Shown here piece after piece: positions 1 through 64,000 of a stretch of 64,000 bases of DNA (its first letter is position 1; each line of letters starts with the position of its first letter). The stretch is taken from contig OY761614.1 in NCBI GenBank assembly GCA_963664825.1, positions 2,944,001 to 3,008,000 on the forward strand, read 5' to 3'. The DNA comes from an uncultured Holophaga sp. GTDB taxonomy: Bacteria > Acidobacteriota > Holophagae > Holophagales > Holophagaceae. The notes below the pieces were generated by a model. It was not told the DNA's origin, did not search any database, and worked only from the letters and a program-made list of their open reading frames with translations. Both the position numbers and the translations under genes were made by a program.

Positions 1-2
1 GA

Positions 3-482
3 CTGAAGCTCCTGCTGGAAAATCCGGCCGAACTGGGCGCCGATCGCATCGTCAATGCCGTCGCGGGTCTGGCCCGCTACGGGGCGCCCCTCATCGCGCT
101 CGATTTCGGCACGGCCACCACCTTCGATATCGTGAACGCCCAGCGGGAATACCTGGGCGGCATCATACTACCGGGCCTCAAGATCGCCGCGGAAGCCCTC
201 TTCCAGAGGGCCTCCCGCCTCCCGAGGGTGGAGATCGCCGAGCCCGAACACCTGGTGGGCCGCAATACCGTCCAGGCCATGCAGTCGGGCCTCTTCTACG
301 GCTACGTGGGCCAGGTGGATGGCATCCTGGAGCGGTTGTTCAAGGAATATCCCGATTGCCCCGTGGTGGCCACCGGAGGCCTCGCCAAGATCATCGCCCC
401 CGCCAGCCGCTACATCCACAACGTCGAACCGGATCTGACCCTGGAGGGCTTGAAGATCCTGTGGATGAAGAACAGGAAATGA
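3..482 (+). CDS. coaX: Type III pantothenate kinase (5'-partial)
   Basis: Frame open from the window edge; LGADR, DFGTATT, GGIILPG and NTVQAMQSG motifs. Confidence 0.93.
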
Positions 483-1180
483 CCCTTCCCCTGATCCGCC
501 TATCGTTGGTGGATTCCACCCAGTCCTTCCTGGCCCGTCATCCGGAGCTGGGCTGCTGCGGGGTCTTGGCCGACGCCCAGAGCGAGGGCCGGGGCAGGGG
601 GGAGCACCGCTGGGAGAGCGCGCCGGGGGCAGGTCTCTGGCTTTCGGTGGCCCTGCCCAGGCCGGAGGTAGCTCCGGGGCTCCTGCTCCAGCGGGCCATG
701 GGGGCCGTGGCGGAGCTGCTGGAGCCCTGCGGCCTGAGGCTGGGCCTGAAGTGGCCCAACGATCTCGTGGCCTGGCGTGAGGGGAAGCTGGTGAAGTTGG
801 GTGGCATCATCGGCGAACAGAAGGGCGAAGGGGTGCTCCTCGGCCTGGGCCTGAATCTCCGGGCGGCGCCTTCCATCCCTGGGCGCGCCATTCCGCCCGC
901 CTCGCTGATCGAACTGGGCGCCAGGGATCTGCCGGAGGCACCTGCGCTCGCCCGGGCCATCCTGGAGGCCTGGGAGGATCTCACCGTGATCCCCAGGCCC
1001 GCCTTCCGCTGGCCCGGGAAGGGCGATGCCATCGCCTGGGAGGAGGGCGAGGGCCTCTGCGAGGGCTGGCGGGAGGATGGCCAGCTCGCCGTGAGCACGG
1101 CCCAGGGGCTTCGAAACCTCAGCGGGGGCGATGTGAGGGGCCTGTCCTATGCGGAGGGCTCCGTCAATCCCCATTCCTGA
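479..1180 (+). CDS. birA: Biotin--[acetyl-CoA-carboxylase] ligase (no HTH)
   Basis: DSTQ, QSEGRGR, KWPNDL and KLGGI motifs; ATGA overlap with the coaX stop. Confidence 0.9.
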
Positions 1181-1440
1181 AGGGCCCCCAGCAGGCGCTT
1201 CAGCTGCTGGGTCTCGGTGGTGTGGAAGCGGCTCACCAGCTTCCAGCCCTGGGCCACTTTCTGGTAGCGGTGCAGCCAGAGGAAGGGCCCTTCCCAGGCC
1301 GCCTCAGGCCCATTGCGCGTCTTCACCAGGAAGGCCACCGAGGTCCAGGGGCCGCGGCTGAGCACCTGGCGGCCCAGTTCTTCGAGCCCTGTATCCTCGT
1401 CATGTTCCAGGATCAGGTCGTCGATATCGGGGATGAACAT
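1147..1440 (-). CDS. Hypothetical protein (97 aa)
   Basis: GGAGA RBS before ATG; globular-looking composition; fills the gap between birA and HIT. Confidence 0.65.
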   Translation of the reverse strand: MFIPDIDDLILEHDEDTGLEELGRQVLSRGPWTSVAFLVKTRNGPEAAWEGPFLWLHRYQKVAQGWKLVSRFHTTETQQLKRLLGALQEWGLTEPSA

Positions 1441-1534
1441 GGGGTCTCCTTGGATGGGGCATTTTCCCACGGAAACCTGAAGCCTCCGTCCTCCGGCTTA
1501 GAGTGGGTGCAAGATGGGGGATCAAGGGGGACCC

Positions 1535-1885
1535 ATGGCTGATCCGAACTGCCTCTTCTGCAAGATCGCGTCCAAACAGATTCCATCGACCATCCTCTTC
1601 GAGGACGAGCAGGTGTTGGCCTTCCGGGATATCTCGCCCCAGGTGCCGGTGCATGTGCTCATCGTGCCCAAGCTCCATGTGGCGGGCCTGGACGCCCTGA
1701 CCGAGGCCCATGGGGCCCTGGTGGGCCATATCGCCCTGGTGGCTCAGAAGCTGGCACAGGAACTGGGTGTGGCCAAGAGCGGATACCGCCTGGTGGCCAA
1801 TTCCGGCCCCGATGCCGGCCAGACCGTGTTTCATCTGCATTTTCATCTGCTGGGCGGGGCGCCCATGGCCGGGAAGATGGTCTGA
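1535..1885 (+). CDS. Histidine triad (HIT) nucleotide-binding protein
   Basis: CLFCKI, AFRDISPQ and GQTVFHLHFHLLGG motifs. Confidence 0.95.
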   Translation: MADPNCLFCKIASKQIPSTILFEDEQVLAFRDISPQVPVHVLIVPKLHVAGLDALTEAHGALVGHIALVAQKLAQELGVAKSGYRLVANSGPDAGQTVFHLHFHLLGGAPMAGKMV

Positions 1886-2003
1886 GGCCTTGGGTGAACT
1901 TCTCGGATAGGGGAAGGGGCTGAACCCGGACGCCTGAAAAAAAATCTTTTCGGACTGGGGAAACAGCCTCGATCGTCCGAAAGATACCCTGAGGCCCCTC
2001 CAC

Positions 2004-5000
2004 GTGATTCTTCGATTTCCGGTCATCCGGCTCCTCCTGGCGAGCGCCCTGCTCGCGGGCGGGGCCCTGGCAGCGCTGGATCCTGCCCCCTCCCGGGCTA
2101 TCGAAGCGACGGGCCGTCCGGCCCTCAGGGTCTTCACCGACAAGGACGGACTGCCCCAGAATTCCGTGGAGGCCCTGGCCATGGACCAGAGGGGCTACCT
2201 CTGGATCGGCACCCAGGATGGGGTCGCCCGCTACAACGGGCGGTCCTGGACGCGGGTTGCCATGCCCGTTCAGGAACAGAGCCGCTGGGTCCGATCGATC
2301 CTGGCGGCTTCGGATGGCAGCCTGTGGTTCGGTCAGGTCAATGGGGGCGTGGTGGCCCTCCGGAATGGGGTCTGGCAGAGCTTTGCGATCGCCGCGGGGG
2401 TGGCCTCGGGTCAGGTCCGCTGCCTGGCGGAGCGACTCGATGGCCGCATCCTGGCCGGCACCAGCCTGGGGGTCTTCCAATGGGATGGCCGGAGCTGGAG
2501 CCCTGTGCGGGATCCCGGGGGGCGGCCCATGGGGACCGTGCTCTCGATCCGGGAGGTCCGGGAACCGGGGCGGCCTCCCGTGCTCTGGATCGGGACCGAG
2601 CAGGGACTCGCCCAGGTGGGGCCCACGGGACCCTGGCACTGGTTCACGGTCCGGGATGGTCTGCCCTCCAATAGCGTCTCGAGCCTCTTGGAGACCCGTG
2701 AACCCGATGGCCAGACCCTGCTCTGGGTCGGAACCGCTCGGGGGCTGGCCAGGTGGGACGGCCATGGCTGGAAGGCCTATGGCCCTCGCGAGGGCCTGCC
2801 CACCAATGCCGTGAATCAGATCGTCCAGTCGACTTCGTCCGGAGGGGCTCGCACCCTCTGGCTGGCCACCAACGAAGGCCTCGCCTACCGCGAAAGAGGC
2901 CGGTGGCAGATCCTGGATACGGGCTCCGGATTCCCCAACCGGGTGGTGCGGAGTCTCTGGATTGAGGAGGCACCGGGAGGGCGTCACACCGTCTGGGCCG
3001 GCACCTTCGGGGGGTTGGTGCGCCTGGCCAGGGGGGGGTGGACCACCTTCGATCGCCAGACGGGGCTGCCCGATAATTCGGTCTTCGGGATCCTGGAGAG
3101 CCGCCTGGGAGCGGGTTTCTGGATGGCCACCCTGGGGGGAGGGCTGGCTCACTTCCAGCAAGGCAGGTGGACCAGCTTCGGCCCCAATTCCCTGGTGCCC
3201 GATCGCCAGATCCTATCCCTGCTGGAGACCCGTTCGGAGCGTGGCCAGCCTGTGCTCTGGATCGGCAGCGGGGGAGGGGGCGTCCTTCGGCTGGAGGAGG
3301 GTCGGGTCACCCGGAGCGCGGAAGCCACGGGTCTGCCGGATGCCTGGGTCTTCGAATTGGCCGAAATCCAGGGGGCGGATGGTCAGAAGGAAATTTGGGC
3401 CGGCACCCGGAAGGGCCCCGCCCGCCTGAGGGGGGGGCGGTGGGAATGGCCCGAAGGAGCTCAGGCGCTCCCCTGGGGCACCGTGATGGCCATCCGGCAG
3501 GGAGCCGCCCCCGGAGGAGGCCAGGGGGTATGGGTGGGCACCCGGGGCCAGGGGGTCTACCTGTTCCAGGGGGGGCGCTGGACCCAATTCTCCAACCGGG
3601 AAGGGTTGCCCGATGCCCGCGTGACGAGCCTGACCCTCATTCCCGATGGGACCCAGGTCGTTTGGCTCTGGGTGGGGACCTTGAACGGCCTCTGGCGCAG
3701 ACGCCTGGACCGCCTGGAGGCCCCCTGGGAGCCGGTGGGGGACCTTCCCAGCCGCCTGGTCTACTCGGTGGTGCCCGATCGGAAGGGGCGGGTCTATGTC
3801 TTCACCCATCGCGGGGTCTGCCAGCTGAGTCCGCGGTCCCCTAGCTCTGAGGATTCCAGGCCTTTCCGGGAGCGGACCTTCACCACGGGTGATGGGCTCC
3901 CCAGCAATGGATGCACTCAGAAATCCGCCCTCCTGGATAGTCTGGGCAGGCTTTGGACGGGGACCGTGGCGGGGGCGGCCATGTACAACCCGGAGGAGGA
4001 GGCCTCCGATCCCACTGCGAAGCCCTTCCATTTCGAACGCATTCTGGCGGGGAACCGCTCCCTGGAAGGCCCTCAGGCCTTCCAGGTGGATTGGCGTCGG
4101 CCAAGCGTCCTCTTCGAATTCGCACTCCTCAGCTACTACCGGGAGGAGGACACCCAGTATTGCTCCCAGCTCGAAGGTCTCGAGGCCGAGCCGACGCCCT
4201 GGACCCGGGACGGGAAGCGGGAATATCCCTCCCTTCCGCCGGGGGCCTACACGTTCAAGGTGTGGGCGGTGGATGGCGCGGGCCACGCCAGTGAGCCACT
4301 CTCGGCCTCCTTCCGGGTCCTGCCCGCCCCCTGGGAGACCTGGTGGGCTCGGGGGCTCTATGGCTTCGGGGCAGTGGGCTTGGTTCTGGCGCTCCTCTGG
4401 GGGCGCAGTCGGGTGCTCAAGGCCCGGAACCTGGAGCTCGAGCAGAAGGTCCAGGCGCGCACGGGGGAATTGATCGAGGCGATGTCGGATCTGGAAAGCG
4501 CCCGGGAGGAGGCCACCCAGGCCAATGATGCGAAATCCTTCTTCCTGGCCACCATGAGTCACGAGATCCGCACCCCCCTCAATGGCATCCTCGGGATGTC
4601 CGGGGCCCTGTTGGATACCTCCCTGAATGCGGTCCAGCGCGAATTCTCCGAGACCATCCACGGATCCAGCGAGAGCCTGCTCCTGATCCTCAACGAGATC
4701 CTGGATTTCTCGAAGGTGGAATCCGGACACCTGGAATTGGAGGAAATCCCCTTCGATCCGGTGGCCGAACTGGAGGAATGCCTGGGGCTCTTCGCCGAGG
4801 CCGCTCAGCGCAAGGGCCTGGAATTGGTGGGGCGTTTCGACCCAGGCCTGCCCCAGCGTGTGATCGGGGATCCCGGGCGCTTCCGCCAGCTGGCCGCGAA
4901 CCTCCTGGGCAACGCGGTGAAGTTCACCCTGGAAGGCGAGGTGCGCCTGCATCTGGAAGCCTTGGCCGGGGAACCAGGGCAGACGCTTTCCCTGCGGCTG

Positions 5001-6401
5001 GAAGTCCGGGACTCGGGCATCGGGATCTCGCCGGAGGCCGCTGCGCGCTTGTTCAATCCCTTCGTGCAGGCCGAGCGCTCCACCACCCGGAAGTTCGGCG
5101 GGACCGGGCTGGGCCTGGCCATCTGCAAACGGGTCGCGGAGCGCATGGGGGGCCAGATCCAGGTCGAAAGCGACGTGGGACAGGGCAGCCGGTTCATCTG
5201 CGAAATCCCCTTCCGGGTGGAGGAGGCCCGGCTGAATTCCTGGGAGCCCCTTCCGGAGGGCCTGCGGGTGCTGGTCCACGATCCCAACCTGGCGGTGCGG
5301 GAGGCCGTTCTGGAAAGGCTCCGGGCCTGGGAGGTGGAAGCCCTGGCCACCGGCAACGCCCAGGAACTCGAGAGGCTCTGCCAAGACGAGGGGCGTGCCT
5401 TTGATCTGGTGCTCCTGGGCCTGCCCCCCCTGGAAGCCGACCCCGTCCAGGCCCTGGAGCCCCTTGAAAAGGCTGGCGTGCCGGTGGTCCTGCTGGTGGG
5501 CATCGCGGCCATCGCCGCCGCGGAGCGCCTCCGGGGCAGCGGGCGGGCCGCCTATCTCACCAAACCCCTGCGGATCTCCAGGCTGCGGCAGGCCTTGCGG
5601 CAATGCCTGGAGCCCCTGGACCGGGATCCCGAGACTCAAGGGATCCGGGGGCAAGTGCTCGTGGTCGATGACAACGCCACCAACCGCAAGGTGGCCGAGC
5701 TCCATCTGAAGGCCCTCGGCTTCGGGTGCAGATTAGCCGAGAGCGCCGAAGAGGCCCTGGGGATCCTGAAATCCGAAGCCTTCGAGATCGTCCTCATGGA
5801 CTGCGAAATGCCCGGCGTCGATGGGTTCGAAGCCGCTCGGCGGATTCGGGAGCAGGAGGCTCCCGGCACCCATCAGATCATCCTGGCGCTGACGGCGAAC
5901 TCCGTGGAGGGGGCCCGGGAACGCTGCGTGGCCGCGGGCATGGACGGATATCTCACCAAGCCCTTGCACCGGGAGCCCCTGAACGCCGCCCTCAGTCGTT
6001 GGCTCCAGGTCTCTGCCCCCGTGCCGCCTGTGGAGGCACCGGAAGGGGAAATCCTGCTGGACGCCCACGCCTGGGAGGGCCTGGCCTACCTGGAAAAGGC
6101 CTCGGGGCCCGGCGCCATCCGGGAGGTGGTCGAGGACTTCCAAAAGGATGTGCATGCCCGCCTGGAGCGCATGCAGGCGGCTCTCGAAGGGGGAAAGCTG
6201 GAAGAACTGGGGCGCCTGGCCCATGACCTGAAATCCAATGCCGCCACCCTCGGGGCCCTGGAACTCTCGGCCCGTGGCGCCGAGATCGAGCGTGGGGCTC
6301 GGGAGGGCGCACCTCTCGATTTCGCGGGCCTCCTGCAAGGCTGTCGCCTCCAGGTGCCGGCCCTGCTCCGCCTGCTCCAGAGCCGGATACCCCCTCTTTA
6401 G
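2004..6401 (+). CDS. Hybrid sensor kinase: beta-propeller + Y_Y_Y, HisKA, HATPase, pseudo-REC, REC, Hpt
   Basis: Signal peptide; repeated LW.GT..GL / DGLP.N blades; [42 protein letters not shown]. Confidence 0.93.
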
Positions 6402-6459
6402 CTCTTGCCGGGAATTCCCGAGCGGCCCTGGGGCATACTCAATCCCAGGGAGGTTCCCC

Positions 6460-7908
6460 ATGATTCCCCTTCTGGACGCAGCTGCGATGAGGCGCGTGGA
6501 GCAGGAAGCCATTTCCGCCTGGGGTGTGTCCTCCCTGGTGCTTCAGGAACACGCGGCCCTGGGGGCCCTGGCCCTGATCCCCCCAGGGGAACCGATCCAC
6601 GTGCTGGCCGGACCCGGCAACAACGGGGGGGATGCCCTGGCCCTGGCCCGGCTCGCCCATCTGCGGGGCGAGCGCGTGGAGGTGTGGGCCCTGGAGGCCA
6701 GTCCCCTCTGGAAGGGGGATGCCGCCCTCCAGGCCGCCCTCTGGGAGGGGTTGGGCGGCACGTACCGCTTCACCTCCACCCCCATCGCCGTGATCGGCGG
6801 CTTCCGGGGCTGGGTGGTGGATGGGCTCTTCGGCCTGGGGGTGCGCCTGCCCCTGGAGGGGCTGGCCAAGGCCTGGGTCCTGGCTCTCCAGGATTCCGGC
6901 CAGGAGGCCCCCTTCCAGGTGCTGGCCCTGGATCTGCCTTCGGGCCTGGATCCCAGCAGTCCGGACATGGCAGGCCCCGTGCTCCCGGCCCACAGGACGG
7001 CCTGCTTCGGCCACCTGAAGGTCTGCCATGGGCTCCGGCCCGCAAAGGACTGCTGCGGCGCCATCTCCGTCATCCCAATCCCGCTGCGGGCGGAGCCCCG
7101 GGCCTCGCTCGCGCTGTTGGAGAGGCCCGGGAAGGCTCTGATGGGGCCCTGGGATAGTCACAAGGGGACCTTCGGCCACCTGGCGATCCGGGCAGGCAGC
7201 CCCGGCATGAGCGGAGCCGCCGTGCTGGCGGCCCTGGGCGCCCTCCGCATGGGAGCCGGTCTCGTGACGGTGCTGGTGCCTGCGGAATTGCGGGCCGAGA
7301 TCGCCTCCCAGGTGCCGGAGGCCATGGTGCGCGTCTGGGAGGGCAGGGTCCCCGAGGGCATCGACGCGTTCCTGGTGGGGCCCGGTGGCGTGGCGGAGAT
7401 CCCGGAATGGGCCGGCCCCCTGGTCCTGGATGCCTCGGCCCTGGTTCCGGGGGAGGGCCCCAGGTGGATGGGCCGCCCCGAAACGGTGCTGACGCCCCAT
7501 CCTGGCGAATTCAGTCGGCTCTTTGGCATGGCCAAGCCCCTGGGCCCTGGGACCTCCGAGCGCCTCGCCTGGGCCCGGCAGGTGGCTCAGGGGCCCGGCA
7601 TCCTGGTGCTCAAGGGCGCCCAGACGCTCATCGCAGGGGGCCCTTCAGACCAGGTCTGGGTCAATCCCACCGGGCATTCGGGGCTCTCCACCGGCGGCAC
7701 CGGGGACTTCCTGGCGGGCATGGTGGCCGCCCAGGTGGGCAGGTGGAAGAAGGCCTCATGCTCCAATGAGATGGGCTTGCGGCGGGCCGTGGCCGAGGCC
7801 GTCTGGCTCCACGGCGCGGCCGCCGACCGCTTGGGCCGGGGCCCCTTGCTGGTGCGGGATTTGGGTGAGAGTCTGGCGGAGCTCTTGAGGGAACTGCATG
7901 CGCAATGA
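6460..7908 (+). CDS. nnr: Bifunctional NAD(P)H-hydrate epimerase/dehydratase
   Basis: GPGNNGGD, LDLPSG, SHKGTFG, LTPHPGEF and GGTGDFLAG motifs. Confidence 0.92.
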   Translation: MIPLLDAAAMRRVEQEAISAWGVSSLVLQEHAALGALALIPPGEPIHVLAGPGNNGGDALALARLAHLRGERVEVWALEASPLWKGDAALQAALWEGLGGTYRFTSTPIAVIGGFRGWVVDGLFGLGVRLPLEGLAKAWVLALQDSGQEAPFQVLALDLPSGLDPSSPDMAGPVLPAHRTACFGHLKVCHGLRPAKDCCGAISVIPIPLRAEPRASLALLERPGKALMGPWDSHKGTFGHLAIRAGSPGMSGAAVLAALGALRMGAGLVTVLVPAELRAEIASQVPEAMVRVWEGRVPEGIDAFLVGPGGVAEIPEWAGPLVLDASALVPGEGPRWMGRPETVLTPHPGEFSRLFGMAKPLGPGTSERLAWARQVAQGPGILVLKGAQTLIAGGPSDQVWVNPTGHSGLSTGGTGDFLAGMVAAQVGRWKKASCSNEMGLRRAVAEAVWLHGAAADRLGRGPLLVRDLGESLAELLRELHAQ

Positions 7909-8341
7909 ACGGAGATTCCTGGCCGACGAGGCCGCCACCGAAGCCCTGGGAGCCGAGCTGGCCCGGCTGACCCCGCCGGGGGGCACGTGGCTTCTGCGGG
8001 GGGAGCTGGGGGCGGGCAAGACCACCTGGGTCCGAGGCTTCCTGGCGGGGCTGGGCGGGGATCCCGACCAGGTGGCCTCCCCCACCTATGCCGTGCTCCA
8101 CCGCTACGAGGTGCCGGGCTGCCATCTCTTCCACCTGGATCTCTACCGGCTGGGGGAGGGCGGCAGCTGGTCCCTGGGCCTGGAGGAACAGGTGCTGCCC
8201 GCGGATTACCTGGTGGTGGAATGGGCCGGACAGGATGGCCCCTGGCCCACGGCCTGGGTGGCGGAACTGGCATTCAGTCCCTCGGGAGAGGGCCGGGAAG
8301 CCCAATGGACATTCCCTGACGCGTCCGGTAGTTCATCCTGA
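7898..8341 (+). CDS. tsaE: tRNA threonylcarbamoyladenosine biosynthesis ATPase
   Basis: GELGAGKTT, SPTY, HLDLYRL and VEW motifs; usual position after nnr. Confidence 0.95.
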   Translation: MRNERRFLADEAATEALGAELARLTPPGGTWLLRGELGAGKTTWVRGFLAGLGGDPDQVASPTYAVLHRYEVPGCHLFHLDLYRLGEGGSWSLGLEEQVLPADYLVVEWAGQDGPWPTAWVAELAFSPSGEGREAQWTFPDASGSSS

Positions 8342-8345
8342 AGGG

Positions 8346-9530
8346 ATGAGCCTCGAACTGATCCTCCTCTCCGCTGGAGTCCTCCTCGCGTTTCTCGCCG
8401 CCCTGGGGGCCTGGCGTCCCCGACGGGAGGGCGAGGCCTTGGCCCGACGGGTGGAGGATGGGGCCAGTCGAAGTCGCATGGAACTCCAACACTTCCTGGC
8501 GACCCAGCTGCTGCCCCTGCGGGAGGAGATGCGCCTGGCCCGGCTGGATCAGGGGGCCCGCCTGGAGGCGCTCCAGAACAAGGTCCAGGAGCGCCTGGAG
8601 AAGATCGGCAGTGCTAACGAACAGAAGCTGGAGGAGATGCGCCGCACGGTCGACGAGCGCCTCCAGGCCACGCTGGAACAGCGTCTGGGCGAAAGCTTCC
8701 GCCTGGTGGGGGAGCGCCTGGAACAGGTGCAGCGGGGGCTCGGCGAGATGCAGGCCCTGGCCCAGGATGTGGGCGGCCTCAAGCGGGCCCTCACCAACGT
8801 GAAGATCCGGGGCGTCCTGGGCGAGGCCCAGCTGGGGGCCCTGCTGGAGCAGTTCCTGGCGCCGGGTCAGTACGCGCCCAATGTGAGGGTGAAGCCCCGC
8901 ACCCAGGAGATGGTGGAATACGCCGTGAAGCTCCCCGGCACTCAGGAAGGGGAACAGGTGTGGCTGCCCATCGATGCCAAGTTCCCCCTGGAGGATTACC
9001 AGCGGTTGGGCGAAGCCTACGAGGCCGGGGACCCGGCCGGGGTGGAAATGGCGGGCAAGGCCCTGGAACAGCGGCTCCTGGGCCAGGGCCGGGAGATCCG
9101 CGACAAGTATCTGGCGCCGCCTTTCACCACGGACTTCGCCATTCTCTTCCTCCCCTTCGAGGGGCTCTTCGCCGAGGCCCTCCGCAGGCCCGGGCTCCTG
9201 GAGCGCCTCCAGCGGGAATGCCGCGTGGTTCTTCTGGGGCCCACGACCCTGACGGCCTTCCTGAACAGCCTCCAGATCGGTTTCAGGACGCTGGCCATCA
9301 CCAAGCGGAGCAGCGAGGTCTGGAAGCTCCTGGGCCACGTGAAGGCCGATTTCGCGAAATTCGGCGAGGCCCTCCAGGCCGTGGATCGCAAGCTGGACGA
9401 GGCCAAGTCGCGCCTGGGCACGGTCTCGGAGCGCAGCCGCATCCTCGGGGAAAGGCTGACGCGGGTGGAATCCCTGCCCGAGGGGGAGGCCATGGCTGAG
9501 GTTTCTGCTTCTGCTGATTTCAGTATGTGA
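8346..9530 (+). CDS. rmuC: DNA recombination protein RmuC
   Basis: N-terminal TM, coiled coil, RGVLGE, PIDAKFP and TTDFAILFLP motifs. Confidence 0.93.
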   Translation: MSLELILLSAGVLLAFLAALGAWRPRREGEALARRVEDGASRSRMELQHFLATQLLPLREEMRLARLDQGARLEALQNKVQERLEKIGSANEQKLEEMRRTVDERLQATLEQRLGESFRLVGERLEQVQRGLGEMQALAQDVGGLKRALTNVKIRGVLGEAQLGALLEQFLAPGQYAPNVRVKPRTQEMVEYAVKLPGTQEGEQVWLPIDAKFPLEDYQRLGEAYEAGDPAGVEMAGKALEQRLLGQGREIRDKYLAPPFTTDFAILFLPFEGLFAEALRRPGLLERLQRECRVVLLGPTTLTAFLNSLQIGFRTLAITKRSSEVWKLLGHVKADFAKFGEALQAVDRKLDEAKSRLGTVSERSRILGERLTRVESLPEGEAMAEVSASADFSM

Positions 9531-9601
9531 TGTAAATAATTACAAAAATTCATCCTCTGATTCAGCGTGGCCGATATAATATTTCCATTCCGGAGGAAAC
9601 C

Positions 9602-11071
9602 ATGGCCACAATCGATATCAGTTCCCAAATGGGGAAGGATTTTTCGGGTGATGTGCTGATCGTTCCGGTTTTCTCTGGGCGAGAACGCCATAGGCTGCCC
9701 CTTGCCATCAGTAAGGTGGCTAGGCAGGTGATGGATGAGCGGGATTTCAAGGCCGACTATCTGGAGCTTGTGCCCCTCCACCATCCCAATGGGGTGAAGG
9801 AATGTCGCTGGATGCTGCTGGTGGGCCTCGGTGAAGAGGAGGCCATCACCCACAACAAGCTCCGGAAGGCCGCCGGCACGGCGGCCCGCCACTGCCTCAA
9901 GAAGGGCTGGAAGGCCGTGGGCCTCATTTCCCCGGCGACCTCCCTCCTGGATCACGACGAAGTCCAGATCGCGGTGCTGGAGGGCGTGATGCTGGCGGAT
10001 TACGATTTCGTGAAATTCAAGGGAAACCCTGAACCCAAGGGCTTCGAGCGGATCGAGGTCTTCACCAATGGCGATGACACCCGCAAGACCCGGCGCCATC
10101 TGCCTCAGATCGAGGCCGGCGTGGCGGCCTGCCACCGGGTCCGGGATCTGGTCAATACCCCCGCGGGTGATCTCTACCCGGAGGCCTTCGCCGATATCGC
10201 CCAGAAGCTGGCCAAGCAGCACAAGCTGGGCATCGAGATCCTGGACGAAGGCGCCCTGGTCCAGGGCGGCTTCAATTGCGTCCTGGCGGTGGGCCAGGGC
10301 TCTGCGAAGCCCCCGAGGGTGATCAAGCTGGAATACAAGCCCAAGGAAAAGGCCAAGAAACACGTGGTGCTCGTGGGCAAGGGCCTCTGCTTCGACGCCG
10401 GCGGCCTCTCCCTGAAGAATGCCTCGGGCATGGAGACGATGAAGGACGATATGACGGGAGCAGCCATCGTGCTGGCGACGCTGGCGGCCTGCGCGGAAAT
10501 GCAGGTTCCGGTCCAGGTGACAGGGATCATGGGACTGGCGGAGAACATGCCTTCGGGCTCCAGCTTCAAGCCCGGCGATGTGCTGCGCAGCCGCAGCGGC
10601 AAGACGATCGAAGTCCTCAATACCGATGCGGAGGGCCGCCTCGTCCTGGCCGATCTCCTCCACTACGCCACGGAACTCGGGGCTGATCACATCGTGGATC
10701 TCGCGACCCTCACCGGCGCCTGTCTGGTGGCCCTGGGCGACGGGGTCTCGGGCATCTTCGGCGAGGACCAGAAGCTCGTGGAACGCCTGCTGGACGCGGG
10801 GAAGGCCACCGGGGAACACCTGTGGCAGCTGCCCCTGGTGCCCGAATATAGGGATGCCCTCAAGAGCCCAATAGCCGACATCAAGAACATCAGCAGCACC
10901 CGCTGGGGCGGTGCCATCAGCGCCGCCATGTTCCTCAAGGACTTCGTGGATCATCCTTCCTGGGCCCACGTGGATCTCTCGGGCAGCTGGTCGAGCTCCG
11001 AACGGGACTACCGGACCCAGGGCGGCAGCGGCGAAGGCCCCCGTTGGCTCCTCGAGTGGCTGATGGCCTAA
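9602..11071 (+). CDS. pepA: Leucyl aminopeptidase (M17)
   Basis: VGKGLCFDAGG, MKDDM, NTDAEGRL and DLATLTGA motifs; GGAGG RBS. Confidence 0.95.
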   Translation: MATIDISSQMGKDFSGDVLIVPVFSGRERHRLPLAISKVARQVMDERDFKADYLELVPLHHPNGVKECRWMLLVGLGEEEAITHNKLRKAAGTAARHCLKKGWKAVGLISPATSLLDHDEVQIAVLEGVMLADYDFVKFKGNPEPKGFERIEVFTNGDDTRKTRRHLPQIEAGVAACHRVRDLVNTPAGDLYPEAFADIAQKLAKQHKLGIEILDEGALVQGGFNCVLAVGQGSAKPPRVIKLEYKPKEKAKKHVVLVGKGLCFDAGGLSLKNASGMETMKDDMTGAAIVLATLAACAEMQVPVQVTGIMGLAENMPSGSSFKPGDVLRSRSGKTIEVLNTDAEGRLVLADLLHYATELGADHIVDLATLTGACLVALGDGVSGIFGEDQKLVERLLDAGKATGEHLWQLPLVPEYRDALKSPIADIKNISSTRWGGAISAAMFLKDFVDHPSWAHVDLSGSWSSSERDYRTQGGSGEGPRWLLEWLMA

Positions 11072-11263
11072 AAAGGTGCTCCCCCGGCAGCAGCCGACGC
11101 GAGTGACGAAGCGGGTAGCGAAGGGTGCACGCACCCGAAGCTGGGACCCGCCGGCACGAGAGGCTGCGTGGAGCCGCGCGAACCAGGCTCGGCTGAAGGC
11201 CGAACTGGAGCGTGCGGCGTCCGGGGGGGCCCGACAAAAAGGTGCCTCCCCCGGCAGCAGCCG
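11070..11263. repeat. Structured intergenic element bounded by a ~27-bp direct repeat
   Basis: AAAAAGGTGC(C)TCCCCCGGCAGCAGCCG at 11070-11096 and 11236-11263; nested inverted repeats between them. Confidence 0.6.
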
Positions 11264-11414
11264 GCCTCGGAGGCTCCGGACGTCCAGAAGTGTCTAACGG
11301 AAAAGGGGGCCGCTTTCCCCTCCTTTTGTGTGAATATGCATGGCAAGCCCTTGACCTCCGGAGCGGATAGGGCTCTTATTGGTTCACACTCTCAATTCTG
11401 CGCTGGAGCCCCCC

Positions 11415-11711
11415 ATGGAAGCGATGGAGACCCTCACCAAAGCTGACCTGTCCAAGCACCTCACGGAGAACCTGGCTTTTCCCAAGAAGGATGCGGACCT
11501 GCTCGTGAACACCTTCCTGCAGTGCATCGTGGGTTCGCTGCACAAGGGCGAGGGCGTTGAACTGCGGGGCTTCGGGAGTTTCCGTCTCCGGGATCGGAAG
11601 GCCCGGCAGGGCCGGAATCCCCGCAGCGGCGAATCCATCGAAGTGCCCCCTAAGCGGGTGGTCTACTTCAAGCTGGGCAAGGAACTGCGCAGCAAACTCA
11701 TCGAAGACTAG
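11415..11711 (+). CDS. HU/IHF family DNA-binding protein
   Basis: TKADL, VELRGFGSF and GRNPRSGE motifs; start could be 11424. Confidence 0.93.
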   Translation: MEAMETLTKADLSKHLTENLAFPKKDADLLVNTFLQCIVGSLHKGEGVELRGFGSFRLRDRKARQGRNPRSGESIEVPPKRVVYFKLGKELRSKLIED

Positions 11712-11747
11712 CTTTTCCCTGCGGGGCAATCCGCCCCATCGGAGGTC

Positions 11748-12488
11748 ATGATGCGAATGGGCAGATTCATCGTTGCCCTTCTGGCGGGTGTGCTCCTGGG
11801 GGCGCCACTGGCGGCCCAGAAACTGAGCAAGGAGCAGAAGGCCAAACTGCCGCGGGTGGCCATCATCGAGTTCAAGGCCGCTCCCGATGCCTGGCAGGGC
11901 TGGCGCCACGGGGGTTGGGGCAACAACATGTCGACCATCTCCAATCAGCTCCGGGATCTCCTGGTCACGGAACTGACCCAGCGGGGGCGGGGCAAGTTCC
12001 GGATGGTGGAGCGGGAGCGCCTGGAGGAGATTCGCGGGGAGCTGGCCTTCCAGCAGAGCGGCGAGGTTGATACCTCCACCGTGCAGAAGCTGGGCAAGCT
12101 CCTGGGCGTGAAATACATGATCACCGGCAAGGTGACGCGCTTCGCCTACAAGGAAAGCGGCATCAGCGGCGGTTGGGGCCTCGGAGCCATCGTGGGCAAG
12201 GTGACCGGCAGCGGGCTGGCCGGAGCCGTGGCCGGCGATATGAAGATGAAGAAGGCCTCCTTCACGGGGAGGCTGGACCTCCGCATGATTGAAGTGGAGA
12301 CCGGCGAGATCCTGGGCACCTGGAAGGACGAGGAGAAGATCGCCGATACCAGCGTCAAGATCGCCGGAACCGGCACCGAGGTCGATTACGACGAAGAGCT
12401 GGTCAACAAGGTCTTCGAACCCATCGTCCAGCGCCTCGCCCCCAAGATGGTGCGCGTCATCACCCAGGAAGGCGCCGACGAAGACTGA
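11748..12488 (+). CDS. CsgG/HfaB family protein
   Basis: Signal peptide; RVAIIEF, FRMVERERL and RMIEVETGEI motifs. Confidence 0.8.
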   Translation: MMRMGRFIVALLAGVLLGAPLAAQKLSKEQKAKLPRVAIIEFKAAPDAWQGWRHGGWGNNMSTISNQLRDLLVTELTQRGRGKFRMVERERLEEIRGELAFQQSGEVDTSTVQKLGKLLGVKYMITGKVTRFAYKESGISGGWGLGAIVGKVTGSGLAGAVAGDMKMKKASFTGRLDLRMIEVETGEILGTWKDEEKIADTSVKIAGTGTEVDYDEELVNKVFEPIVQRLAPKMVRVITQEGADED

Positions 12489-12533
12489 AGGCCCGGTGGA
12501 TCCTTGAAGCCAGGGGGCCTTCCGGGCCCCCTG

Positions 12534-13499
12534 CTATTTTCCCCAGGCCTTGCGGGAGGCCTGCATCAAGGCCCCGTAGCGAGGTCCCAGCACCTCCGAG
12601 CAGTGCAGGTGCCAGGTGGGCACTTCCACGATCTGGATGCGATGGAAATGGGCCGCCACCCGTCGCTGGACGGGGGGAGGGGCCAGCCGGTCTTGGGTGG
12701 CCAGGAAGCAGAGGCTTGGCGTCTCCAGGCGGCGGCCCTCCAGGCTCCGTTCGAGCTGGGTCGCGTCCCGGGAATAGTTCCCCCGGCGAGCGGCCCACCG
12801 GCTGCCCAGCTCGCCGATGAGGGGCGCCAGGAAGGCATGCCAGTAGTGGTCCTTGGGGCCCCGCACGAGCCGTTCCCCGAAATCCCGACTGGAGGCAGGC
12901 GCCCCTTCCCAGATCATGCCTCCCAGGGGGCCCTGGCCGTCCCCTTCGAGGTGGCTGAGGGCCAGCAGGCCCACGCTGGCGCCGAGGCTGCGGCCCATGA
13001 GGAGGATCCGGTGTCTCGGGGTCCCCGTGGCCTGGAGATGGCGCACGATGCGGGCGACCTCCTCGGATTCCCGGGCCCCGAAGGTGACGAAGGGGGCAGG
13101 GCCCCCGGCGCGCAGGGCGTCGTCCCGGCGCCGATAGGTGAAGATCGCCGCGTCGAATTCGGGGAAGAGCCGCAGGGCCGGGCTCGTGCCCCAGCGGTCG
13201 TCTCCGAATCCGTGGAGCAGGAGCACGATGCCCTTGGAGGGCGTTTTCCGCGTCAGTGTCCAGAGCTGAAGGCCCTCGATCTCCTCCGAGTGCCAAGTCC
13301 CCCCGGGATCATCCGAGTCCCCCTTCGCCAATTTCGCGTAGGTCTGCTGGACCCGTTCCAGGGGCTGGGGATGGTAGAAGGGGGGATCCGTCAATTCCCA
13401 GGCCACGGCCCGGGCCTTCCAGGCCACGAAGGCCGAGAGGGCCAGCAGGCCGCAGGCCCCCCCTCCGAGGAGGCCGCGGCGCAGGTAGGAACCCTTCAC
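12534..13499 (-). CDS. Alpha/beta hydrolase
   Basis: LLHGFG and GRSLG nucleophile elbow; N-terminal TM/signal. Confidence 0.8.
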   Translation of the reverse strand: MKGSYLRRGLLGGGACGLLALSAFVAWKARAVAWELTDPPFYHPQPLERVQQTYAKLAKGDSDDPGGTWHSEEIEGLQLWTLTRKTPSKGIVLLLHGFGDDRWGTSPALRLFPEFDAAIFTYRRRDDALRAGGPAPFVTFGARESEEVARIVRHLQATGTPRHRILLMGRSLGASVGLLALSHLEGDGQGPLGGMIWEGAPASSRDFGERLVRGPKDHYWHAFLAPLIGELGSRWAARRGNYSRDATQLERSLEGRRLETPSLCFLATQDRLAPPPVQRRVAAHFHRIQIVEVPTWHLHCSEVLGPRYGALMQASRKAWGK

Positions 13500-13508
13500 G
13501 AGGAAGCC

Positions 13509-13946
13509 CTAGGGCTCCAGGCGGGCTCTCACACCCGGGATGCCTTCGGCCGCGGGCAGCGGCTCGGCTTGGCCATAGAGTACGGCGTTGAAGGTCTGGG
13601 CGAAGGTCACGAGATAGACGCCCTTGGCGGCTGTGGTCTCGAATTCGCCCTGATCGGCACCAAAGGCGTCCCGGGAACTGTAGAGGAAGAAGCGGTGTTT
13701 GCCTGCCGCAATGCCCGTGAGGACCAGGCTGTGGGCCTTCTTGCCCTTCTTGACCGGTTCCACCGGGATCCGCACGCCATCCAGGGTCAGTTCCACGGGG
13801 CCCTGGACCTTGCGGGTGAACTGGAAGAGGACCGTGCCGGCCGGGATGGGCTTGGTGGGCCGGGTGGCCACTTTGTTGGAGCAGGCCACTCCCGCCGCCA
13901 GCGCCAAGACGCTGATGAGCAGGGCCGACTTCAGGGAACTCCGCAT
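13509..13946 (-). CDS. Hypothetical lipoprotein
   Basis: GGAGG RBS; lipobox-like AAGVAC. Confidence 0.7.
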   Translation of the reverse strand: MRSSLKSALLISVLALAAGVACSNKVATRPTKPIPAGTVLFQFTRKVQGPVELTLDGVRIPVEPVKKGKKAHSLVLTGIAAGKHRFFLYSSRDAFGADQGEFETTAAKGVYLVTFAQTFNAVLYGQAEPLPAAEGIPGVRARLEP

Positions 13947-14086
13947 GAGACCTCCAATTCCTTTTGAGACTAGCCTTCCCTGGGCTTTCTGGCCACTAGG
14001 GAAGGACATCCACCAGTGCCGACTGGGCCTGGAAGGTTCATCCGGGCTATCCTGGGGTCTCCGCAAGGCGCGGACCCGGAGCCTCC

Positions 14087-14554
14087 ATGACCCGTGCACT
14101 ATTTCAGACCGACAAGGGTGATATCAACGTCGAACTCTTTTCCCAGGAAGCCCCTGGGACCGTGGCCAATTTCGTGAAGCTCATCGAAGCCGGCTTCTAC
14201 GATGGCCTGCGCTTCCACCGGGTGATTCCGGACTTCGTCATCCAGGGCGGCTGCCCCAATACCCGGGAAGGCGCCACGGGCACTCCCGGCACCGGCGGCC
14301 CCGGCTGGCAGATCAAGTGCGAGACCGTCGGCAACCCCCACAAGCACGAACTGGGCGCCCTCTCCATGGCCCACGCGGGCAAGGACACGGGGGGCAGCCA
14401 GTTCTTCGTCGTCAACGGCGATAGGCGCAATGTCCAGCACCTGGACGGCGTCCATACGGTGTTCGGCAAGTGTGTGGCCGAGAACGACATCAAGGTGGTC
14501 CAGGCCATCCGTCAGGGCGATTTGATCATCAAGGCCACCCTTGTAGAGGCCTAG
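14087..14554 (+). CDS. Cyclophilin-type peptidyl-prolyl isomerase
   Basis: [32 protein letters not shown] and HTVFG motifs. Confidence 0.95.
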
Positions 14555-14725
14555 ACCCTGGATTTCTCATCGCGCGATTCGAGGCCCGCCGTATTCCAGG
14601 TGGGCCTCTTCGCATTGGTAGGAGACCTTCCGTCCAGCGCGACCTGGGCTGTAGGATGACACTCGCGCCCCATCCCGTTTACACTGGAAAGTTCGCGCCT
14701 TCCCATTTGCTTTTTCGAGGTTTCC

Positions 14726-16435
14726 ATGTTTCTTGCCTCCGCTCGTGAATACCTTGCCTTCCCCCATCTGGAGGCCGATCTCCGGGCCGAACTGCAACCC
14801 CTGGTGGCTGCGGCCGAGGCCGGAGAGCCCAAGGCCATCGCCGAGATCCAGGATCGTTTCTTCGAGCCTCTGGCCTTCGGCACGGGCGGGCTGCGGGGCA
14901 TCATGGCCGCGGGCCTGCGGCGCATGAATCGGCCCAATATCCGCCGGGCCACCCTGGCCCTGGCACACGTCACGAAGCGCCGGGCGCCCGGGGTCAAGAC
15001 GGCCCTGGTGGGCTATGACACGCGCCTGCAATCGGATGTCTTCGCCCGGGAAGCGGCCCGCGTCTTGGCGGACGCGGGCTATACGGTCTACCTGGGCGAC
15101 CGCCCGCTGCCCACGCCCTTCCTCTGCTATGCCATGCGCAAGCTGGGCACGGCCTGCGGCGTGATCGTGACGGCCAGCCACAATCCCAAGATCTACAACG
15201 GCTACAAGGCCTATGACAACCAGGGCGGGCAGGTGGTGGCCCCCTGGGATACGGAGGTGGAGGCTCTCATGAGTTCCCTGCCCCTGGTGCCCACCCCCCC
15301 CAGCGCGGCCGCCGAGGCCCGCATCCAGCCCATTCCCAAGGAGGTGGAAGAGGCCTTCTACGGCATGAGCCTGGGCTTCCTGGCCCATCCCCAGGTCTTC
15401 ACCCCCGCCAAGATCCTCTACACGCCCTTCCATGGCACGGGCATCGCCTTCGTGCCTGAACTCTTCAAGCGCGCCGGACTGCCCCTGGAAATCTGCGCCT
15501 CCCAGGCCATCCAGGACGGCACCTTCCCTACCGCGCCCCGGCCCAATCCCGAGGAGATGGCCGCCTTCAAGGTGACGTTGGTGGACGCCGAGAAGCTGGG
15601 CGTGGACGCCATCCTGGCCAATGATCCCGATGCGGATCGCCTGGGGGTGGTGCTCAAACACAAGGGCCAGTGGATGCAGATGACCGGCAACGACATGGCC
15701 GCCCTCACCCTGGACTACCTGGCCAGCCAGCACCACACCAAGGGCACGGTGGTCACGACGGTGGTCACCTCCGATTTCCTGGCGGAAACGGGTAAGCAGT
15801 ACGGCATGCAGACCGTCTGGACCCTCACGGGCTTCAAGAACATCGCCGTCTGCCAGCATCGCCTCAAGGCGCTCGGCGAGGCCTATGCCTTCGGCGCCGA
15901 GGAGAGCATCGGCATGTGTCCCTCCGGGGAGCTGCGGGACAAGGACGGCGTGACCGCGGCCCTGCTCGTGGCGGAGATGATCGGCCACTACAAGGCCAAG
16001 GGTCAGAACCTGGTGGAGGCCGTCGAGGAGCTCCAGGGCCGGGTCGGCGCCTTCCACAACCGCCTCGTGAACCTCGAGGATCCCAAGCCCGGGGGCGCCC
16101 AGCGCTTCAAGGAGGCCATGACACGCATCCGCGAGGCCGGATTGACCGAATTCGCTGGCGAGCAGGTGATCTCCTGGGAGGACTTCTCCACAGGCCTCCT
16201 GCACCGCATGGATGGCAGCGAGACCCCCATTGTGGACCGGCCGGACCGCCTCGACGTGGCCCTGCCCATCGAGAACAGCAACGTATTGAAGTTCCGCTTC
16301 GCCTCCGGCGCCTTCGCGGCCTTCCGTCCCAGCGGTACCGAGCCCAAGCTCAAGGTCTACCTCCAGAGCTGCAGCACGCCGGAACTGCTGGACCGCATGG
16401 AAACCGAGGCCCGGAAGCTCCTGGGTCTCGGCTGA
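14726..16435 (+). CDS. Phosphoglucomutase/phosphomannomutase family mutase
   Basis: FGTGGLRG, TASHNP, DPDADR, EESIG and RPSGTEPKLK motifs. Confidence 0.95.
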   Translation: MFLASAREYLAFPHLEADLRAELQPLVAAAEAGEPKAIAEIQDRFFEPLAFGTGGLRGIMAAGLRRMNRPNIRRATLALAHVTKRRAPGVKTALVGYDTRLQSDVFAREAARVLADAGYTVYLGDRPLPTPFLCYAMRKLGTACGVIVTASHNPKIYNGYKAYDNQGGQVVAPWDTEVEALMSSLPLVPTPPSAAAEARIQPIPKEVEEAFYGMSLGFLAHPQVFTPAKILYTPFHGTGIAFVPELFKRAGLPLEICASQAIQDGTFPTAPRPNPEEMAAFKVTLVDAEKLGVDAILANDPDADRLGVVLKHKGQWMQMTGNDMAALTLDYLASQHHTKGTVVTTVVTSDFLAETGKQYGMQTVWTLTGFKNIAVCQHRLKALGEAYAFGAEESIGMCPSGELRDKDGVTAALLVAEMIGHYKAKGQNLVEAVEELQGRVGAFHNRLVNLEDPKPGGAQRFKEAMTRIREAGLTEFAGEQVISWEDFSTGLLHRMDGSETPIVDRPDRLDVALPIENSNVLKFRFASGAFAAFRPSGTEPKLKVYLQSCSTPELLDRMETEARKLLGLG

Positions 16436-16456
16436 ACCCTGGTTTGAAGGCCTAAG

Positions 16457-16487
16457 GAAAGAGGGCACGGGATCCGTGCCCTCTTTC
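16457..16487. terminator. Probable bidirectional intrinsic terminator
   Basis: GAAAGAGGGCACGG-gat-CCGTGCCCTCTTTC between convergent genes. Confidence 0.75.
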
Positions 16488-16500
16488 GTGCGTAGCGAGA

Positions 16501-17079
16501 TCAGTGCTGTGCGGGCCCCGGGGCCGGGGGCAGCCTGGGGAATCCATGGGCAGGCTGGGTGGCTTGGTCGATCTGCGCGGCCTGCTTCTCGTCGAGCTTT
16601 CGGGTCACCTCCGCGGGAGGGAACATCTCGGGGGCTTCCTCCTGCAGGAAGCGCTTGGTGCGGGCCATGAGGGCGTCGATCTCCTGGAGGAAGCGCACGC
16701 GCTCCAGCTTCAGGCTGCGCAGGGCCGTTTCGATTTCCACCACGCGCTGGTGGGCGTCCCGGATGATCTCGTCGGCCTTGAAATCGGCCTCCTTGAGGAG
16801 CAGCGCCTTCTCGCGGTTGGCGGCATCCAGGAGCTCCTCCTTGGTCTTCTGGGCGTGGAGCAGGGTCTCGCGGAAGATGCGGTCCTGGTCCTGGTACTGC
16901 TGCAGCCGCTCCCGCAGATCCAGCACTTCGTCCCGGAGCTTGGAGTTCTCGTGCTGGACCTCTTCCCACTCGGCGGCCACCTCGTGGAGAAAGCCGCGCA
17001 CTTCGTTTTCATCAAGGCCGCGGAAGCCCTTTTCGAACTCGCGACGCTGGATATCCAGGGGCGTGAATTTCATGGGCAC
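16501..17079 (-). CDS. DivIVA domain protein
   Basis: FTPLDIQRREFEKGFRGLDENEV followed by coiled coil; next to yggT. Confidence 0.9.
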   Translation of the reverse strand: MPMKFTPLDIQRREFEKGFRGLDENEVRGFLHEVAAEWEEVQHENSKLRDEVLDLRERLQQYQDQDRIFRETLLHAQKTKEELLDAANREKALLLKEADFKADEIIRDAHQRVVEIETALRSLKLERVRFLQEIDALMARTKRFLQEEAPEMFPPAEVTRKLDEKQAAQIDQATQPAHGFPRLPPAPGPAQH

Positions 17080-17080
17080 C

Positions 17081-17341
17081 TCAGGACGCGAATCCGCGCT
17101 GGAGAAGGGTTTGGAGGAGCCAAAGCACCAGGAGGGCGATGATGGGGCTGAAATCCATCCCCAGATTGCTGGGGAGCAGGGTCTGGATGGGGTGCAGCAG
17201 GGGATCCACCACGGCGTGAAGGAGCTTCACGATGGGGTTGCGCGGGTCAGGATTGAACCAGGACAGCAGGCTGGTGATGAAGATCAGCAGGATGAGGGCC
17301 TGGATGGCGTAGTGAGCGAGGATGACGAGGATCATGGGCAC
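17081..17341 (-). CDS. yggT: YggT family membrane protein
   Basis: LLSWFNPDPRNP, DPLL.PI and MDFSPIIA motifs. Confidence 0.9.
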   Translation of the reverse strand: MPMILVILAHYAIQALILLIFITSLLSWFNPDPRNPIVKLLHAVVDPLLHPIQTLLPSNLGMDFSPIIALLVLWLLQTLLQRGFAS

Positions 17342-17400
17342 GCCTTGGGCAAGAGCCCATCATAGACTTGATCGGTCCGCTCCGGACCGGAGAGCCCTCG

Positions 17401-18546
17401 ATGCGCATCGGCATATCCTGTTATTCCACCTTTGGGGGTTCCGGCGTCGTGGCCACGGAGGTGGGCAAGGCCCTCGCGGCCCGGGGCCATGAGGTCCACC
17501 TCCTCAGCCCCTCGGTGCCTCCTAGGCTCCTCGGCTTCGAGGACCGGGTCTGGTTCCACGAAGTGACCGCCAGCCCCTATCCGCTTTTCGAAGCCGAACC
17601 CTTCTCCATCGCCCTGGCTTCCAAAATGGCCGATGTGGCCGAGCACCATGGCCTGGAGATCATGCACGCCCACTACGCCATCCCCCACGCCAGCGCCGCG
17701 CTCCTGGCGCGCATGGCCCTGGAGGGGAAGCTCAAGGTCGTCACCACCCTCCATGGGACCGATATCACCGTGGTGGGCGCCGACCCCAGCTATCTGCCCA
17801 TGGTGAGGCTCGCCATCCGGGAGAGCGATGCGGTCACCGCCGTCTCGGCCTATCTGCGGGACGAGACCTATCGGACCTTCAAGGTGGATCGCCCCATCGA
17901 TGTGATCCCCAATTTCGTGGCCCCCCCCCAGGAGGATCAGCACGGCTGCCGCTCCTGGTTGGCCCCTTGTGGATGTTCGGTCCTCACCCACATCTCGAAC
18001 TTCCGGCCCGTGAAGCGGGTGATGGACGTGATGAGGGTCTTCGAACGTGTGCGCCAGGAACGACCCTGCCGGCTGGTTATGGTGGGGGATGGCCCCGATC
18101 GGCCCGAGGCGGAGGCCTACGCCCGCCAGCATGGATTTGCCGAGGAGGTCCGCTTCACCGGCAAGCAGCTCGATATCGGCTCCGTGCTGGCCTGCAGCGA
18201 TGTCTTCCTCCTGCCCAGCTGCACCGAGAGCTTCGGCCTAGCGGCCCTGGAGGCCATGGCCTCCAAGGTGCCCGTGGTGGCCAGCCGCGTCGGTGGCCTG
18301 CCCGAAGTGGTCCGCCACGGGGTGGACGGGTTCCTGGAGCCCCTGGGGGATGTGGAAGCCATGGCGCGCGATGTCCTCCGGCTCCTGAGGGACCCCGCCC
18401 TGCGCACGGCCCTGGGCCTTTCCGCCCAGGCGCGCGCCCTCAGCACCTTCGCCGAGGATCCCATCATCGATCAGTACGAGGCCGTCTACGAGCGAGTCCT
18501 CTCCGGCTCAAAACGGACCGTGGATTTCGGCGTTGGACCACGCTAG
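17401..18546 (+). CDS. bshA: N-acetyl-alpha-D-glucosaminyl L-malate synthase (GT4)
   Basis: [37 protein letters not shown] and [11 protein letters not shown] motifs. Confidence 0.92.
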
Positions 18547-18558
18547 ACTAGCTTTTCT

Positions 18559-18635
18559 GGCTGGGTAGCTCAGTTGGTTAGAGCGAAGGTCTCATAATCC
18601 TTAGGTCGGCGGTTCGAATCCGCCTCCAGCCACCA
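18559..18635 (+). tRNA. tRNA-Met(CAT), elongator type likely
   Basis: Cloverleaf with GGCTGGG/TCCAGCC acceptor stem, D arm, CTCATAA anticodon loop, GGTTCGAATCC T arm and encoded CCA. Ile2 not fully excluded. Confidence 0.93.
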
Positions 18636-18637
18636 GT
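18591..18637 (+). repeat. attL core
   Basis: CTCATAATCCTTAGGTCGGCGGTTCGAATCCGCCTCCAGCCACCAGT, identical to 43561-43607. Confidence 0.93.
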
Positions 18638-18650
18638 AATTACAGCAATT

Positions 18651-18679
18651 AGCGTCATTCTCGAGAATGACGCTTTTTT
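18651..18679 (+). terminator. Terminator after the tRNA
   Basis: Perfect 24-bp palindrome AGCGTCATTCTCGAGAATGACGCT followed by a T run. Confidence 0.7.
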
Positions 18680-19090
18680 GTTGTGCTACAACCTTGCTAC
18701 ACGTTGGGTCTGCGCCACATGTGAGCTTGTGCGGCCATGTGCGGTAAAAACAGCAGGAAGGCACCATGTAGGTGGCTCGAAGCGAACTCGCCACCATCCT
18801 TTGGATCTCATAGGGAGGCCTATTCCCGGAGGTTCCATCGACCAGAAGGCCAATGGCCTCGTTGCAGCACCGAGCAAAGGGCTAGTTAGGAACACAGAAC
18901 TTTTCGGAAGCCCCCAAAACACAAGGGCATGCGGGCAAAGGGGAACGGCCCGAAGGGTCGTAACCCTTTGGGTGGCAAGTTGTGCGTGGCGCATTACTGT
19001 GGCGCCCGGTGGGCTAAGCCCTGTCTTTCGATAGGTTGGGGATGGTGTGTTCGTGTTGCGGCACCAGTTCGATGCACCAGGAGGAGCACC

Positions 19091-19555
19091 ATGAATGAAC
19101 GGAAAGGCCTACCAGTATTGGGTTCTAGGCATGCCAAAAGCATGGTGCATGCTCGCGTTGGGACGGAATCCTGGGAGGTGTTGGAGGAGCTCGCCAGGCG
19201 TCAGGGTGTGACCCATACGCAAGCCCTCCGGAACCTCCTGGACGATGCGAAGGAGCGCATGGCCGAGGAGGCCTTCGGGCCTCGACTCGAATCCCTGGCA
19301 CGCACGCTCCTGGGAGTGGTGGAGCAGCAGGCGCGGCATGCCACCCGCATCGAGGCGCTGGTGGCCATCCTGCGGAAAGTCGAGGAGGGCCAGGCGGAAC
19401 GCGAGGCGCAGATTCTCCAGACCCTCTCCGGCGTGGTGGGGCTTTGCCAACTCACCTACGCCCACCTCCTGGGTGTGGTGGAATCCAGTCCGCGAGCTGC
19501 CGAGATCACCACCTCCGCCCAGGCCAAGATGCGCGCCCTGCGCGGGGAGGGATGA
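19091..19555 (+). CDS. Ribbon-helix-helix / MobC-like relaxosome accessory protein (putative)
   Basis: AGGAG RBS; strand-helix-helix pattern MVHARV...WEVLEELARRQGVTHTQALRNLL; overlaps the relaxase start. Confidence 0.6.
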   Translation: MNERKGLPVLGSRHAKSMVHARVGTESWEVLEELARRQGVTHTQALRNLLDDAKERMAEEAFGPRLESLARTLLGVVEQQARHATRIEALVAILRKVEEGQAEREAQILQTLSGVVGLCQLTYAHLLGVVESSPRAAEITTSAQAKMRALRGEG

Positions 19556-21108
19556 TGCCCATCATCAAGATCGGGTTCCGCCCCGGCTTCCGGGGACGCA
19601 CCCAGGCACCCACCTGCAACCGGCGGATGCACTACCTGGCCAGCCAGCACGACCGGGATTCGGCGCGCCTGCTGGGGGCCGAAGGGCAGGAGCTGACCCC
19701 GAGCCAGGCCGCCGAGGTGCTGGGAGGGCCCCAGGCCAGCTACCACGAGATCATCGTGGCCCCGAGCCACGCGGAGTGCGAGGCGATCCGAGCCCGTTGC
19801 CCAGAGGATCCGGGCCGTGCCGCACGAGAGGCGGGTGATCGACTGGCGAAGGCCTGCGCGAAGGGGCGCCCGTACGTGCTCGCCATCCACGAACAGGATG
19901 GGCGTTTCCACTACCACCTGGCAGTGGCAGGCCCCATGCCCGAGCGGGCCCTGGGGCGCCACGGCCAGGTACAGAAGACCTGGGATCGCGAATTCGGCGG
20001 AGACGAGCCCCGGATCCAGGACTGGGCCGCGCATCGGCGCTTCCAGCAGGAGCGGGCCCGCCTCCAGGAAGTGATCCGGACTCAGAAGGAAACTGAACAG
20101 GAGCGGCGGGAGGCTGTGAAGCGGGCCACGCCGGAGCGCAAGGCCGACGTAGCTAGGCCCTTCGAGCGGAGGGCTCGCGACCTAGTGGAGGAGCGCTACC
20201 AGGTGGAACTGTGGGCCATCCAGGCGCGCTACGAGGCGCGGGGCAGCCTCGGAAGCCCCAGACATAACGCTGAGATCGAACAGGCCGAGCATCGCCGCAC
20301 GGGCTCCCTGCGACGGCTGGAACGGCGGGAAACAACTCGTGAAATTGGCGTGTTCAAGGCGAAGCTCGGGCGTGTCGTGGAGAACGGTGGGCGGGCCCTC
20401 CAAAAGGGGACGCGGACCGGAGGAAGGATCGCCCGCCAGGCCGTAGACGTGGGATTGAAGAGCCTGGGCGTGCCCAGGCCCATCCGAAAGCTCACGGGCG
20501 CCAGTCTGGTGCTGGCCCAGGAGACGGTGCAGACGGCGCTTCGGGCGGCCCAGGAGGCCGCGAAGGCCGCTGCCCGAAGCAGCGTGCATGTCGCCCAGGC
20601 CTCAATGAAGTTGGGCTTGGGCCTCGTGACGGCCCTCCCCACGGCGGGCGCCAGCCTGACGACTGCCGGAAAGGAAGCTGCCCAGGACCTAGCCCAGGCC
20701 GGGAAGGAACTTGGCCAGGGGGCCCTCCGAACCGGCGCTGCCGTGGGCCAGGGGGTCGCACGGGCGATGGTGGCCACGGGGCAGCAGCTGATCCCCAGCG
20801 AGCTCGGCCTCGCAGGGCGGGCCGCCAGCGTGACGGCCCGCACCACCGCTGGAGCCGCCAAGGACGTGCTCACCCTCTCACCCCTATCCCTGGGCCAAAC
20901 CCTCGCGGGGGGCGCCCTGGACCTCGGCAAGACAGCCGCCCGTGCCGCCGGGGCGAACGCCAGCCTACCGGAGCCCCTCCGGCGGGCCTTCCAGGTGGCG
21001 GGCTGGGTGCCCGTGGTGGGTGTCGCCGCCAAGGCCGCCCAAGTCACAGCCGAAACCACGCAAGCCATTCACAACGCCGCATCCCGCGGCATGGAGGTAG
21101 ACCGATGA
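19552..21108 (+). CDS. HUH relaxase (MOBP-like) with long Ala/Gly-rich C-terminus
   Basis: Motif I MHYLAS, motif II HEIIVAPS, motif III AIHEQDGRFHYHLAV; lies between the RHH gene and the T4CP gene. Confidence 0.72.
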   Translation: MMPIIKIGFRPGFRGRTQAPTCNRRMHYLASQHDRDSARLLGAEGQELTPSQAAEVLGGPQASYHEIIVAPSHAECEAIRARCPEDPGRAAREAGDRLAKACAKGRPYVLAIHEQDGRFHYHLAVAGPMPERALGRHGQVQKTWDREFGGDEPRIQDWAAHRRFQQERARLQEVIRTQKETEQERREAVKRATPERKADVARPFERRARDLVEERYQVELWAIQARYEARGSLGSPRHNAEIEQAEHRRTGSLRRLERRETTREIGVFKAKLGRVVENGGRALQKGTRTGGRIARQAVDVGLKSLGVPRPIRKLTGASLVLAQETVQTALRAAQEAAKAAARSSVHVAQASMKLGLGLVTALPTAGASLTTAGKEAAQDLAQAGKELGQGALRTGAAVGQGVARAMVATGQQLIPSELGLAGRAASVTARTTAGAAKDVLTLSPLSLGQTLAGGALDLGKTAARAAGANASLPEPLRRAFQVAGWVPVVGVAAKAAQVTAETTQAIHNAASRGMEVDR

Positions 21109-22985
21109 ACAACCTGATCCTCAACCTGCTCCGCGCCTGGCATGGAGGCGGAGCCCTTGCCATGACAGGTCTTGGGCTCCTGGGCCTGCTCTGGTGCTTC
21201 CTTCGCTGGGCCTGGGTGGAGCGTGAGCACCCTCTGGTCCTCCTGCGGGATCGCTTCCACGGGCTCACCCGTTGGCTGCTGCTGCACCGCCGTTCTCCGA
21301 AGACCCTTCCCCTCAGCGTAGTTCTGATGGCCCTGGGCCTGGGCATGACCTGGGCCGTGGAGCAGGAGGTCTTCGTGCGAGGGGCGTTCCGTAACGGCCC
21401 GCTCTTCCTGGGAGCCCATGCGGTGCTGGTACTCCTGGCGCTGGTGGCCTGGGTTACCTGGAACCGGGAACCCAAGTATGTAAAGTCGGGCGAGGGCCGC
21501 GCCGATGCCCGGTTCCGCGACGTGGCCGAGGAATGGAGCGTGCGCGTGGTGGAGGGTGGTACGACCCACACGGACAACCGCCCCACAGCCGAGTTGCTGG
21601 TGTACCGCAGCCCCTCGCGCCTGGCATGCCGCATCGTGGCAGCGGGCCAGCACAAGGGGTGCAACCTCACCCTGCTGTCCTTCCGCTGGGACATCCTCTC
21701 ACGGCACGTTTTTGTGGTGGGCCCCCAGGGCTCGGGCAAGACCGCCAGCCTCTACGCGCCGATCATGCACAGCTCGCTAGTGCCTTGGATCTACCAAGAC
21801 AGCAAGGCCGAGCTGCCCTTCCGCGATGAGTTCCCGGATCGACCTGTCTTCGGCTTGGACGTGCGCGGACACGCCACCCGCAGCGGCATCTGGAACCCGC
21901 TGGAGGAGATCCGCAGCGCCGAGGATTTCGATCTCATCGTGGATTACCTTTTCCCGAGTGATCCAAATGATAAGAACAAGTGGATCCGAGATATGTCTCG
22001 CGTGCTTTTCGGGGTGATTCTCCGTCTTCAACGATGGGAGAGCATCCAAGAGATCGCACGAACCCTGCGGAAGACACGACTAGAACCCCTGCTTGCGCAG
22101 CTTGATCCTATCTATTTGGATACAATGAAAGACCCGCGAAGCCAGGCAATTGTGCTCACGGATCTAGTCGTTGGGCTGAGCCGCTGGGAAACCGTTCGGG
22201 TGCGCAGCATCACCGAGGGCAGGAGCACCGTCACCTTGGACGATTTCATCGCCAGGGGCGGCTACCTGATGAACTGCGAGGACAGCGATGCCCTGAAGGG
22301 CCCCGTGTATGTCTTCTGGGCCATGCTGCTGGGGCGCTTGAGGAATCGCCCCGAAGGCGCATCGAAGCTCCTGCTTCTACTCGATGAGTTTGGCGACTGT
22401 GGGCGCATCCCGAACATCCAGCGGGCCCTGGTGTTGCTGCGCTCCAAGGGCGTCTCCATCGTGGCGGGCATCCAGAACCTGGGCTTGCTCCAGGATGTCT
22501 ATACCCAGGACTGGAAGGCGGTCATGGAGGGCTTCGGCACACGAATCTGGCTGGCTCGGAACCTGGAAGACGATCTGCGCGAGCGGCTCTCCAAGGCCTT
22601 GGGCAAATTCACGCGCCGCGTCCCGCCTGCCAACAAGAACGCCAAGGAAACGGAGAAGGAGGCCGACCTCATGCCCGTGGATGCCTGGGGTCGCTGGTCT
22701 GAGCTGCGGGTAGCCCTGGGGCGCCTGCATGGATTCACCTACTGGTTCCCCGTACCCATCGAGATCCCACGCACGCCCCTGGGCGAGGTGCTGCCCGGCG
22801 GCGATCCCTGGGCCGATTCCGAGGCGGAGGCCAAGGCCGCTGCCCAGGATGCCCTGAAGGCCATCGAGTTGCCGGAATGGTGTCTCCAGGTGCCTACAGA
22901 ATTGGCGACGCCTGATGCCGATCCTCAGCCCTCTCATAGCCTTGAGAGTGTCATCCGCACTGTGCATGAGGAGGACTGGCTGTGA
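21105..22985 (+). CDS. Type IV coupling protein (VirD4/TraG-like)
   Basis: N-terminal TM helices; Walker A GPQGSGKT; WNPL; Walker B LLLLLDEFG; RSKGVSIVAGIQNLG. Confidence 0.85.
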   Translation: MNNLILNLLRAWHGGGALAMTGLGLLGLLWCFLRWAWVEREHPLVLLRDRFHGLTRWLLLHRRSPKTLPLSVVLMALGLGMTWAVEQEVFVRGAFRNGPLFLGAHAVLVLLALVAWVTWNREPKYVKSGEGRADARFRDVAEEWSVRVVEGGTTHTDNRPTAELLVYRSPSRLACRIVAAGQHKGCNLTLLSFRWDILSRHVFVVGPQGSGKTASLYAPIMHSSLVPWIYQDSKAELPFRDEFPDRPVFGLDVRGHATRSGIWNPLEEIRSAEDFDLIVDYLFPSDPNDKNKWIRDMSRVLFGVILRLQRWESIQEIARTLRKTRLEPLLAQLDPIYLDTMKDPRSQAIVLTDLVVGLSRWETVRVRSITEGRSTVTLDDFIARGGYLMNCEDSDALKGPVYVFWAMLLGRLRNRPEGASKLLLLLDEFGDCGRIPNIQRALVLLRSKGVSIVAGIQNLGLLQDVYTQDWKAVMEGFGTRIWLARNLEDDLRERLSKALGKFTRRVPPANKNAKETEKEADLMPVDAWGRWSELRVALGRLHGFTYWFPVPIEIPRTPLGEVLPGGDPWADSEAEAKAAAQDALKAIELPEWCLQVPTELATPDADPQPSHSLESVIRTVHEEDWL

Positions 22986-23482
22986 GCGATCCGGGATGGG
23001 TTTCCTACGGGCGAGGCGTTGTCGAGGATGGCCTTGCCAACCTCGATGGCTGGGCGGATATCGTCGTGGACCTTCGTGCAGAAGGCCTGGAGGATGGGGA
23101 AATCACCCTGGTCCTGCGGGAGCAGCAGGCCTGGACGGCCGAAGCTCGCGAATGGAAGCAGCATGGGTTCCCCTACGACGAGATCATCACCCGACTCCGG
23201 GATGAGCTGCTGGCGGAGTGGGGAGATGTGGCCCACGCGTTGATGGAGGTGGGTCTTCCACCCGCCGATATGCTGCGCGCGGTTCTCCCGCTCACCGAGG
23301 AGAGCGAGCTGGTTCTAGTGGTGCAGGCCGCGCTCCTGGACGGTCCAGAGGATGCGGACTACCAGGAAGTTCGTGGCGTGTTGGGATTCTTCTTCAGGAG
23401 CGAGGAAGAGGCGCTCGGAGTGTTGGATCTGGATGGCGTTCAACGGGAGATTGCAGCCCAGCGTTTGGGGCTCTCGAGGTAG
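22982..23482 (+). CDS. Acidic hypothetical protein
   Basis: GTGA overlap with the T4CP stop; GAGGAGG upstream. Confidence 0.65.
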   Translation: MSDPGWVSYGRGVVEDGLANLDGWADIVVDLRAEGLEDGEITLVLREQQAWTAEAREWKQHGFPYDEIITRLRDELLAEWGDVAHALMEVGLPPADMLRAVLPLTEESELVLVVQAALLDGPEDADYQEVRGVLGFFFRSEEEALGVLDLDGVQREIAAQRLGLSR

Positions 23483-23684
23483 TTGTCTGGATTGAGGTGA
23501 GGGCATGGGAGGCCACGGCTTTCCGTGCCCTTTCCCGTGTCAGGCACTGCCGGTTGTCCTGATCCCGCGCCACGGCGGGCCTACCCGCTCTCTACCCGGT
23601 CCCCGGTTCGTTCCCGGTCCGGCCCTGGGGAGCGGGGGACCCCGGTGTGTTCGTGCCCCGACCCGGTGGGCACGGAGAAACGCC

Positions 23685-24383
23685 ATGACCCCTACCAGCC
23701 TTTCCCTCTTCGATCAGCCAATCACCACTGCTCCCAGCCAACCCAAGAGCTTCCCCGTTGCCGAGACGGTTGCCCTCTACGGTCCCGAGTCCCTCTCGGA
23801 TGCCCAGATCATCGAAGCCATGCTGAACCGCGTCCGCCCAGGAAGGGCCGAGGAGATCCTCCACCAGGTCGAAAGCCTGGGACGCCTGGTTGCCCTGGGG
23901 CCCGCCGAACTTCAGGCCCTCGGCCTCACAAAGGGCGAGATGGCCCGCTTCGCGGTCCTCCAGGAGGTGCAGCGCCGCTCCACCCGCAGCTTTGAACGCC
24001 CGCGCATTTCCTCCCCCAGGGCCGCCGGGAGCTACCTGCTGCCCAAGGCCCAGGGCTGGACCGAGGAGCGCTTCGGGATGCTGGCCCTAAACGCCAAGGG
24101 CGAACTGCTCGCCGACCGGGTGCTGGCCCACGGCACCGCCACCGCCTGTCTCATTAGCCCTCGGGAGTTCTTCCGGGAAGCCCTCCGCTTCGGCGCCACC
24201 ACGGCCCTGGCCTGGCATAACCACCCGTCAGGGGATCCTACTCCTTCCCGCGAGGATTGCGCCCTCACCAACCGCCTACGCTCTGCTGGCGAGAGCCTGG
24301 GGGTGCCCCTGGCGGACCACATGGTTCTGGGCAGCGAAAGCTGGCACAGCTTCCGGGCGGCGGAGGGGTGGGAGCGGAGTTAA
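23685..24383 (+). CDS. radC: RadC-like JAB/MPN domain protein
   Basis: GPESLSD, PREFFREAL, HNHPSGDPTPSRED and LADHMV motifs. Confidence 0.92.
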   Translation: MTPTSLSLFDQPITTAPSQPKSFPVAETVALYGPESLSDAQIIEAMLNRVRPGRAEEILHQVESLGRLVALGPAELQALGLTKGEMARFAVLQEVQRRSTRSFERPRISSPRAAGSYLLPKAQGWTEERFGMLALNAKGELLADRVLAHGTATACLISPREFFREALRFGATTALAWHNHPSGDPTPSREDCALTNRLRSAGESLGVPLADHMVLGSESWHSFRAAEGWERS

Positions 24384-24463
24384 TCGGTCATCGCTCCAGG
24401 CTTGCCCGACGCCACCATCAGAAGACCAGTTCTGGCCATGGACGCGCCTTACCAATTGCATAA

Positions 24464-25972
24464 TTATATACTATTCAACAACGGCATTGCTTTAAATCGT
24501 CCCAACAATGCCAGCACCCCTGGATCCGTGATCTCAGAACATGCCCGTTCGGCTTCGGTGAGAAGACCCGAGGTGGATTCGGCCTTGGCGTGAATTTCCT
24601 CTTTCAGAAGGTGAAGAATCGCCATGGCTTTGAGAGTTCGGTCCCCGGTGGCGGCTTCAATCGCCTTCAGGTAGAGGGCTTTCCCGGCAGCAGTTTGTCC
24701 AGATCGATAATGGAGAAGCCCATCTGTGGCCAAAAGGGTAGTGTTGAGGAAGGGGCCGTCCTTCTGTTGAGGAATTGAATCAAAAACCAATTTTGCTTCC
24801 CCGATCTTGCCTTGGTATGCAAGTGCCACCGCCTTGTTATTGAGAAGAACAGGGTGAGTGGGGTTTGCCCGAAGGCCAAAATTAGATATCTCTTCACTCA
24901 ATTCAGGATTTTCGAGCAAAGTGCAAGCAAGGTACGAGCCAAACGTCGCTGGCCTCGATGAAAAAGGCTCATCCAGGCCCCACTTAATGAACGCATCAAG
25001 AGACTCTTTCCAGCTCCCTCTCAGATAGGCGAGACGAGCCTGTGCCTCATACGAACGTTCAACACTCTTAACATCTGTCTGCACGTTGATGGTCTTGATC
25101 CGTTTCGCCAACCAGACAGCCTGGGCGACAGCATTTTCAGTCGGAGTCCCGAGGCTTTGCTTGATCAATTTCTTTCCCTGCTTATGGTTCCCAGCAGCCA
25201 ATTCCATGGACCCTAAAGCGCTGGAAAGTTCTGAGAGTTGTAATTCAGAGAAGGAGGCCGAGGCAAGCATCTCCCGCGCCGATTTGATATTCACCGCAGG
25301 CGCCTCGGCGACCTCCGAGGTAGCGATCTGGGCAGCAAGGAGCCACGGGTCTCGCACTGTTGCAGGGCTTCTACTCAGAATCGCGAGTGCCCGGTCTGTA
25401 TCCTTGTTATGAATATACAGCCGTGCAGCCGATCGCAGAATGTAACGATTATTTGGCGCCGCCTCCACCGCACGTCTCATCGCTCGGAGAGAGGGACCAA
25501 GCTGTCCGATCAAGACGTATGCGCGGGCAAGATCGGCCCAAAGAAGCGGATTCATTGGGTAATCAATTAATGTTCTTTTAATCGCCGCAATCTGAACCTG
25601 AGCCAACTTATGGCTGAATTCAGGCTCGGATGAAATTGTTGGTGCTTGTCTTGGTTTGATCTGATCAAGAACAGCCTTCGCCAAGGATTGGCTGAACGGC
25701 GATGCTGTCGGAAAGCCCAGGATCAATTCGGCGGCAGGCCTCGCCTCAGAGAATCGGTTGAGGGCCATGGCGCCCACAATAATGTCGTACGCGATGCCAG
25801 GCGTCTGTTGTTCGCACCATTCCTTCAATGAATCTTCAAAATCAGAGGACTCAATCAGAACAGTGCTTCTGAGGGCCTTAAGTGGGCTCAGTTCACCAAC
25901 CTGAATCGTAGTCGCAGAGTCTCTCCATCTTGGGATGACTCTTCTTTTGTCATCTTTAACCCCGAGGCTCAT
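24464..25972 (-). CDS. TPR-repeat protein (502 aa), kinase-associated
   Basis: TPR-like helices (NPLLWADLARAY, APNNRYILRSAARLY, LNNKAVALAY); 4-nt gap after the kinase stop. Confidence 0.8.
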   Translation of the reverse strand: MSLGVKDDKRRVIPRWRDSATTIQVGELSPLKALRSTVLIESSDFEDSLKEWCEQQTPGIAYDIIVGAMALNRFSEARPAAELILGFPTASPFSQSLAKAVLDQIKPRQAPTISSEPEFSHKLAQVQIAAIKRTLIDYPMNPLLWADLARAYVLIGQLGPSLRAMRRAVEAAPNNRYILRSAARLYIHNKDTDRALAILSRSPATVRDPWLLAAQIATSEVAEAPAVNIKSAREMLASASFSELQLSELSSALGSMELAAGNHKQGKKLIKQSLGTPTENAVAQAVWLAKRIKTINVQTDVKSVERSYEAQARLAYLRGSWKESLDAFIKWGLDEPFSSRPATFGSYLACTLLENPELSEEISNFGLRANPTHPVLLNNKAVALAYQGKIGEAKLVFDSIPQQKDGPFLNTTLLATDGLLHYRSGQTAAGKALYLKAIEAATGDRTLKAMAILHLLKEEIHAKAESTSGLLTEAERACSEITDPGVLALLGRFKAMPLLNSI

Positions 25973-25976
25973 GAAC

Positions 25977-27044
25977 TCACGCCTTCTTTCTGAAGACGAA
26001 TTCCGCCTTGCTTGCCATCAGATTGAACTTCGACACATACCGCTCCATAGAAAACTGCATGGCGCCATTCCCTCTTGCTTTTGGGTTCCCGCGTCGAGCA
26101 ATGTCCGGGTCGCAAAGTTGGGTGATGGTTTCCAGGATCTCGTCGCGAAATTCGGGATCAATGGCGGGCCGTAGTCGTTCTATCACTGTGCCGAATGATT
26201 TTTTTATTACAGGCAAAACTTCCATATAGGTCCCAGTCCAGTCGCCGCTCCATGTTCTGGGCCGATGTGAAACGGGAGTTACATTCATTAATTCTGGGGT
26301 CATCGCCGTGCCGGCGAAGAAGTAGACAACCATGCTCCCGAGAAGGTATAGATCGCAGCCATGCCGACGCACGTACCAATTGTCGCTGATGTGATTGAAC
26401 AGCAATTCTGGGGGTGCGTAGCGCAAATCACCTTGAACGGGATGAATCTCATGAGGCGGTTTTTTCCCCTGGGCTGCTGCGCGCCCCATGTCCGTGATCT
26501 TAGAAACGTTGTCGTTGAACACGAGCACGTTGGAAGGTTTCAAGTCCTGGTGTGCAATCGCCTGTTTGTGTAATTGCCACAAGCCGGTAGCGATGTGATG
26601 GAGGGCCCGAAGTCTGAGTGCGATGTCAAATCTCCGGGAGAAATCAATTTGAGATCTGACATCTCCATCTGCCAATTCAAAGATTAGATAGGGGACAGCG
26701 CCTGCATCACCTGCATCCGCGATTCGTGTCGTTCCATCCGCAATTGCTGTGGCTATCTTGTCGAGGCGACGATCCCGGCATAGATTCAATATGTCTCTTT
26801 CAAAATTGTACCCTTCGGTGAGGGCTTGGATTGCACGGGCGGGATCGGCGGACCCTAGGGCGGAGGAAATATCGAGAGCTTTCAGGAATGCCTTCCGGCC
26901 CTTCTCGTCCTCGACAAAATACCCCACGGAAAAAGATCCGCCTGTAGAACTGGGGCCCCTGGAATGCCTTTCGATGACCTTCCATCCACCATCAAGGGTC
27001 AACCCAATCAATCTCTCAGCAGGCTTCAGGGCAGGAGTGGGCAT
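25977..27044 (-). CDS. Soluble Hanks-type Ser/Thr protein kinase
   Basis: GGSFSVGY, AFLKAL, HQDLKPSNVLV, DMG, YAPPE and DLYLLG motifs; GAGG RBS before ATG 27044 (ORF open to 27125). Confidence 0.88.
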   Translation of the reverse strand: MPTPALKPAERLIGLTLDGGWKVIERHSRGPSSTGGSFSVGYFVEDEKGRKAFLKALDISSALGSADPARAIQALTEGYNFERDILNLCRDRRLDKIATAIADGTTRIADAGDAGAVPYLIFELADGDVRSQIDFSRRFDIALRLRALHHIATGLWQLHKQAIAHQDLKPSNVLVFNDNVSKITDMGRAAAQGKKPPHEIHPVQGDLRYAPPELLFNHISDNWYVRRHGCDLYLLGSMVVYFFAGTAMTPELMNVTPVSHRPRTWSGDWTGTYMEVLPVIKKSFGTVIERLRPAIDPEFRDEILETITQLCDPDIARRGNPKARGNGAMQFSMERYVSKFNLMASKAEFVFRKKA

Positions 27045-27133
27045 TTGGTTCCTCGGAAGTAATCTATTCGCTAAGCTTGGTGAATGGTATCTATTTTCAG
27101 CAAAAGGGACGTCATTCCGGCTCACTCGGCCAA

Positions 27134-27439
27134 TTAAACCCGGGGATAGGCGAACTTCAGGCCCAGCATCTCCGCATAATCCTTGGCCTGCTGGAGGTCG
27201 TCCGAGGCGGCCTTGTACTCGGCCTTCGCTTCCACTATTGCGATGGGGAAGTCGCGCCGGAAGCGAAGCAAGTAGTCCACCCGCTTTGGAGGGCGACGGA
27301 TGAATCCTTTGCCGACAGAAACGATCCGACCATCCGTGATGGACCTCTGTTCCGCGATGGAATGAGGTTCGGCGTCCCAGCCCGCCACCTGAAGCAGGGG
27401 GACGACAAACTTCCTACAGGTGTCGGCTTCAGTGGGCAT
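27134..27439 (-). pseudogene. hsdR: N-terminal fragment of a type I restriction R subunit
   Basis: TEADTC...P.L..AGW, VDYLL, IVEAK, LQQAKDYAEMLGLKFAY, then an abrupt stop. Confidence 0.8.
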
Positions 27440-27505
27440 GGTTTGGCGATCAGGGTCTCGGTGAAAAGGGCGATTCTCGTTTCACTCTATCGCTTATGAG
27501 GAGAT

Positions 27506-27829
27506 TTGCTGAGCCGTTTATTCCTTGGTTGGTATTTTCCTGCGAGCCCATCGAAACCAAGAAGGGCCAGGGCATTATCTTCATCGACGGCCGCCAAGAC
27601 CGCCTTCGCGGGACTCCTTCAGGGCTCCACCCTCAATGGCGATCAGATCGACTTCTTGGACATTATGATTAACCGTCTCACCGAGCACGGCGCCATGGAT
27701 CCGGCACTGCTCCACGAATCGGCCTACACGGACATCAGCCCCAAGGGGATGGAGGGAGTGTTTGATCCTCCGCAGGTGGAGCTGCTGCTTGGATTATTGG
27801 CGGATGTGCGGCAGAGAACGGTGGCGTAA
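27506..27829 (+). pseudogene. C-terminal fragment of a type I restriction R subunit (EcoEI R C-terminal-like)
   Basis: AAKTAF...LNGDQIDFLDIMINRLTEHGAMDPALLHESAYTDISPKG. Confidence 0.7.
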
Positions 27830-27877
27830 AATGCAAGTATTATTATTTTTAATATTGGCTTGCGCAAATTTACATGA

Positions 27878-28510
27878 TCATGGGTTATCTATCCCAAGAT
27901 CTGGCATCGATTCATAAACTGTTGCAACTTCTTTTATACCAAATAAATACAATTCGCCATTGATGGCAGCTATATCCATTACATCACTTGAATCATAATC
28001 ATTCGAATTTGTTTCATGATTATGACCAGACGCAATATTATCGTTATTTTTGTCAATTTTTGCTTTTTTTATTATAGATTCGTCAAATTTTCTTATTGCT
28101 TCTGACAAGTCCGACGATTTGCCCTTAAACACCAGCTTTGGATCAACACGTATTATTGTGCGCACCCCAGCCGTTGTCTTCATGCCTTTAGGTCTTACAA
28201 TAACGCCTGATTTTTCTAACCCCCTAAGTGCCCTATTGTATGCCTGAGGACACATTCCTAATTCGGGTGCCAGTTCCGTTTGTGCCAAAAAAATCCAGTT
28301 ACTAAACTGCATTTTGGCAATTAGATGCAGTAATACCTTTAGTTGAACCGGAGTAACTTTTTTCGATGTTGATGAGGTTATTACAGACAACAACTTGGTC
28401 TGCTTAAGGGTTACCCAGGCAGCTGCAGGTATTATTCGATCATCCATAATGGTTGAATCATCGACGCAACCGCTATCTTGAGATCCATTCCCCGTCTCAG
28501 GCTTTGACAT
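27878..28510 (-). CDS. RepL-like winged-HTH replication/regulatory protein
   Basis: KVLLHLIAKMQFSNW...QTELAPELG...NRALRGLEKSGVI...VDPKLVFKG; AT-rich. Confidence 0.6.
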   Translation of the reverse strand: MSKPETGNGSQDSGCVDDSTIMDDRIIPAAAWVTLKQTKLLSVITSSTSKKVTPVQLKVLLHLIAKMQFSNWIFLAQTELAPELGMCPQAYNRALRGLEKSGVIVRPKGMKTTAGVRTIIRVDPKLVFKGKSSDLSEAIRKFDESIIKKAKIDKNNDNIASGHNHETNSNDYDSSDVMDIAAINGELYLFGIKEVATVYESMPDLGIDNP

Positions 28511-28883
28511 AACTCACCTACTCCGCCAGACACAAACACGAACCACACATACAGCTCAAAGCACTCCAAACGGGTCAATTAACCCTGGGGTTAATGGGGA
28601 AGGTCATAATATAGAATAGCCATGGGCTACCCACGTGTCAAATAGGCAATTAACTTGTGTACCCGCAGCACTTTAGACATCGCCCATAACCTACAAAGTA
28701 GGAATCCGCTAAGCGTAGGAGCGTAATCGGTTCGTTTTGAGTTGGTCTCATGGAGGAGTCGAGGCCTCCGACACTCCAGAGTCTGAACCACAATCCGAAC
28801 CCATCCTCCGAATGCAGGTGGTCTCTACCCAATCCCATTTGAAATGGGATGCGGAGGTGGAACTTTATCCCGAAGGAGCAAGT

Positions 28884-29168
28884 GTGTTGCCACGTAAACA
28901 GCCGAACACCCTGACACCAGATCAAAATGCGAGTCCCTCCGCACTAGAGTGCCTCCACCTCATCACTCAATACCCAAATCGCTACCTGAAGACCCCCCAA
29001 GCCGCCATCTACCTTGGGCTTTCCGCCCGATACCTTGAAGGCCTTCGCTGTGCGGGTGGAGGGCCACCATTCATCAAGCTGGCACCCCGAAAAGTGGTCT
29101 ACGACCTCCTGGACCTCGACGCTTGGGCTGATAGCTACCGTCGCCGAAATACGGCTCAGGAGGGATGA
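28884..29168 (+). CDS. AlpA/excisionase-like HTH protein
   Basis: YLKTPQAAIYLGLSARYLEGLR..GGGPPFIKL..KVVYDLLDLDAW; AAGGAG before GTG 28884; start uncertain. Confidence 0.8.
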   Translation: MLPRKQPNTLTPDQNASPSALECLHLITQYPNRYLKTPQAAIYLGLSARYLEGLRCAGGGPPFIKLAPRKVVYDLLDLDAWADSYRRRNTAQEG

Positions 29169-29989
29169 TCATGCCGCGGGAAAGTCGACTCTCAGAACCC
29201 CTCCCCTGGTATCCCTGGCAGCCCCTCCTGTGGCAGGCCGACCGTGTGGTCCAAAAGCTGTCCTGGGCCGAACGCGGGCTGCTGCGGGAGCTGCAGGACG
29301 AGTGCTACCTCAGACGCAGCATCCCACCCGATCTGGATGCCCTGGCGGATCTCCTGGCCGTAGAACCGGGAGAGATTGTCGAGTTCCTGCCAAAGGTACT
29401 TCGCCACTTCAAACCGACAGAGGGAGGGCGCTTGGTCAGTCCCCTGATCGAAGGGATTCACGAAAAGCAGGATGAGGCCCGCTTGAAGCAGTCCTTCCGG
29501 CGTCTAAAACAACCCTCTTCAAATTTCCGGCCTTATCCAGGGACCACCGCGGACACCTGCGGACCAGGAGAAGAGGAGATAGAGATAGAAAATAACAATA
29601 AACGGAAGAAAGATACTCCTGCGGGGTATTGCCCAGAGGCGGCGCTGCCGACTCCTGGGCAGGACGACACCGGCCTCACTCTTCCCTGCAATGGAAGCGG
29701 GCCACAGAGTTGGCCCATAACACCCCAACTGCTCTCTAAGTGGGCGCTGGCATTCCCCGGAGTCAACCTCCAAGCTGAGAGTCAAAAAATGCGCCTCTGG
29801 TTGGAGCAAAACCCCAAAAAGGGCAAAACCTACGCTGGAATGTCGCGATTCACGCTGGCATGGCTTTCTCGGTCCCAGGACCAGGGAGGCTCTTCCCGCG
29901 AAGGTAATTCCATGAGGAAGAGGCCCGAGTCAGACCTGAGCGCTCAACTCGAACAAATCGATTGGAATGGAGATGTAAATGCACAATAG
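29165..29989 (+). CDS. Phage-type replication initiator (DUF1376/YdaU-like)
   Basis: LPWYPW...ADR.V..LSWAERGL.RELQD; EIEIE linker; C-terminal KMRLWL..NPKK.KT..GM.RF...WLSR.QD. Confidence 0.75.
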   Translation: MIMPRESRLSEPLPWYPWQPLLWQADRVVQKLSWAERGLLRELQDECYLRRSIPPDLDALADLLAVEPGEIVEFLPKVLRHFKPTEGGRLVSPLIEGIHEKQDEARLKQSFRRLKQPSSNFRPYPGTTADTCGPGEEEIEIENNNKRKKDTPAGYCPEAALPTPGQDDTGLTLPCNGSGPQSWPITPQLLSKWALAFPGVNLQAESQKMRLWLEQNPKKGKTYAGMSRFTLAWLSRSQDQGGSSREGNSMRKRPESDLSAQLEQIDWNGDVNAQ

Positions 29990-30560
29990 GACGCTGTTTC
30001 TGCTCGAACATATTGGGCTTGCCCCAAAGGAACTGAATTACCTGGGTCAAGAGGCCATCCTGCAGGTTCCCCACCGTCCGAGTGGGTACGGCTTGGTTGG
30101 TAGCACGGGCACAGGTAAGACCTGCCATTTGGCCCGAGGGTTAGGGCAGACGATCGAGGCCATAGTTTTGGTGGCACCTGAACCTGCCCGCGCTTGTCTC
30201 CCCCGGAATGGATTTCGCTGGATTAATTGGCCTATGCGTGTTGAGAAAATCAAGCGTCTGGTCTCGAACAAACAATTCCAAGATATCGACGAAATAGTCT
30301 CAAGCCTCGCAGACGTGGGGCAGCTCTATCTCGATGATCTCGGGCGGGAGCGCATCGCCAATGACCATGACTATGGTGTTGGAATCCTCGCCGAGATTAT
30401 CGACCACCGCTACCGGCACAACCTGCCAATCTTCTGGAGCTCAAATTTCGCCCCTCAGGAACTCCTGGGGAAGTATCATGACGCGATCATCAGCAGGCTC
30501 GTCTCAACTTGGCCGCCAATCGTGATCAAGGGGAAGGACTTGAGGCTGCCTGAACGCTAA
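29979..30560 (+). CDS. DnaC/IstB-like AAA+ helicase loader
   Basis: GSTGTGKT, LYLDDLG and IIDHRY..NLP..SSN motifs. Confidence 0.8.
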   Translation: MHNRTLFLLEHIGLAPKELNYLGQEAILQVPHRPSGYGLVGSTGTGKTCHLARGLGQTIEAIVLVAPEPARACLPRNGFRWINWPMRVEKIKRLVSNKQFQDIDEIVSSLADVGQLYLDDLGRERIANDHDYGVGILAEIIDHRYRHNLPIFWSSNFAPQELLGKYHDAIISRLVSTWPPIVIKGKDLRLPER

Positions 30561-30751
30561 GCCTTCAGTCTTGGAGACTGGTGGCCTCGTTCGTGGAAGC
30601 AGCCACCCGGAATGGCCATCCATGGCATGAGAGTCCGGAAGAGCTAAAGGGTCGCAATGGTCTTCTGTGGAGACTTCGAGACTGGGGAATCTGGCCGTTG
30701 CCTGAGCAATTGAAGGGCTGAATCTGTTGAGAAAGGGCCGGGGCAACCCGG

Positions 30752-32176
30752 TAATGCCGCTCACTTAGGGATTTTATAGACAAAACGGACGTCGTATCTC
30801 GATGGTCGTGATTTGACGAGGCGGGGGCATTGTCGCCCCCGCCTCTCCTCTTTGAGGGCTTCCTTGAGCTGTTCGCGCAGGCGGTGCAGCATGCCTGGGA
30901 TGTTGCCGACAGCCTTGGTCATAGCGGCGAACAGAAGCTGGTGCTGGACGTAATGCAGGGCGCGGATGAAGCTCAGGTCTGTGGGCTGGGCCTTCGCCTC
31001 CAGGGCAGCCTTCGCCATTTCCAGGCGCGCGAGGTTGTAAGCGATCAGGGCCCCCCAGATCTCCTGAGCGATGCCTTCGGGATCCTGACTCCGCAGAGTC
31101 AGTGGGCCGCCCAGCATCGTCTGCTTCAGTTCGCGGTAGCTCGTCTCCACCTCCCAGCGCCGCAGGTCGCAGGCCGCGATGTCGGAAGCTGTGAACCTCC
31201 TCCGATCCATCAACGAGGTCAGTAGGATGCGTTCCCTGCCGTCGGGCAGCACCGTGCGGATGGCCCGGGCCTCCCAGGTTTCGGGAAGCTCCGGGTGCTT
31301 CTTCCGTGCCTGGGGCGAGACCTTCATCTGCACGATGGCATCATCAGATGTGCCGGAGATGACTTCCCACTTCGTGTGGGCCTTGGACGGAATGAGGAAA
31401 TGGCGCTGCTCGCCGTGCAGGGTCAGTCCAAGCAGGATGGCGGCCGAGAAGAATCCCTTGTCGAATACCGTGAGCGAGCGGTCGGGGATGCGAGGGACGA
31501 GTTCCTCGGCGTAGCGCATCTCATTGGTGTCGTATTCCCCGAAGGCCATGTCGGCCACGAGGCGCGTGGGCAGGGCCATCAGGCTGACACCGCGCACCTG
31601 CGGATAGCTCGCGGCCTTCCCGCTGGCATAGCCCTGGGCCCCGAAGAACGCGCGGTTCTCGGGGCTGTCGGGCGTCCGGAAGGTCGTGCCATCCATGGCC
31701 CAGAGCGACAGCCCTTTCCATACGTAGGAGGATGCATCCAGAGCGCACCAGGACTGGGCCGTTCGCTCGAACAGCAGCGCCAGTGGCTTCGCGCCCAGGC
31801 GCTGGCGGGCCTGGGAAATGCCGGCCCGCGTGATTGGGGAGGATGTCCCGTTCGGGAGCACCAGATCGAGGGATTCCAGCACCTCGGACATGGATGTGCC
31901 GCGATAGAGGGCGAGGGCGATCACCAGCCAGACGACCTGCTCCGCAGGCAACCGACGGCGACGGATGCTCGCCGTGCCCGTGCGCGACAAAGACTCCTCA
32001 ATCCAGGCCAGAGGCAGATGTGCCCCCAGCCGACCAAGCCCGTCCGTCGGGAAACCGCTGCAAGCAGCGTCCAGTTCGAATGTCAGGAGAGATGCGTCAG
32101 CCATCTCTGGCTTGTGCAACATCCCTATTGATAAGTACATATAAAAATGCCGCTCAGTGTTAACTGAGCGGTATTA
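30752..32176 (-). mobile_element. IS4-family insertion sequence (1425 bp)
   Basis: Imperfect TIRs TAATGCCGCTCACTTA / TAACTGAGCGGTATTA; 13-bp TSD CGGGGCAACCCGG at 30739-30751 and 32177-32189. Confidence 0.93.
30761..32140 (-). CDS. IS4 family DDE transposase
   Basis: RRRRLPAEQVVWLVI, MDGTT, FDKGF and RWEVETSYRELK motifs; start uncertain. Confidence 0.93.
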   Translation of the reverse strand: MYLSIGMLHKPEMADASLLTFELDAACSGFPTDGLGRLGAHLPLAWIEESLSRTGTASIRRRRLPAEQVVWLVIALALYRGTSMSEVLESLDLVLPNGTSSPITRAGISQARQRLGAKPLALLFERTAQSWCALDASSYVWKGLSLWAMDGTTFRTPDSPENRAFFGAQGYASGKAASYPQVRGVSLMALPTRLVADMAFGEYDTNEMRYAEELVPRIPDRSLTVFDKGFFSAAILLGLTLHGEQRHFLIPSKAHTKWEVISGTSDDAIVQMKVSPQARKKHPELPETWEARAIRTVLPDGRERILLTSLMDRRRFTASDIAACDLRRWEVETSYRELKQTMLGGPLTLRSQDPEGIAQEIWGALIAYNLARLEMAKAALEAKAQPTDLSFIRALHYVQHQLLFAAMTKAVGNIPGMLHRLREQLKEALKEERRGRQCPRLVKSRPSRYDVRFVYKIPK

Positions 32177-32443
32177 CGGGGCAACCCGGCTCTTTCTCGT
32201 TTGAGATGGATATATCCCTCAACGCCCTCATTCAACGTCAGATTTAGAGAACCCATTCATTCAGGTGAGCCATCTTTTCTCGCCAGGGAGAATCGCCACC
32301 GAGAGCCATCAAAGATGGTCTCAATGGGGCTGCGCATTGGGCGGGAAGGATATCTTGCTTAAACGAGTTATGGAAAATCAATTGTATCAACGATACACTA
32401 ATCGGCTTGAATTCGCCCATTAGGGCGCCCATCGGAGTCCAGC

Positions 32444-35400
32444 GTGTTTCGACGATGCTCACTGAGCCTAGCCGTACTATTTCTTTCTGCGTTCCTGCCC
32501 CTATTTGGGGCGGTGACCATCAGCGTTAGTCCCACCACGGCCACTGTGAACCAAGGTGCAACCAAGACCTTCGCGGCTACCGTTGCAGGTTCGACCAATA
32601 CGGCCGTGACCTGGAGTGTGACCACCACAACCGGTGGCGCGGTGAGCGATTCCGGGGTCTACACGGCCCCGATGACGGCGGGCACCTACAAGGTTCGGGC
32701 GACCAGCCAGGCAGATGCCTTGAAATATGCCGAGGCTACGGTGACCGTCCCTGTGGTCAAGGTCACCGTGAGCCCAACTATTGCCACCGTGGCACAAGGT
32801 GGCGCCCAGTCTTTTTCAGCAGCTGTTACCGGGTCGGTTGATACCACGGTTGCCTGGAGTGTGGTCACCGCCGGTGGCGGAACGGTAAGCGAAACAGGGG
32901 TCTACACCGCTCCACTGACCCCTGGCACTTACAAAGTAAGGGCAACCAGCCAGGCAGATGCGACAAAATTTGTCGAAGCCAAGGTCACGGTGCCCGCGAT
33001 CGAGATCTCAATAAGCCCCACCACTGCCACGGTGGATCAACTTGGCATTCAAGCTTTCACCGCCACCACAACAGGGGCGGCGAATACAAACGTCACCTGG
33101 ATTGTGACTTCGGCAGACGGGGGAACAGTGAACCCAACCGGGACTTATACGGCCCCCATGAAAGCTGGCACGTACAAAGTTCGAGCGACCAGTGCGGCGA
33201 ACACTGGAAAGTTTGTCGAAGCTACCGTGACCGTTTCCGAAATTGTGATCGCAGTGAGTCCTATCACAGCCTCCGTAATCCAGGGTGCCACCAGGGCATT
33301 CAAGGCCACCGTAACGGGCATCACGGGAACGGCGAACAAGGCGGTGAGCTGGAGCGCTTCCATCGGAACCATTGACGCGAGCGGAAACTACACAGCCCCA
33401 ACTTCGGCTGGTTCTTGCACTATCACAGCCACTAGCAGCGCTGATGCGACTAAGACAGGAACCGCCACCGTCACCGTTCCGGCGGTCACCATTTCCGCGA
33501 GCCCCACGACCCTGACGCTTGCGCCTGGCGCCACACAAACGTACACGGCCACGGTGGGTGGCACGAGCAACAAGGATGTGACCTGGGCGGCTAGCGGCGG
33601 CAGCATTTCCACGACCGGTATTTTTACGGCGCCTGCCACGCCAGGCCTGTACACCATTACGGCCACCAGCGGCGCCAACACAGCCAAGATTGCCACGGTG
33701 AAAGCAGTCGTGACCGTGGATGGCAATATCGATGTCTCCGGAACGTTCACGAGTCCCCAGGGCAGTCCCATCTTTTATCAATCCGGAACCTCCGTCAGCG
33801 GGTCCTGGGATCGCACTAACGACATGGGATACGTAGCCAACCTCACGGGCACGTTGACCGGCAAGGTGTTTTCCGGCTCCTGGGTCTCCGTGGATGGAAC
33901 TGTGAGTGGGAAGTTCACGCTCACCTTCGGGGCTGACGGTGGGTCTTATACAGGAACCTACGGCAACGCTGAATCAGATGCCGATGGCGGTGCATGGACC
34001 GGTACGCGGAAAAACGGCGTGGTCAGCGTGAAACTCATTCCAGCCTCTGCCGTTTTGAAGCCGGGGGTGACTCAGGCCTTCCAGGCTCTGGTAGCGGGAG
34101 CCTTCGTCAAGACCGTCACCTGGACCACGACTTCTGGCGTCATCGGCCAGGACGGCGTATTCGTCGCGCCTGCCATTCCCGGCCTCTGCACCATCAAGGC
34201 CACCAGCGCCGCGAAAACCACCTCGAGTGCCTCCGCACCGGTCGTGGTGACCATGGACGGCCTTCTGGATATCAGTGGCACCTTCACCAGTCCTCAGGGT
34301 AATCCGACAATCTTTCAGAACGGGTCTGCGATTCAGGGAACCTGGGATAGCACCAGCTATATGGGATATGTCGAAAATTTCTCCGGCACCCTAAACGGCA
34401 ATATCCTTTCCGGTAATTGGAGTTCTCCGGATGGGGCTCAGGGCGGGAAGTTTACGCTGACCTTTGCTGCAGACGGGGGCTCTTACTCGGGAACCTACGG
34501 AAATGGTGATTCCGACTCCGATGGAGGAACGTGGACCGGCACGCGTCAGAGCGGCGTGGTTAGCGTGAAACTCATCCCAGCCTCTGCCGTTTTGAAGCCG
34601 GGGACGACTCAGGCCTTCCAGGCCCTGGTCGCGGGAGCCTTCGTCAAGACCGTTGCCTGGACCACGACCTCTGGGGTCATCGGCCAGGACGGCGTATTTG
34701 TCGCGCCTGCCATTCCCGGCCTTTGCACCATCAAGGCCACCAGCACCGTAAAAACCACCGCCAGTGCCTCTGCACCGGTCGTGGTGACCATGGACGGCCT
34801 TCTGGACATCAGTGGCACCTTCACCAGTCCCCAGGGCAATCCGACAATCTTCCAGAACGGGTCTGCGATTCAGGGAACCTGGGATAGCACCAGCTATTTG
34901 GGTTATGTCGAAAATTTCTCCGGCACCCTAAACGGCAATATTCTTTCCGGTAATTGGAATTCTCCGGATGGGGCTCAGGGCGGGAAGTTTACGCTGACCT
35001 TTGCTGCAGACGGGGGCTCTTACTCGGGAACCTACGGGAATGGTGACTCCGACTCCGATGGAGGAGCGTGGACTGGCACACGGAAAAGCGGCGTGGTTAG
35101 CGTGAAACTCATTCCAGCTTCCGCCGTTTTGAAGCCGGGGACGACTCAGGCCTTCCAGGCTCTGGTTGCGGGAGCCTTCGTCAAGACCGTCACCTGGACC
35201 ACGACTTCTGGGGTCATCGGCCAGGATGGCGTATTCGTCGCGCCTGCCGTTCCCGGCCTTTGCACCATCAAGGCCACCAGCACCGTGAAAACCACCGCCA
35301 GTGCCTCCGCACCGGTCGTGGTGACCATGGACGGCCTTCTGGATATCAGTGGCACCTTCACCAGTCCTCAGGGCAATCCGACTATCTTTCAGAACGGGTC

Positions 35401-38400
35401 TGCGATTCAGGGAACCTGGGATCGCACTAGCGACATGGGATACGTAGCCAACCTCACGGGCACGTTGACCGGCAAGGTGCTCTCCGGCTCCTGGGTCTCC
35501 GAGGATGGCACTGTGAGTGGGAAGTTCACGCTCACCTTCGGGGCTGACGGGGGCTCTTACTCGGGAACCTACGGAAATGGTGATTCCGACTCCGATGGAG
35601 GAGCGTGGACCGGCACGCGCCAGAGCGGTGTGGTGAATGTGCGGGTCCTTCCGGACTCCTCCATTCTTCAACCCGGAGGGACTCAGGCATTCCTGGCATT
35701 GGTCGCGGGTAGCTATGTGAAGGACGTCACCTGGAATGCCACTAGCGGAACCATTACACCGCAAGGCATGTACACCGCCCCATCCACCCTGGGGGTCTGT
35801 ACCCTGAAAGCCACAAGCACCGTGGCCACCACCAAGAGTGCTTCTGTCCCGGTGATCATCAGCGCGGATGGTCAGATCGATATCTCGGGCACCTTCACCT
35901 GCCCTCAAGGGAATGCGCTCCTCTATCAATCGGGCAACCAGATCCAAGGGGATTGGGACACCACCGCTTTGTATGGCCTGGCTTCCCGCCTCACTGGAAC
36001 ACTGAATGGCCGCACGTTCACCGGATCCTGGTCCACACCGGACAATGCTTATTCAGGGCAGTTCCTGCTGGTCTTTGGTGCAGATGGTTCATCTTTCACG
36101 GGTTCCTACGGCAATGGTGTTTCGAATTCCGACTCCGGTGAGTGGGCAGGGTCTCGCCAGCCGGGTGTCGTCACCCTGAAGGTTCTTCCTGCCGGTGCTG
36201 TCCTCGCGCCGGGTGCAACCATGCAGTTCCAGGGATTGGTGGCAGGGAGCTATCTGAAGACCGTGAATTGGGAGGCCAAGGGTGGAGGATCCATCGCCGC
36301 GGACGGTACCTATACGGCCCCAACGGCACCAGGGTTCTATTCCATCGAGGCCACACCAACTGCGGATACCACCCAGAAAGTGAGCGTCTCCATCGAAGTG
36401 ACGGCCGATGGGAAGCAGGATGTATCCGGATCCTTCACCACCCCCTTCGGGGATTTGGTGCTGTTTCAATCCGGGACCGCCATCATGGGAACCTGGACGA
36501 ACAGCCAGGTTGGCGGCGCATGCCAAGTGAATGGCACCCTTCAGAATGGCCTCGTAACCGGGACCTGGGTCCTGGGCACGGATGCGAACCAGAATGGTGG
36601 ATTCGCCTTCACCTTCAATCCTGATGGATCTACCTTTAGCGGATCCTTTGGCATGGGTGCTTCGTCTACCGACTATCTATTGACCGGCACGCGCCAGAAT
36701 GGTGTGGTCCTGATCAAGCTCGACCCCAAGTCCGCCATCCTGGCGCCTGGGGGCACCCAGACCCTCACGGCGCTTGTGGCAGGCACACCCGACAAGTCGA
36801 TCACTTGGTCCACCACGAACGGAACCCTGAGCGGCAGTGGTTCCTCAGTGCAATTCACGGCGCCCGCTCAGGAAGACACCGTCACCGTTACGGCCGTGAG
36901 TCCCCAGTTCGCGGGCGTTTCAGCCCAGAGCACGCTGGTCGTGACCCAGGGCATCTCCGTTGTCATCAACCCCAAGGCGGCGCTCATGGCGCTCGGTGCG
37001 AAGAAACAATTCACGGCAACCGTGAGTGGCGTCGCGAACCAGGCCGTGGCTTGGAATGCCACCCTGGGAACCATCGATGGGGCGGGCCTGTACACGGCTC
37101 CATCCGCGCCCGGAACCGACACGATTACGGGCACGAGCCAAGTTGATTCCAGCAAATTCGATCGTTCCACGGTGGTCGTGATCGCGCTTCCCGCCATCAC
37201 AAGCTTCACGGCGACCCCGGCTCTCATCACGCTGGGCAGCGGGAGCATTTTGAGTTGGACGGTGACAGGCGCAACGAGCATCACCCTCGATCACGAGATC
37301 GGAGACGTTTCCGCCCTCACCACCAAGAACGTTTCACCAACCCAGAACACGACGTACACGCTCACGGCCACGAATGCTGCGGGGAGTGTGACGCGGCCCG
37401 TAAACATTCAAGTGGTCGCCCCCAAGGCCACCCTGTCGATCAATCCCAGCGCCATTACCTTGGGGCCTGGCTGCAGCACCACCTTCGCCGCCACGCTCTA
37501 CATGCAGGGAACCAGCGATCGCACTCTGCTATGGACCGCGACCGGGGGCAACCTTATGCCGAACGGTGCCACGGCTTACTACACCGCACCTACGACGCCG
37601 GGTACCTACTTGGTGCAGGTCCGGGCCGCCGCAGATCCCCGGCTTCAGGATGCAGCCACCGCCACGGTGACGGTGGTCGCGGGCGGCGGGGGTATTCCTC
37701 CCGGTGGTGGAGGTCCTGGCTCCTCCACCACCGTTTCGGTGAGCCTCTATCCCAAGACTCTCAAGTTGAATGCCGGGCAGAAATTCACTTTCGAGGCAAC
37801 GGTGGTTGGCTCCAGCAATACGGCCGTGGATTGGCGCCTAGCCAGCACCAAGGGCGAAGCGACGCTGAGCCAGACCGGAGAATTCGAGGCTCTGCGGCCC
37901 GGAACCTACGAGCTGCTCGCCATCAGCCAGGGGGATTCTTCAGCCCAGGATGGTGCCACGGTCACCGTGGAGAGCACAGCCAAGGACACCGGTCTGACTC
38001 TGGGGTCGGGGAGCAGTGCCATCGCCCTGCCTGATGGACGGATTTTTGTAAGCGGGGGGTACCAACCCGAGGCCACCGCGAGCCTTTACGACCCCGAAAC
38101 GGGTGATTCCCAGCCCCTGGGATCCACTCTACAAAAAAGGGTGTGGCCCGGTTTGACCCTCATGGATGACGGTCGTGTGCTTTTGATGGGGGGTGCCAGA
38201 AATCTGCAGTGGGATGACAGCTCTAAGACATGTAAAGACGACGTAGTAGCGGAGTTTTTCGACCCCCTGACCCAAAAATTCGAGGCCCAAGTGGTTTCAT
38301 GGCCGGGATGGACAAATTGCGGCATCTCTAGCGCCTACTGCGACTACAACAACAACAACAACAACTACTACTACAACAACAACTACTACTACTACTACTA

Positions 38401-40930
38401 CTACTACGGCGGCGGCTACTATATGGGTATGGATAATATATTAGGCCCCAATCTGATTCCTCAGGTAAACGACCCCCAGGCATCAGGATACACTGGCTAC
38501 TATGGATACTATGGATACTATGGCTACTATGGCTACTATGGCTACTATGGCTACAATGACTACAATGGCTACAATGGCTACTATGGCTACTATGGCTACA
38601 ATGGCTACAATCCACCTGATGTCTCCCCCGATGCACTCCGTGCCTGCTCGGCCTCCAATGCCATGGACCAGCCTCTTCTCAACAAGGTTTCCTTTACGTA
38701 CGTGAAGAATGAGGATAACAATGGTTTTTATTACGGGGATAACTGGTATCTCTATCCCTGCCGAAGCATCCGCAATGCTGATAATCAGATAACAAATTAC
38801 TACCATTACGTCCCCCAATCGGCTTTCCATCTCAAGGGAGGGGAAATCTTGTTCAGGGGCGGCCTCTACCGCTATTCCACGCAGGTCCTTCGCGACGATC
38901 CAAATAACCCTGGATGGTGGCGGATCGCGCAGGGCGCTCCCGAGAACCCGGCCTCTCGGATTTCTTCCTGGGCCTACAATCCCGCCACCCATAGCTGGCG
39001 AACCCTGGGGAAGACTCTGGAGGATCGCAACCAGCCTTCCTTCGCGGATCTGCCTGACGGAAAGGTGCTCGTTTCGGGAGGCATTGAGACCGATTACCCC
39101 AACCCCACCAATGATGAGGGGGCGACACAGCGCATTGAACCCCGCGCGGAGGTCCTGGATCTCGCCACGGGGGCCTGGTCCTATACCGGAGCCATGATCC
39201 AACCCCGCTATGGCCACGCCAGCCTCTCCCTGCCGGATGGCAAGGTGCTCATCGTTGGAGGACACTACTACGCTGCCCCCGGCAGTACGGATACGCGATA
39301 CGCCGATCTGGTGGAACTCTACGATCCGGAAACCGGGACCTTCCAGGCGGTGGAAAAGCTCATCTATGGCCTGAATTACCCCAAGCTGATTCTCAATAAG
39401 GATGGGCGTGTCTTCCTGCTGGGAGATCGGATTCCCCTGGGTCCCGATCCCCTGGATCAAACCACGTCTAACCTAGCGCGAGGTAAGGCCGGTCTGGCAT
39501 TTGCCTCAGGAGCGGGTGATCCCGTGAGCGGACCGGCGCTGGTGGAGATTGATTTGCACCAACCTGTGCTTGCCGTGGACTTTGTCACGATTAACCAAGG
39601 TGTTGAACGACATCTGTATGACACGGCGCAATCCTCTCAGGACACGCGCTTGACCTTCCGGAAAGATGTTCCCAAGATTGCAGGGCGCCCGATGAGGATT
39701 GGCGCACATGTAAGTGGCTGGAAATTCGATGCCAAGGGGAAGCGCATTCCCCTTAATGCTGTGACAGTCAGGGCATGGCTAGATAACAACTCGGATGATC
39801 CAATGGCTCCTGGTTCACTTCCATGGCAGGTGCCAGTGCTGGCGAGCCACACTAAGGTGCCACCTCTTACACCAAACCGTTTCGGCGAAACGGATTCGAA
39901 TAAGGTCTACTACTTCGACATTGATTCGAGCAATCTTGACAAATTGACTAACAATGCAAAACTGAGGCTCTATCTATCTCCAGCTCTCGGTGATTTGGTT
40001 CCCAAAGGTAACGTTCTTAATTCGTACGAAGAGTCCCAACCCATGGGGCTCGCCTACACACCTAAAATGGACGTGCACTTGGTTCCCATTGCATACACCT
40101 ACGGGACTGGTGAAAACAGCTGCACTTCGACGATGTCGAATACTGATCTCGCAGCTTTTGCAACTCGCATCGGATTACTTAACTCAATCAAGGCCATGTA
40201 CCCCGTCTCCCATGTAGATGCGACTGGTCAACCCCTGGTGAGCGTCCAGGTGAATCCATTTGGGATTTCGGCAACATGGAATGAGGAGTCGGCAAGCGCC
40301 GCGAGCAATGGCGCGAGACGGGGTGCGCTCTACGATGCAAATCAGACAACACGGGAGAGTAATGGCAATGTAATGCGTGTGGAGCTTCAGGAACCACCCG
40401 ATCCAGCGGATCCCGCCATGTCCATGCCCAGGCCGCAATACGCAAGCACCATGGTGCAAGGCCGAAGCAACAATACCTATGTGATCGGCGTCGTTCAGAG
40501 CATTCAGGGGCATACCTTCCCGGGCACAGGGGGTGCCACTTACATTGCAGGCCTCGGCTCACGGGGGTTCCATTGGGCCTGGACCATGGCAGATCTCGAC
40601 GAGAATGGCCAAGTTGTGGCCGATAATCACGCGGCCATTACAGTCCTTCACGAGTTGGGGCATGCGAACGGTGCGGCCCATGCGCCCATTGGGGCCTCGG
40701 ATAATTTTGATCCCATCTGGGCGAGCTTGCTGAACGGGATTTATGGAAATGCGGGCATCGGAGTCCCGGGGTTTTCGTTTTATCCCTTGCCGTGGCGAAC
40801 CTTACCCGTCCTGACCACCGACAAGGATATGATGTCGTACGCGCCGGATGGAACGCGCTGGATCTCAGACTACAATTTTAGTGTGATTTTCAAACAGCAA
40901 GATAACAACGATATTTACGTCAAAGAGTGA
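32444..40930 (+). CDS. Giant secreted protein: Ig-like repeats, repeated beta-barrel modules, Kelch propeller, C-terminal Zn metallopeptidase
   Basis: Signal peptide; V.WS....G....G.YTAP Ig repeats; LPDGRIFVSGG / LPDGKVLIVGG Kelch blades; HELGHANGAAH and Met-turn DMMSY. Confidence 0.88.
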   Translation: MFRRCSLSLAVLFLSAFLPLFGAVTISVSPTTATVNQGATKTFAATVAGSTNTAVTWSVTTTTGGAVSDSGVYTAPMTAGTYKVRATSQADALKYAEATVTVPVVKVTVSPTIATVAQGGAQSFSAAVTGSVDTTVAWSVVTAGGGTVSETGVYTAPLTPGTYKVRATSQADATKFVEAKVTVPAIEISISPTTATVDQLGIQAFTATTTGAANTNVTWIVTSADGGTVNPTGTYTAPMKAGTYKVRATSAANTGKFVEATVTVSEIVIAVSPITASVIQGATRAFKATVTGITGTANKAVSWSASIGTIDASGNYTAPTSAGSCTITATSSADATKTGTATVTVPAVTISASPTTLTLAPGATQTYTATVGGTSNKDVTWAASGGSISTTGIFTAPATPGLYTITATSGANTAKIATVKAVVTVDGNIDVSGTFTSPQGSPIFYQSGTSVSGSWDRTNDMGYVANLTGTLTGKVFSGSWVSVDGTVSGKFTLTFGADGGSYTGTYGNAESDADGGAWTGTRKNGVVSVKLIPASAVLKPGVTQAFQALVAGAFVKTVTWTTTSGVIGQDGVFVAPAIPGLCTIKATSAAKTTSSASAPVVVTMDGLLDISGTFTSPQGNPTIFQNGSAIQGTWDSTSYMGYVENFSGTLNGNILSGNWSSPDGAQGGKFTLTFAADGGSYSGTYGNGDSDSDGGTWTGTRQSGVVSVKLIPASAVLKPGTTQAFQALVAGAFVKTVAWTTTSGVIGQDGVFVAPAIPGLCTIKATSTVKTTASASAPVVVTMDGLLDISGTFTSPQGNPTIFQNGSAIQGTWDSTSYLGYVENFSGTLNGNILSGNWNSPDGAQGGKFTLTFAADGGSYSGTYGNGDSDSDGGAWTGTRKSGVVSVKLIPASAVLKPGTTQAFQALVAGAFVKTVTWTTTSGVIGQDGVFVAPAVPGLCTIKATSTVKTTASASAPVVVTMDGLLDISGTFTSPQGNPTIFQNGSAIQGTWDRTSDMGYVANLTGTLTGKVLSGSWVSEDGTVSGKFTLTFGADGGSYSGTYGNGDSDSDGGAWTGTRQSGVVNVRVLPDSSILQPGGTQAFLALVAGSYVKDVTWNATSGTITPQGMYTAPSTLGVCTLKATSTVATTKSASVPVIISADGQIDISGTFTCPQGNALLYQSGNQIQGDWDTTALYGLASRLTGTLNGRTFTGSWSTPDNAYSGQFLLVFGADGSSFTGSYGNGVSNSDSGEWAGSRQPGVVTLKVLPAGAVLAPGATMQFQGLVAGSYLKTVNWEAKGGGSIAADGTYTAPTAPGFYSIEATPTADTTQKVSVSIEVTADGKQDVSGSFTTPFGDLVLFQSGTAIMGTWTNSQVGGACQVNGTLQNGLVTGTWVLGTDANQNGGFAFTFNPDGSTFSGSFGMGASSTDYLLTGTRQNGVVLIKLDPKSAILAPGGTQTLTALVAGTPDKSITWSTTNGTLSGSGSSVQFTAPAQEDTVTVTAVSPQFAGVSAQSTLVVTQGISVVINPKAALMALGAKKQFTATVSGVANQAVAWNATLGTIDGAGLYTAPSAPGTDTITGTSQVDSSKFDRSTVVVIALPAITSFTATPALITLGSGSILSWTVTGATSITLDHEIGDVSALTTKNVSPTQNTTYTLTATNAAGSVTRPVNIQVVAPKATLSINPSAITLGPGCSTTFAATLYMQGTSDRTLLWTATGGNLMPNGATAYYTAPTTPGTYLVQVRAAADPRLQDAATATVTVVAGGGGIPPGGGGPGSSTTVSVSLYPKTLKLNAGQKFTFEATVVGSSNTAVDWRLASTKGEATLSQTGEFEALRPGTYELLAISQGDSSAQDGATVTVESTAKDTGLTLGSGSSAIALPDGRIFVSGGYQPEATASLYDPETGDSQPLGSTLQKRVWPGLTLMDDGRVLLMGGARNLQWDDSSKTCKDDVVAEFFDPLTQKFEAQVVSWPGWTNCGISSAYCDYNNNNNNYYYNNNYYYYYYYYGGGYYMGMDNILGPNLIPQVNDPQASGYTGYYGYYGYYGYYGYYGYYGYNDYNGYNGYYGYYGYNGYNPPDVSPDALRACSASNAMDQPLLNKVSFTYVKNEDNNGFYYGDNWYLYPCRSIRNADNQITNYYHYVPQSAFHLKGGEILFRGGLYRYSTQVLRDDPNNPGWWRIAQGAPENPASRISSWAYNPATHSWRTLGKTLEDRNQPSFADLPDGKVLVSGGIETDYPNPTNDEGATQRIEPRAEVLDLATGAWSYTGAMIQPRYGHASLSLPDGKVLIVGGHYYAAPGSTDTRYADLVELYDPETGTFQAVEKLIYGLNYPKLILNKDGRVFLLGDRIPLGPDPLDQTTSNLARGKAGLAFASGAGDPVSGPALVEIDLHQPVLAVDFVTINQGVERHLYDTAQSSQDTRLTFRKDVPKIAGRPMRIGAHVSGWKFDAKGKRIPLNAVTVRAWLDNNSDDPMAPGSLPWQVPVLASHTKVPPLTPNRFGETDSNKVYYFDIDSSNLDKLTNNAKLRLYLSPALGDLVPKGNVLNSYEESQPMGLAYTPKMDVHLVPIAYTYGTGENSCTSTMSNTDLAAFATRIGLLNSIKAMYPVSHVDATGQPLVSVQVNPFGISATWNEESASAASNGARRGALYDANQTTRESNGNVMRVELQEPPDPADPAMSMPRPQYASTMVQGRSNNTYVIGVVQSIQGHTFPGTGGATYIAGLGSRGFHWAWTMADLDENGQVVADNHAAITVLHELGHANGAAHAPIGASDNFDPIWASLLNGIYGNAGIGVPGFSFYPLPWRTLPVLTTDKDMMSYAPDGTRWISDYNFSVIFKQQDNNDIYVKE
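34022..35632 (+). repeat. 537-bp intragenic tandem repeat (three near-identical units, divergent ones flanking)
   Basis: GT(C/T)AGCGTGAAACTCAT... at 34022, 34559 and 35096. Confidence 0.9.
38342..38422 (+). repeat. In-frame trinucleotide microsatellite (AAC/TAC/GGC)
   Basis: GAC TAC (AAC)6 (TAC)3 (AAC)3 (TAC)8 (GGC)3 TAC TAT. Confidence 0.95.
38495..38611 (+). repeat. 13 x 9-bp in-frame tandem repeat (GYY/GYN)
   Basis: GG(C/A)TAC(T/A)AT units, one GAC variant. Confidence 0.95.
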
Positions 40931-40934
40931 CGCC

Positions 40935-41624
40935 ATGATGGAGTGCACCGTGAGAGCTCGATATTTTGTTTCTTGTCTGAATTCACTTCTCCTCTCATGT
41001 TCCGTATTGTCTGCCCAGTCATTTGCTGTTCCACAAAAAAAATCGATTAGTGCATACATTGGATTCGAGATTTACCGATTTAGTAATGGTAAATTTCGTT
41101 TCGGTGCTGCGATAAACCATGGCAGATTTTCAACAGAGCAATACACGGAGGATGCCAAATTAAAGCATGAATACTATTATGAGTATACGACACTTTCGGG
41201 GGGGGTGTTGTATGGATCTGTTGATTGTCTTGATGACGTCGTTCGAAAGTGTTTCCGGGGTTCAATACCGACCACAGAAAGCGGGTCTGAATTTCGGATT
41301 TACCGAAATGGAAGCCTTTTTTATAGCTTCCAATCTACTGAGGATCCCATGCAGGTGATATGGAAGGAGATCGAACCGGGTCGGTTTCATTTTAAGTTCG
41401 ACCCACAGGATGAATTTTATCCAGAGGTCGTATGGAACGAGGGGAAGAGCGGATGTCGGGGGAGTGAGCATCTTCAACAGGACGGCACCTTTGTTGTCGA
41501 ACCTGGTCACCTGAAAGAGTCCGGTGTCCTGGTTATCGGTGTCGCCAAGCGGGGGCTTCGCTTCAAGCGCATCTTCATCCGGCCCGGAATCGGGGAGGTC
41601 CCCAAGCCTGATTGGGTGGATTAA
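40935..41624 (+). CDS. Hypothetical, probably secreted protein
   Basis: 4-nt gap after the giant gene; signal-peptide-like N-terminus. Confidence 0.65.
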   Translation: MMECTVRARYFVSCLNSLLLSCSVLSAQSFAVPQKKSISAYIGFEIYRFSNGKFRFGAAINHGRFSTEQYTEDAKLKHEYYYEYTTLSGGVLYGSVDCLDDVVRKCFRGSIPTTESGSEFRIYRNGSLFYSFQSTEDPMQVIWKEIEPGRFHFKFDPQDEFYPEVVWNEGKSGCRGSEHLQQDGTFVVEPGHLKESGVLVIGVAKRGLRFKRIFIRPGIGEVPKPDWVD

Positions 41625-42110
41625 GTCTCTGTGGGGCGAGATGCGCCACCGGCAAATTCCGCGCCAAGGGCTGTCCGTGGTTCACTCTCTCAAAGACCCA
41701 ATGCTGAAGCGGCTTCTCATAAAAAGAGGTGGGCTTTTACGTGAGGGTATACTGTGATTTCAACCCATGCTCTCCGTGCCGATCAGATCGGCCTTGGAGC
41801 CCTCCAGAGGCGGAATAACCAACGCTATGGCTGGTATGAAAATTGGGAAGGGATCAACAGGATGAGTCCCAACATTTCAAGTGGTACTCAGCTTTGGGGG
41901 CAGGCCAGGGGGTCGCGCTTCAGACTGCGCGACCTTCGTTCGGAGTCACACCTCATCGAGCCCAACCGCTCAGGCAATCCGGCGTACCCCAAAACCCTTG
42001 GCAAGGCCAATGGCGGCGGCCCCGATTTCTGAGGGCATGCGACACGGACCTATCTTGCCCTGCCGCCAGTCCTGGACCCGCAGTCTTCGCCCCACCGATG
42101 ACTATCCCAG

Positions 42111-43388
42111 CTAACGGCGAGCTCCCTTCGGAAGACCCAAGAGGTCTCCAGCGATTTGAGCTCCGATTTCCTCAGAGGCATTGGCCTTGGGATCCTCTGC
42201 AAGGTGTGCATAGCGCTGCGTCACAGAAGGCTGGCTATGCCCAAGAAGAGAGCCAACGATGGGAAGACTCAGCCCCTGAGAGACCCCCACGCTGGCGAAG
42301 GTATGACGGAGGTCGTGAATGCGAACATCCTCAATATTCACCATATCTTCAGTTCGTTTCTTTTTCTTCGCGACCTTTGCTGCTTCCAGCCTTGAAACAC
42401 TTTCGCGGACACGTTCCCACACCTTTTGAAGACCCACGAAGTGGGCTCCTGTCTTGTTCCCCTGGATCACAAAGGGGTTCCCGAGTGTTTGAGGGATTTT
42501 CCTGAGGATATCCACGGCTGGCGCGTTAAGCGGAATGACCTTGGAGCCTGTCTTCCTACCTGTCTTATGTTGATCAGCACTGAAGGTGATGACCTTTCTC
42601 TGCAGGTCAATCTGTGACCAGCGAAGTTCGATGATCTCGCTGTGCCTCGCGCCGGTGAGGATCAGTAATCGGATGGCGGCAAGGGCTGGTGGCGGAATGG
42701 TCTTTTCTGTTTCCGCCTCCAGAAGTGCCTCACCGAGAACTTGAAGCTCCTCCGGCCTCAGGAATCGCTCTCGTTTGCTCTCCGGATTCTTCTCAATGTG
42801 AATGCATGGGTTGCTTGAGAGCGCCCGGTATTTCCAGATCTCCGCGCAGTTGAACATTTTTCGAAGAATGGCCACAGCCTGATTCGCTTGACGTGGTGTC
42901 CCACGAAGATCGTGATGGAACTTTGCGATCTCCGCTGTCGAGACGTCCTTCACCAGGAGGTTGCCGAGCTTGGGCTCAATGACCTGGCGAAGATAGCGGA
43001 TATACCCCCTCGTCGTGCTCGCTTTCGTCTTGGGCTGAACATGCTCCTCGATGAATCTATCGATGAGCTCCTTGAGCATCGGAGCTGTGCGCTGAGATCG
43101 AATGTCGATGGTTGGATCGATACCCCTTGCGACCTCGCCCCTCCGAGAGTGTGCGAGTTTTCGCCCTTCCTCCAGGGTCAGGTCACCAAATCGCCCCAAG
43201 GTAATCCACCGCTGCTGACGGTTGATGGTGAATTTCAAGACGAAGGATTTCTGGCCAGAGGTCATTATGCGAACTCCAAATCCCGGCATTTCCTGATCCC
43301 AGATTGTGTAGACCTGGTCCCTTGCCCGAAGGCTATCAATCAGCCGTTTGGTCAACTTGGTCCGGTTCGAAATCTTTGCGTCTTCCAT
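42111..43388 (-). CDS. Tyrosine integrase with N-terminal arm-binding domain
   Basis: WD..MPGFGVR...G.KSF; catalytic TGARHSE, HDLRH, LLGH and TQRYAH; GAGGGA RBS (ORF open to 43421). Confidence 0.95.
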   Translation of the reverse strand: MEDAKISNRTKLTKRLIDSLRARDQVYTIWDQEMPGFGVRIMTSGQKSFVLKFTINRQQRWITLGRFGDLTLEEGRKLAHSRRGEVARGIDPTIDIRSQRTAPMLKELIDRFIEEHVQPKTKASTTRGYIRYLRQVIEPKLGNLLVKDVSTAEIAKFHHDLRGTPRQANQAVAILRKMFNCAEIWKYRALSSNPCIHIEKNPESKRERFLRPEELQVLGEALLEAETEKTIPPPALAAIRLLILTGARHSEIIELRWSQIDLQRKVITFSADQHKTGRKTGSKVIPLNAPAVDILRKIPQTLGNPFVIQGNKTGAHFVGLQKVWERVRESVSRLEAAKVAKKKKRTEDMVNIEDVRIHDLRHTFASVGVSQGLSLPIVGSLLGHSQPSVTQRYAHLAEDPKANASEEIGAQIAGDLLGLPKGARR

Positions 43389-43408
43389 TTCCCATCCCTC
43401 GGTCGACG

Positions 43409-43440
43409 ATGCTACAGCCATGCTACAGCCATGCTACAGC
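43409..43440. promoter_or_regulatory. Putative integrase arm-type sites (3 x 11 bp)
   Basis: ATGCTACAGCC ATGCTACAGCC ATGCTACAGC; TGCTACA also twice at 11-bp spacing at 18684-18701. Confidence 0.7.
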
Positions 43441-43560
43441 AAGGACCTGTTTCATGGGTTATCAAGGGTGGCCAAGTGCGGTCTAAAAATGTTTGCAAAT
43501 ATTCTTACAATTTGTGTTATACTTATTTTTCAAGGATGAAACCAGATGGCAGAAAAGAAA

Positions 43561-43607
43561 CTCATAATCCTTAGGTCGGCGGTTCGAATCCGCCTCCAGC
43601 CACCAGT
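43561..43607 (+). repeat. attR core (displaced tRNA 3' half)
   Basis: Identical to 18591-18637; followed by hairpin AAAGCCCCGA...TCGGGGCTTT. Confidence 0.93.
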
Positions 43608-43781
43608 GCAAAGCCCCGACACCACTAGGTCTCGGGGCTTTTCATTTCCGTTGAAATACCTTGCCTCTGACGAGTTTGGGATGGCGTTCAACGTCTGTAA
43701 GTATTGGAAAACAGGGTTCAATTGTGGGGTCAGTCCCAATACAGTCCCAATGGAAAACCCTGGGTGCAGCCCCCACGATAG

Positions 43782-44010
43782 GGAATTTGGACCAGATGGA
43801 AGGAGCTTGACACCACGACAGCTCTAGTAGAAGTCCTTCAGGATCAGCATGTTCTAACTGGGGGAAAAACCCCCAGTTTGGAAGTTCTGAAAACAAAGGA
43901 AGGTAGAAGCGGCGGGACGTGGGCCGTCCGAGGCTTGGCCCTGGCCTACGCCAAGTATCTTTCTCCTGAGTTCCATGCGGCCTGCCTGCGGGTCATTGAG
44001 GAGCGCATGG
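43782..44010 (+). pseudogene. KilA-N domain fragment
   Basis: WKELDTT...GRSGGTWA..LALAYAKYLSPEFH; in-frame TAG upstream and no proper start. Confidence 0.7.
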
Positions 44011-44036
44011 TGTTTCTCGGGACCGTTCACTTGGGC

Positions 44037-44510
44037 TCAGCGGGATCGCATTGGGACTGTATTGGGACTGGGAGGCGCGAAAGCCACGGCCTGAGCCTCT
44101 CGGATGTCATCCTCGACCATCTGGACGTATCGCTCGGTTGTGGCGATGTCCTTGTGGCGGAGCGCTTTTTTGATCGTGAAGGCGTTGACTCCGGCGCGGG
44201 CCATCAACGTAGCGCAGGTGCCGCGCATCCTGTGGGGTGTCAGGCCGACTACCCCGATGGCATTCCCGGCCCGGGCAATGGCCTTCTTGGTGAACTGTCC
44301 TTCATGGGGGATACCGAGTCCTGGCTGGGGTAGGACCCATTCGCTGTCCTTGGGCAGGAATTGTAATAGGCCCAGAATCTCTTCATGCACCGGCAGGGCC
44401 ACGGCCTCGAAGCCCTTGGTGTCGTCATGGGTGTAGGTCTTGTAGCCTTCCGAGAATCCTCTCCATTTTAGATGGAGGGCTTCTTCTTCTCGCAGGCCCA
44501 GGTAGAGCAA
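44037..44510 (-). pseudogene. Truncated tyrosine recombinase (catalytic domain only)
   Basis: GLREEE, HRMRG, LRH and TERYV motifs; in-frame stop a few codons upstream. Confidence 0.8.
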
Positions 44511-44616
44511 ACAACCCTTGGGGGGCTATGGGAGGCGCTCCTGGATATCGAAATCCGGGCCGATTTAGCGGCGGTGAAGGAGTGACCGTAGGCTGAGCCG
44601 TCAGAATGTTTGAAGT

Positions 44617-45156
44617 CTACCAATCATTCTGACGGATTCCATACGATTCATTTTGCCGCGCTACAGGCCTGTGGTAAGCGCCTTCTGGACAATGATGATG
44701 GCCTTCTCCTCTGGCCACGTCGTAGGCCATCTTGCTGCCCATGTTCGCCACGAAGTCTTGGATGGAGGGATAGAAGGCCTCGTGCGACTGATTGGAGGGA
44801 TTCTTCTCCAGAATATTGACCTCGATGATCTCGACCCGGTCAGCGTAGGTCCGGGCCAGCTCGGAAAGATGCGGCATGGCTGCCCTGCACGGGCCGCACC
44901 AGGTCGCCCAGAACTCCACGACGTAGAGCCGACCCTGCTCGAAGGCCGGAATGGGGTTGCCCTTCACTCATTTCACCTTTAGGGCGGGTGCCTGTGACCC
45001 GATCCCCAGGTTGTGAGCGGGGGGCTGACCTGGGGACGGACGGGCCCCAGGCCCCACCTTGGCAGTGGACTTCTCGGTGGCCTGCCATCCATTCAGCAGG
45101 GGCGCGGGCTGGGCGAGAAGGGACAGGGCGCACGAGAATGCGAGCGATCGGTGCAT
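44617..45156 (-). pseudogene. TlpA disulfide reductase pseudogene
   Basis: KVK*VKG (TGA where the paralog at 55352 has Trp); EFWATWCGPC; C-terminus truncated. Confidence 0.85.
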
Positions 45157-45336
45157 TATTTATCAGAATGCTGCACGGGGTGCAGAGAAGGGGGTGTCCG
45201 GGCTCCATGCCTGCAGTTTTGCCGTGCCCCCGGCGCGGCTTTACTCCGGGTGCACATCTCGCGGATACTCCGTCCCCGGACACAAGGGCGCCCCGGTACC
45301 CGGGGCGCCCTGAGGAATGGACTCGCCTGGAGGAAA

Positions 45337-48303
45337 TCAGAACTGCACGGAGAAACCTGCTGTGACGGAGCGCCCACTCTGCTTGGTGTAGACCAGGCCG
45401 AAGTTCGGATCCGCCTTGATATCAGACTGGTAGTTGCCTGTGTACTGGTTCAGGTAATAGCCCAGCACCGTCCTCTGGTTGAAGACATTGTTGATGGAGA
45501 TGTTGGGCTTGATGGAGCACGCCTTGTATTTGAGCGTGGCGCTCAGGTCCAGGTTCACCTGCAGCAGGGAGGGTGTGTAGCCCATGTTGCAGCGCTGGTT
45601 ATCCGTGGTGACCATGTCGGTCGCGAGGCCGCCAAAGGCTGTGCTGGCGGCATTGGCTTGCCACTTGGCACCCGCGGTCATGACCTTGGTGAGACCGATG
45701 CCGGACTGCCAGTTGGCCGTGAGTCCCAGGTTGAAATCCTGGCTCAGGATGCCGAAGCGGTACCCGCCCCGGGCCTTGAATTCGTGCACGGGGTTTCCCT
45801 CGTAGTTCCCGCCGGAGATTCCTTGCGCGTAGTCGTAGTCGGCGGTCCTTCCGCCTGCACCGAAGCCTTGCTGTTGGCCGGATTGCGCATATACAAGGTA
45901 GTTCTGGCTCTCCCCCAGGTAGTTGCCGTAGTGATGAGTCCAGGTGTAGTCCAGGGAGAGGTAGTGCCGCTCCCCATGGTTGGTCGCATGCAGGTTCAAA
46001 CCGATGTACCGGTCCTTGGGCGTGGGGAAGTTGCTGTTCCAGGTGTGCTGGACGCCGTTCGAATCCACGAAGGTCACGGGTCCAGGGCCGGGGTTCCAGA
46101 TGACCTTGGTGCCCTTCAGGCCGCTGAAGGCCGCGGATCCATCCCCGTTGAGGAAGTAGCTGTCCTCCATTACATCCTTCAGCTCCCAGAAGGTCCAGAG
46201 GCCGCCAATGGTCCAATTGTTCCGGAGGGTCCAGTCCGTCCCCAGGGTCCAGGTGTTCTTCCGGGGCAGCCGGAGGTCCGTAGCGTGGGGTTGGGGCTTA
46301 CCCTCGCCACCCGTGAGCATCATGGAGACGTCCGGAGTGTTCTTGAGGAGTGTGAAGGCCTTGCCCCCCGCATAGGTGGAATTGTAGGTCCAGCTGCCCG
46401 GGAACCACATGTCGTAGTAGAGCCCGCTGGTCTTGGCCCAGGTGATCCCCGCCATGGGCATGGCCATGAAGAAGCGGCCGAAGTGGGCGAACACCTTCTT
46501 CCTGCCATCCTGGTCCACGTCCCAGACCAGGCCAATGCGCGGCTGGAGCTGCTTGCGCAGGCTGTCGTACTCAGCTAGCTTCATGCCGTCATAGGGGCCA
46601 AAGGCGCCCTTGTAGCAGAAGGGGTCATAGCGGAGGCCAACGTCCATGCGGAGCCCCGGCAGGAGCTCGACCACATCCTTCAGGTAATGAGACTCAAGCA
46701 CGCCTGTATATTTGGAGTAATTGGCGCTCCAGTTCAATCGACGCAGGATACCGGAAGGGTCCAGGACGCTATTGTTGATGGAGTAGATTTCATTGGATCC
46801 TTCGGTTTGTTCCCACTTAGTATCTTGCCGCAAGTATCCAAACTTGATCTGATGGTTGCCAAGGCACCAAGTCAAGTCCATTCGATACTGGGTATTGGGG
46901 TTATCTCGGTGGGCGTACAGTGCAGTTCCGTTTCCTGTCTGATAACTAACATAGGCAGGGTTGCTGGGCTTGTTGGAAACGGCACTCCCTGGACCATCCA
47001 TAAAATACCTGGAGTCATAAACCGAAATCGAACGGGTCGCCCCGTCGAAAGGGGTGCTGGTGGAAGGGGTTTTGAAGTTACCCAGGCTCGCAACAACGAA
47101 GAGATTGGACGTCGGCATCCAATTCCAGGTCAGATTGACGGATTGACTGGCGCTTTCCCGGGATAAGCCCTGGTTCAGTGTGCCGTAGTCGCTGTATTGA
47201 TTGCCTGTATTTATCTTAAAATCGCTACGTGTGCCGCTCAGGATCAATTGATTGGTACTGTTGATGAACCAGTTCAACTTGGCTGTCCATTGGTTCGGAC
47301 CCGTTGCATGTTCGCTATCGGATTTCAGGCCATTCCAGTTCAGGCCCCCATTAAGGAGAGTCGTGGGCGGAGTCACATTCTTGAACCCCTGGTACCCCAG
47401 GAAGAAGAAGAGCTTGTCCTTCAGAATGGGACCACTGGCGGACGCGCCATAGCGGTGGTACTGGTTGCCATCCACGGGCTTCTTTTGGGGAGGAGTCGTG
47501 TTCGGGTTATAGAACGCCATCGCCTGGGAGTGGGGGAAGTTAGTGCCATAAAACAGGCTGCCTTCGTATTTGTTGGTGCCGCTCTTGGTCAGGGCATTCA
47601 CCACGCCACCGAAAACGCCGTATTCGGCGCCGAAGGCGTTGGTGACCACCTCCACCGATTCGATGAACTCCCGGGCCGGCTGGGTGGACGCCAGCTCGGA
47701 ACCCGCGCTTGAACCGTTTGTGGAAGTCTTGTTCGTCACCGTGCCATCCACGGTGAACAGGTTCTGGTCGTCCGTTCCGCCCATGATGTTGAAGGCGCCC
47801 GTATAGGCCGTCTGAACGCCTGGCACCGAGGCCATGAGGCCATCCAACGCATTCAGGCTCGTCATGTCCATGGGGATCTGGGCCAGTCGCTCCGCGCTGA
47901 GGTTGGTCGCAACTTGGGTGGTCGTTGTGTCCATGTTACCGGCTTCCCCCACCACTTCCAGGACCACCTGTTCCACGGGGAGCATGGAGAAATTGGCGAC
48001 CCTGGTGTCGTGGATCTCGACGCGCGTCTTCACGGTTCCGGTTTGGAAACCATCCTTGATGACCGTCAGTGTCCACTCACCTACATTGAGGAGGGGAAGC
48101 CGATATTCGCCCTTGCTGTTGGAAACGGCGTAGCGTTCCGTTTGGCCGGACTTGACCCGAAGCCTGGCCCCATCAATGGGCTTCCCGAATTTGTCCCGAA
48201 CCGTGCCCGTGATCGAACCCGTCTGCACGGACTGAGCATGCGCCGGGAGGCCCGCAACCAGGAGGATACCGATGGCGGAGAGGGTGGAAAGCTTGGTATG
48301 CAT
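45337..48303 (-). CDS. TonB-dependent receptor-like outer membrane protein (Oar type)
   Basis: Signal peptide; TGSITGTV.D; AEYG..GGVVN..TKSGTN; GPILKDKLFFF; QPRIG..WD; C-terminal Phe. Confidence 0.9.
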   Translation of the reverse strand: MHTKLSTLSAIGILLVAGLPAHAQSVQTGSITGTVRDKFGKPIDGARLRVKSGQTERYAVSNSKGEYRLPLLNVGEWTLTVIKDGFQTGTVKTRVEIHDTRVANFSMLPVEQVVLEVVGEAGNMDTTTTQVATNLSAERLAQIPMDMTSLNALDGLMASVPGVQTAYTGAFNIMGGTDDQNLFTVDGTVTNKTSTNGSSAGSELASTQPAREFIESVEVVTNAFGAEYGVFGGVVNALTKSGTNKYEGSLFYGTNFPHSQAMAFYNPNTTPPQKKPVDGNQYHRYGASASGPILKDKLFFFLGYQGFKNVTPPTTLLNGGLNWNGLKSDSEHATGPNQWTAKLNWFINSTNQLILSGTRSDFKINTGNQYSDYGTLNQGLSRESASQSVNLTWNWMPTSNLFVVASLGNFKTPSTSTPFDGATRSISVYDSRYFMDGPGSAVSNKPSNPAYVSYQTGNGTALYAHRDNPNTQYRMDLTWCLGNHQIKFGYLRQDTKWEQTEGSNEIYSINNSVLDPSGILRRLNWSANYSKYTGVLESHYLKDVVELLPGLRMDVGLRYDPFCYKGAFGPYDGMKLAEYDSLRKQLQPRIGLVWDVDQDGRKKVFAHFGRFFMAMPMAGITWAKTSGLYYDMWFPGSWTYNSTYAGGKAFTLLKNTPDVSMMLTGGEGKPQPHATDLRLPRKNTWTLGTDWTLRNNWTIGGLWTFWELKDVMEDSYFLNGDGSAAFSGLKGTKVIWNPGPGPVTFVDSNGVQHTWNSNFPTPKDRYIGLNLHATNHGERHYLSLDYTWTHHYGNYLGESQNYLVYAQSGQQQGFGAGGRTADYDYAQGISGGNYEGNPVHEFKARGGYRFGILSQDFNLGLTANWQSGIGLTKVMTAGAKWQANAASTAFGGLATDMVTTDNQRCNMGYTPSLLQVNLDLSATLKYKACSIKPNISINNVFNQRTVLGYYLNQYTGNYQSDIKADPNFGLVYTKQSGRSVTAGFSVQF

Positions 48304-48580
48304 CAATGTCTCCTGTGGTCGCATGGGTGCGTAGCGCCTAGCGGTGGTGGGGACCCCGCGCGTGAAGCGTGGGGAGGGGGGATCGGCTTCACCTTGGACT
48401 CGTCCATCTTCGTCACGCTCTCGTCATGCCGGGTACCCCGGTTGAAATATTTGCGGGTACTCCGCCCTGGGGATCCGGGAACCCTTCGCCCGCCCCCTCC
48501 CTCCTCAAGGGGGGCGGCACCCCCCAAGGGTGGAGCCTTGGGGGGTGTGCTACGTTGGTCCAGGCTTGTCCTCGGATCCC

Positions 48581-51500
48581 ATGTTCTCGCTCAATCTCGC
48601 ATCACGCATTCTCCAGGAGGCTCGGTCCCGAGGCCTTGCGGGAGCCGTGCCTGAACAGGAAACTTCGACGGAAAGCGACAGTTGCAGGGGCCTCTACTGG
48701 GGAGCCCACCTAGCATCCCTGGTCGATGCGGGCCAGATGCCTGAGGAGATGCTGAACTCCCTGGCCTGGGATGCCATAGGGGGCGAGGCCGGTTCCTGGC
48801 TGGATCCCTTCTTTCCCGGTCCTGCCCCCATCGGCGATCTCCCGGGGATGGGAGACCGATACAGGGATCTCTCCTTCCTGGGTGAAGGGGCCACGGCTCG
48901 CGTGTACCGGGCCCTGGATACGCTGTTGCAGCGCCAGGTGGCCATCAAGGTCCTGAAGGATCCCGGCGGCTCCAGTCTCGTGGAAGCGCGGGCCCAGGCC
49001 CGGGTGGAACACCCCCACATCTGCCGGATCTATGAGGTCGGAAAGGGCTTCATCGTCATGCAGCTGGTGGAGGGACCGACCCTGGCGCACCTGGCCCCCG
49101 CGCTGGGCTTCGAGGACAAGCTCCGGATCATCCGCGACGTGGCGCTTGGTGTGCATGCTGCCCACCAGAAGGGATTGATCCACCTGGACCTGAAGCTGAA
49201 CAATGTCCTGGTCCAAACGGGTGAGGAGGGCACCCAGCATCCCGTTGTCAGCGATTTCGGGATGGTGCGAGGCGAAGCGTCCGATCCCGCCAGGGGGTGC
49301 CCCATGGGCACGCCACCTTACACCAGCCCCGAGCAGCTGGGAGGGGACATCGGCCGCCTGAGCCGTCGCACGGATGTCTATGGGCTCGGCGTCATGCTCT
49401 ACGTGCTGCTGGCTGGTGTGATCCCCTTCGAGATCCACACGTTCCCGGAGCTCCTGGATGCCATTCTGCATGCACCCCCGGTGCCTCTGCGTCAGCGGTT
49501 GCCCGAACTGCCCAGGGACCTGGCCCGGATCGTTCAGCGCTGCCTGGAGAAGGATCCCGAAGCCCGGTATGCGACCGCAAAGGAGTTTGCCGATGATCTG
49601 GAACGGTTCCTTCGGGCCGAACCCGTCGATGCCATGGGAGGAGGGCGGCTGTACCGCGCTGCCAAGTGGCTCCATCGAAACCGGAAACTTCGCTGGGCGG
49701 GGGGCATCGCGCTGGCCCTGCTGTTCGGTACCGCCGTTGTTATGGCCCAGCGCAATCAGTTCCTGGCTCAGCAGGCGGAGTGGGACCATCATTTCCAGAA
49801 GACCGTGGAAGAGATGCGCACGGCGCTGGATCAGACATACCGTCTGCCCCCCCATGACATCGAAGGGGAACTCCAGGGGGCGCAAGCCCTGCTGGGAACC
49901 CTTGATGGTGAGCGGGCCAGGGGGGGGCGTCCCGCCCAGGGACCCGCCTATCTGGCGCTGGGTCAGGCTCAGTTTCTGCTGGATGCCAAGGCCCCCATGG
50001 CCGTCACCTATCTCCAGAAGGCCTGGGACACCGGGTACCGGGTGGAAAGCGGGCGGGCATGGCTGGCCCTGGCCTTGATCCGCAGGTACCAGGCGGAACG
50101 AAGGGCGATCCTGTCGACGACTGCCGACGCCGACACCCAGCGGCTTCAGTTGGAGAGCTGCCGACAGCGCCTGCAACAGGCGCGCCGCCTGCTGGTGGGC
50201 CGTTCGGGGCCGGATCAGGCCCGGCTGACGCACCTCTTGGAACTGGCGGAGGCCGCAAGTAGCGACATCACCGACTACGACAAGCAAATTTATCTCGCCA
50301 GAACCTACCGGGCCCGGTTTCCCAATGACCTGGAGGGCATGCTGGAGGAGGCCGAGGCCCTGGGCGCGAAGGCGGACGACCTCGCCCAGAAGGCCGCCAA
50401 CTCTCCTGGAGTCTATCCGCCCCCCTGCGGTTCCCAAGTGGAACCGCTCCGGCAGGCGGCGGGCGATATCCTCCGGCAGTTGGCCCGGATCGCTCCCAGC
50501 CATCCAGGCGTGTACGCGGCCCTGGCCCAGTGGAATCAGAGGCAAAGCCAGTGGCCGACGGAGCGGACCCCCTCTTCCGCCCTGCTCTACGAACAGACCC
50601 GGAAGTGGCTGGATGCGGGGCTGACCGTCTGTCCTCACTCTACCCAGCTGATTTCCCAGTACGCCATGTTCCTGAGCAACCAGGAGCTCCTGTATCGCCT
50701 GGAGCGCGGGCTCGATCTGGCACCGCTCAAGCACCGGATGCAGACACTGTTCCGGCTCACGCTCACCGAGGCGGGTAGGCTGAGCCACATGGAAGTCGCC
50801 GCAGCAATGTGCCAGTACATCCTCGCCTGCAGTGCGTTCGACAAGCCAGCCTCCTTCTCGCTTCCAGAAATCACGCAGGCCATGCTGCGTGACCCCGTAC
50901 CGACTGGCGGCCTGTCTCCATTGTTGTTCGGTCCCACCATTGGGAGGCTCCTCCTCGAGAGTGGCCAGGACCCCAGGCCCTGCCTTGGGGAGTTCCTGGG
51001 GGCCAAGGCGCCGGCAGACGACCTTGAATCGATCGCCTGCGCCAGCATGAACCTGATCCTGGCGGAGCATGCCTGGCTGACCGGCCAGGGAGCTGGCTCT
51101 TTCCTGGATGCGGCGGACCTCTGCCTGAAGACGCTGAAGCCCTATGCGATGCTCCGGGGCGAGCTGGAACTATCCAGCCGCCTCCTGCGGGCCCAGACGA
51201 CTGGGAGCGTCGAGGCCTGGACCCGCGTGGAAGAAACCATCGGTCAGATGGAACATGCCAGCTCCAACCAAGTCCTCACACAGGTCTACACCCTGGAAGC
51301 CAGGATCGCCCTGGCGCGGCGCCGCGTGGAAACCGGGCTGGACGCCGGGGCGCTCCTCAAGAACCTGAGGACATGTCTCGAGCATCTGGACACGGACAAG
51401 AGGATTCCTAAGGTTTACAGGGACCAGTGCATGGCCTCGGTCAGCCTGCTGGAGGCCCAGGGAGTCCCCAGGCCGGTCCCCTTGCTTCTGGAGGGCCTAG

Positions 51501-51811
51501 CGGCTTTGGACCAAGTGGTCCGGGCGACGGCCTCGACCCCTGGCCTTGAGGCCCGCCGCCGCAGACCCCCGGGCGCTTCGGTGGTCGGCGCGTTTCCCGG
51601 GCGTATCCAGAAGACCCGGGGCGAACTGATGCTCGTCCTGGCGAAGGTGGACAAGGGCCCTGGGGCCAGGTCCCGTTGGGCTTCCAGGGCGGTGGCGGCC
51701 TTCCAGCGGGCCCTCCGGCTGAACTCGAACCTCCGGCGTCACATCGCGCCCCTCCTGCTTCAGGCCCAGGTCCTGTTGCCCTCCCATGGTGATTCCCGTG
51801 CGCCTTCATGA
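48581..51811 (+). CDS. Membrane-anchored Ser/Thr protein kinase with large helical (TPR-like) C-terminus
   Basis: LGEGATARVY, VAIK, HLDLKLNN, DFG, YTSPEQ and DVYGLG motifs; TM GGIALALLFGTAVV; start uncertain. Confidence 0.88.
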   Translation: MFSLNLASRILQEARSRGLAGAVPEQETSTESDSCRGLYWGAHLASLVDAGQMPEEMLNSLAWDAIGGEAGSWLDPFFPGPAPIGDLPGMGDRYRDLSFLGEGATARVYRALDTLLQRQVAIKVLKDPGGSSLVEARAQARVEHPHICRIYEVGKGFIVMQLVEGPTLAHLAPALGFEDKLRIIRDVALGVHAAHQKGLIHLDLKLNNVLVQTGEEGTQHPVVSDFGMVRGEASDPARGCPMGTPPYTSPEQLGGDIGRLSRRTDVYGLGVMLYVLLAGVIPFEIHTFPELLDAILHAPPVPLRQRLPELPRDLARIVQRCLEKDPEARYATAKEFADDLERFLRAEPVDAMGGGRLYRAAKWLHRNRKLRWAGGIALALLFGTAVVMAQRNQFLAQQAEWDHHFQKTVEEMRTALDQTYRLPPHDIEGELQGAQALLGTLDGERARGGRPAQGPAYLALGQAQFLLDAKAPMAVTYLQKAWDTGYRVESGRAWLALALIRRYQAERRAILSTTADADTQRLQLESCRQRLQQARRLLVGRSGPDQARLTHLLELAEAASSDITDYDKQIYLARTYRARFPNDLEGMLEEAEALGAKADDLAQKAANSPGVYPPPCGSQVEPLRQAAGDILRQLARIAPSHPGVYAALAQWNQRQSQWPTERTPSSALLYEQTRKWLDAGLTVCPHSTQLISQYAMFLSNQELLYRLERGLDLAPLKHRMQTLFRLTLTEAGRLSHMEVAAAMCQYILACSAFDKPASFSLPEITQAMLRDPVPTGGLSPLLFGPTIGRLLLESGQDPRPCLGEFLGAKAPADDLESIACASMNLILAEHAWLTGQGAGSFLDAADLCLKTLKPYAMLRGELELSSRLLRAQTTGSVEAWTRVEETIGQMEHASSNQVLTQVYTLEARIALARRRVETGLDAGALLKNLRTCLEHLDTDKRIPKVYRDQCMASVSLLEAQGVPRPVPLLLEGLAALDQVVRATASTPGLEARRRRPPGASVVGAFPGRIQKTRGELMLVLAKVDKGPGARSRWASRAVAAFQRALRLNSNLRRHIAPLLLQAQVLLPSHGDSRAPS

Positions 51812-52624
51812 TCTCTCGCTGGTTGTCCTGGATCTGCCGGGGGTCCCCCTGGGAAAGAGGATCGCCCTGACCCTGCAGCAGGCCATCACCGAAGGCCGAC
51901 TGTCTCTCGGGGAGGCGCTTCCTGGCTCCAGGGTGCTGGCAGAAGTCCTCGGCGTCAACCGGCGCACCATCGTCCGTGCGCTCCAGGAGTTGGAGGCCCA
52001 GGGCTGGCTCGTGGCCAAACCCAATTCGGGCACCTTCGTGGCGGAGGAGCTGCCCTCCGGGCAGGCCTTCCCGAGGGCCACCCCTCAGATCCCGGGGCCC
52101 CGGATCGGTTTTGACGTCCCCAGCCTCCTGAAGTCCATCTCGACCACGGAGGCTGGGGCGCTCCTGCTGGGGGACGGGGTCCCGGATCCCCGTCTGGCCC
52201 CGGCCGAACAGCTGGCGAAGGCCTACCAGCGGGCCTTGCGTCTCAACGGTCCCCGCCTGCTGGAGGACCGGGACCCCCTGGGCACCCCTCTGCTGCGGGA
52301 GTCCCTGGCCGCCTGGATCTTCGAGCGCCACGGGCTCCGGGTCGAAGCGGATCGGATCCTGGTCACCCGGGGGAGTCGGGGCGCCTTGGCCCTGCTTGCC
52401 GGTACGCTGTTCCGGCCCGGCAGCCTCGTCGCCGTGGAGAGCCCGGGGAACCGGAGCGCCTGGGAGTTGCTTCAACAGGTGGCCAATCTGGAGCTCAGAC
52501 CCGTGCCGGTGGATGAGGAGGGCCTGATCCCTGAAGCCTTCGAGGAGCTGCTCAAGCGAGAACGCATCCATCTCCTGCTCCTCACGCCCAGGCACCAGTT
52601 CCCGACCTCCGCGACCCTCTCAAC

Positions 52625-54253
52625 GTATCGATTCACCCCCCTTGTCCCTGTGACCACGTAAGCCGGTGGCAGGCAGCCATGATGGGCTGGTGATGTCCCG
52701 CTTGCCCTGGCAGCCTCAGGCTGGTTCCAGTGCCGGTAGGGGCTGGTTGGATCGGGCGGAGTGGAGGGCCCTGAGCAGCCAGTCGAAGTAGGGGACGCCG
52801 CGGATGCGGGCGGTGGTGCCCAGGCTCAGGAGGCGTTCGAAGAATCGCTTTCCGTCCGCGCTGGGCAGTCGCTGGAAGATCCGCTTGAGGATCACGAGGG
52901 GGCGCAGGGCCCGCTCGGCCGCATTGTTCGTCGGCTCCACGCCCTCGACCTTCAGGAACACCCAGAGCTTGTCCCATTTCCGGAGGAGGTCCTTCCCGAG
53001 GTTTCGGGCGGCCTTGTGATCCATCGCGCTGGCCTGGATCAGACCGCGTTTGAGCCGCGCCAGATTGATGGCGGTGCAGGCCCGGAGCTCTTTCCGGCTG
53101 ATGTCGCCCGCCCGGAAGGTGTGCCACAGCGCAAAGATCTCCTCCTGCTCGGCGAGCAGTCGCTTTCCCAGTGCGGCCACCTCGGGCTTCTGGGATTCGC
53201 TCAGGGCGACGAACTCGCGGCGCAAATGGGCCCAGCAGAACTGGCGAACGGCAGATTTTAAGGCGTTGTAGGCGCCGTAGCGGTCCGTGCCAATCACGCC
53301 TTGGAAGTCCTCGGGAAGTATCGCCTTTAGGGCCCTCGCCCCACGGGTGTCACTGAAGTGGAAGAGGGCCGTACGGGCGGAAAGGGCCACCCAGATCCAG
53401 TCCCGGTCCTTCCGGCCGAAGCCGGTCTCGTCGAGGTTGAGCACATCCGCCGTACGGATCTGCTGGGAGAGGTCCTCCCAGGCGGGGAGTAGGTGGCTCC
53501 CCAGCGCCACACCGCTCTCGTGCAGCCAACCGCGTGAGACCGCTACGCCCGTCACCTCCGAGAGGAAACGCTGGAGCGGCGTCAGGCTCATGCGGCCCTC
53601 TGTGCGCAGATAGGCCGCCGCAGCCTGAAGGCGCGGGCCGATCCCGCCCGGCGCAGCCTCTGGGGGAAGCGGCGCCTGCACCTTCCTCTGGCAGTGCGGG
53701 CAGATCCCCTCCTCCAGCGCGTAGGCGATGACTTCTGTGAGGCGCTGAGCCAGATCCACCACCCGGTGCAGGCGCGTCCCGGTGATGGCCCCTGAAGGAA
53801 CCTCGCCTCGGCAGTGGGGGCAACAGGCGAGGGGCACCGAAACCGTACGGTCCTCGCTGCCTTCCGGCAGCATCACCCGAGCGGATCCCTTCCGTCCCGG
53901 TTGGCCGCCGCGCTTGCGCCCCGTGGGCGGCGCCGGTGGCTTGGGTGGCGCCGCGGGTCCGTCCGAACTGGGGGGCTTGCTGCTGTTGCGACTGTCCTTC
54001 CCGAGGCGATCCTGGAGCGACTCCAGCAATTTTTCCAGGCGTTCCATCGCCTCCCGCAGGCAGACCATTTCCGCACGCAGTTCCCCGTTCTCGGCAGCCA
54101 GGGCCAGATAACGCGGATCAGTCAGAACAGGATCAAGCTCCATCCTTCAGAATCTGACTGGTTTGAGACCAAAGTACAAGCGAATTATTCACTTGCGGTG
54201 ATTTTATCCTCAATCACGAGTTGAGCCTGCATGGGGGGGGGGTGAATCGATAC
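52625..54253 (-). mobile_element. IS66-family element, single-ORF type (1629 bp)
   Basis: 17-bp TIR GTATCGATTCACCCCCC; 8-bp TSD CTCTCAAC at 52617-52624 and 54254-54261. Confidence 0.93.
52716..54143 (-). CDS. IS66 family transposase
   Basis: NSSKPPSSD, CPHC zinc finger, LDETG, TDRY.AY, CWAHLRR and TNNAAERALR motifs. Confidence 0.95.
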   Translation of the reverse strand: MELDPVLTDPRYLALAAENGELRAEMVCLREAMERLEKLLESLQDRLGKDSRNSSKPPSSDGPAAPPKPPAPPTGRKRGGQPGRKGSARVMLPEGSEDRTVSVPLACCPHCRGEVPSGAITGTRLHRVVDLAQRLTEVIAYALEEGICPHCQRKVQAPLPPEAAPGGIGPRLQAAAAYLRTEGRMSLTPLQRFLSEVTGVAVSRGWLHESGVALGSHLLPAWEDLSQQIRTADVLNLDETGFGRKDRDWIWVALSARTALFHFSDTRGARALKAILPEDFQGVIGTDRYGAYNALKSAVRQFCWAHLRREFVALSESQKPEVAALGKRLLAEQEEIFALWHTFRAGDISRKELRACTAINLARLKRGLIQASAMDHKAARNLGKDLLRKWDKLWVFLKVEGVEPTNNAAERALRPLVILKRIFQRLPSADGKRFFERLLSLGTTARIRGVPYFDWLLRALHSARSNQPLPALEPA

Positions 54254-54909
54254 CTCTCAACTGCGCGGAAGGCCTCGATCCTGAAGTTGGCTGCCGCCAA
54301 CCGTGTGGCCGTGATTGAGGATGACTACGACGGGGAATATCACTACGGGGCATCAAAACCGGAGCCGCTTCTGTCCATAGATGCAACAGGCCAGGTGATC
54401 CACATTGGCTCCCTTTCGCGCCTTATCGCCCCAGGATTGAAGTTGGGCTACATTGTCCTTCCCCCAGCGGTGGTCCCCATCTTGGCTCGGGTGCGGCGGA
54501 ACCGCGAAGAACAGGGCGATCCCGTGCTCGAATGGGCCCTGGCGGATCTAATCCGGGACGGAGACCTGGGGAGGCATTTGCGAAGGAGCAGAAAAGCGTA
54601 CATGGCACGGCGGGATCACCTCGTGGCTGGGCTGCGGGACCGGCTGGGAGCCCATCTGGATGTGCCCATGCCAGAGGGGGGCATGGGGCTCTGGATCCGA
54701 GTCCGGACAACCATCGATCCGGAGCGGCTGGTGCGCGCGGCCCGCGCCGCCGGCCTCGTGCTGAACCCTCCTTCTTACTATTACCTGGGGAAGCCTGAGC
54801 CGTGCTTCCGGATGGGTTTTGCCCAGGCCGAGGAGGCGGAACTGGACGAGGCGATACGCCGCCTGGAGGCGGCCTGCGCCGCGACGCTCCAGGGGCGAGG
54901 CTGATACCA

Positions 54910-55032
54910 GGGTGCGTTCGAAGATAGCTTCTCTCGAAGCAGAGCGTGTCAAGCGCAGCAGCGCAGACCGGCCAGCCCCCGAAGGGGGTGCTTGAGGACC
55001 GAGGTTGCGATGTGGAGCGGCTTCGAACACCC
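54910..55032. repeat. Short palindromic REP/MITE-like element
   Basis: Imperfect terminal IR GGGTGCGTTCGAAG / CTTCGAACACCC; internal CCCCCGAAGGGGG hairpin. Confidence 0.45.
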
Positions 55033-55351
55033 GACTACATCCTAGATTATTGAATGCGAATCTGTATGAGGCGCTCCGCCCTCGCTCCTGCCGGACCGGA
55101 ATTCCGGTAAGCCCAAGCCTTGGCTCCACCCGTGCCTGCGCATCCGCTGCCTGGGCGGGCGAGCGGCTGGGGTACCAAGGAAAAGTGGAACCGGAGCACC
55201 CGTAGGGATGGGCCTGGCCTGATGCTACCCAGACAGCGGGCCGTCACGGAAACCATGGGCTTCACCCAGGCCCCCCCATGAACGCCTCGCCCACCCCGCG
55301 AACTGCCCCCCATCCTGCCAGTCCTTGGCAACCTCCCAAAGGAAGATCCCC

Positions 55352-56497
55352 ATGCGCTCCAAGAACCTGAACCGCCTCATTCCGATCCTCGGGATTGTCT
55401 GCTACGCCGCGAGCGCCTTCGCTCAGACGGAGTCCAAGCCCCTCACCATCGGAGACCCGGCCCCTGAGCTCATCGTAAAATGGGTCAAGGGCAAACCGTT
55501 CAAGATGAATGAGGACAAACTCTATGTGATCGAATTCTGGGCCACATGGTGCGGACCTTGCAAAGCCGCGATGCCACACCTCTCCGAACTGGCCAAGAAA
55601 TACACAGGCAAGGTGGAGTTCCTCGGCGTCAACATCTTCGAGAGCGGCTACCTCGACAAATCCTATGAGGAGTTCCTTCCAAAGATCGAAAAATTCGTCA
55701 AAGAGATGGGCGACAAAATGGCCTACAACGTGGCCATGGATACCAACAAGCTGTACATGACCAATCGTTGGATGAAAGCAGCTGGCCAAGGAGGCATCCC
55801 CACCGGCTTCCTGGTCAAAGACGGGAAAGTCATCTGGATTGGCCATCCCGGTGACCTAGACAAGACCATCGAGGCGACATTGAACGGCACATACGACGTG
55901 GCCGACTTTGGCAAGAAGTTCAAGGAATCCAACGAAAGCGCCCGAAAGATGGAACCTCAGGTAAAGATCTACACCGAGCTTTCCAAGAAAGTTGAGAGTG
56001 CCATTGAGGTCAAGAATTACTCAAAAGCCCTAGCCATGATCCAGGAGGTGGATGGCACGCTCGACCTCCGCTTCAAGCCTGCATTCCAATATCTCAAACT
56101 TAAAGCTCTTGTTCGCAGCGACCAAAATCAATTCATCGCCCTGGCTAGCGAGATGAAGAAGGCTGATAAAAATATGACATCCATTGTTGCGGATGTCATT
56201 TTAAAGGTAAAAGAGGGTGGACTTCCCGAGAAACTCTACTCATTCGCCATTCAGTGCTATAACGAAACCCTCAATGAAAATTTGTCTCCTTCGGTTCCAA
56301 CAGCCTACTTCCACAACTGGATCGCTTATTGCTACGACCGGAGTCACCGTCCAGCAGAAGCCATAGCCTCACAGACGAAAGCTATCGAACTCGCCACCGA
56401 TGCCCTTGCTACAGGAAAATACGCGGGCCGTATCGATAATGAACTTATCGAAAATTACAAGAAGCGCCTGGAAGAGTTTAAGAAGGGTTCGAAGTAG
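55352..56497 (+). CDS. TlpA family disulfide reductase with helical C-terminal domain
   Basis: Signal peptide; IGDPAP; EFWATWCGPC; GIPT; WIGHP. Confidence 0.9.
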   Translation: MRSKNLNRLIPILGIVCYAASAFAQTESKPLTIGDPAPELIVKWVKGKPFKMNEDKLYVIEFWATWCGPCKAAMPHLSELAKKYTGKVEFLGVNIFESGYLDKSYEEFLPKIEKFVKEMGDKMAYNVAMDTNKLYMTNRWMKAAGQGGIPTGFLVKDGKVIWIGHPGDLDKTIEATLNGTYDVADFGKKFKESNESARKMEPQVKIYTELSKKVESAIEVKNYSKALAMIQEVDGTLDLRFKPAFQYLKLKALVRSDQNQFIALASEMKKADKNMTSIVADVILKVKEGGLPEKLYSFAIQCYNETLNENLSPSVPTAYFHNWIAYCYDRSHRPAEAIASQTKAIELATDALATGKYAGRIDNELIENYKKRLEEFKKGSK

Positions 56498-56542
56498 TTG
56501 GCTCTGAAAATCCTCTTCCGGATTTCAGCCAGCCTCCCCAAA

Positions 56543-56577
56543 GAAATCAGAAGGTCCTCCGTGGACCTTCTGGTTTC
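56543..56577 (+). terminator. Probable terminator
   Basis: GAAATCAGAAGGTCC-tccgt-GGACCTTCTGGTTTC. Confidence 0.6.
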
Positions 56578-56689
56578 CTTGTGAGCAGGCGCAGATTACC
56601 CAAATCCAGGACAGTCCCTTCGGCAGGCTGCGGCCCACGCGTTCAATCCTCTTCCACCAATCGCAATCTGCATTTGTAAGGAGGTTTAT

Positions 56690-58438
56690 ATGTTTTCAAA
56701 GAGGTGCATCGCATTCTTGGCGGCGTGCCTGCTGGGTACGGTCGCCTTCGCCTTCGATCCCGAGAAGGATGTGCGGATCGGTTTCCAGAAGGGGGCCGTG
56801 ACCCTGAGCGTGCCCAGTGGAGCCCACCTGAAGAAGTCCTTCACGGAGGTGACGCTCAGCTCCAAGCCTGGGAAGCTCAAGGTGGGAGCCCTCCCCGCCG
56901 CGAACGCCAAGGATGAGCTCGGCGAGGAGGTCTACCACGGCACCCTGCGCATCCCCGTGACGGGTGAAGGGCTCTCCGGGGAGGTGACACTGGATGTCCA
57001 GTACCAGCCCTGCACGGAAGGGGAGGGGGGGAACTGCTTTCCGCCCACCACCCGCAGCCTGAAGGTGAAGGCCTCCGAGATTCCTGCCGCCAAGCTGGAG
57101 ACGAAGGTGGCACCGGCCCCCGGCGCGACACCCGAAGCTCAGGGTGAGGCCAAGGCCCCGGTGCCCGTTCCAGAAACGCCCGTCCAGGCTCCCGCGGCCG
57201 CGGCTTTGAAGGTCCCCGCCCCCGAGGCTCCCCACCAGGGCCTCCTCCTGGCCCTGCTCCTGGTCTTCCTGGCGGGCATGGGCGCCAGCCTCACACCCTG
57301 CGTCTATCCCATGATCCCCATCACCATGGCCATCATCGGGGCGAAAGGGGGCGGCAAGGCCAAGGGCTTCGCGCTCTCGCTCATGCTCGTGCTGGGTATG
57401 GCCGTCACCTACACGACACTGGGTGTTGTGGCCGCCAAGAGTGGCGCGGCCTTCGGCGCCTTCGCCCAGAGGCCCGCCTTCCTGATTCCCGTGTCGCTGA
57501 TCTTCGCCGTCTTCGCCCTGAGTCTCTTCGGCGCCTTCGAGATCAATCTTCCCCAGGGCCTCCAGAACAGGCTCCAGGGCGGGGGCGCCCGCAAGGGCTA
57601 TGTGGGCGCCTTCCTCATGGGCCTGGTGCTCGGTCCCCTGGCCGCCCCCTGCGTGGGCCCCATCATCGGCGCGGTGCTGGTGGGCATTGCCCAGCAGGGC
57701 AATGTCGTACTCGGCGCCCTCAAGCTCTTCACCTTCACCTTGGGCATGGGTGTGCTCTTCATGTTGGTGGGCACCTTCAGTGCGGGGCTTCCCAAGAGTG
57801 GCGACTGGCTCACGCGCTTCAAGCACATCATGGGCCTGGTGGTGCTGGCCTTCGCGGCCTGGAATATCCGACTGATCGCGCCCCAGTGGATGAATGACGC
57901 CATGTGGATGCTGACGCTCCTGGTGGGCGCGGCGGTCTTCGGCGTCTTCGAGGCCTCTGAAGGCCTAGTGGCGCAGCTGCGCAGGGCCTTCGCCCTTCTG
58001 CTTCTGGTCCTGGGCCTGCTGCTGGGCATCCTGGCCGTGGAGCATTCCCTGAACCTCCAGCTCCTGCCCCGGGGCGGCGCGACAGCGGCTGTCGAAGCGG
58101 GTCCCAAGGCCTGGATGGAGCAGGATCTGGAAGGGGCTCTGAAAAAGGCCAAGGCCGAGCACAAGCTCGTACTGGTCGATATCTACGCCGAGTGGTGCGC
58201 CCAGTGCAAGGAGCTGGACGAGAAGACCTGGCCGGACGCGGAGGTGAAGGCCTGGATCGCCAAGAACGCCATCGCCATCCGCATCGATACCGATAAGCAG
58301 CGCCCGGACCTAGCCAAGAAGTTGGAGATCCGCAGCTACCCCAGCGTGATCCTGCTGGACGGGGAGGGCAGGGAAGTGGGCCGCAGCCTGGGATTCCAGA
58401 AGCCCCAGAACATGCTGGCCTTCCTCTCCGCCCGCTGA
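56690..58438 (+). CDS. dsbD: Protein-disulfide reductase, DsbD family
   Basis: QPC...C N-terminal domain; LTPCVYPMIP and APCVGP TM domain; WCAQC thioredoxin domain. Confidence 0.9.
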   Translation: MFSKRCIAFLAACLLGTVAFAFDPEKDVRIGFQKGAVTLSVPSGAHLKKSFTEVTLSSKPGKLKVGALPAANAKDELGEEVYHGTLRIPVTGEGLSGEVTLDVQYQPCTEGEGGNCFPPTTRSLKVKASEIPAAKLETKVAPAPGATPEAQGEAKAPVPVPETPVQAPAAAALKVPAPEAPHQGLLLALLLVFLAGMGASLTPCVYPMIPITMAIIGAKGGGKAKGFALSLMLVLGMAVTYTTLGVVAAKSGAAFGAFAQRPAFLIPVSLIFAVFALSLFGAFEINLPQGLQNRLQGGGARKGYVGAFLMGLVLGPLAAPCVGPIIGAVLVGIAQQGNVVLGALKLFTFTLGMGVLFMLVGTFSAGLPKSGDWLTRFKHIMGLVVLAFAAWNIRLIAPQWMNDAMWMLTLLVGAAVFGVFEASEGLVAQLRRAFALLLLVLGLLLGILAVEHSLNLQLLPRGGATAAVEAGPKAWMEQDLEGALKKAKAEHKLVLVDIYAEWCAQCKELDEKTWPDAEVKAWIAKNAIAIRIDTDKQRPDLAKKLEIRSYPSVILLDGEGREVGRSLGFQKPQNMLAFLSAR

Positions 58439-58483
58439 AACGGCCGATTTTCTCGCAACGTCTTCTCCACTTCCGGAATCCCC

Positions 58484-59449
58484 ATGCCACCTACCCATCA
58501 CCGCCTCCTCATCATCGGCACCGGCCCGGCCGGATACACCGCCGCCATCTACGCCAGTCGCGCGGGCCTTGCTCCCGTGATCTTCGAGGGCATCCAGCCT
58601 GGCGGCCAGCTCACCATCACCACCGAGATCGAGAATTTCCCCGGCTTCCGCCAGGGCATCCCCGGCCCCGAACTCATGACGGAGATGCGCGAGCAGGCCC
58701 TGCGCTTCGGCGCCGATATCAAGGCCGAGACCGTGACCTCCGTAAATCTTAGCGCCCGGCCCTTCCGCGTTGGAACGGACCAGGGCGAATACACGGCCGA
58801 CGCCGTGATCATCGCCACGGGGGCTTCGGCCAAGTGGCTGGGGATCGGCAAGGACCAGGAGCTCAGCCGCAGCGGAGGCGGGGTTTCGGCCTGCGCCACC
58901 TGTGATGGGTTCTTCTTCAGAGGCAAGGAGATCGCCGTGGTGGGCGGGGGCGACACGGCTCTCGAAGAGGCCACCTACCTCACGCGCTTCGCCAGCAAGG
59001 TGAACCTCATCCACCGCCGGGACGCCTTCCGCGCCTCCAAGGCCATGCAGGAGCGCACGCTGGCCAATCCCAAGGTGGCCATGCACTGGAACAAGGTGGT
59101 GGCCGAGATCCTTACCCACCGGGTGACGACGCCCATGGGCGATGAGGTGGAGAAGATCCGGGCCCTGGTGCTGGAGGACACCGTGGACGGCAGCCGTGCG
59201 GAACTGCCCCTGGACGGGCTTTTCGTGGCCATCGGCCATCAGCCCAACACGGAGCTCGTCAAGGGCCAGTTGCCCCTGGATGCCGCGGGCTACCTGATGG
59301 TGGAGAAGGGCTCCACGCATACGGCCATTCCCGGCGTTTTCGCCGCGGGCGACGTGGCGGACCACACCTACCGCCAGGCCATCACCGCCGCCGCCAGCGG
59401 CTGCATGGCCGCCGTCGATGCCGAACGCTGGCTGGCTGAACAGCTTTAA
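58484..59449 (+). CDS. trxB: Thioredoxin reductase
   Basis: GTGPAGYTAA, CATCDGFF, GGGDTA and GVFAAGDV motifs. Confidence 0.96.
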   Translation: MPPTHHRLLIIGTGPAGYTAAIYASRAGLAPVIFEGIQPGGQLTITTEIENFPGFRQGIPGPELMTEMREQALRFGADIKAETVTSVNLSARPFRVGTDQGEYTADAVIIATGASAKWLGIGKDQELSRSGGGVSACATCDGFFFRGKEIAVVGGGDTALEEATYLTRFASKVNLIHRRDAFRASKAMQERTLANPKVAMHWNKVVAEILTHRVTTPMGDEVEKIRALVLEDTVDGSRAELPLDGLFVAIGHQPNTELVKGQLPLDAAGYLMVEKGSTHTAIPGVFAAGDVADHTYRQAITAAASGCMAAVDAERWLAEQL

Positions 59450-59463
59450 CCGGAGGACATCCC

Positions 59464-59781
59464 ATGTCCAAACTCAAAGTTCTCACCAGCGATGAATTCC
59501 CCCTCGCCATCGCCACGGGATCAGTCCTGGTGGATTTCGGCGCCCCTTGGTGTAGCCCCTGCAAGGCCATGGAACCGATTCTCGCCCAGCTCCGCGATGA
59601 ACTGGAAGGCAAGCTCTTTGTCGCCAAGGTGGATGTGGATGCCACGCCCGAACTGGCCGCCCAGCTGGGCGTCATGTCCGTGCCCGCCCTCATGCTCTTC
59701 AAGGACGGTCAGAAGCTCGCCAGTCGCACGGGCGCGCAATCCGCCAAACAGCTCCTGGAATTCGTTCAACCCGCCCTGTAA
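59464..59781 (+). CDS. trxA: Thioredoxin
   Basis: VDFGAPWCSPC; SVP; follows trxB. Confidence 0.9.
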   Translation: MSKLKVLTSDEFPLAIATGSVLVDFGAPWCSPCKAMEPILAQLRDELEGKLFVAKVDVDATPELAAQLGVMSVPALMLFKDGQKLASRTGAQSAKQLLEFVQPAL

Positions 59782-60392
59782 ATCCCTTCATTCATTGGCA
59801 CGGCCTTTCGGAAGGCTCCACTTGAAGGTCGTCGCTTGCGACGCGGAAGGACGTGGCCATGAAAGCTACCACTGCCGACCTACTTCCTGGGAAAATGTGA
59901 AGAACCCAAAAATAGGGGCCCCAAGTGGGTCCCGATGATGTGTGTGGCCCACAACATGCTTGGTCGGCGCTTGGCTAAAAGGTTGCCGCCTGGACGCGGA
60001 CATCAGGAGCCGAGAGGACGCTTTGGACCACGCCAAGAGCTGCGGCAGCATCTCCCTCAGCAAACCAGCCGCGGCTGCGTGCGTGGATGCAGAGAACGAA
60101 CCCCTCACGACAGAAGTAATCATCCCAGCCTTTGCCATTGCTTCGACGTACCCATACGAGCCAATCGGTGCTTGCGTTCCGCTCGATTGTGAGATACGTC
60201 GCACCCGTGCGTTGCACTGGCGTGGCCTGCAGTGCCTTCTGAAGGTCCTGGACCGCGTTGAGTGTGCCAGTGCAGTTAGTTCCATGACACAGCAGCCGGA
60301 AATCTGTGACCTCCATGATCTCCCCGATGATCCTCAGGAACCCCAGGACGTGAAAGTTCATAGGGAGCTTGGCGAGGGGCATCAACGGCGCG

Positions 60393-60578
60393 CTACTCAT
60401 CACCCGCCTCCCTGCCTGCCGCGGTGCTGTTCGTGATGCAATCAAGCACCCAAGCCTCCAGGTCCTCCCGGCGGTAGATGATGTGGGTACTCAGGGCCGT
60501 GAAGACGGGGCCACTTCCGAGGCGACGCAGGTTGGGTACCCGGATCCCCCGCGCCAAGCTTTTTGAGACAGGAGACAC
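60393..60578 (-). pseudogene. AlpA/excisionase-like HTH relic
   Basis: NLRRLGSGPVF...IIYRREDLEAW resembles the C-terminal half of the 28884 protein. Confidence 0.5.
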
Positions 60579-60780
60579 TTCAGAGTCTTCTGTGGGGGCG
60601 GGGAAGGAAATGGGATGAGCAAGGTCTTGAAGTTGGGGAACGGGGAGGTGGAGTTGAGCCGCCCCAAGCGGCGGAGGTTCCCGGCTCTACCGGAGGATGT
60701 CTTCATCCTCGATCGGCCACACGAAACTGCCAAGAACTCGAAAAAATTTGTGTAAACTTCCCTGATACAATGCAAGTTAT

Positions 60781-61440
60781 ATGGATCATCCTGTTTCTGA
60801 CACACGCACCGTTCTGTTGCATGCGGCTGCGGCCTGCTTCGCAGAGCATGGGTTCAACGGCGCGAGCATGCGCATGATCGCCAATCGTGCAGAGCGCCCC
60901 CTCTCGCTGCTCTTTCATCATTTCGGGAACAAGGATGGCCTCTACTTGGCCGTCTTTGAATACCTCTTCGAGACTTCGCTACTGAACAACATGCAGAGTC
61001 CCGTGCCCGAGGGAGGGCATATGCCGAGGGACAAGGCCGAGGCGAGGCGCATGCTGCGGGAGCAGATCCATTTCCTCTATGGCGATGTCATGCGCAATGC
61101 CGACGAGCTCGATCCCGTTCAGGAATTTGGTGCGAGGCTCCTGCTCCAGGAAATGCGTGTTCCTCGTCCCGGCTTGATTCCCATGGTGTCGCTTCACACG
61201 GCCCCCATCACACGGACTCTTCAGAACTGCATACGCCTCCTGAGGCCCGATCTCGGGAATCCTGAGGTGGCCTTCCTGGGGTCCACGATCATGGGCGCGA
61301 TCGTCAGCCACGGTTTCATGTACGGCATGAACAAATTCCTCTGGGAGGACGCCCAGGCGATCGGAAGCCAGTTCCAGGCCTCCGAGTGGCTCGTGGAGTT
61401 CTGCTGCAACGGCCTCTTGGGCTGCGCAAAGCCCGATTGA
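60781..61440 (+). CDS. TetR/AcrR family regulator
   Basis: AAAACFAEHGFNGASMRMIA and HHFGNKDGLY motifs. Confidence 0.9.
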   Translation: MDHPVSDTRTVLLHAAAACFAEHGFNGASMRMIANRAERPLSLLFHHFGNKDGLYLAVFEYLFETSLLNNMQSPVPEGGHMPRDKAEARRMLREQIHFLYGDVMRNADELDPVQEFGARLLLQEMRVPRPGLIPMVSLHTAPITRTLQNCIRLLRPDLGNPEVAFLGSTIMGAIVSHGFMYGMNKFLWEDAQAIGSQFQASEWLVEFCCNGLLGCAKPD

Positions 61441-61732
61441 TTCCGTGACTCACCACGGGTGGGCGATTCCGGCCTGCAACACGTCCGTGTCCCGATGGCA
61501 GCGTGTGAGGCTGCGGTTCCACTGCAGGGGCCCGGCCCCGTGGCCCCGAGGCATCCGATAACTATCCAGCAGACTTTGGCCTGGTCACATCACACGGCCC
61601 TGCGTCCATCACAAGACTCAGCACCAGCGGGTACGCCGGCAGAGGCAAATCCGGCGGAGATCCCAAACGACCAGGGGCCTGGGAGAGATGCTCCCTGGCC
61701 CCTGCTTCGTGGACGCAAAACCGTGATTACAG

Positions 61733-62281
61733 CTAGAACCGGTAGAGGAAGGAGGCGCCCAGAGTCGGCGAGGTGAACTCAGGCTTGGCCCCGAAGAGTT
61801 CCGGCTTGTACTTCGCCCAGGTGTAGCGCAATTCTGCCCCCATATGCGGCGTAAACATGTAACCTGCGGAGGCCGAAGCGAAGGCCGTATTGGGGGTGTC
61901 GTCTTCGCCCAGGATTTCAAATTTGGCCATCCCGAACCCGGCGCCGCACCCAACGTAAAGTCCCTTGTTCACCTGCTGGGAGAAGAAGTAGTTGTAGTCC
62001 GCTCCGACCTGCAGCATCTGGACCCTGCGCGTCGGACTGCTCTTTTCGAAGTAGGTGTAGTCGAGTCGCGGCAGGACGGCGTGGCCGCCCTGGAAGCCGA
62101 TCAGCATATGGGCGCCGATCCCGTACCCTGGAGCATCGTCGAGGATCTGCTTCTCCCCGAGGTCGCTCATGGGAAGGGCCACTGTCGCCTGGAGTCCGTA
62201 CTTGATCTCCTGGGCGCCGAGACCGGCGGTGACGAAGAACAGTCCCGCGGAGGCGAGCAGGAATCTGGGGGTGTGTCTCAT
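61733..62281 (-). CDS. Outer membrane beta-barrel protein
   Basis: Signal peptide, amphipathic strands, C-terminal YRF; AGGAG RBS. Confidence 0.85.
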   Translation of the reverse strand: MRHTPRFLLASAGLFFVTAGLGAQEIKYGLQATVALPMSDLGEKQILDDAPGYGIGAHMLIGFQGGHAVLPRLDYTYFEKSSPTRRVQMLQVGADYNYFFSQQVNKGLYVGCGAGFGMAKFEILGEDDTPNTAFASASAGYMFTPHMGAELRYTWAKYKPELFGAKPEFTSPTLGASFLYRF

Positions 62282-62525
62282 CGCTTTCTCCTTTGCCCGG
62301 CTGGGGGCGGAAGCGTTGGAGTGGATGCCCTGAGACCCAGGGCACGAATGGGATCGATCGTTCGATCCATTCCGTAAATGTCATCCAATCGAAATCGCCC
62401 GTCAATGCCATGCAGTGGACACTTGTTAAAAGGGGCAATATTTTCTAGTCAAAATAAATTTGACAGCAGTGATCGATCGATCGATTCTATGCTAGGATTG
62501 ATCGATCGATCCTGGACCTCCACCC

Positions 62526-63221
62526 ATGCCGCCCTCTCCCTTCCTCCCAAACGTCGATACCCGTGAGGCCCTTCTCGATGCGGCCCTGCTCTGCTTTGCC
62601 AAATACGGGTACGAAGCCACCTCCATTCGGCTGATCGCATCCATGGCTGGCAAGAATGTCTCGCTCCTCAGCTATCACTTCGGCAGCAAGGAAGGGCTGT
62701 ACCGCGCGGTGATCCAGCACATGCTCGCCCGCTTCGCCAAGGTCTTCCCGGAGGGCGGCTTCCCCATGGCCGCGTTTGGAGCCCCTCGACAACGCCTCAG
62801 GGCCTACATCCGGTGGTTCCTGTCGGATCTCGAGGACGCCCCGGCCCCGCAGGATCCGAGGCGGCATGCGGCTCGACGCCTCATGCTGAGCGAGCTCCAC
62901 TTCCCCAAGGCCGAAGTGCTGGATCTGCTCCAGGCCCATCTGGAGGATTCCGTCCAGGAACTCCGGGGAATCATCCGCACGATTCGGCCCGATCTCGGCG
63001 CCTCGGAAGTGGACTTCTGGGGCCTCACGGTCCAGGGGTGCTGCCTGACGCCGCTCTTCGAGGGCTTCAACAGCCTGATCTGGCCAGGGTCCAAGCCGTT
63101 CCTCGATCTGGAAGAACTGGCCGAGCGCTTCACCGATCTCATCCACATGGGTCTCACGCGCCACGCGGAACGGCCGTGCGGGTCCCTTCGACTCTTCACC
63201 CCTCCACGGAGCCTCACATGA
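62526..63221 (+). CDS. TetR/AcrR family regulator
   Basis: FAKYGYEATSIRLIA and YHFGSKEGLY motifs; paralog of 60781. Confidence 0.9.
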   Translation: MPPSPFLPNVDTREALLDAALLCFAKYGYEATSIRLIASMAGKNVSLLSYHFGSKEGLYRAVIQHMLARFAKVFPEGGFPMAAFGAPRQRLRAYIRWFLSDLEDAPAPQDPRRHAARRLMLSELHFPKAEVLDLLQAHLEDSVQELRGIIRTIRPDLGASEVDFWGLTVQGCCLTPLFEGFNSLIWPGSKPFLDLEELAERFTDLIHMGLTRHAERPCGSLRLFTPPRSLT

Positions 63222-64000
63222 AACGTCCCCCCCTCCACGCGGGTCTGGCCTGGGCCAGTTCCATCGCCCTCCTCGGCCTCCCCTTGGCCCTCGGCTGCCA
63301 GAAGAAGATGCAGCTCCCTCCCCCGGAGGTCTATGTCCAGGCCTCAGGGCAGAGGGACGTGCCTGTGGTGATGGAACTGGTCGGCCAGACCACCGGTTCT
63401 CTCGACGTGGAGATCCGCGCTCGCGTGGAGGGCTACCTGGAGGGCATCCACTATCAGGAGGGGCAGCAGGTCAAGAAGGGCGATCTGCTCTTCACCATCG
63501 AATCCAAGACCTTCCAGTCCATCGTGAGCCAGCGCCGCGCCGATCTCGCCTCCGCCCAGGCCCGTTTGCATCTGGCGGATCTTGAAGTGAACCGGCTGAA
63601 ACCCCTGGCGGAGCAGCAGGCCGTGAGCGTCCAGAACTTCGATTCGGCCCTCTCGGTGCAGAAAACCTCTCGTGCGTCTGTGGACGCCGCCAAGGCGGCC
63701 CTGGACAAGGCCCTCCTGGACCTCAGCTACACCCACATCACGGCGCCCAATGCGGGACTCGCGGACTTCGCTAAGGTCAAGCCGGGAAACCTCGTAGGCC
63801 GCGGGGATTCCACACTGCTCACGACGATCTCCAACGTGGACCCCATCCACGTGGTGATCGGCATGCAGGAGGGTGACTACCTGAAGCTGGTGGAGCGGGC
63901 TCGCAAGGGGGATCGACCCATGGAGGGCAAGGGGGCTCCAAGGGCGGAACTGATCCTTTCGGATGGCAGCGTCCATCCCTCCAAGGGCTACTTCGACGCG
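63218..64000 (+). CDS. RND efflux periplasmic adaptor subunit (3'-partial)
   Basis: Manual translation: lipobox LALGC, VEIRARVEGYL, EGQQVKKGDLLF, LDLSYTHITAP. Confidence 0.9.
   Translation, partial: MKRPPLHAGLAWASSIALLGLPLALGCQKKMQLPPPEVYVQASGQRDVPVVMELVGQTTGSLDVEIRARVEGYLEGIHYQEGQQVKKGDLLFTIESKTFQSIVSQRRADLASAQARLHLADLEVNRLKPLAEQQAVSVQNFDSALSVQKTSRASVDAAKAALDKALLDLSYTHITAPNAGLADFAKVKPGNLVGRGDSTLLTTISNVDPIHVVIGMQEGDYLKLVERARKGDRPMEGKGAPRAELILSDGSVHPSKGYFDA

Follow-up and report, generated by a model that had tools for sequence, protein, structure and literature searches.

A gene for a Hanks-type Ser/Thr kinase and a gene for a TPR protein lie side by side in the stretch of DNA analysed here (64,000 nucleotides of contig OY761614.1 from an uncultured Holophaga sp., hereafter the window), raising the question of whether this pair is an anti-phage defence system, whether it is already known as one, and how the TPR protein might govern the kinase. 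The initial annotation of the window had proposed a candidate defence system in which a TPR sensor or inhibitor gates a toxic kinase, and had suggested pair conservation, a defence-gene neighbourhood and a predicted complex as checks. The features on which the argument draws are, in window coordinates:

18591-18637, + strand: attL, the 3' part of a tRNA-Met gene (tRNA at 18559-18635, ARAGORN), a 47-bp exact direct repeat with 43561-43607
19552-22985, + strand: mobilisation genes, a relaxase-like ORF and a type IV coupling protein (PF10412, PF02534 and PF12696, all over cut-off)
23685-24383, + strand: radC (JAB domain; PF04002, E = 2.4e-33), last backbone gene before the cargo slot
24464-25972, − strand: TPR superhelix protein, 502 aa, with a conserved N-terminal RxxPRWR peptide (PDC-M71B)
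25977-27044, − strand: Hanks-type Ser/Thr kinase, 355 aa, ORF from ATG (PDC-M71A)
27134-27439, − strand: truncated type I hsdR, 101 aa (NF046051, residues 3-98 on profile positions 2-96 of 768, E = 9e-29; PADLOC REase_I)
27506-27829, + strand: second hsdR relic, EcoEI R C-terminal domain (PF08463, E = 8.7e-07, over cut-off)
42111-43388, − strand: tyrosine integrase of the element, at its right end (PF00589, E = 6e-23; PF13356; PF14659)
43561-43607, + strand: attR of the 25-kb integrated element, 47-bp exact repeat

The kinase is soluble, non-RD (HQD) and without an additional domain, carries HQDLKPSN at residues 165-172 and DMG at 185-187, and matches Pfam Pkinase over the cut-off (62.8 bits). 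An in-frame GTG lies 27 codons upstream of its ATG, and the database protein is exactly the 355-aa version. On the same strand, the TPR ORF starts 4 nt behind the kinase stop. The pair has a GC content of 0.521 versus 0.637 for the genome, a value as low as which was found in 1.4% of equal-sized genome windows (n = 1346); GC3 is 0.57 and 0.53 in the two genes and 0.79-0.88 in radC, the coupling protein, the relaxase-like gene and two host genes. Both genes lie on the other strand from radC and the mobilisation genes, and the pair converges on radC across a gap of 80 nt. Ahead of the kinase ATG, at a distance of 89 nt and on the same strand, ends the hsdR fragment, which comprises the first ~100 residues alone and is EcoAI/FtnUII-like; no intact copy of it was present among the 40 relatives searched. 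We found no sigma-70 promoter consensus at the pair, terminator-like sites at chance level, and no repeats around the pair above chance. A public short-read contig, which may derive from the source sample, covers 24059-33000 with 0 differences. The gene-level claims of the initial annotation, namely a soluble non-RD kinase, a TPR protein 4 nt behind it, lower GC on the strand opposite to the backbone, and a truncated hsdR and radC as neighbours, were thus borne out by the ORFs, the Pfam match and kinase fold, the helical model of the TPR protein, base composition and the NF046051 and PF04002 matches.

The pair sits in an integrated mobilisable element bounded by the two 47-bp repeats, whose relaxase-like ORF matches PF03432 weakly (E = 0.083). 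Related backbones occur in two genomes of the same genus, with 84% DNA identity over window positions 18951-24382 in one (G479) and 84% over the radC region in the other (G482). Behind radC, G479 carries a PD-T4-10_B-like gene, PDC-S11 and a type I RM system with PrrC, and G482 carries a type III RM system, PDC-S13 and an unrelated kinase. Since the same radC borders differing defence genes in these sister elements, the position behind it is a slot for defence cargo, in agreement with the earlier suggestion that such island slots are defence hotspots. The truncated hsdR would then be a relic of the slot's earlier occupant, and the pair appears to have displaced the greater part of a type I RM locus, of which the ends of hsdR are left.

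As to its identity, the pair is almost certainly a member of PDC-M71. Against the profiles of PADLOC-DB v2.0.0, the kinase matched PDC-M71A (E = 1.8e-114, 380.8 bits, residues 5-351 on profile positions 5-349 of 352) and the TPR protein matched PDC-M71B (E = 2.3e-124, 413.9 bits, residues 1-475 on positions 1-487 of 515), with a second PDC-M71B model matching the TPR protein at E = 1.1e-51; the next best PADLOC models reached 67 bits for the kinase and 15 bits for the TPR protein. This comparison was made with the HMM profiles, and the A and B genes were found adjacent in one cassette (4 nt apart, one strand). PDC-M71 has the same two-gene make-up, with homologues embedded in type I RM and Hma, and we saw no substantial difference between it and the window copy, which comes from a Geothrix-like Acidobacteriota genome and whose nearest named homologues are in Geothrix sp. 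PMB-07 (73% for the kinase, 63% for the TPR protein). PDC-M71 is therefore an already catalogued candidate family, searchable in PADLOC, of which the window copy is an ordinary further member. The initial annotation had not recognised the pair as a named system, which these full-length profile matches overturn. It had also taken a match with a published system as grounds for abandoning its proposal; the pair is indeed catalogued, but the entry is itself a prediction, and the defence role stays that of a candidate. PDCs are 145 predicted phage defence candidates, defined by the criterion of embedding in known defence systems (Payne et al. 2024, bioRxiv 10.1101/2024.01.29.577857). The main text of that preprint does not name PDC-M71, and where the family does appear in full text, in a soil-virus survey, it is merely counted. 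The literature searched held no reported trigger, target, structure or protection assay for PDC-M71 and no experimentally tested kinase-TPR defence pair, although subscription papers were mostly outside its scope and a published name may exist.

Characterized defence systems share single traits with the pair. KKP (PfkA, PfkB, PfpC) combines two kinases with a phosphatase antitoxin that is inhibited by T4 Gp59, so that Ser/Thr kinase toxicity, restrained by a partner, is released by a phage protein, and it too is found on mobile elements (PMC11341870). In the window, by contrast, a single kinase is coupled to a TPR protein that is predicted to bind it directly, and neither a second kinase nor a PP2C-type phosphatase was found among the genes flanking it (PADLOC, NCBIfam, Pfam). 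Stk2 of staphylococci is likewise a Hanks-type kinase, acting in abortive infection (PMC11470126), but it is a single gene of ~500 aa without a TPR partner, and our kinase matches its profile in the core only (22 bits, E = 1.3e-05, residues 141-241 on positions 216-312 of 500). The pair would act in a similar way, through arrest driven by phosphorylation, but belongs to neither KKP nor Stk2. In Avs/STAND receptors a TPR superhelix has been proposed as the sensing part (PMC13581612), whereas the TPR protein of the window is a separate 502-aa protein with a near-invariant groove, no NTPase and no fused effector; no STAND or P-loop NTPase family matched either protein (Pfam, NCBIfam, PADLOC), and the TPR model consists of all-helical repeats, so the pair is not an Avs. 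DS-6/HipAD resembles it as a two-protein defence that needs kinase activity for protection, but it combines a HipA-like protein, DS-6A, with a DUF3037/DUF1829 partner (PMC13092281). PD-T4-6 is also a kinase-based defence, and its models match the kinase core alone (at most 52 bits).

We then asked how constant the pair is across the family. A single-sequence search of GTDB genomes gave no relatives; an alignment-based search with the TPR protein found 235 stretches encoding a relative, the best 80 of which were analysed. In these, the kinase gene lies directly upstream on the same strand at 75 of 80 loci, three others being at a contig edge and two being without a kinase. Starting from the kinase, the TPR gene lies directly behind it in 70 of the 80 best of 357 metagenome loci, with eight at an edge and two without a TPR gene. 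The conservation of the pair is thus evident from both sides. Viral contigs tell the same story (13 of 14, the fourteenth carrying a distant kinase), and both genes stand next to each other on the same three plasmids, while GenBank phages gave no match for either protein. Pairwise identities of kinases and TPR proteins correlate (Spearman 0.71, shuffled maximum 0.13, 130 pairs). There is no third conserved gene beside the pair; no kinase-TPR fusion was seen, which is weak evidence of absence, and the single longer kinase is a fusion with an NrdJ tail. Genes at the homologous loci were called by a simple script that missed or mis-started some low-GC genes.

The family occurs in proviruses and plasmids and across many phyla, with hosts among the best 80 of the 235 loci in Acidobacteriota, Bacteroidota, Pseudomonadota, Actinomycetota, Verrucomicrobiota, others and one archaeal bin. 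Within the window's own phylum its distribution is patchy, the TPR gene being found in none of the 400 other genomes searched. At 50% identity, 2525 clusters score E ≤ 1e-30 with the TPR profile, some of which are perhaps generic TPR proteins.

The sole recurring neighbour that is neither mobile nor defence-related is nrdJ, the gene of class II ribonucleotide reductase, whose 3' end borders the pair at 12 loci (9 of 80 genome, 3 of 80 metagenome and 0 of 14 viral loci, the first two being the best-80 sets). On a 160-row FastTree of the kinases this adjacency requires 8 changes, pointing to at least 7-8 separate origins, and at one locus (L006) the pair is convergent to nrdJ. As a control, we took the 40 of 71 genomes from the order of locus L017 that have a long class II gene with room behind it. 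In these 40 genomes the gene immediately behind nrdJ represented 34 families, was often of much lower GC, and in 9 of 40 cases matched other systems in PADLOC (RM, dCTP deaminase twice, OLD/PARIS-like twice, HEC-07, PDC-M34, retron and CBASS), with PDC-M71 in 0 of 40. Given this diversity of flanking genes, we rejected a functional link to ribonucleotide reductase: the position behind nrdJ is an address, a general hotspot, and not a target. Titles and the opening parts of abstracts held no literature on the nrdJ 3' end as such a hotspot, and as a defence hotspot of Terriglobales it may be the more useful lead toward new systems.

Turning to the proteins themselves, the kinase model (pLDDT 95) has a kinase fold that matches eukaryotic protein kinases. 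The Hanks motif set is complete, comprising the Gly loop (G35-G36-x-F38), the beta3 Lys (K55), the alphaC Glu (E82), the DxKxxN loop (D167-x-K169-x-x-N172), the DFG-like motif (D185-M-G187), the APE Glu (E213), the subdomain IX Asp (D231) and the subdomain XI Arg (R318). These residues are each kept in 106-130 of 130 homologues, K55, E82, D167, N172, D185 and R318 in 129-130 of 130 paired homologues, and the catalytic residues as a set in 128-130 of 130, so that the kinase carries an intact catalytic set and is putatively active. The position of the RD arginine is Gln in 126 of 130 homologues, and no position of the activation loop before the P+1 loop is Ser, Thr or Tyr in more than 45% of them. 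By textbook reasoning, loop phosphorylation would not be the switch of such a kinase, which would instead need a partner for its control. From the non-RD motif and the lack of a conserved loop Ser/Thr, we infer that the partner must be a brake or a switch.

The model of the TPR protein (pLDDT 91) is helical throughout except for its extended N-terminus. Fold searches of the PDB returned generic TPR superhelices for it and eukaryotic kinases for the kinase, with no solved relative or like complex, which excludes nothing; the ESM Atlas returned TPR clusters without function. The predicted complex of the two proteins scored 0.87, a mark reached by 116 of 157 solved complexes and by 2 of 215 mismatched pairs, while the best of three controls scored 0.00; runs agreed in at least 78% of contacts and partner pLDDT was at least 84. 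As a prediction, this outcome of the complex check supports direct binding of kinase and TPR protein. In the model, TPR residues 19-100 and 133-178 contact kinase residues 36-37, 130-137, 170-171, 201-208 and 244-292, and the predicted 1:1 complex thus places the TPR protein over the Gly loop tip, alphaD, the catalytic loop, the P+1 loop and alphaF-alphaG. By established kinase anatomy, the contacted surface is the substrate-binding face. Covariation between the proteins gave no clear signal (130 pairs, MI-APC), with 12 of the top 200 pairs in the predicted interface versus 5-7 in three shuffles, the top pairs resembling phylogenetic noise.

The modelled position on the substrate face would fit a brake, a substrate or an adaptor. 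The linker that contacts the kinase holds no conserved phospho-acceptor position (its S29 column is 18% Ser/Thr), which favours a brake. Nine TPR residues are invariant in 130 of 130 homologues (R10, P14, R180, W210, E248, N280, Q284, E309 and W331), and one helix face, R176/R180/R184/H188, is invariant as well. These nine residues lie in the part of the TPR protein outside the predicted interface, so this part likely binds a second, fixed ligand. A groove so nearly invariant fits such a ligand better than it would a fast-changing phage sensor, which is a point against the brake-and-release reading given next.

Our preferred reading, which we hold tentatively and at somewhat less than an even chance, is that of a kinase gated by the TPR protein in a brake-and-release switch against phages. 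The TPR protein would act as a clamp on the kinase's substrate face until a ligand from the phage or the host binds in the conserved TPR groove and exposes the substrate site; the freed kinase would then phosphorylate host proteins, leading to growth arrest and aborted infection, as in Stk2 and KKP. That a toxic kinase is held by the TPR protein is plausible, and patterns of gene loss bear on it. At 9 of 75 scorable TPR-found loci an intact TPR gene has lost its kinase partner or stands next to a damaged one, whereas an intact kinase with a lost or cut TPR gene was seen at 2 of 65 kinase-found loci (p = 0.06), a comparison between two locus sets that were selected differently and in which several split kinases come from long-read assemblies where indel errors are likely. 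We lean toward the kinase being the costly part, with an asymmetry that is not significant and is biased by selection and assembly errors. Individual cases speak against a toxic kinase: one locus has an intact kinase and no TPR gene at all (L110), another an intact kinase beside a TPR gene cut after residue ~76 by a transposase (L148), and two have an intact kinase with a frameshifted TPR gene (L004 and L046). An always-toxic kinase should not survive at such loci, unless it stays silent or the N-terminal fragment of the TPR protein is enough to restrain it, and with intact kinases standing alone at L110 and L148 a strict toxin-antitoxin logic is no more than a possibility. Of the gating first proposed for this locus, the contact with the kinase found backing in the predicted complex on the substrate face; the toxicity of the free kinase is plausible, with these two lone kinases weighing against it.

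The same lone kinases speak for a second anti-phage reading, in which the kinase is harmless alone and the TPR protein is an activator or substrate adaptor that delivers a specific target upon ligand binding, the target being a host or phage protein or the TPR protein's own linker. A substrate adaptor would be expected at this same predicted interface, TPR linker residues 28-34, which form part of it, include a Ser or Thr in 80% of 130 homologues, and the R176/R180/R184/H188 face could bind a phosphorylated peptide. Against this, no single Ser/Thr position of the interface linker is conserved, and loss of the kinase beside an intact TPR gene is somewhat commoner than the reverse. We consider the activator reading possible, though on the unlikely side.

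Both of these readings presume a role in defence, which the genomic neighbourhood addresses. We surveyed up to three called genes of at least 100 aa on each side of 79 of the 80 TPR-found loci, giving 411 genes, or 410 after one was dropped as a piece of the kinase itself; the control comprised 124 genes from 20 evenly spaced regions of a single genome, the window's own. PADLOC matches at E ≤ 1e-15 were found for 70 of 410 neighbours and 6 of 124 control genes. Generic models (mad2, mad3, oxidoreductase, GlgB, generic kinase, ClpB, RmuC, RtcR and DndA), chosen by judgement after the matches were known, accounted for 13 neighbour and 5 control genes, and their removal left specific defence matches for 57 of 410 neighbours versus 1 of 124 control genes (Fisher P = 4e-6). 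By locus, the figures were 32 of 79 versus 1 of 20 control regions (Fisher P = 0.003), related loci being counted as separate though not independent in both statistics. The enrichment for defence genes that the initial annotation had suggested looking for is therefore present. Both kinase-less loci are among the 32 with a defence match; at the remaining 47 of 79, no specific defence match lies within three genes.

These 47 loci leave room for another reading, in which the pair would serve in addiction, maintenance or signalling and not against phages, and would have spread with mobile elements into the variable slots that defence genes also use. Many loci do have integrases, transposases, plasmid genes or housekeeping genes next to the pair and no defence gene among its neighbours, and the window pair itself is part of an integrated mobilisable element. 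Set against this are the enrichment, with RM, DISARM, AbiE, CBASS, Hma and Pycsar genes among the neighbours, and the embedding within two systems, between hsdS and hsdR of a type I RM locus (L067) and within Hma (L065). The pair also swaps with RM and PrrC in one slot, and 7 of 9 embedded candidates that were tested gave protection (Payne et al., bioRxiv 10.1101/2024.01.29.577857). Weighing these, we predict that the pair probably has an anti-phage or anti-MGE role, and regard a function outside defence as unlikely.

A reversed logic would make the TPR protein the effector, silenced through phosphorylation by the kinase. It has a precedent in kinase-antitoxin (type VII) systems and would suit a TPR protein modelled on the kinase substrate site, its many invariant polar residues and a kinase gene placed first in the operon, but it is highly improbable given that L056, L065, L026 and L031 retain an intact TPR gene although their kinase is missing or broken by an insertion and that fold searches of the TPR protein give repeats alone and no catalytic domain.

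A more speculative elaboration, which we would call a long shot, is a minimal receptor-kinase circuit in which a TPR receptor, plugged by its own invariant RxxPRWR peptide, is wired directly to the non-RD kinase and reads phosphate through R176/R180/R184/H188. Such a circuit would use no NTPase, second messenger or phosphatase, and the phospho-mark would come from the kinase itself or from a phage kinase. If true, it would be a self-amplifying switch, of a kind that we did not find among the kinase defence systems searched.

For the family as a whole, PDC-M71 matters as a large group spread over many phyla, for which the predicted interface now names candidate residues for mutation. If protective, the gated kinase favoured here would add to kinase-based immunity a design whose enzyme is under the direct control of a separate TPR protein.

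Within the window's integrated element, the PDC-M71 pair is accompanied by genes that lie across the hsdR relics, on the opposite side from the pair, and by one very large protein carried as cargo. The features concerned, including one after attR, are as follows.

Window 27878-32140: RepL-like HTH gene, HTH_17 excisionase-like gene, DUF1376 and DnaC-like replication genes, and IS4 transposase (the genes across the relics)
Window 32444-40930: secreted-type protein of 2828 aa, containing Ig-like and Kelch repeats as well as a low-complexity stretch rich in Tyr, Gly and Asn
Window 43561-44510: second integrase fragment, after attR

The 3' end of tRNA-Met recurs, as its third copy, about 30 kb further on in the same genome (G000:C1:3017964-3018005); given this copy and the second integrase fragment, at least two elements are therefore stacked at tRNA-Met. 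In the sister element of a same-genus genome, G482, the cargo slot behind radC holds a low-GC kinase of 292 aa overlapping a 394-aa gene (locus L245:13804-15863), preceded by a type III RM system. This kinase is PD-T4-6/mad6-like and its similarity to the window's kinase is confined to the core. The overlapping 394-aa gene had no Pfam or PADLOC match.

Two homologous loci retain an intact kinase without an intact TPR gene. At L110:166-1215 the TPR gene is absent behind the kinase, and the genes that follow resemble what we take to be a type II RM pair, the first of which had no Pfam match. At L148:718-2682 the TPR is cut after approximately 76 residues by a transposase fragment, presumably IS66-like by its motif.

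The pair is also located within housekeeping operons: in one genome it is flanked by gyrB and gyrA, and in a second genome by dnaK and clpB (loci L010 and L037), with no adjoining mobile genes. At nrdJ, the class II ribonucleotide reductase gene, one database protein (P0200, 820 aa) has the C-terminal part of NrdJ linked to a full PDC-M71A kinase; this joining, seen in one sequence from one contig, most likely reflects read-through or a frameshift at a copy of the kinase gene next to nrdJ.

In 40 Terriglobales genomes, from the order of locus L017, we surveyed the 6 kb that follow nrdJ (loci L196-L235). In this order class II nrdJ has a hypervariable slot at its 3' end, with 34 different first genes among the 40 genomes. 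PADLOC defence matches accounted for 9/40 first genes, comprising RM, dCTP deaminase, OLD/PARIS-like, HEC-07, PDC-M34, retron II-A and CBASS.

Separately, one genome carries thymidylate synthase-like and aGPT-pyrophosphorylase/amino acid:DNA transferase-like genes behind nrdJ (L214:1960-3901), which constitute a base-modification cassette.

Several low-GC first genes behind nrdJ had no match in Pfam or PADLOC searches:

L230:3045-4745
L233:4016-4720
L199:1380-2033
L229:4298-4813
L232:4572-4895

These five genes are candidate components of new systems.

What the first reader, a model, noticed from the sequence alone, without database searches (positions are those of the whole stretch)
38342..38422. 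Poly-Asn/poly-Tyr trinucleotide tract in a Kelch loop
Seen: DY-N6-Y3-N3-Y8-G3-YY encoded by pure AAC/TAC/GGC runs, frame preserved, within a Cys-bracketed insertion of roughly 180 aa between propeller blades. This is very unusual for a GC-rich bacterial gene. Inference: a slippage-driven hypervariable, paratope-like or amyloid/adhesive loop. Every codon is reachable from AAY by adenine substitution as in DGRs, but no RT or template is in this window.
Basis: partly seen in the sequence, partly recalled or inferred. Interest (0 to 1): 0.75.

Follow-up and report, generated by a model that had tools for sequence, protein, structure and literature searches.

The report
Tyr/Asn slippage tracts replace propeller blade
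Two real and very rare runs of tyrosine, asparagine and glycine codons, likely made by DNA-copying slippage and not by a retroelement, fill the place of one propeller blade in a giant, predicted secreted bacterial protein whose relatives swap their end domains the way polymorphic toxins do; the runs likely form a floppy surface loop, and its function is untested.

Summary
The tract is real: GAC TAC (AAC)6 (TAC)3 (AAC)3 (TAC)8 (GGC)3 TAC TAT, in frame in a 2828-aa gene. Neither pattern occurs in any of 156 other genomes of the class. A DGR is rejected: no reverse transcriptase, Avd or template, and the wrong mutation spectrum. Contigs from two studies give the same tract length, so it is not an artefact, and hypervariability is not shown. 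The segment is not simply inserted between blades. It occupies the slot of blade 3 of a seven-blade, galactose-oxidase-type Kelch propeller, 78-136 aa in 24 relatives against 193 here. The larger find is the host family. These Holophagaceae proteins have an Ig stalk, a shared Kelch module, then one of 9 C-terminal domain types in 25 proteins, swapped between near-identical carriers. In 12 of 12 loci a small partner gene follows directly, and in 11 of them its type tracks the C-terminus. That is a polymorphic toxin-immunity layout. Best reading: slippage in a tolerant variable loop; a selected Tyr/Asn binding patch is the main rival.

The parts
38342..38422 (+). Tract 1: compound trinucleotide microsatellite GAC TAC (AAC)6 (TAC)3 (AAC)3 (TAC)8 (GGC)3 TAC TAT, aa 1967-1993
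38486..38611 (+). Tract 2: 14 nine-base units coding G-Y-Y / G-Y-N (one D-Y-N, one G-Y-T), aa 2015-2056; its commonest unit equals the last nine bases of tract 1
38288..38812 (+). Blade-3 slot of the Kelch propeller (aa 1949-2123): both tracts, four Cys, no recognisable Kelch blade in any of six frames; predicted disordered (pLDDT under 50 over most of it)
38690..38812 (+). Non-repeat N/Y-rich stretch with four strand-and-turn-like pieces; possible non-canonical substitute blade (inference from reading the sequence, not resolved by the model)
38009..38287 (+). Kelch blades 1-2
38813..39421 (+). Kelch blades 4-7 (numbered as in relatives)
32444..40930 (+). Giant gene, 2828 aa: signal-peptide-like N-terminus, Ig (Big_2/I-set) stalk, Kelch module, C-terminal metzincin-type peptidase
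33804..35714 (+). Four 537-base repeats in the stalk (77-82% identical to the reference copy over 300 nt)
39479..40927 (+). C-terminal region with HELGHANGAAH (aa 2736, window 40649) and a D-M-M turn; the family's swappable end domain
40935..41624 (+). 229-aa partner gene 4 bases downstream, signal-peptide-like; homologous to the partners of relatives with the same peptidase type; candidate immunity or inhibitor gene (inferred)
42111..43421 (-). Tyrosine integrase of the host island
18591..18637 (+). Left 47-base direct repeat, 3' part of a tRNA(CAT) gene: left end of a 25-kb integrated element
43561..43607 (+). Right 47-base direct repeat: right end of the element

Best explanation
The tract and its neighbour array are in-frame microsatellites, likely expanded by replication slippage, that occupy the blade-3 slot of a Kelch propeller in a giant, predicted secreted protein with a polymorphic toxin-immunity-type layout, where they likely form a tolerated, disordered surface loop. 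Shown: the sequence, its rarity, the absence of DGR parts, the slot mapping, the C-terminal swapping in the family and the co-varying partner genes. Inferred: an already N/Y-rich loop seeded a G/D-Y-N/Y unit; single A/T changes turned AAC into TAC and TAT into AAT; slippage then amplified 3-base and 9-base units, which never shift the frame. The other six blades fold, and the gap is either closed or filled by the non-repeat stretch at aa 2083-2123. The slot is the family's most length-variable part, so the expansion is probably carried at little cost, and length change would tune the loop rather than switch the gene off. Untested: secretion, toxicity, immunity and any binding role.
For: Codon purity P about 9e-8 and block structure, 3 of 200000 shuffles. 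Unit lengths are 3 and 9 and the frame is open. Tract 1 begins and ends with unit types of tract 2. The slot is 78-136 aa (sd 14.7) in 24 distinct relatives, the widest range of the six intervals measured, and 193 aa here. No relative has a tract: N+Y 5-12% against 35%; at most 9 N+Y in 27 aa in 11 whole proteins. AlphaFold gives a confident Ig domain and six blades, with residues 186-346 of 580 under pLDDT 50. The model of relative L027 has seven blades and matches galactose oxidase at Z 32.0, rmsd 2.7 over 328 residues. Majority contigs are the same length in two studies. Swapping: P0149 is 93% identical to L027 and L023 in the Kelch module, has no C-terminal match to them and 41% to L028. 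11 of 11 relatives have a partner gene within 22 bases, in two homology groups that match the C-terminal groups. [quoted passage not shown]
Against: The non-repeat part of the slot is itself enriched in N+Y (22 of 115 against 6.8%, P 2e-5; against relatives' slots P 1e-4) and in Cys (4 of 115, P 0.003), while the other AT-rich-codon residues F, I and K are not enriched. That fits selection on composition better than pure tolerance. Two expansions within 150 bases, at the only such locus among 157 genomes, is a lot for drift. No close relative or second allele was found, so slippage was never seen in action and the order of events is not fixed; this protein is the most divergent member throughout. 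Low pLDDT may only reflect that the slot has no aligned homologues. No orphan toxin-immunity cassettes were found in the genome or in 12 relatives' loci.
Confidence: 0.55

Rival explanations
1. Selected sticky patch. Slippage supplied the sequence, but selection keeps a Tyr/Asn/Gly-rich, possibly disulfide-closed loop on the propeller's binding face as an adhesive or target-recognition surface, much like a Tyr-rich antibody loop or a cohesive low-complexity domain.
For: N+Y and Cys are enriched in the non-repeat residues, F/I/K are not. Both arrays code only Y/N/G/D/T in the used frame, whereas the other + frames give T/M/A or Q/L/W. The tract starts about 20 residues after the last strand of blade 2, the loop that faces ligands in Kelch propellers (recalled). 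The module lies just before the swappable C-terminus, where adhesion domains were suggested to enhance target contact (PMC3482391 section 42).
Against: No relative shares the composition, 0 of 24. Pure codons point to recent origin rather than long conservation. N+Q is only 17 in 80 aa. No length variation was seen.
Confidence: 0.3
2. Decaying propeller. Blade 3 was destroyed, the module no longer works, and the slot accumulates repeats as freed sequence while the stalk and peptidase keep the frame open.
For: No blade-3 remnant in any frame. The module is only 27-32% identical to relatives, which are 36-51% identical to L027 apart from one near-twin at 91%. The gene sits on a mobile island next to an IS4 element.
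Against: Six blades keep their motifs and model well. Blades 6-7 keep 43-52% identity. The Ig domain before the propeller is diverged to a similar degree (33% against 44%), so the loss of identity is not confined to the propeller. There are no stops or frameshifts in 8.5 kb.
Confidence: 0.1
3. Variable region of a diversity-generating retroelement acting in trans or since lost.
For: Every codon of tract 1 can be reached from AAY by adenine changes, and most unit variants of tract 2 involve an A.
Against: No PF00078 or TIGR04416 match and no bAvd in the single-contig genome, 96.55% complete. The best template candidate has 21 or more non-A mismatches per 80 bases in 10 of 10 windows tested. Second-position A is kept in 24 of 27 codons, and no C appears at position 1. 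Simulated A-mutagenesis gives 8-11 residue types against 4 seen (4 or fewer in 170 and in 0 of 100000 runs).
Confidence: 0.02
4. Sequencing or assembly artefact.
For: It is a low-complexity tract seen in one genome only, and the laying tool skipped the 92 letters over tract 1, so they were not compared base by base. The best runs may include the source sample.
Against: An 8018-base contig in each of two studies spans the tract with the same 92-base gap and no difference elsewhere; a third sample covers tract 2 identically. Three runs hold a share of 1.00 of the 360 sampled words. No 31-mer is repeated in the region. The frame stays open.
Confidence: 0.03

Closest known systems
In-frame simple sequence repeats and low-complexity regions in bacterial surface proteins (contingency-locus-type SSRs; PMC8004648, PMC2651432, PMC9990875, passages read)
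   Same: A pure tandem repeat in a predicted exported protein; units in multiples of three change length without frameshift.
   Different: Compound N/Y/G tract of 27 codons plus a 14-unit array, much longer than the coding trinucleotide SSRs of at most four units in H. influenzae. It sits inside a folded propeller, not in a stalk. Variation is not shown.
Sec/T2SS-exported stalked polymorphic toxin systems (Zhang et al. 2012, PMC3482391)
   Same: Signal peptide, repeat stalk of about 2000-4800 aa, swapped C-terminal enzyme-like domains including an HExxH metallopeptidase, and an adjacent cognate partner gene.
   Different: The stalk is Ig repeats plus Kelch propellers rather than RHS or haemagglutinin repeats. 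No processing peptidase was seen by Pfam and no orphan cassettes in the stretches examined. Toxicity and immunity are untested. Four literature searches found no description of this family.
Galactose oxidase / AA5 seven-blade Kelch propeller (PDB 9g43, 1gof)
   Same: Best structural match for a relative's module (Z 32.0, rmsd 2.7, 328 aligned) and for this protein's (Z 22.5, rmsd 3.2, 305 aligned).
   Different: Only six canonical blades here. It is embedded in a stalked protein, and the copper-radical site was not tested.
Diversity-generating retroelements (Bordetella BPP-1 type)
   Same: AAY-derivable codons in a predicted surface protein.
   Different: No RT, Avd or template; blocks of identical codons instead of scattered adenine substitutions.
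Metzincin peptidases (reprolysin-like PF13582, M66 PF10462)
   Same: HExxHxxGxxH and a conserved D-x-M turn across 17 sequences; weak Pfam and PDB matches.
   Different: Scores fall under the Pfam cut-offs (22.3 against 22.4 bits; 12.1 against 20.6), so no family can be assigned. The substrate is unknown.

Membership tests
Diversity-generating retroelement target | Reverse transcriptase in the genome | tested here: not met
   0 matches for PF00078 and TIGR04416; controls rang in 3 of 14 genomes each; genome is one contig, 96.55% complete
Diversity-generating retroelement target | Accessory Avd gene | tested here: not met
   0 matches for PF22296; the control rang in 1 of 14, under the cut-off, so this test is weak
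Diversity-generating retroelement target | Template repeat differing only at adenines | tested here: not met
   best candidate has 21 or more non-A mismatches per 80 bases in 10 of 10 windows; blastn found only chance hits
Diversity-generating retroelement target | Scattered substitution of both adenines of AAY codons | tested here: not met
   position 2 stays A in 24 of 27 codons; 4 residue types against a simulated mean of 8-11, assuming equal G/T/C
SSR contingency locus | Pure tandem repeat well above chance | tested here: met
SSR contingency locus | Length variation among cells or strains | tested here: inconclusive
   same length in the 2 contigs that span tract 1; contigs drop rare variants; no second strain found
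SSR contingency locus | On/off switching by frameshift | tested here: not met
   units of 3 and 9 bases cannot shift the frame
Polymorphic toxin system (Sec/T2SS, stalked) | N-terminal export signal | tested here: met
   hydrophobic N-terminal stretch by a crude hydropathy scan, not a dedicated predictor; 3 secretin genes in the genome
Polymorphic toxin system (Sec/T2SS, stalked) | Long repetitive stalk | tested here: met
   Ig repeats and four 537-base repeats
Polymorphic toxin system (Sec/T2SS, stalked) | Unrelated C-terminal domains on a shared carrier | tested here: met
   9 groups among 25 C-termini (six are singletons and some may be partial); swaps at 93% and 71% carrier identity
Polymorphic toxin system (Sec/T2SS, stalked) | Adjacent cognate gene that co-varies with the C-terminus | tested here: met
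   12 of 12 loci counting this one; 6 peptidase-type share one partner group (L024 only by alignment), 5 HxH-type share another, Sel1 hits under the cut-off in 3 of those 5; L031 has its own
Polymorphic toxin system (Sec/T2SS, stalked) | Orphan toxin-immunity cassettes | tested here: inconclusive
   none in the own genome or in 12 loci, but only 1-4 kb downstream was held
Polymorphic toxin system (Sec/T2SS, stalked) | C-terminus is toxic and the partner neutralises it | not testable with these tools
   needs a bench test
Galactose-oxidase-type Kelch propeller | Seven four-stranded Kelch blades | tested here: inconclusive
   met in the model of relative L027; six confident blades here, the seventh slot unresolved
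AA5 copper-radical oxidase | Tyr-Cys cofactor and copper ligands | not tested
   only a weak GlxA hit, 37 bits against a cut-off of 800
Q/N-rich prion domain | 30 or more N+Q in 80 residues (criterion recalled) | tested here: not met
   maximum 17; PLAAC was not run
Metzincin peptidase | HExxHxxGxxH zinc motif and Met-turn | tested here: met
   H, E, H, H and M invariant in 17 of 17 aligned sequences, G nearly so

The most novel reading that the evidence does not exclude
An undescribed family of stalked Ig-Kelch polymorphic toxins in Holophagaceae uses its seven-blade propeller as the target-recognition module. In this member, replication slippage alone has rebuilt one blade slot into a disulfide-anchored, antibody-like Tyr/Asn/Gly loop whose length tunes target specificity, with no retroelement involved.
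Probability: 0.15. Interest if true: 0.8.

Novelty: new variant of a known kind. Interest (0 to 1): 0.5.

Why it matters
The tract alone is a rare, clean example of microsatellites overwriting a blade of a folded propeller while the gene stays open, which makes propeller plasticity and the birth of low-complexity loops directly testable. The host family matters more. It shows C-terminal swapping and matched partner genes in Holophagaceae (Acidobacteriota), on an Ig-Kelch carrier that my searches did not find described, with several end domains of no known family. If the loop proves to bind targets, it would be a route to specificity change without a reverse transcriptase.

Tried and rejected
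DGR: rejected. Frameshifted remnant of blade 3: none in six frames; profile comparison with aa 2071-2140 matched only blade 4. Close homologues of the slot: none for aa 2056-2205 among 148 candidates, limited to proteins of 1555-4949 aa; the Atlas gave only generic Kelch clusters under its recognition mark; the word search was flooded by generic Kelch proteins (7998 candidates scored, 120 of 214 listed). Exact 33-base tract pattern in metagenomes: 47 loci, 0 related to this protein by tblastn, almost all AT-richer repeats. The idea that the partner gene is the split-off tail of stand-alone peptidases: profile probability 0.9%, not supported. Complex prediction of peptidase with partner: no answer, score 0.00, no evidence either way. 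No RNA holder listed. HxH-type C-termini matched nothing in Pfam, NCBIfam or PDB sequences; the likeness of their H-x6-D and HxH motif to LAS-type peptidoglycan peptidases is recalled only. The tree has this protein on a long branch with forced-aligned repeat columns, so I draw no order of events from it. One literature search on in-frame trinucleotide slippage returned 0 papers; one on Kelch blade loss returned 3 unrelated ones.

Full report
Observation. The tract is as described: window 38342-38422 is GAC TAC (AAC)6 (TAC)3 (AAC)3 (TAC)8 (GGC)3 TAC TAT, residues 1967-1993 of an open 2828-aa frame at 32444-40930. It is the only run of five or more AAC/TAC units in the 3.47-Mb genome and holds 23 N+Y in 27 residues, against at most 12 elsewhere. 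Patterns for each array match 1 of 157 genomes of the class, this one; many of those genomes are incomplete, but the count is also 1 of 94 among near-complete ones.

Is it real? Five runs from two studies hold the region, three with a share of 1.00 of the 360 sampled words. I laid 4 of the 6 listed runs. In X1 and X2 one 8018-base contig spans the tract: the tool skipped 92 letters of repeat, the contig's own coordinates skip the same 92, and there is no difference in the rest, tract 2 included. X5 covers tract 2 with no difference; X4 is fragmented there. So an artefact is unlikely and majority length is constant. These are contigs, may be one strain and may include the source sample, so rare variants are invisible.

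Origin. With the gene's own codon use (AAC 43%, TAC 65%, GGC 35%) the purity of tract 1 has P about 9e-8, and 18 identical neighbouring codons were matched by 3 of 200000 shuffles. Tract 1 starts with GAC TAC AAC and ends with GGC TAC TAT, both unit types of tract 2, so the arrays probably share a seed (inference). This is what slippage leaves. A DGR needs an RT and a template repeat from which adenines are randomised (start of abstracts of PMC3240598 and PMC12875486 in the listing). The genome has no PF00078, TIGR04416 or bAvd match and no template: the best candidate has 21 or more non-A mismatches per 80 bases in 10 of 10 windows. The second A is kept in 24 of 27 codons, and simulated mutagenesis gives 8-11 residue types against 4.

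Where it sits. The protein has a signal-peptide-like start, Ig repeats, Kelch repeats and a weak reprolysin-like end. An alignment-based search found the Ig-Kelch module in 12 of 132 other genomes of the family, 0 of 8 of the genus and 0 of 24 of the other two families. The one named locus of 80 that matches the whole module is titled Holophagaceae, and earlier notes on this genome say the same. All 11 relatives first aligned have seven blades; this protein has six, with the Y/N/G segment in place of blade 3. From the 150 listed hits of the profile search I took the 19 that matched the full module, dropped 6 whose slot duplicates a genome row, and left out the other 131. Across the 24 distinct relatives the interval from the end of blade 2 to blade 4 is 78-136 aa, the most variable of six intervals, against 193 here. 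Their N+Y content is 5-12% against 35%, and blade 3 is recognisable by eye in all, though degenerate in a few. Three more partial or divergent loci also keep it. No remnant of blade 3 appears in any frame here. AlphaFold models six confident blades and leaves residues 186-346 of 580 under pLDDT 50. Relative L027 models as seven blades and matches galactose oxidase (Z 32.0, rmsd 2.7, 328 aligned). This protein's model also fits galactose oxidase better (Z 22.5, rmsd 3.2) than six-bladed Keap1 (Z about 19, rmsd 4.3-4.6), although Foldseek's E-value order put six-bladed Kelch domains first. Whether the ring closes with six blades or the stretch at aa 2083-2123 serves as a non-canonical blade is therefore open; in the second case the true insertion is about 130 aa, closed by Cys1966 and Cys2068.

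Tolerated or selected? For tolerance: pure codons, no relative with a tract, and the family's most variable slot. [quoted passage not shown] For selection: the 115 non-repeat residues of the slot hold 22 N+Y (19% against 6.8% in the rest of the protein, P 2e-5; 7.5% in relatives' slots, P 1e-4) and 4 Cys (P 0.003), while F, I and K, also AT-rich codons, are not enriched. These tests were chosen after seeing the data, and old decayed repeats would give the same bias. The classical Q/N prion threshold (recalled) is not reached. I put tolerance at 0.55 and selection at 0.3.

The host family. Every one of 11 relatives is followed within 22 bases by a 211-320-aa gene with a hydrophobic N-terminus, as this gene is. 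Partners fall into two homology groups that match the two main C-terminal types: six with a metzincin motif (L024 joined only by alignment) and five with an H-x6-D/HxH motif, three of these with weak Sel1 hits; L031 differs in both. Among 25 C-termini there are 9 groups. Swapping is direct: P0149 is 93% identical to L027 and L023 in the Kelch module but shares its C-terminus with L028 (41%) and not with them; L026 and L031 are 71% identical in the module with unrelated ends; L023 and L027 are 91% identical in the module and 23% in the end. This is the layout of stalked, Sec-exported polymorphic toxins (PMC3482391: abstract, section 42 and 12 passages read). Against membership: no orphan cassettes were seen, no processing peptidase was found, and nothing shows toxicity; the proteins could be surface enzymes with dedicated inhibitors or chaperones. 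Passages of PMC6838775 list Sel1 proteins beside T6SS effector genes; their role as immunity proteins is recalled. Searches for Holophagaceae with kelch, Geothrix with Ig-like or M66, and polymorphic toxin with kelch, Sel1 or Holophag found no description of this family, but the library lacks most subscription papers, and I read no supplements; those of PMC3482391 could list members.

Context. The gene lies in a 25-kb element between 47-base repeats at a tRNA(CAT) gene (18591-18637, 43561-43607), with an integrase, a coupling protein, a weak relaxase hit, RadC, a PDC-M71 candidate defence pair and an IS4 transposase. Horizontal transfer would explain the patchy spread (inference).

Verdict. 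A real, rare compound microsatellite, most likely made by slippage, not a DGR target and not shown to vary. It overwrites blade 3 of a Kelch propeller in a member of an apparently undescribed polymorphic-toxin-like family. New variant of a known kind; interest 0.5, of which the family is the larger part.

Noticed in passing
L021-L031 and P0075, P0077, P0132, P0135, P0137, P0144, P0149, P0181, P0190, P0201, P0210, P0212, P0219: Family of giant Ig-Kelch proteins with 9 C-terminal domain groups and matched downstream partner genes. The HxH-type end and six singleton ends deserve their own study; the HxH type matched no Pfam, NCBIfam or PDB sequence family.
   Followed up: partly
window 24464-27125 (-): Kinase plus TPR gene pair matching PADLOC candidates PDC-M71A (E 2e-114) and PDC-M71B (E 2e-124), next to a type I restriction gene fragment at 27134-27439.
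   Followed up: partly
window 18591-43607; a third copy of the repeat at window-equivalent 73964-74005 (G000:C1 3017964-3018005): Integrated 25-kb element at a tRNA(CAT) gene with relaxase-like (weak), coupling-protein, RadC, replication-like and integrase genes; a second island of about 30 kb appears to follow in tandem.
   Followed up: partly
window 33804-35714: Four 537-base (179-aa) stalk repeats, each an Ig domain plus a beta-rich domain with no Pfam match; by eye it recalls an avidin-like barrel (recalled, untested). Similar segments appear in L023 and L173.
   Followed up: no
window 38516-38547, runs X1 and X4: A 54-base minor contig (depth 2.9 against 18.2 in X1; a contig with the same loose end at 48.7 in X4) resembles tract 2 but has a different, probably 24-base, period and is absent from the genome. 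It may be another organism's repeat or a minor allele; unexplained.
   Followed up: partly
L173 (G026:C8): A family member whose Kelch module is split over separate frames, ahead of an HxH-type end; looks frameshifted.
   Followed up: no
P0137 C-terminus: Peptidase-type end with EELGH in place of HELGH, so possibly inactive or using a different ligand.
   Followed up: no
L175, L176, L179, L180, L182-L184: Stand-alone metzincin-type genes in the family with a conserved ~180-aa C-terminal tail of no tested family; not shown to be related to the partner genes.
   Followed up: partly
window 45337-48324 (-): TonB-dependent-receptor-like gene with a carboxypeptidase regulatory domain just outside the island.
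   Followed up: no
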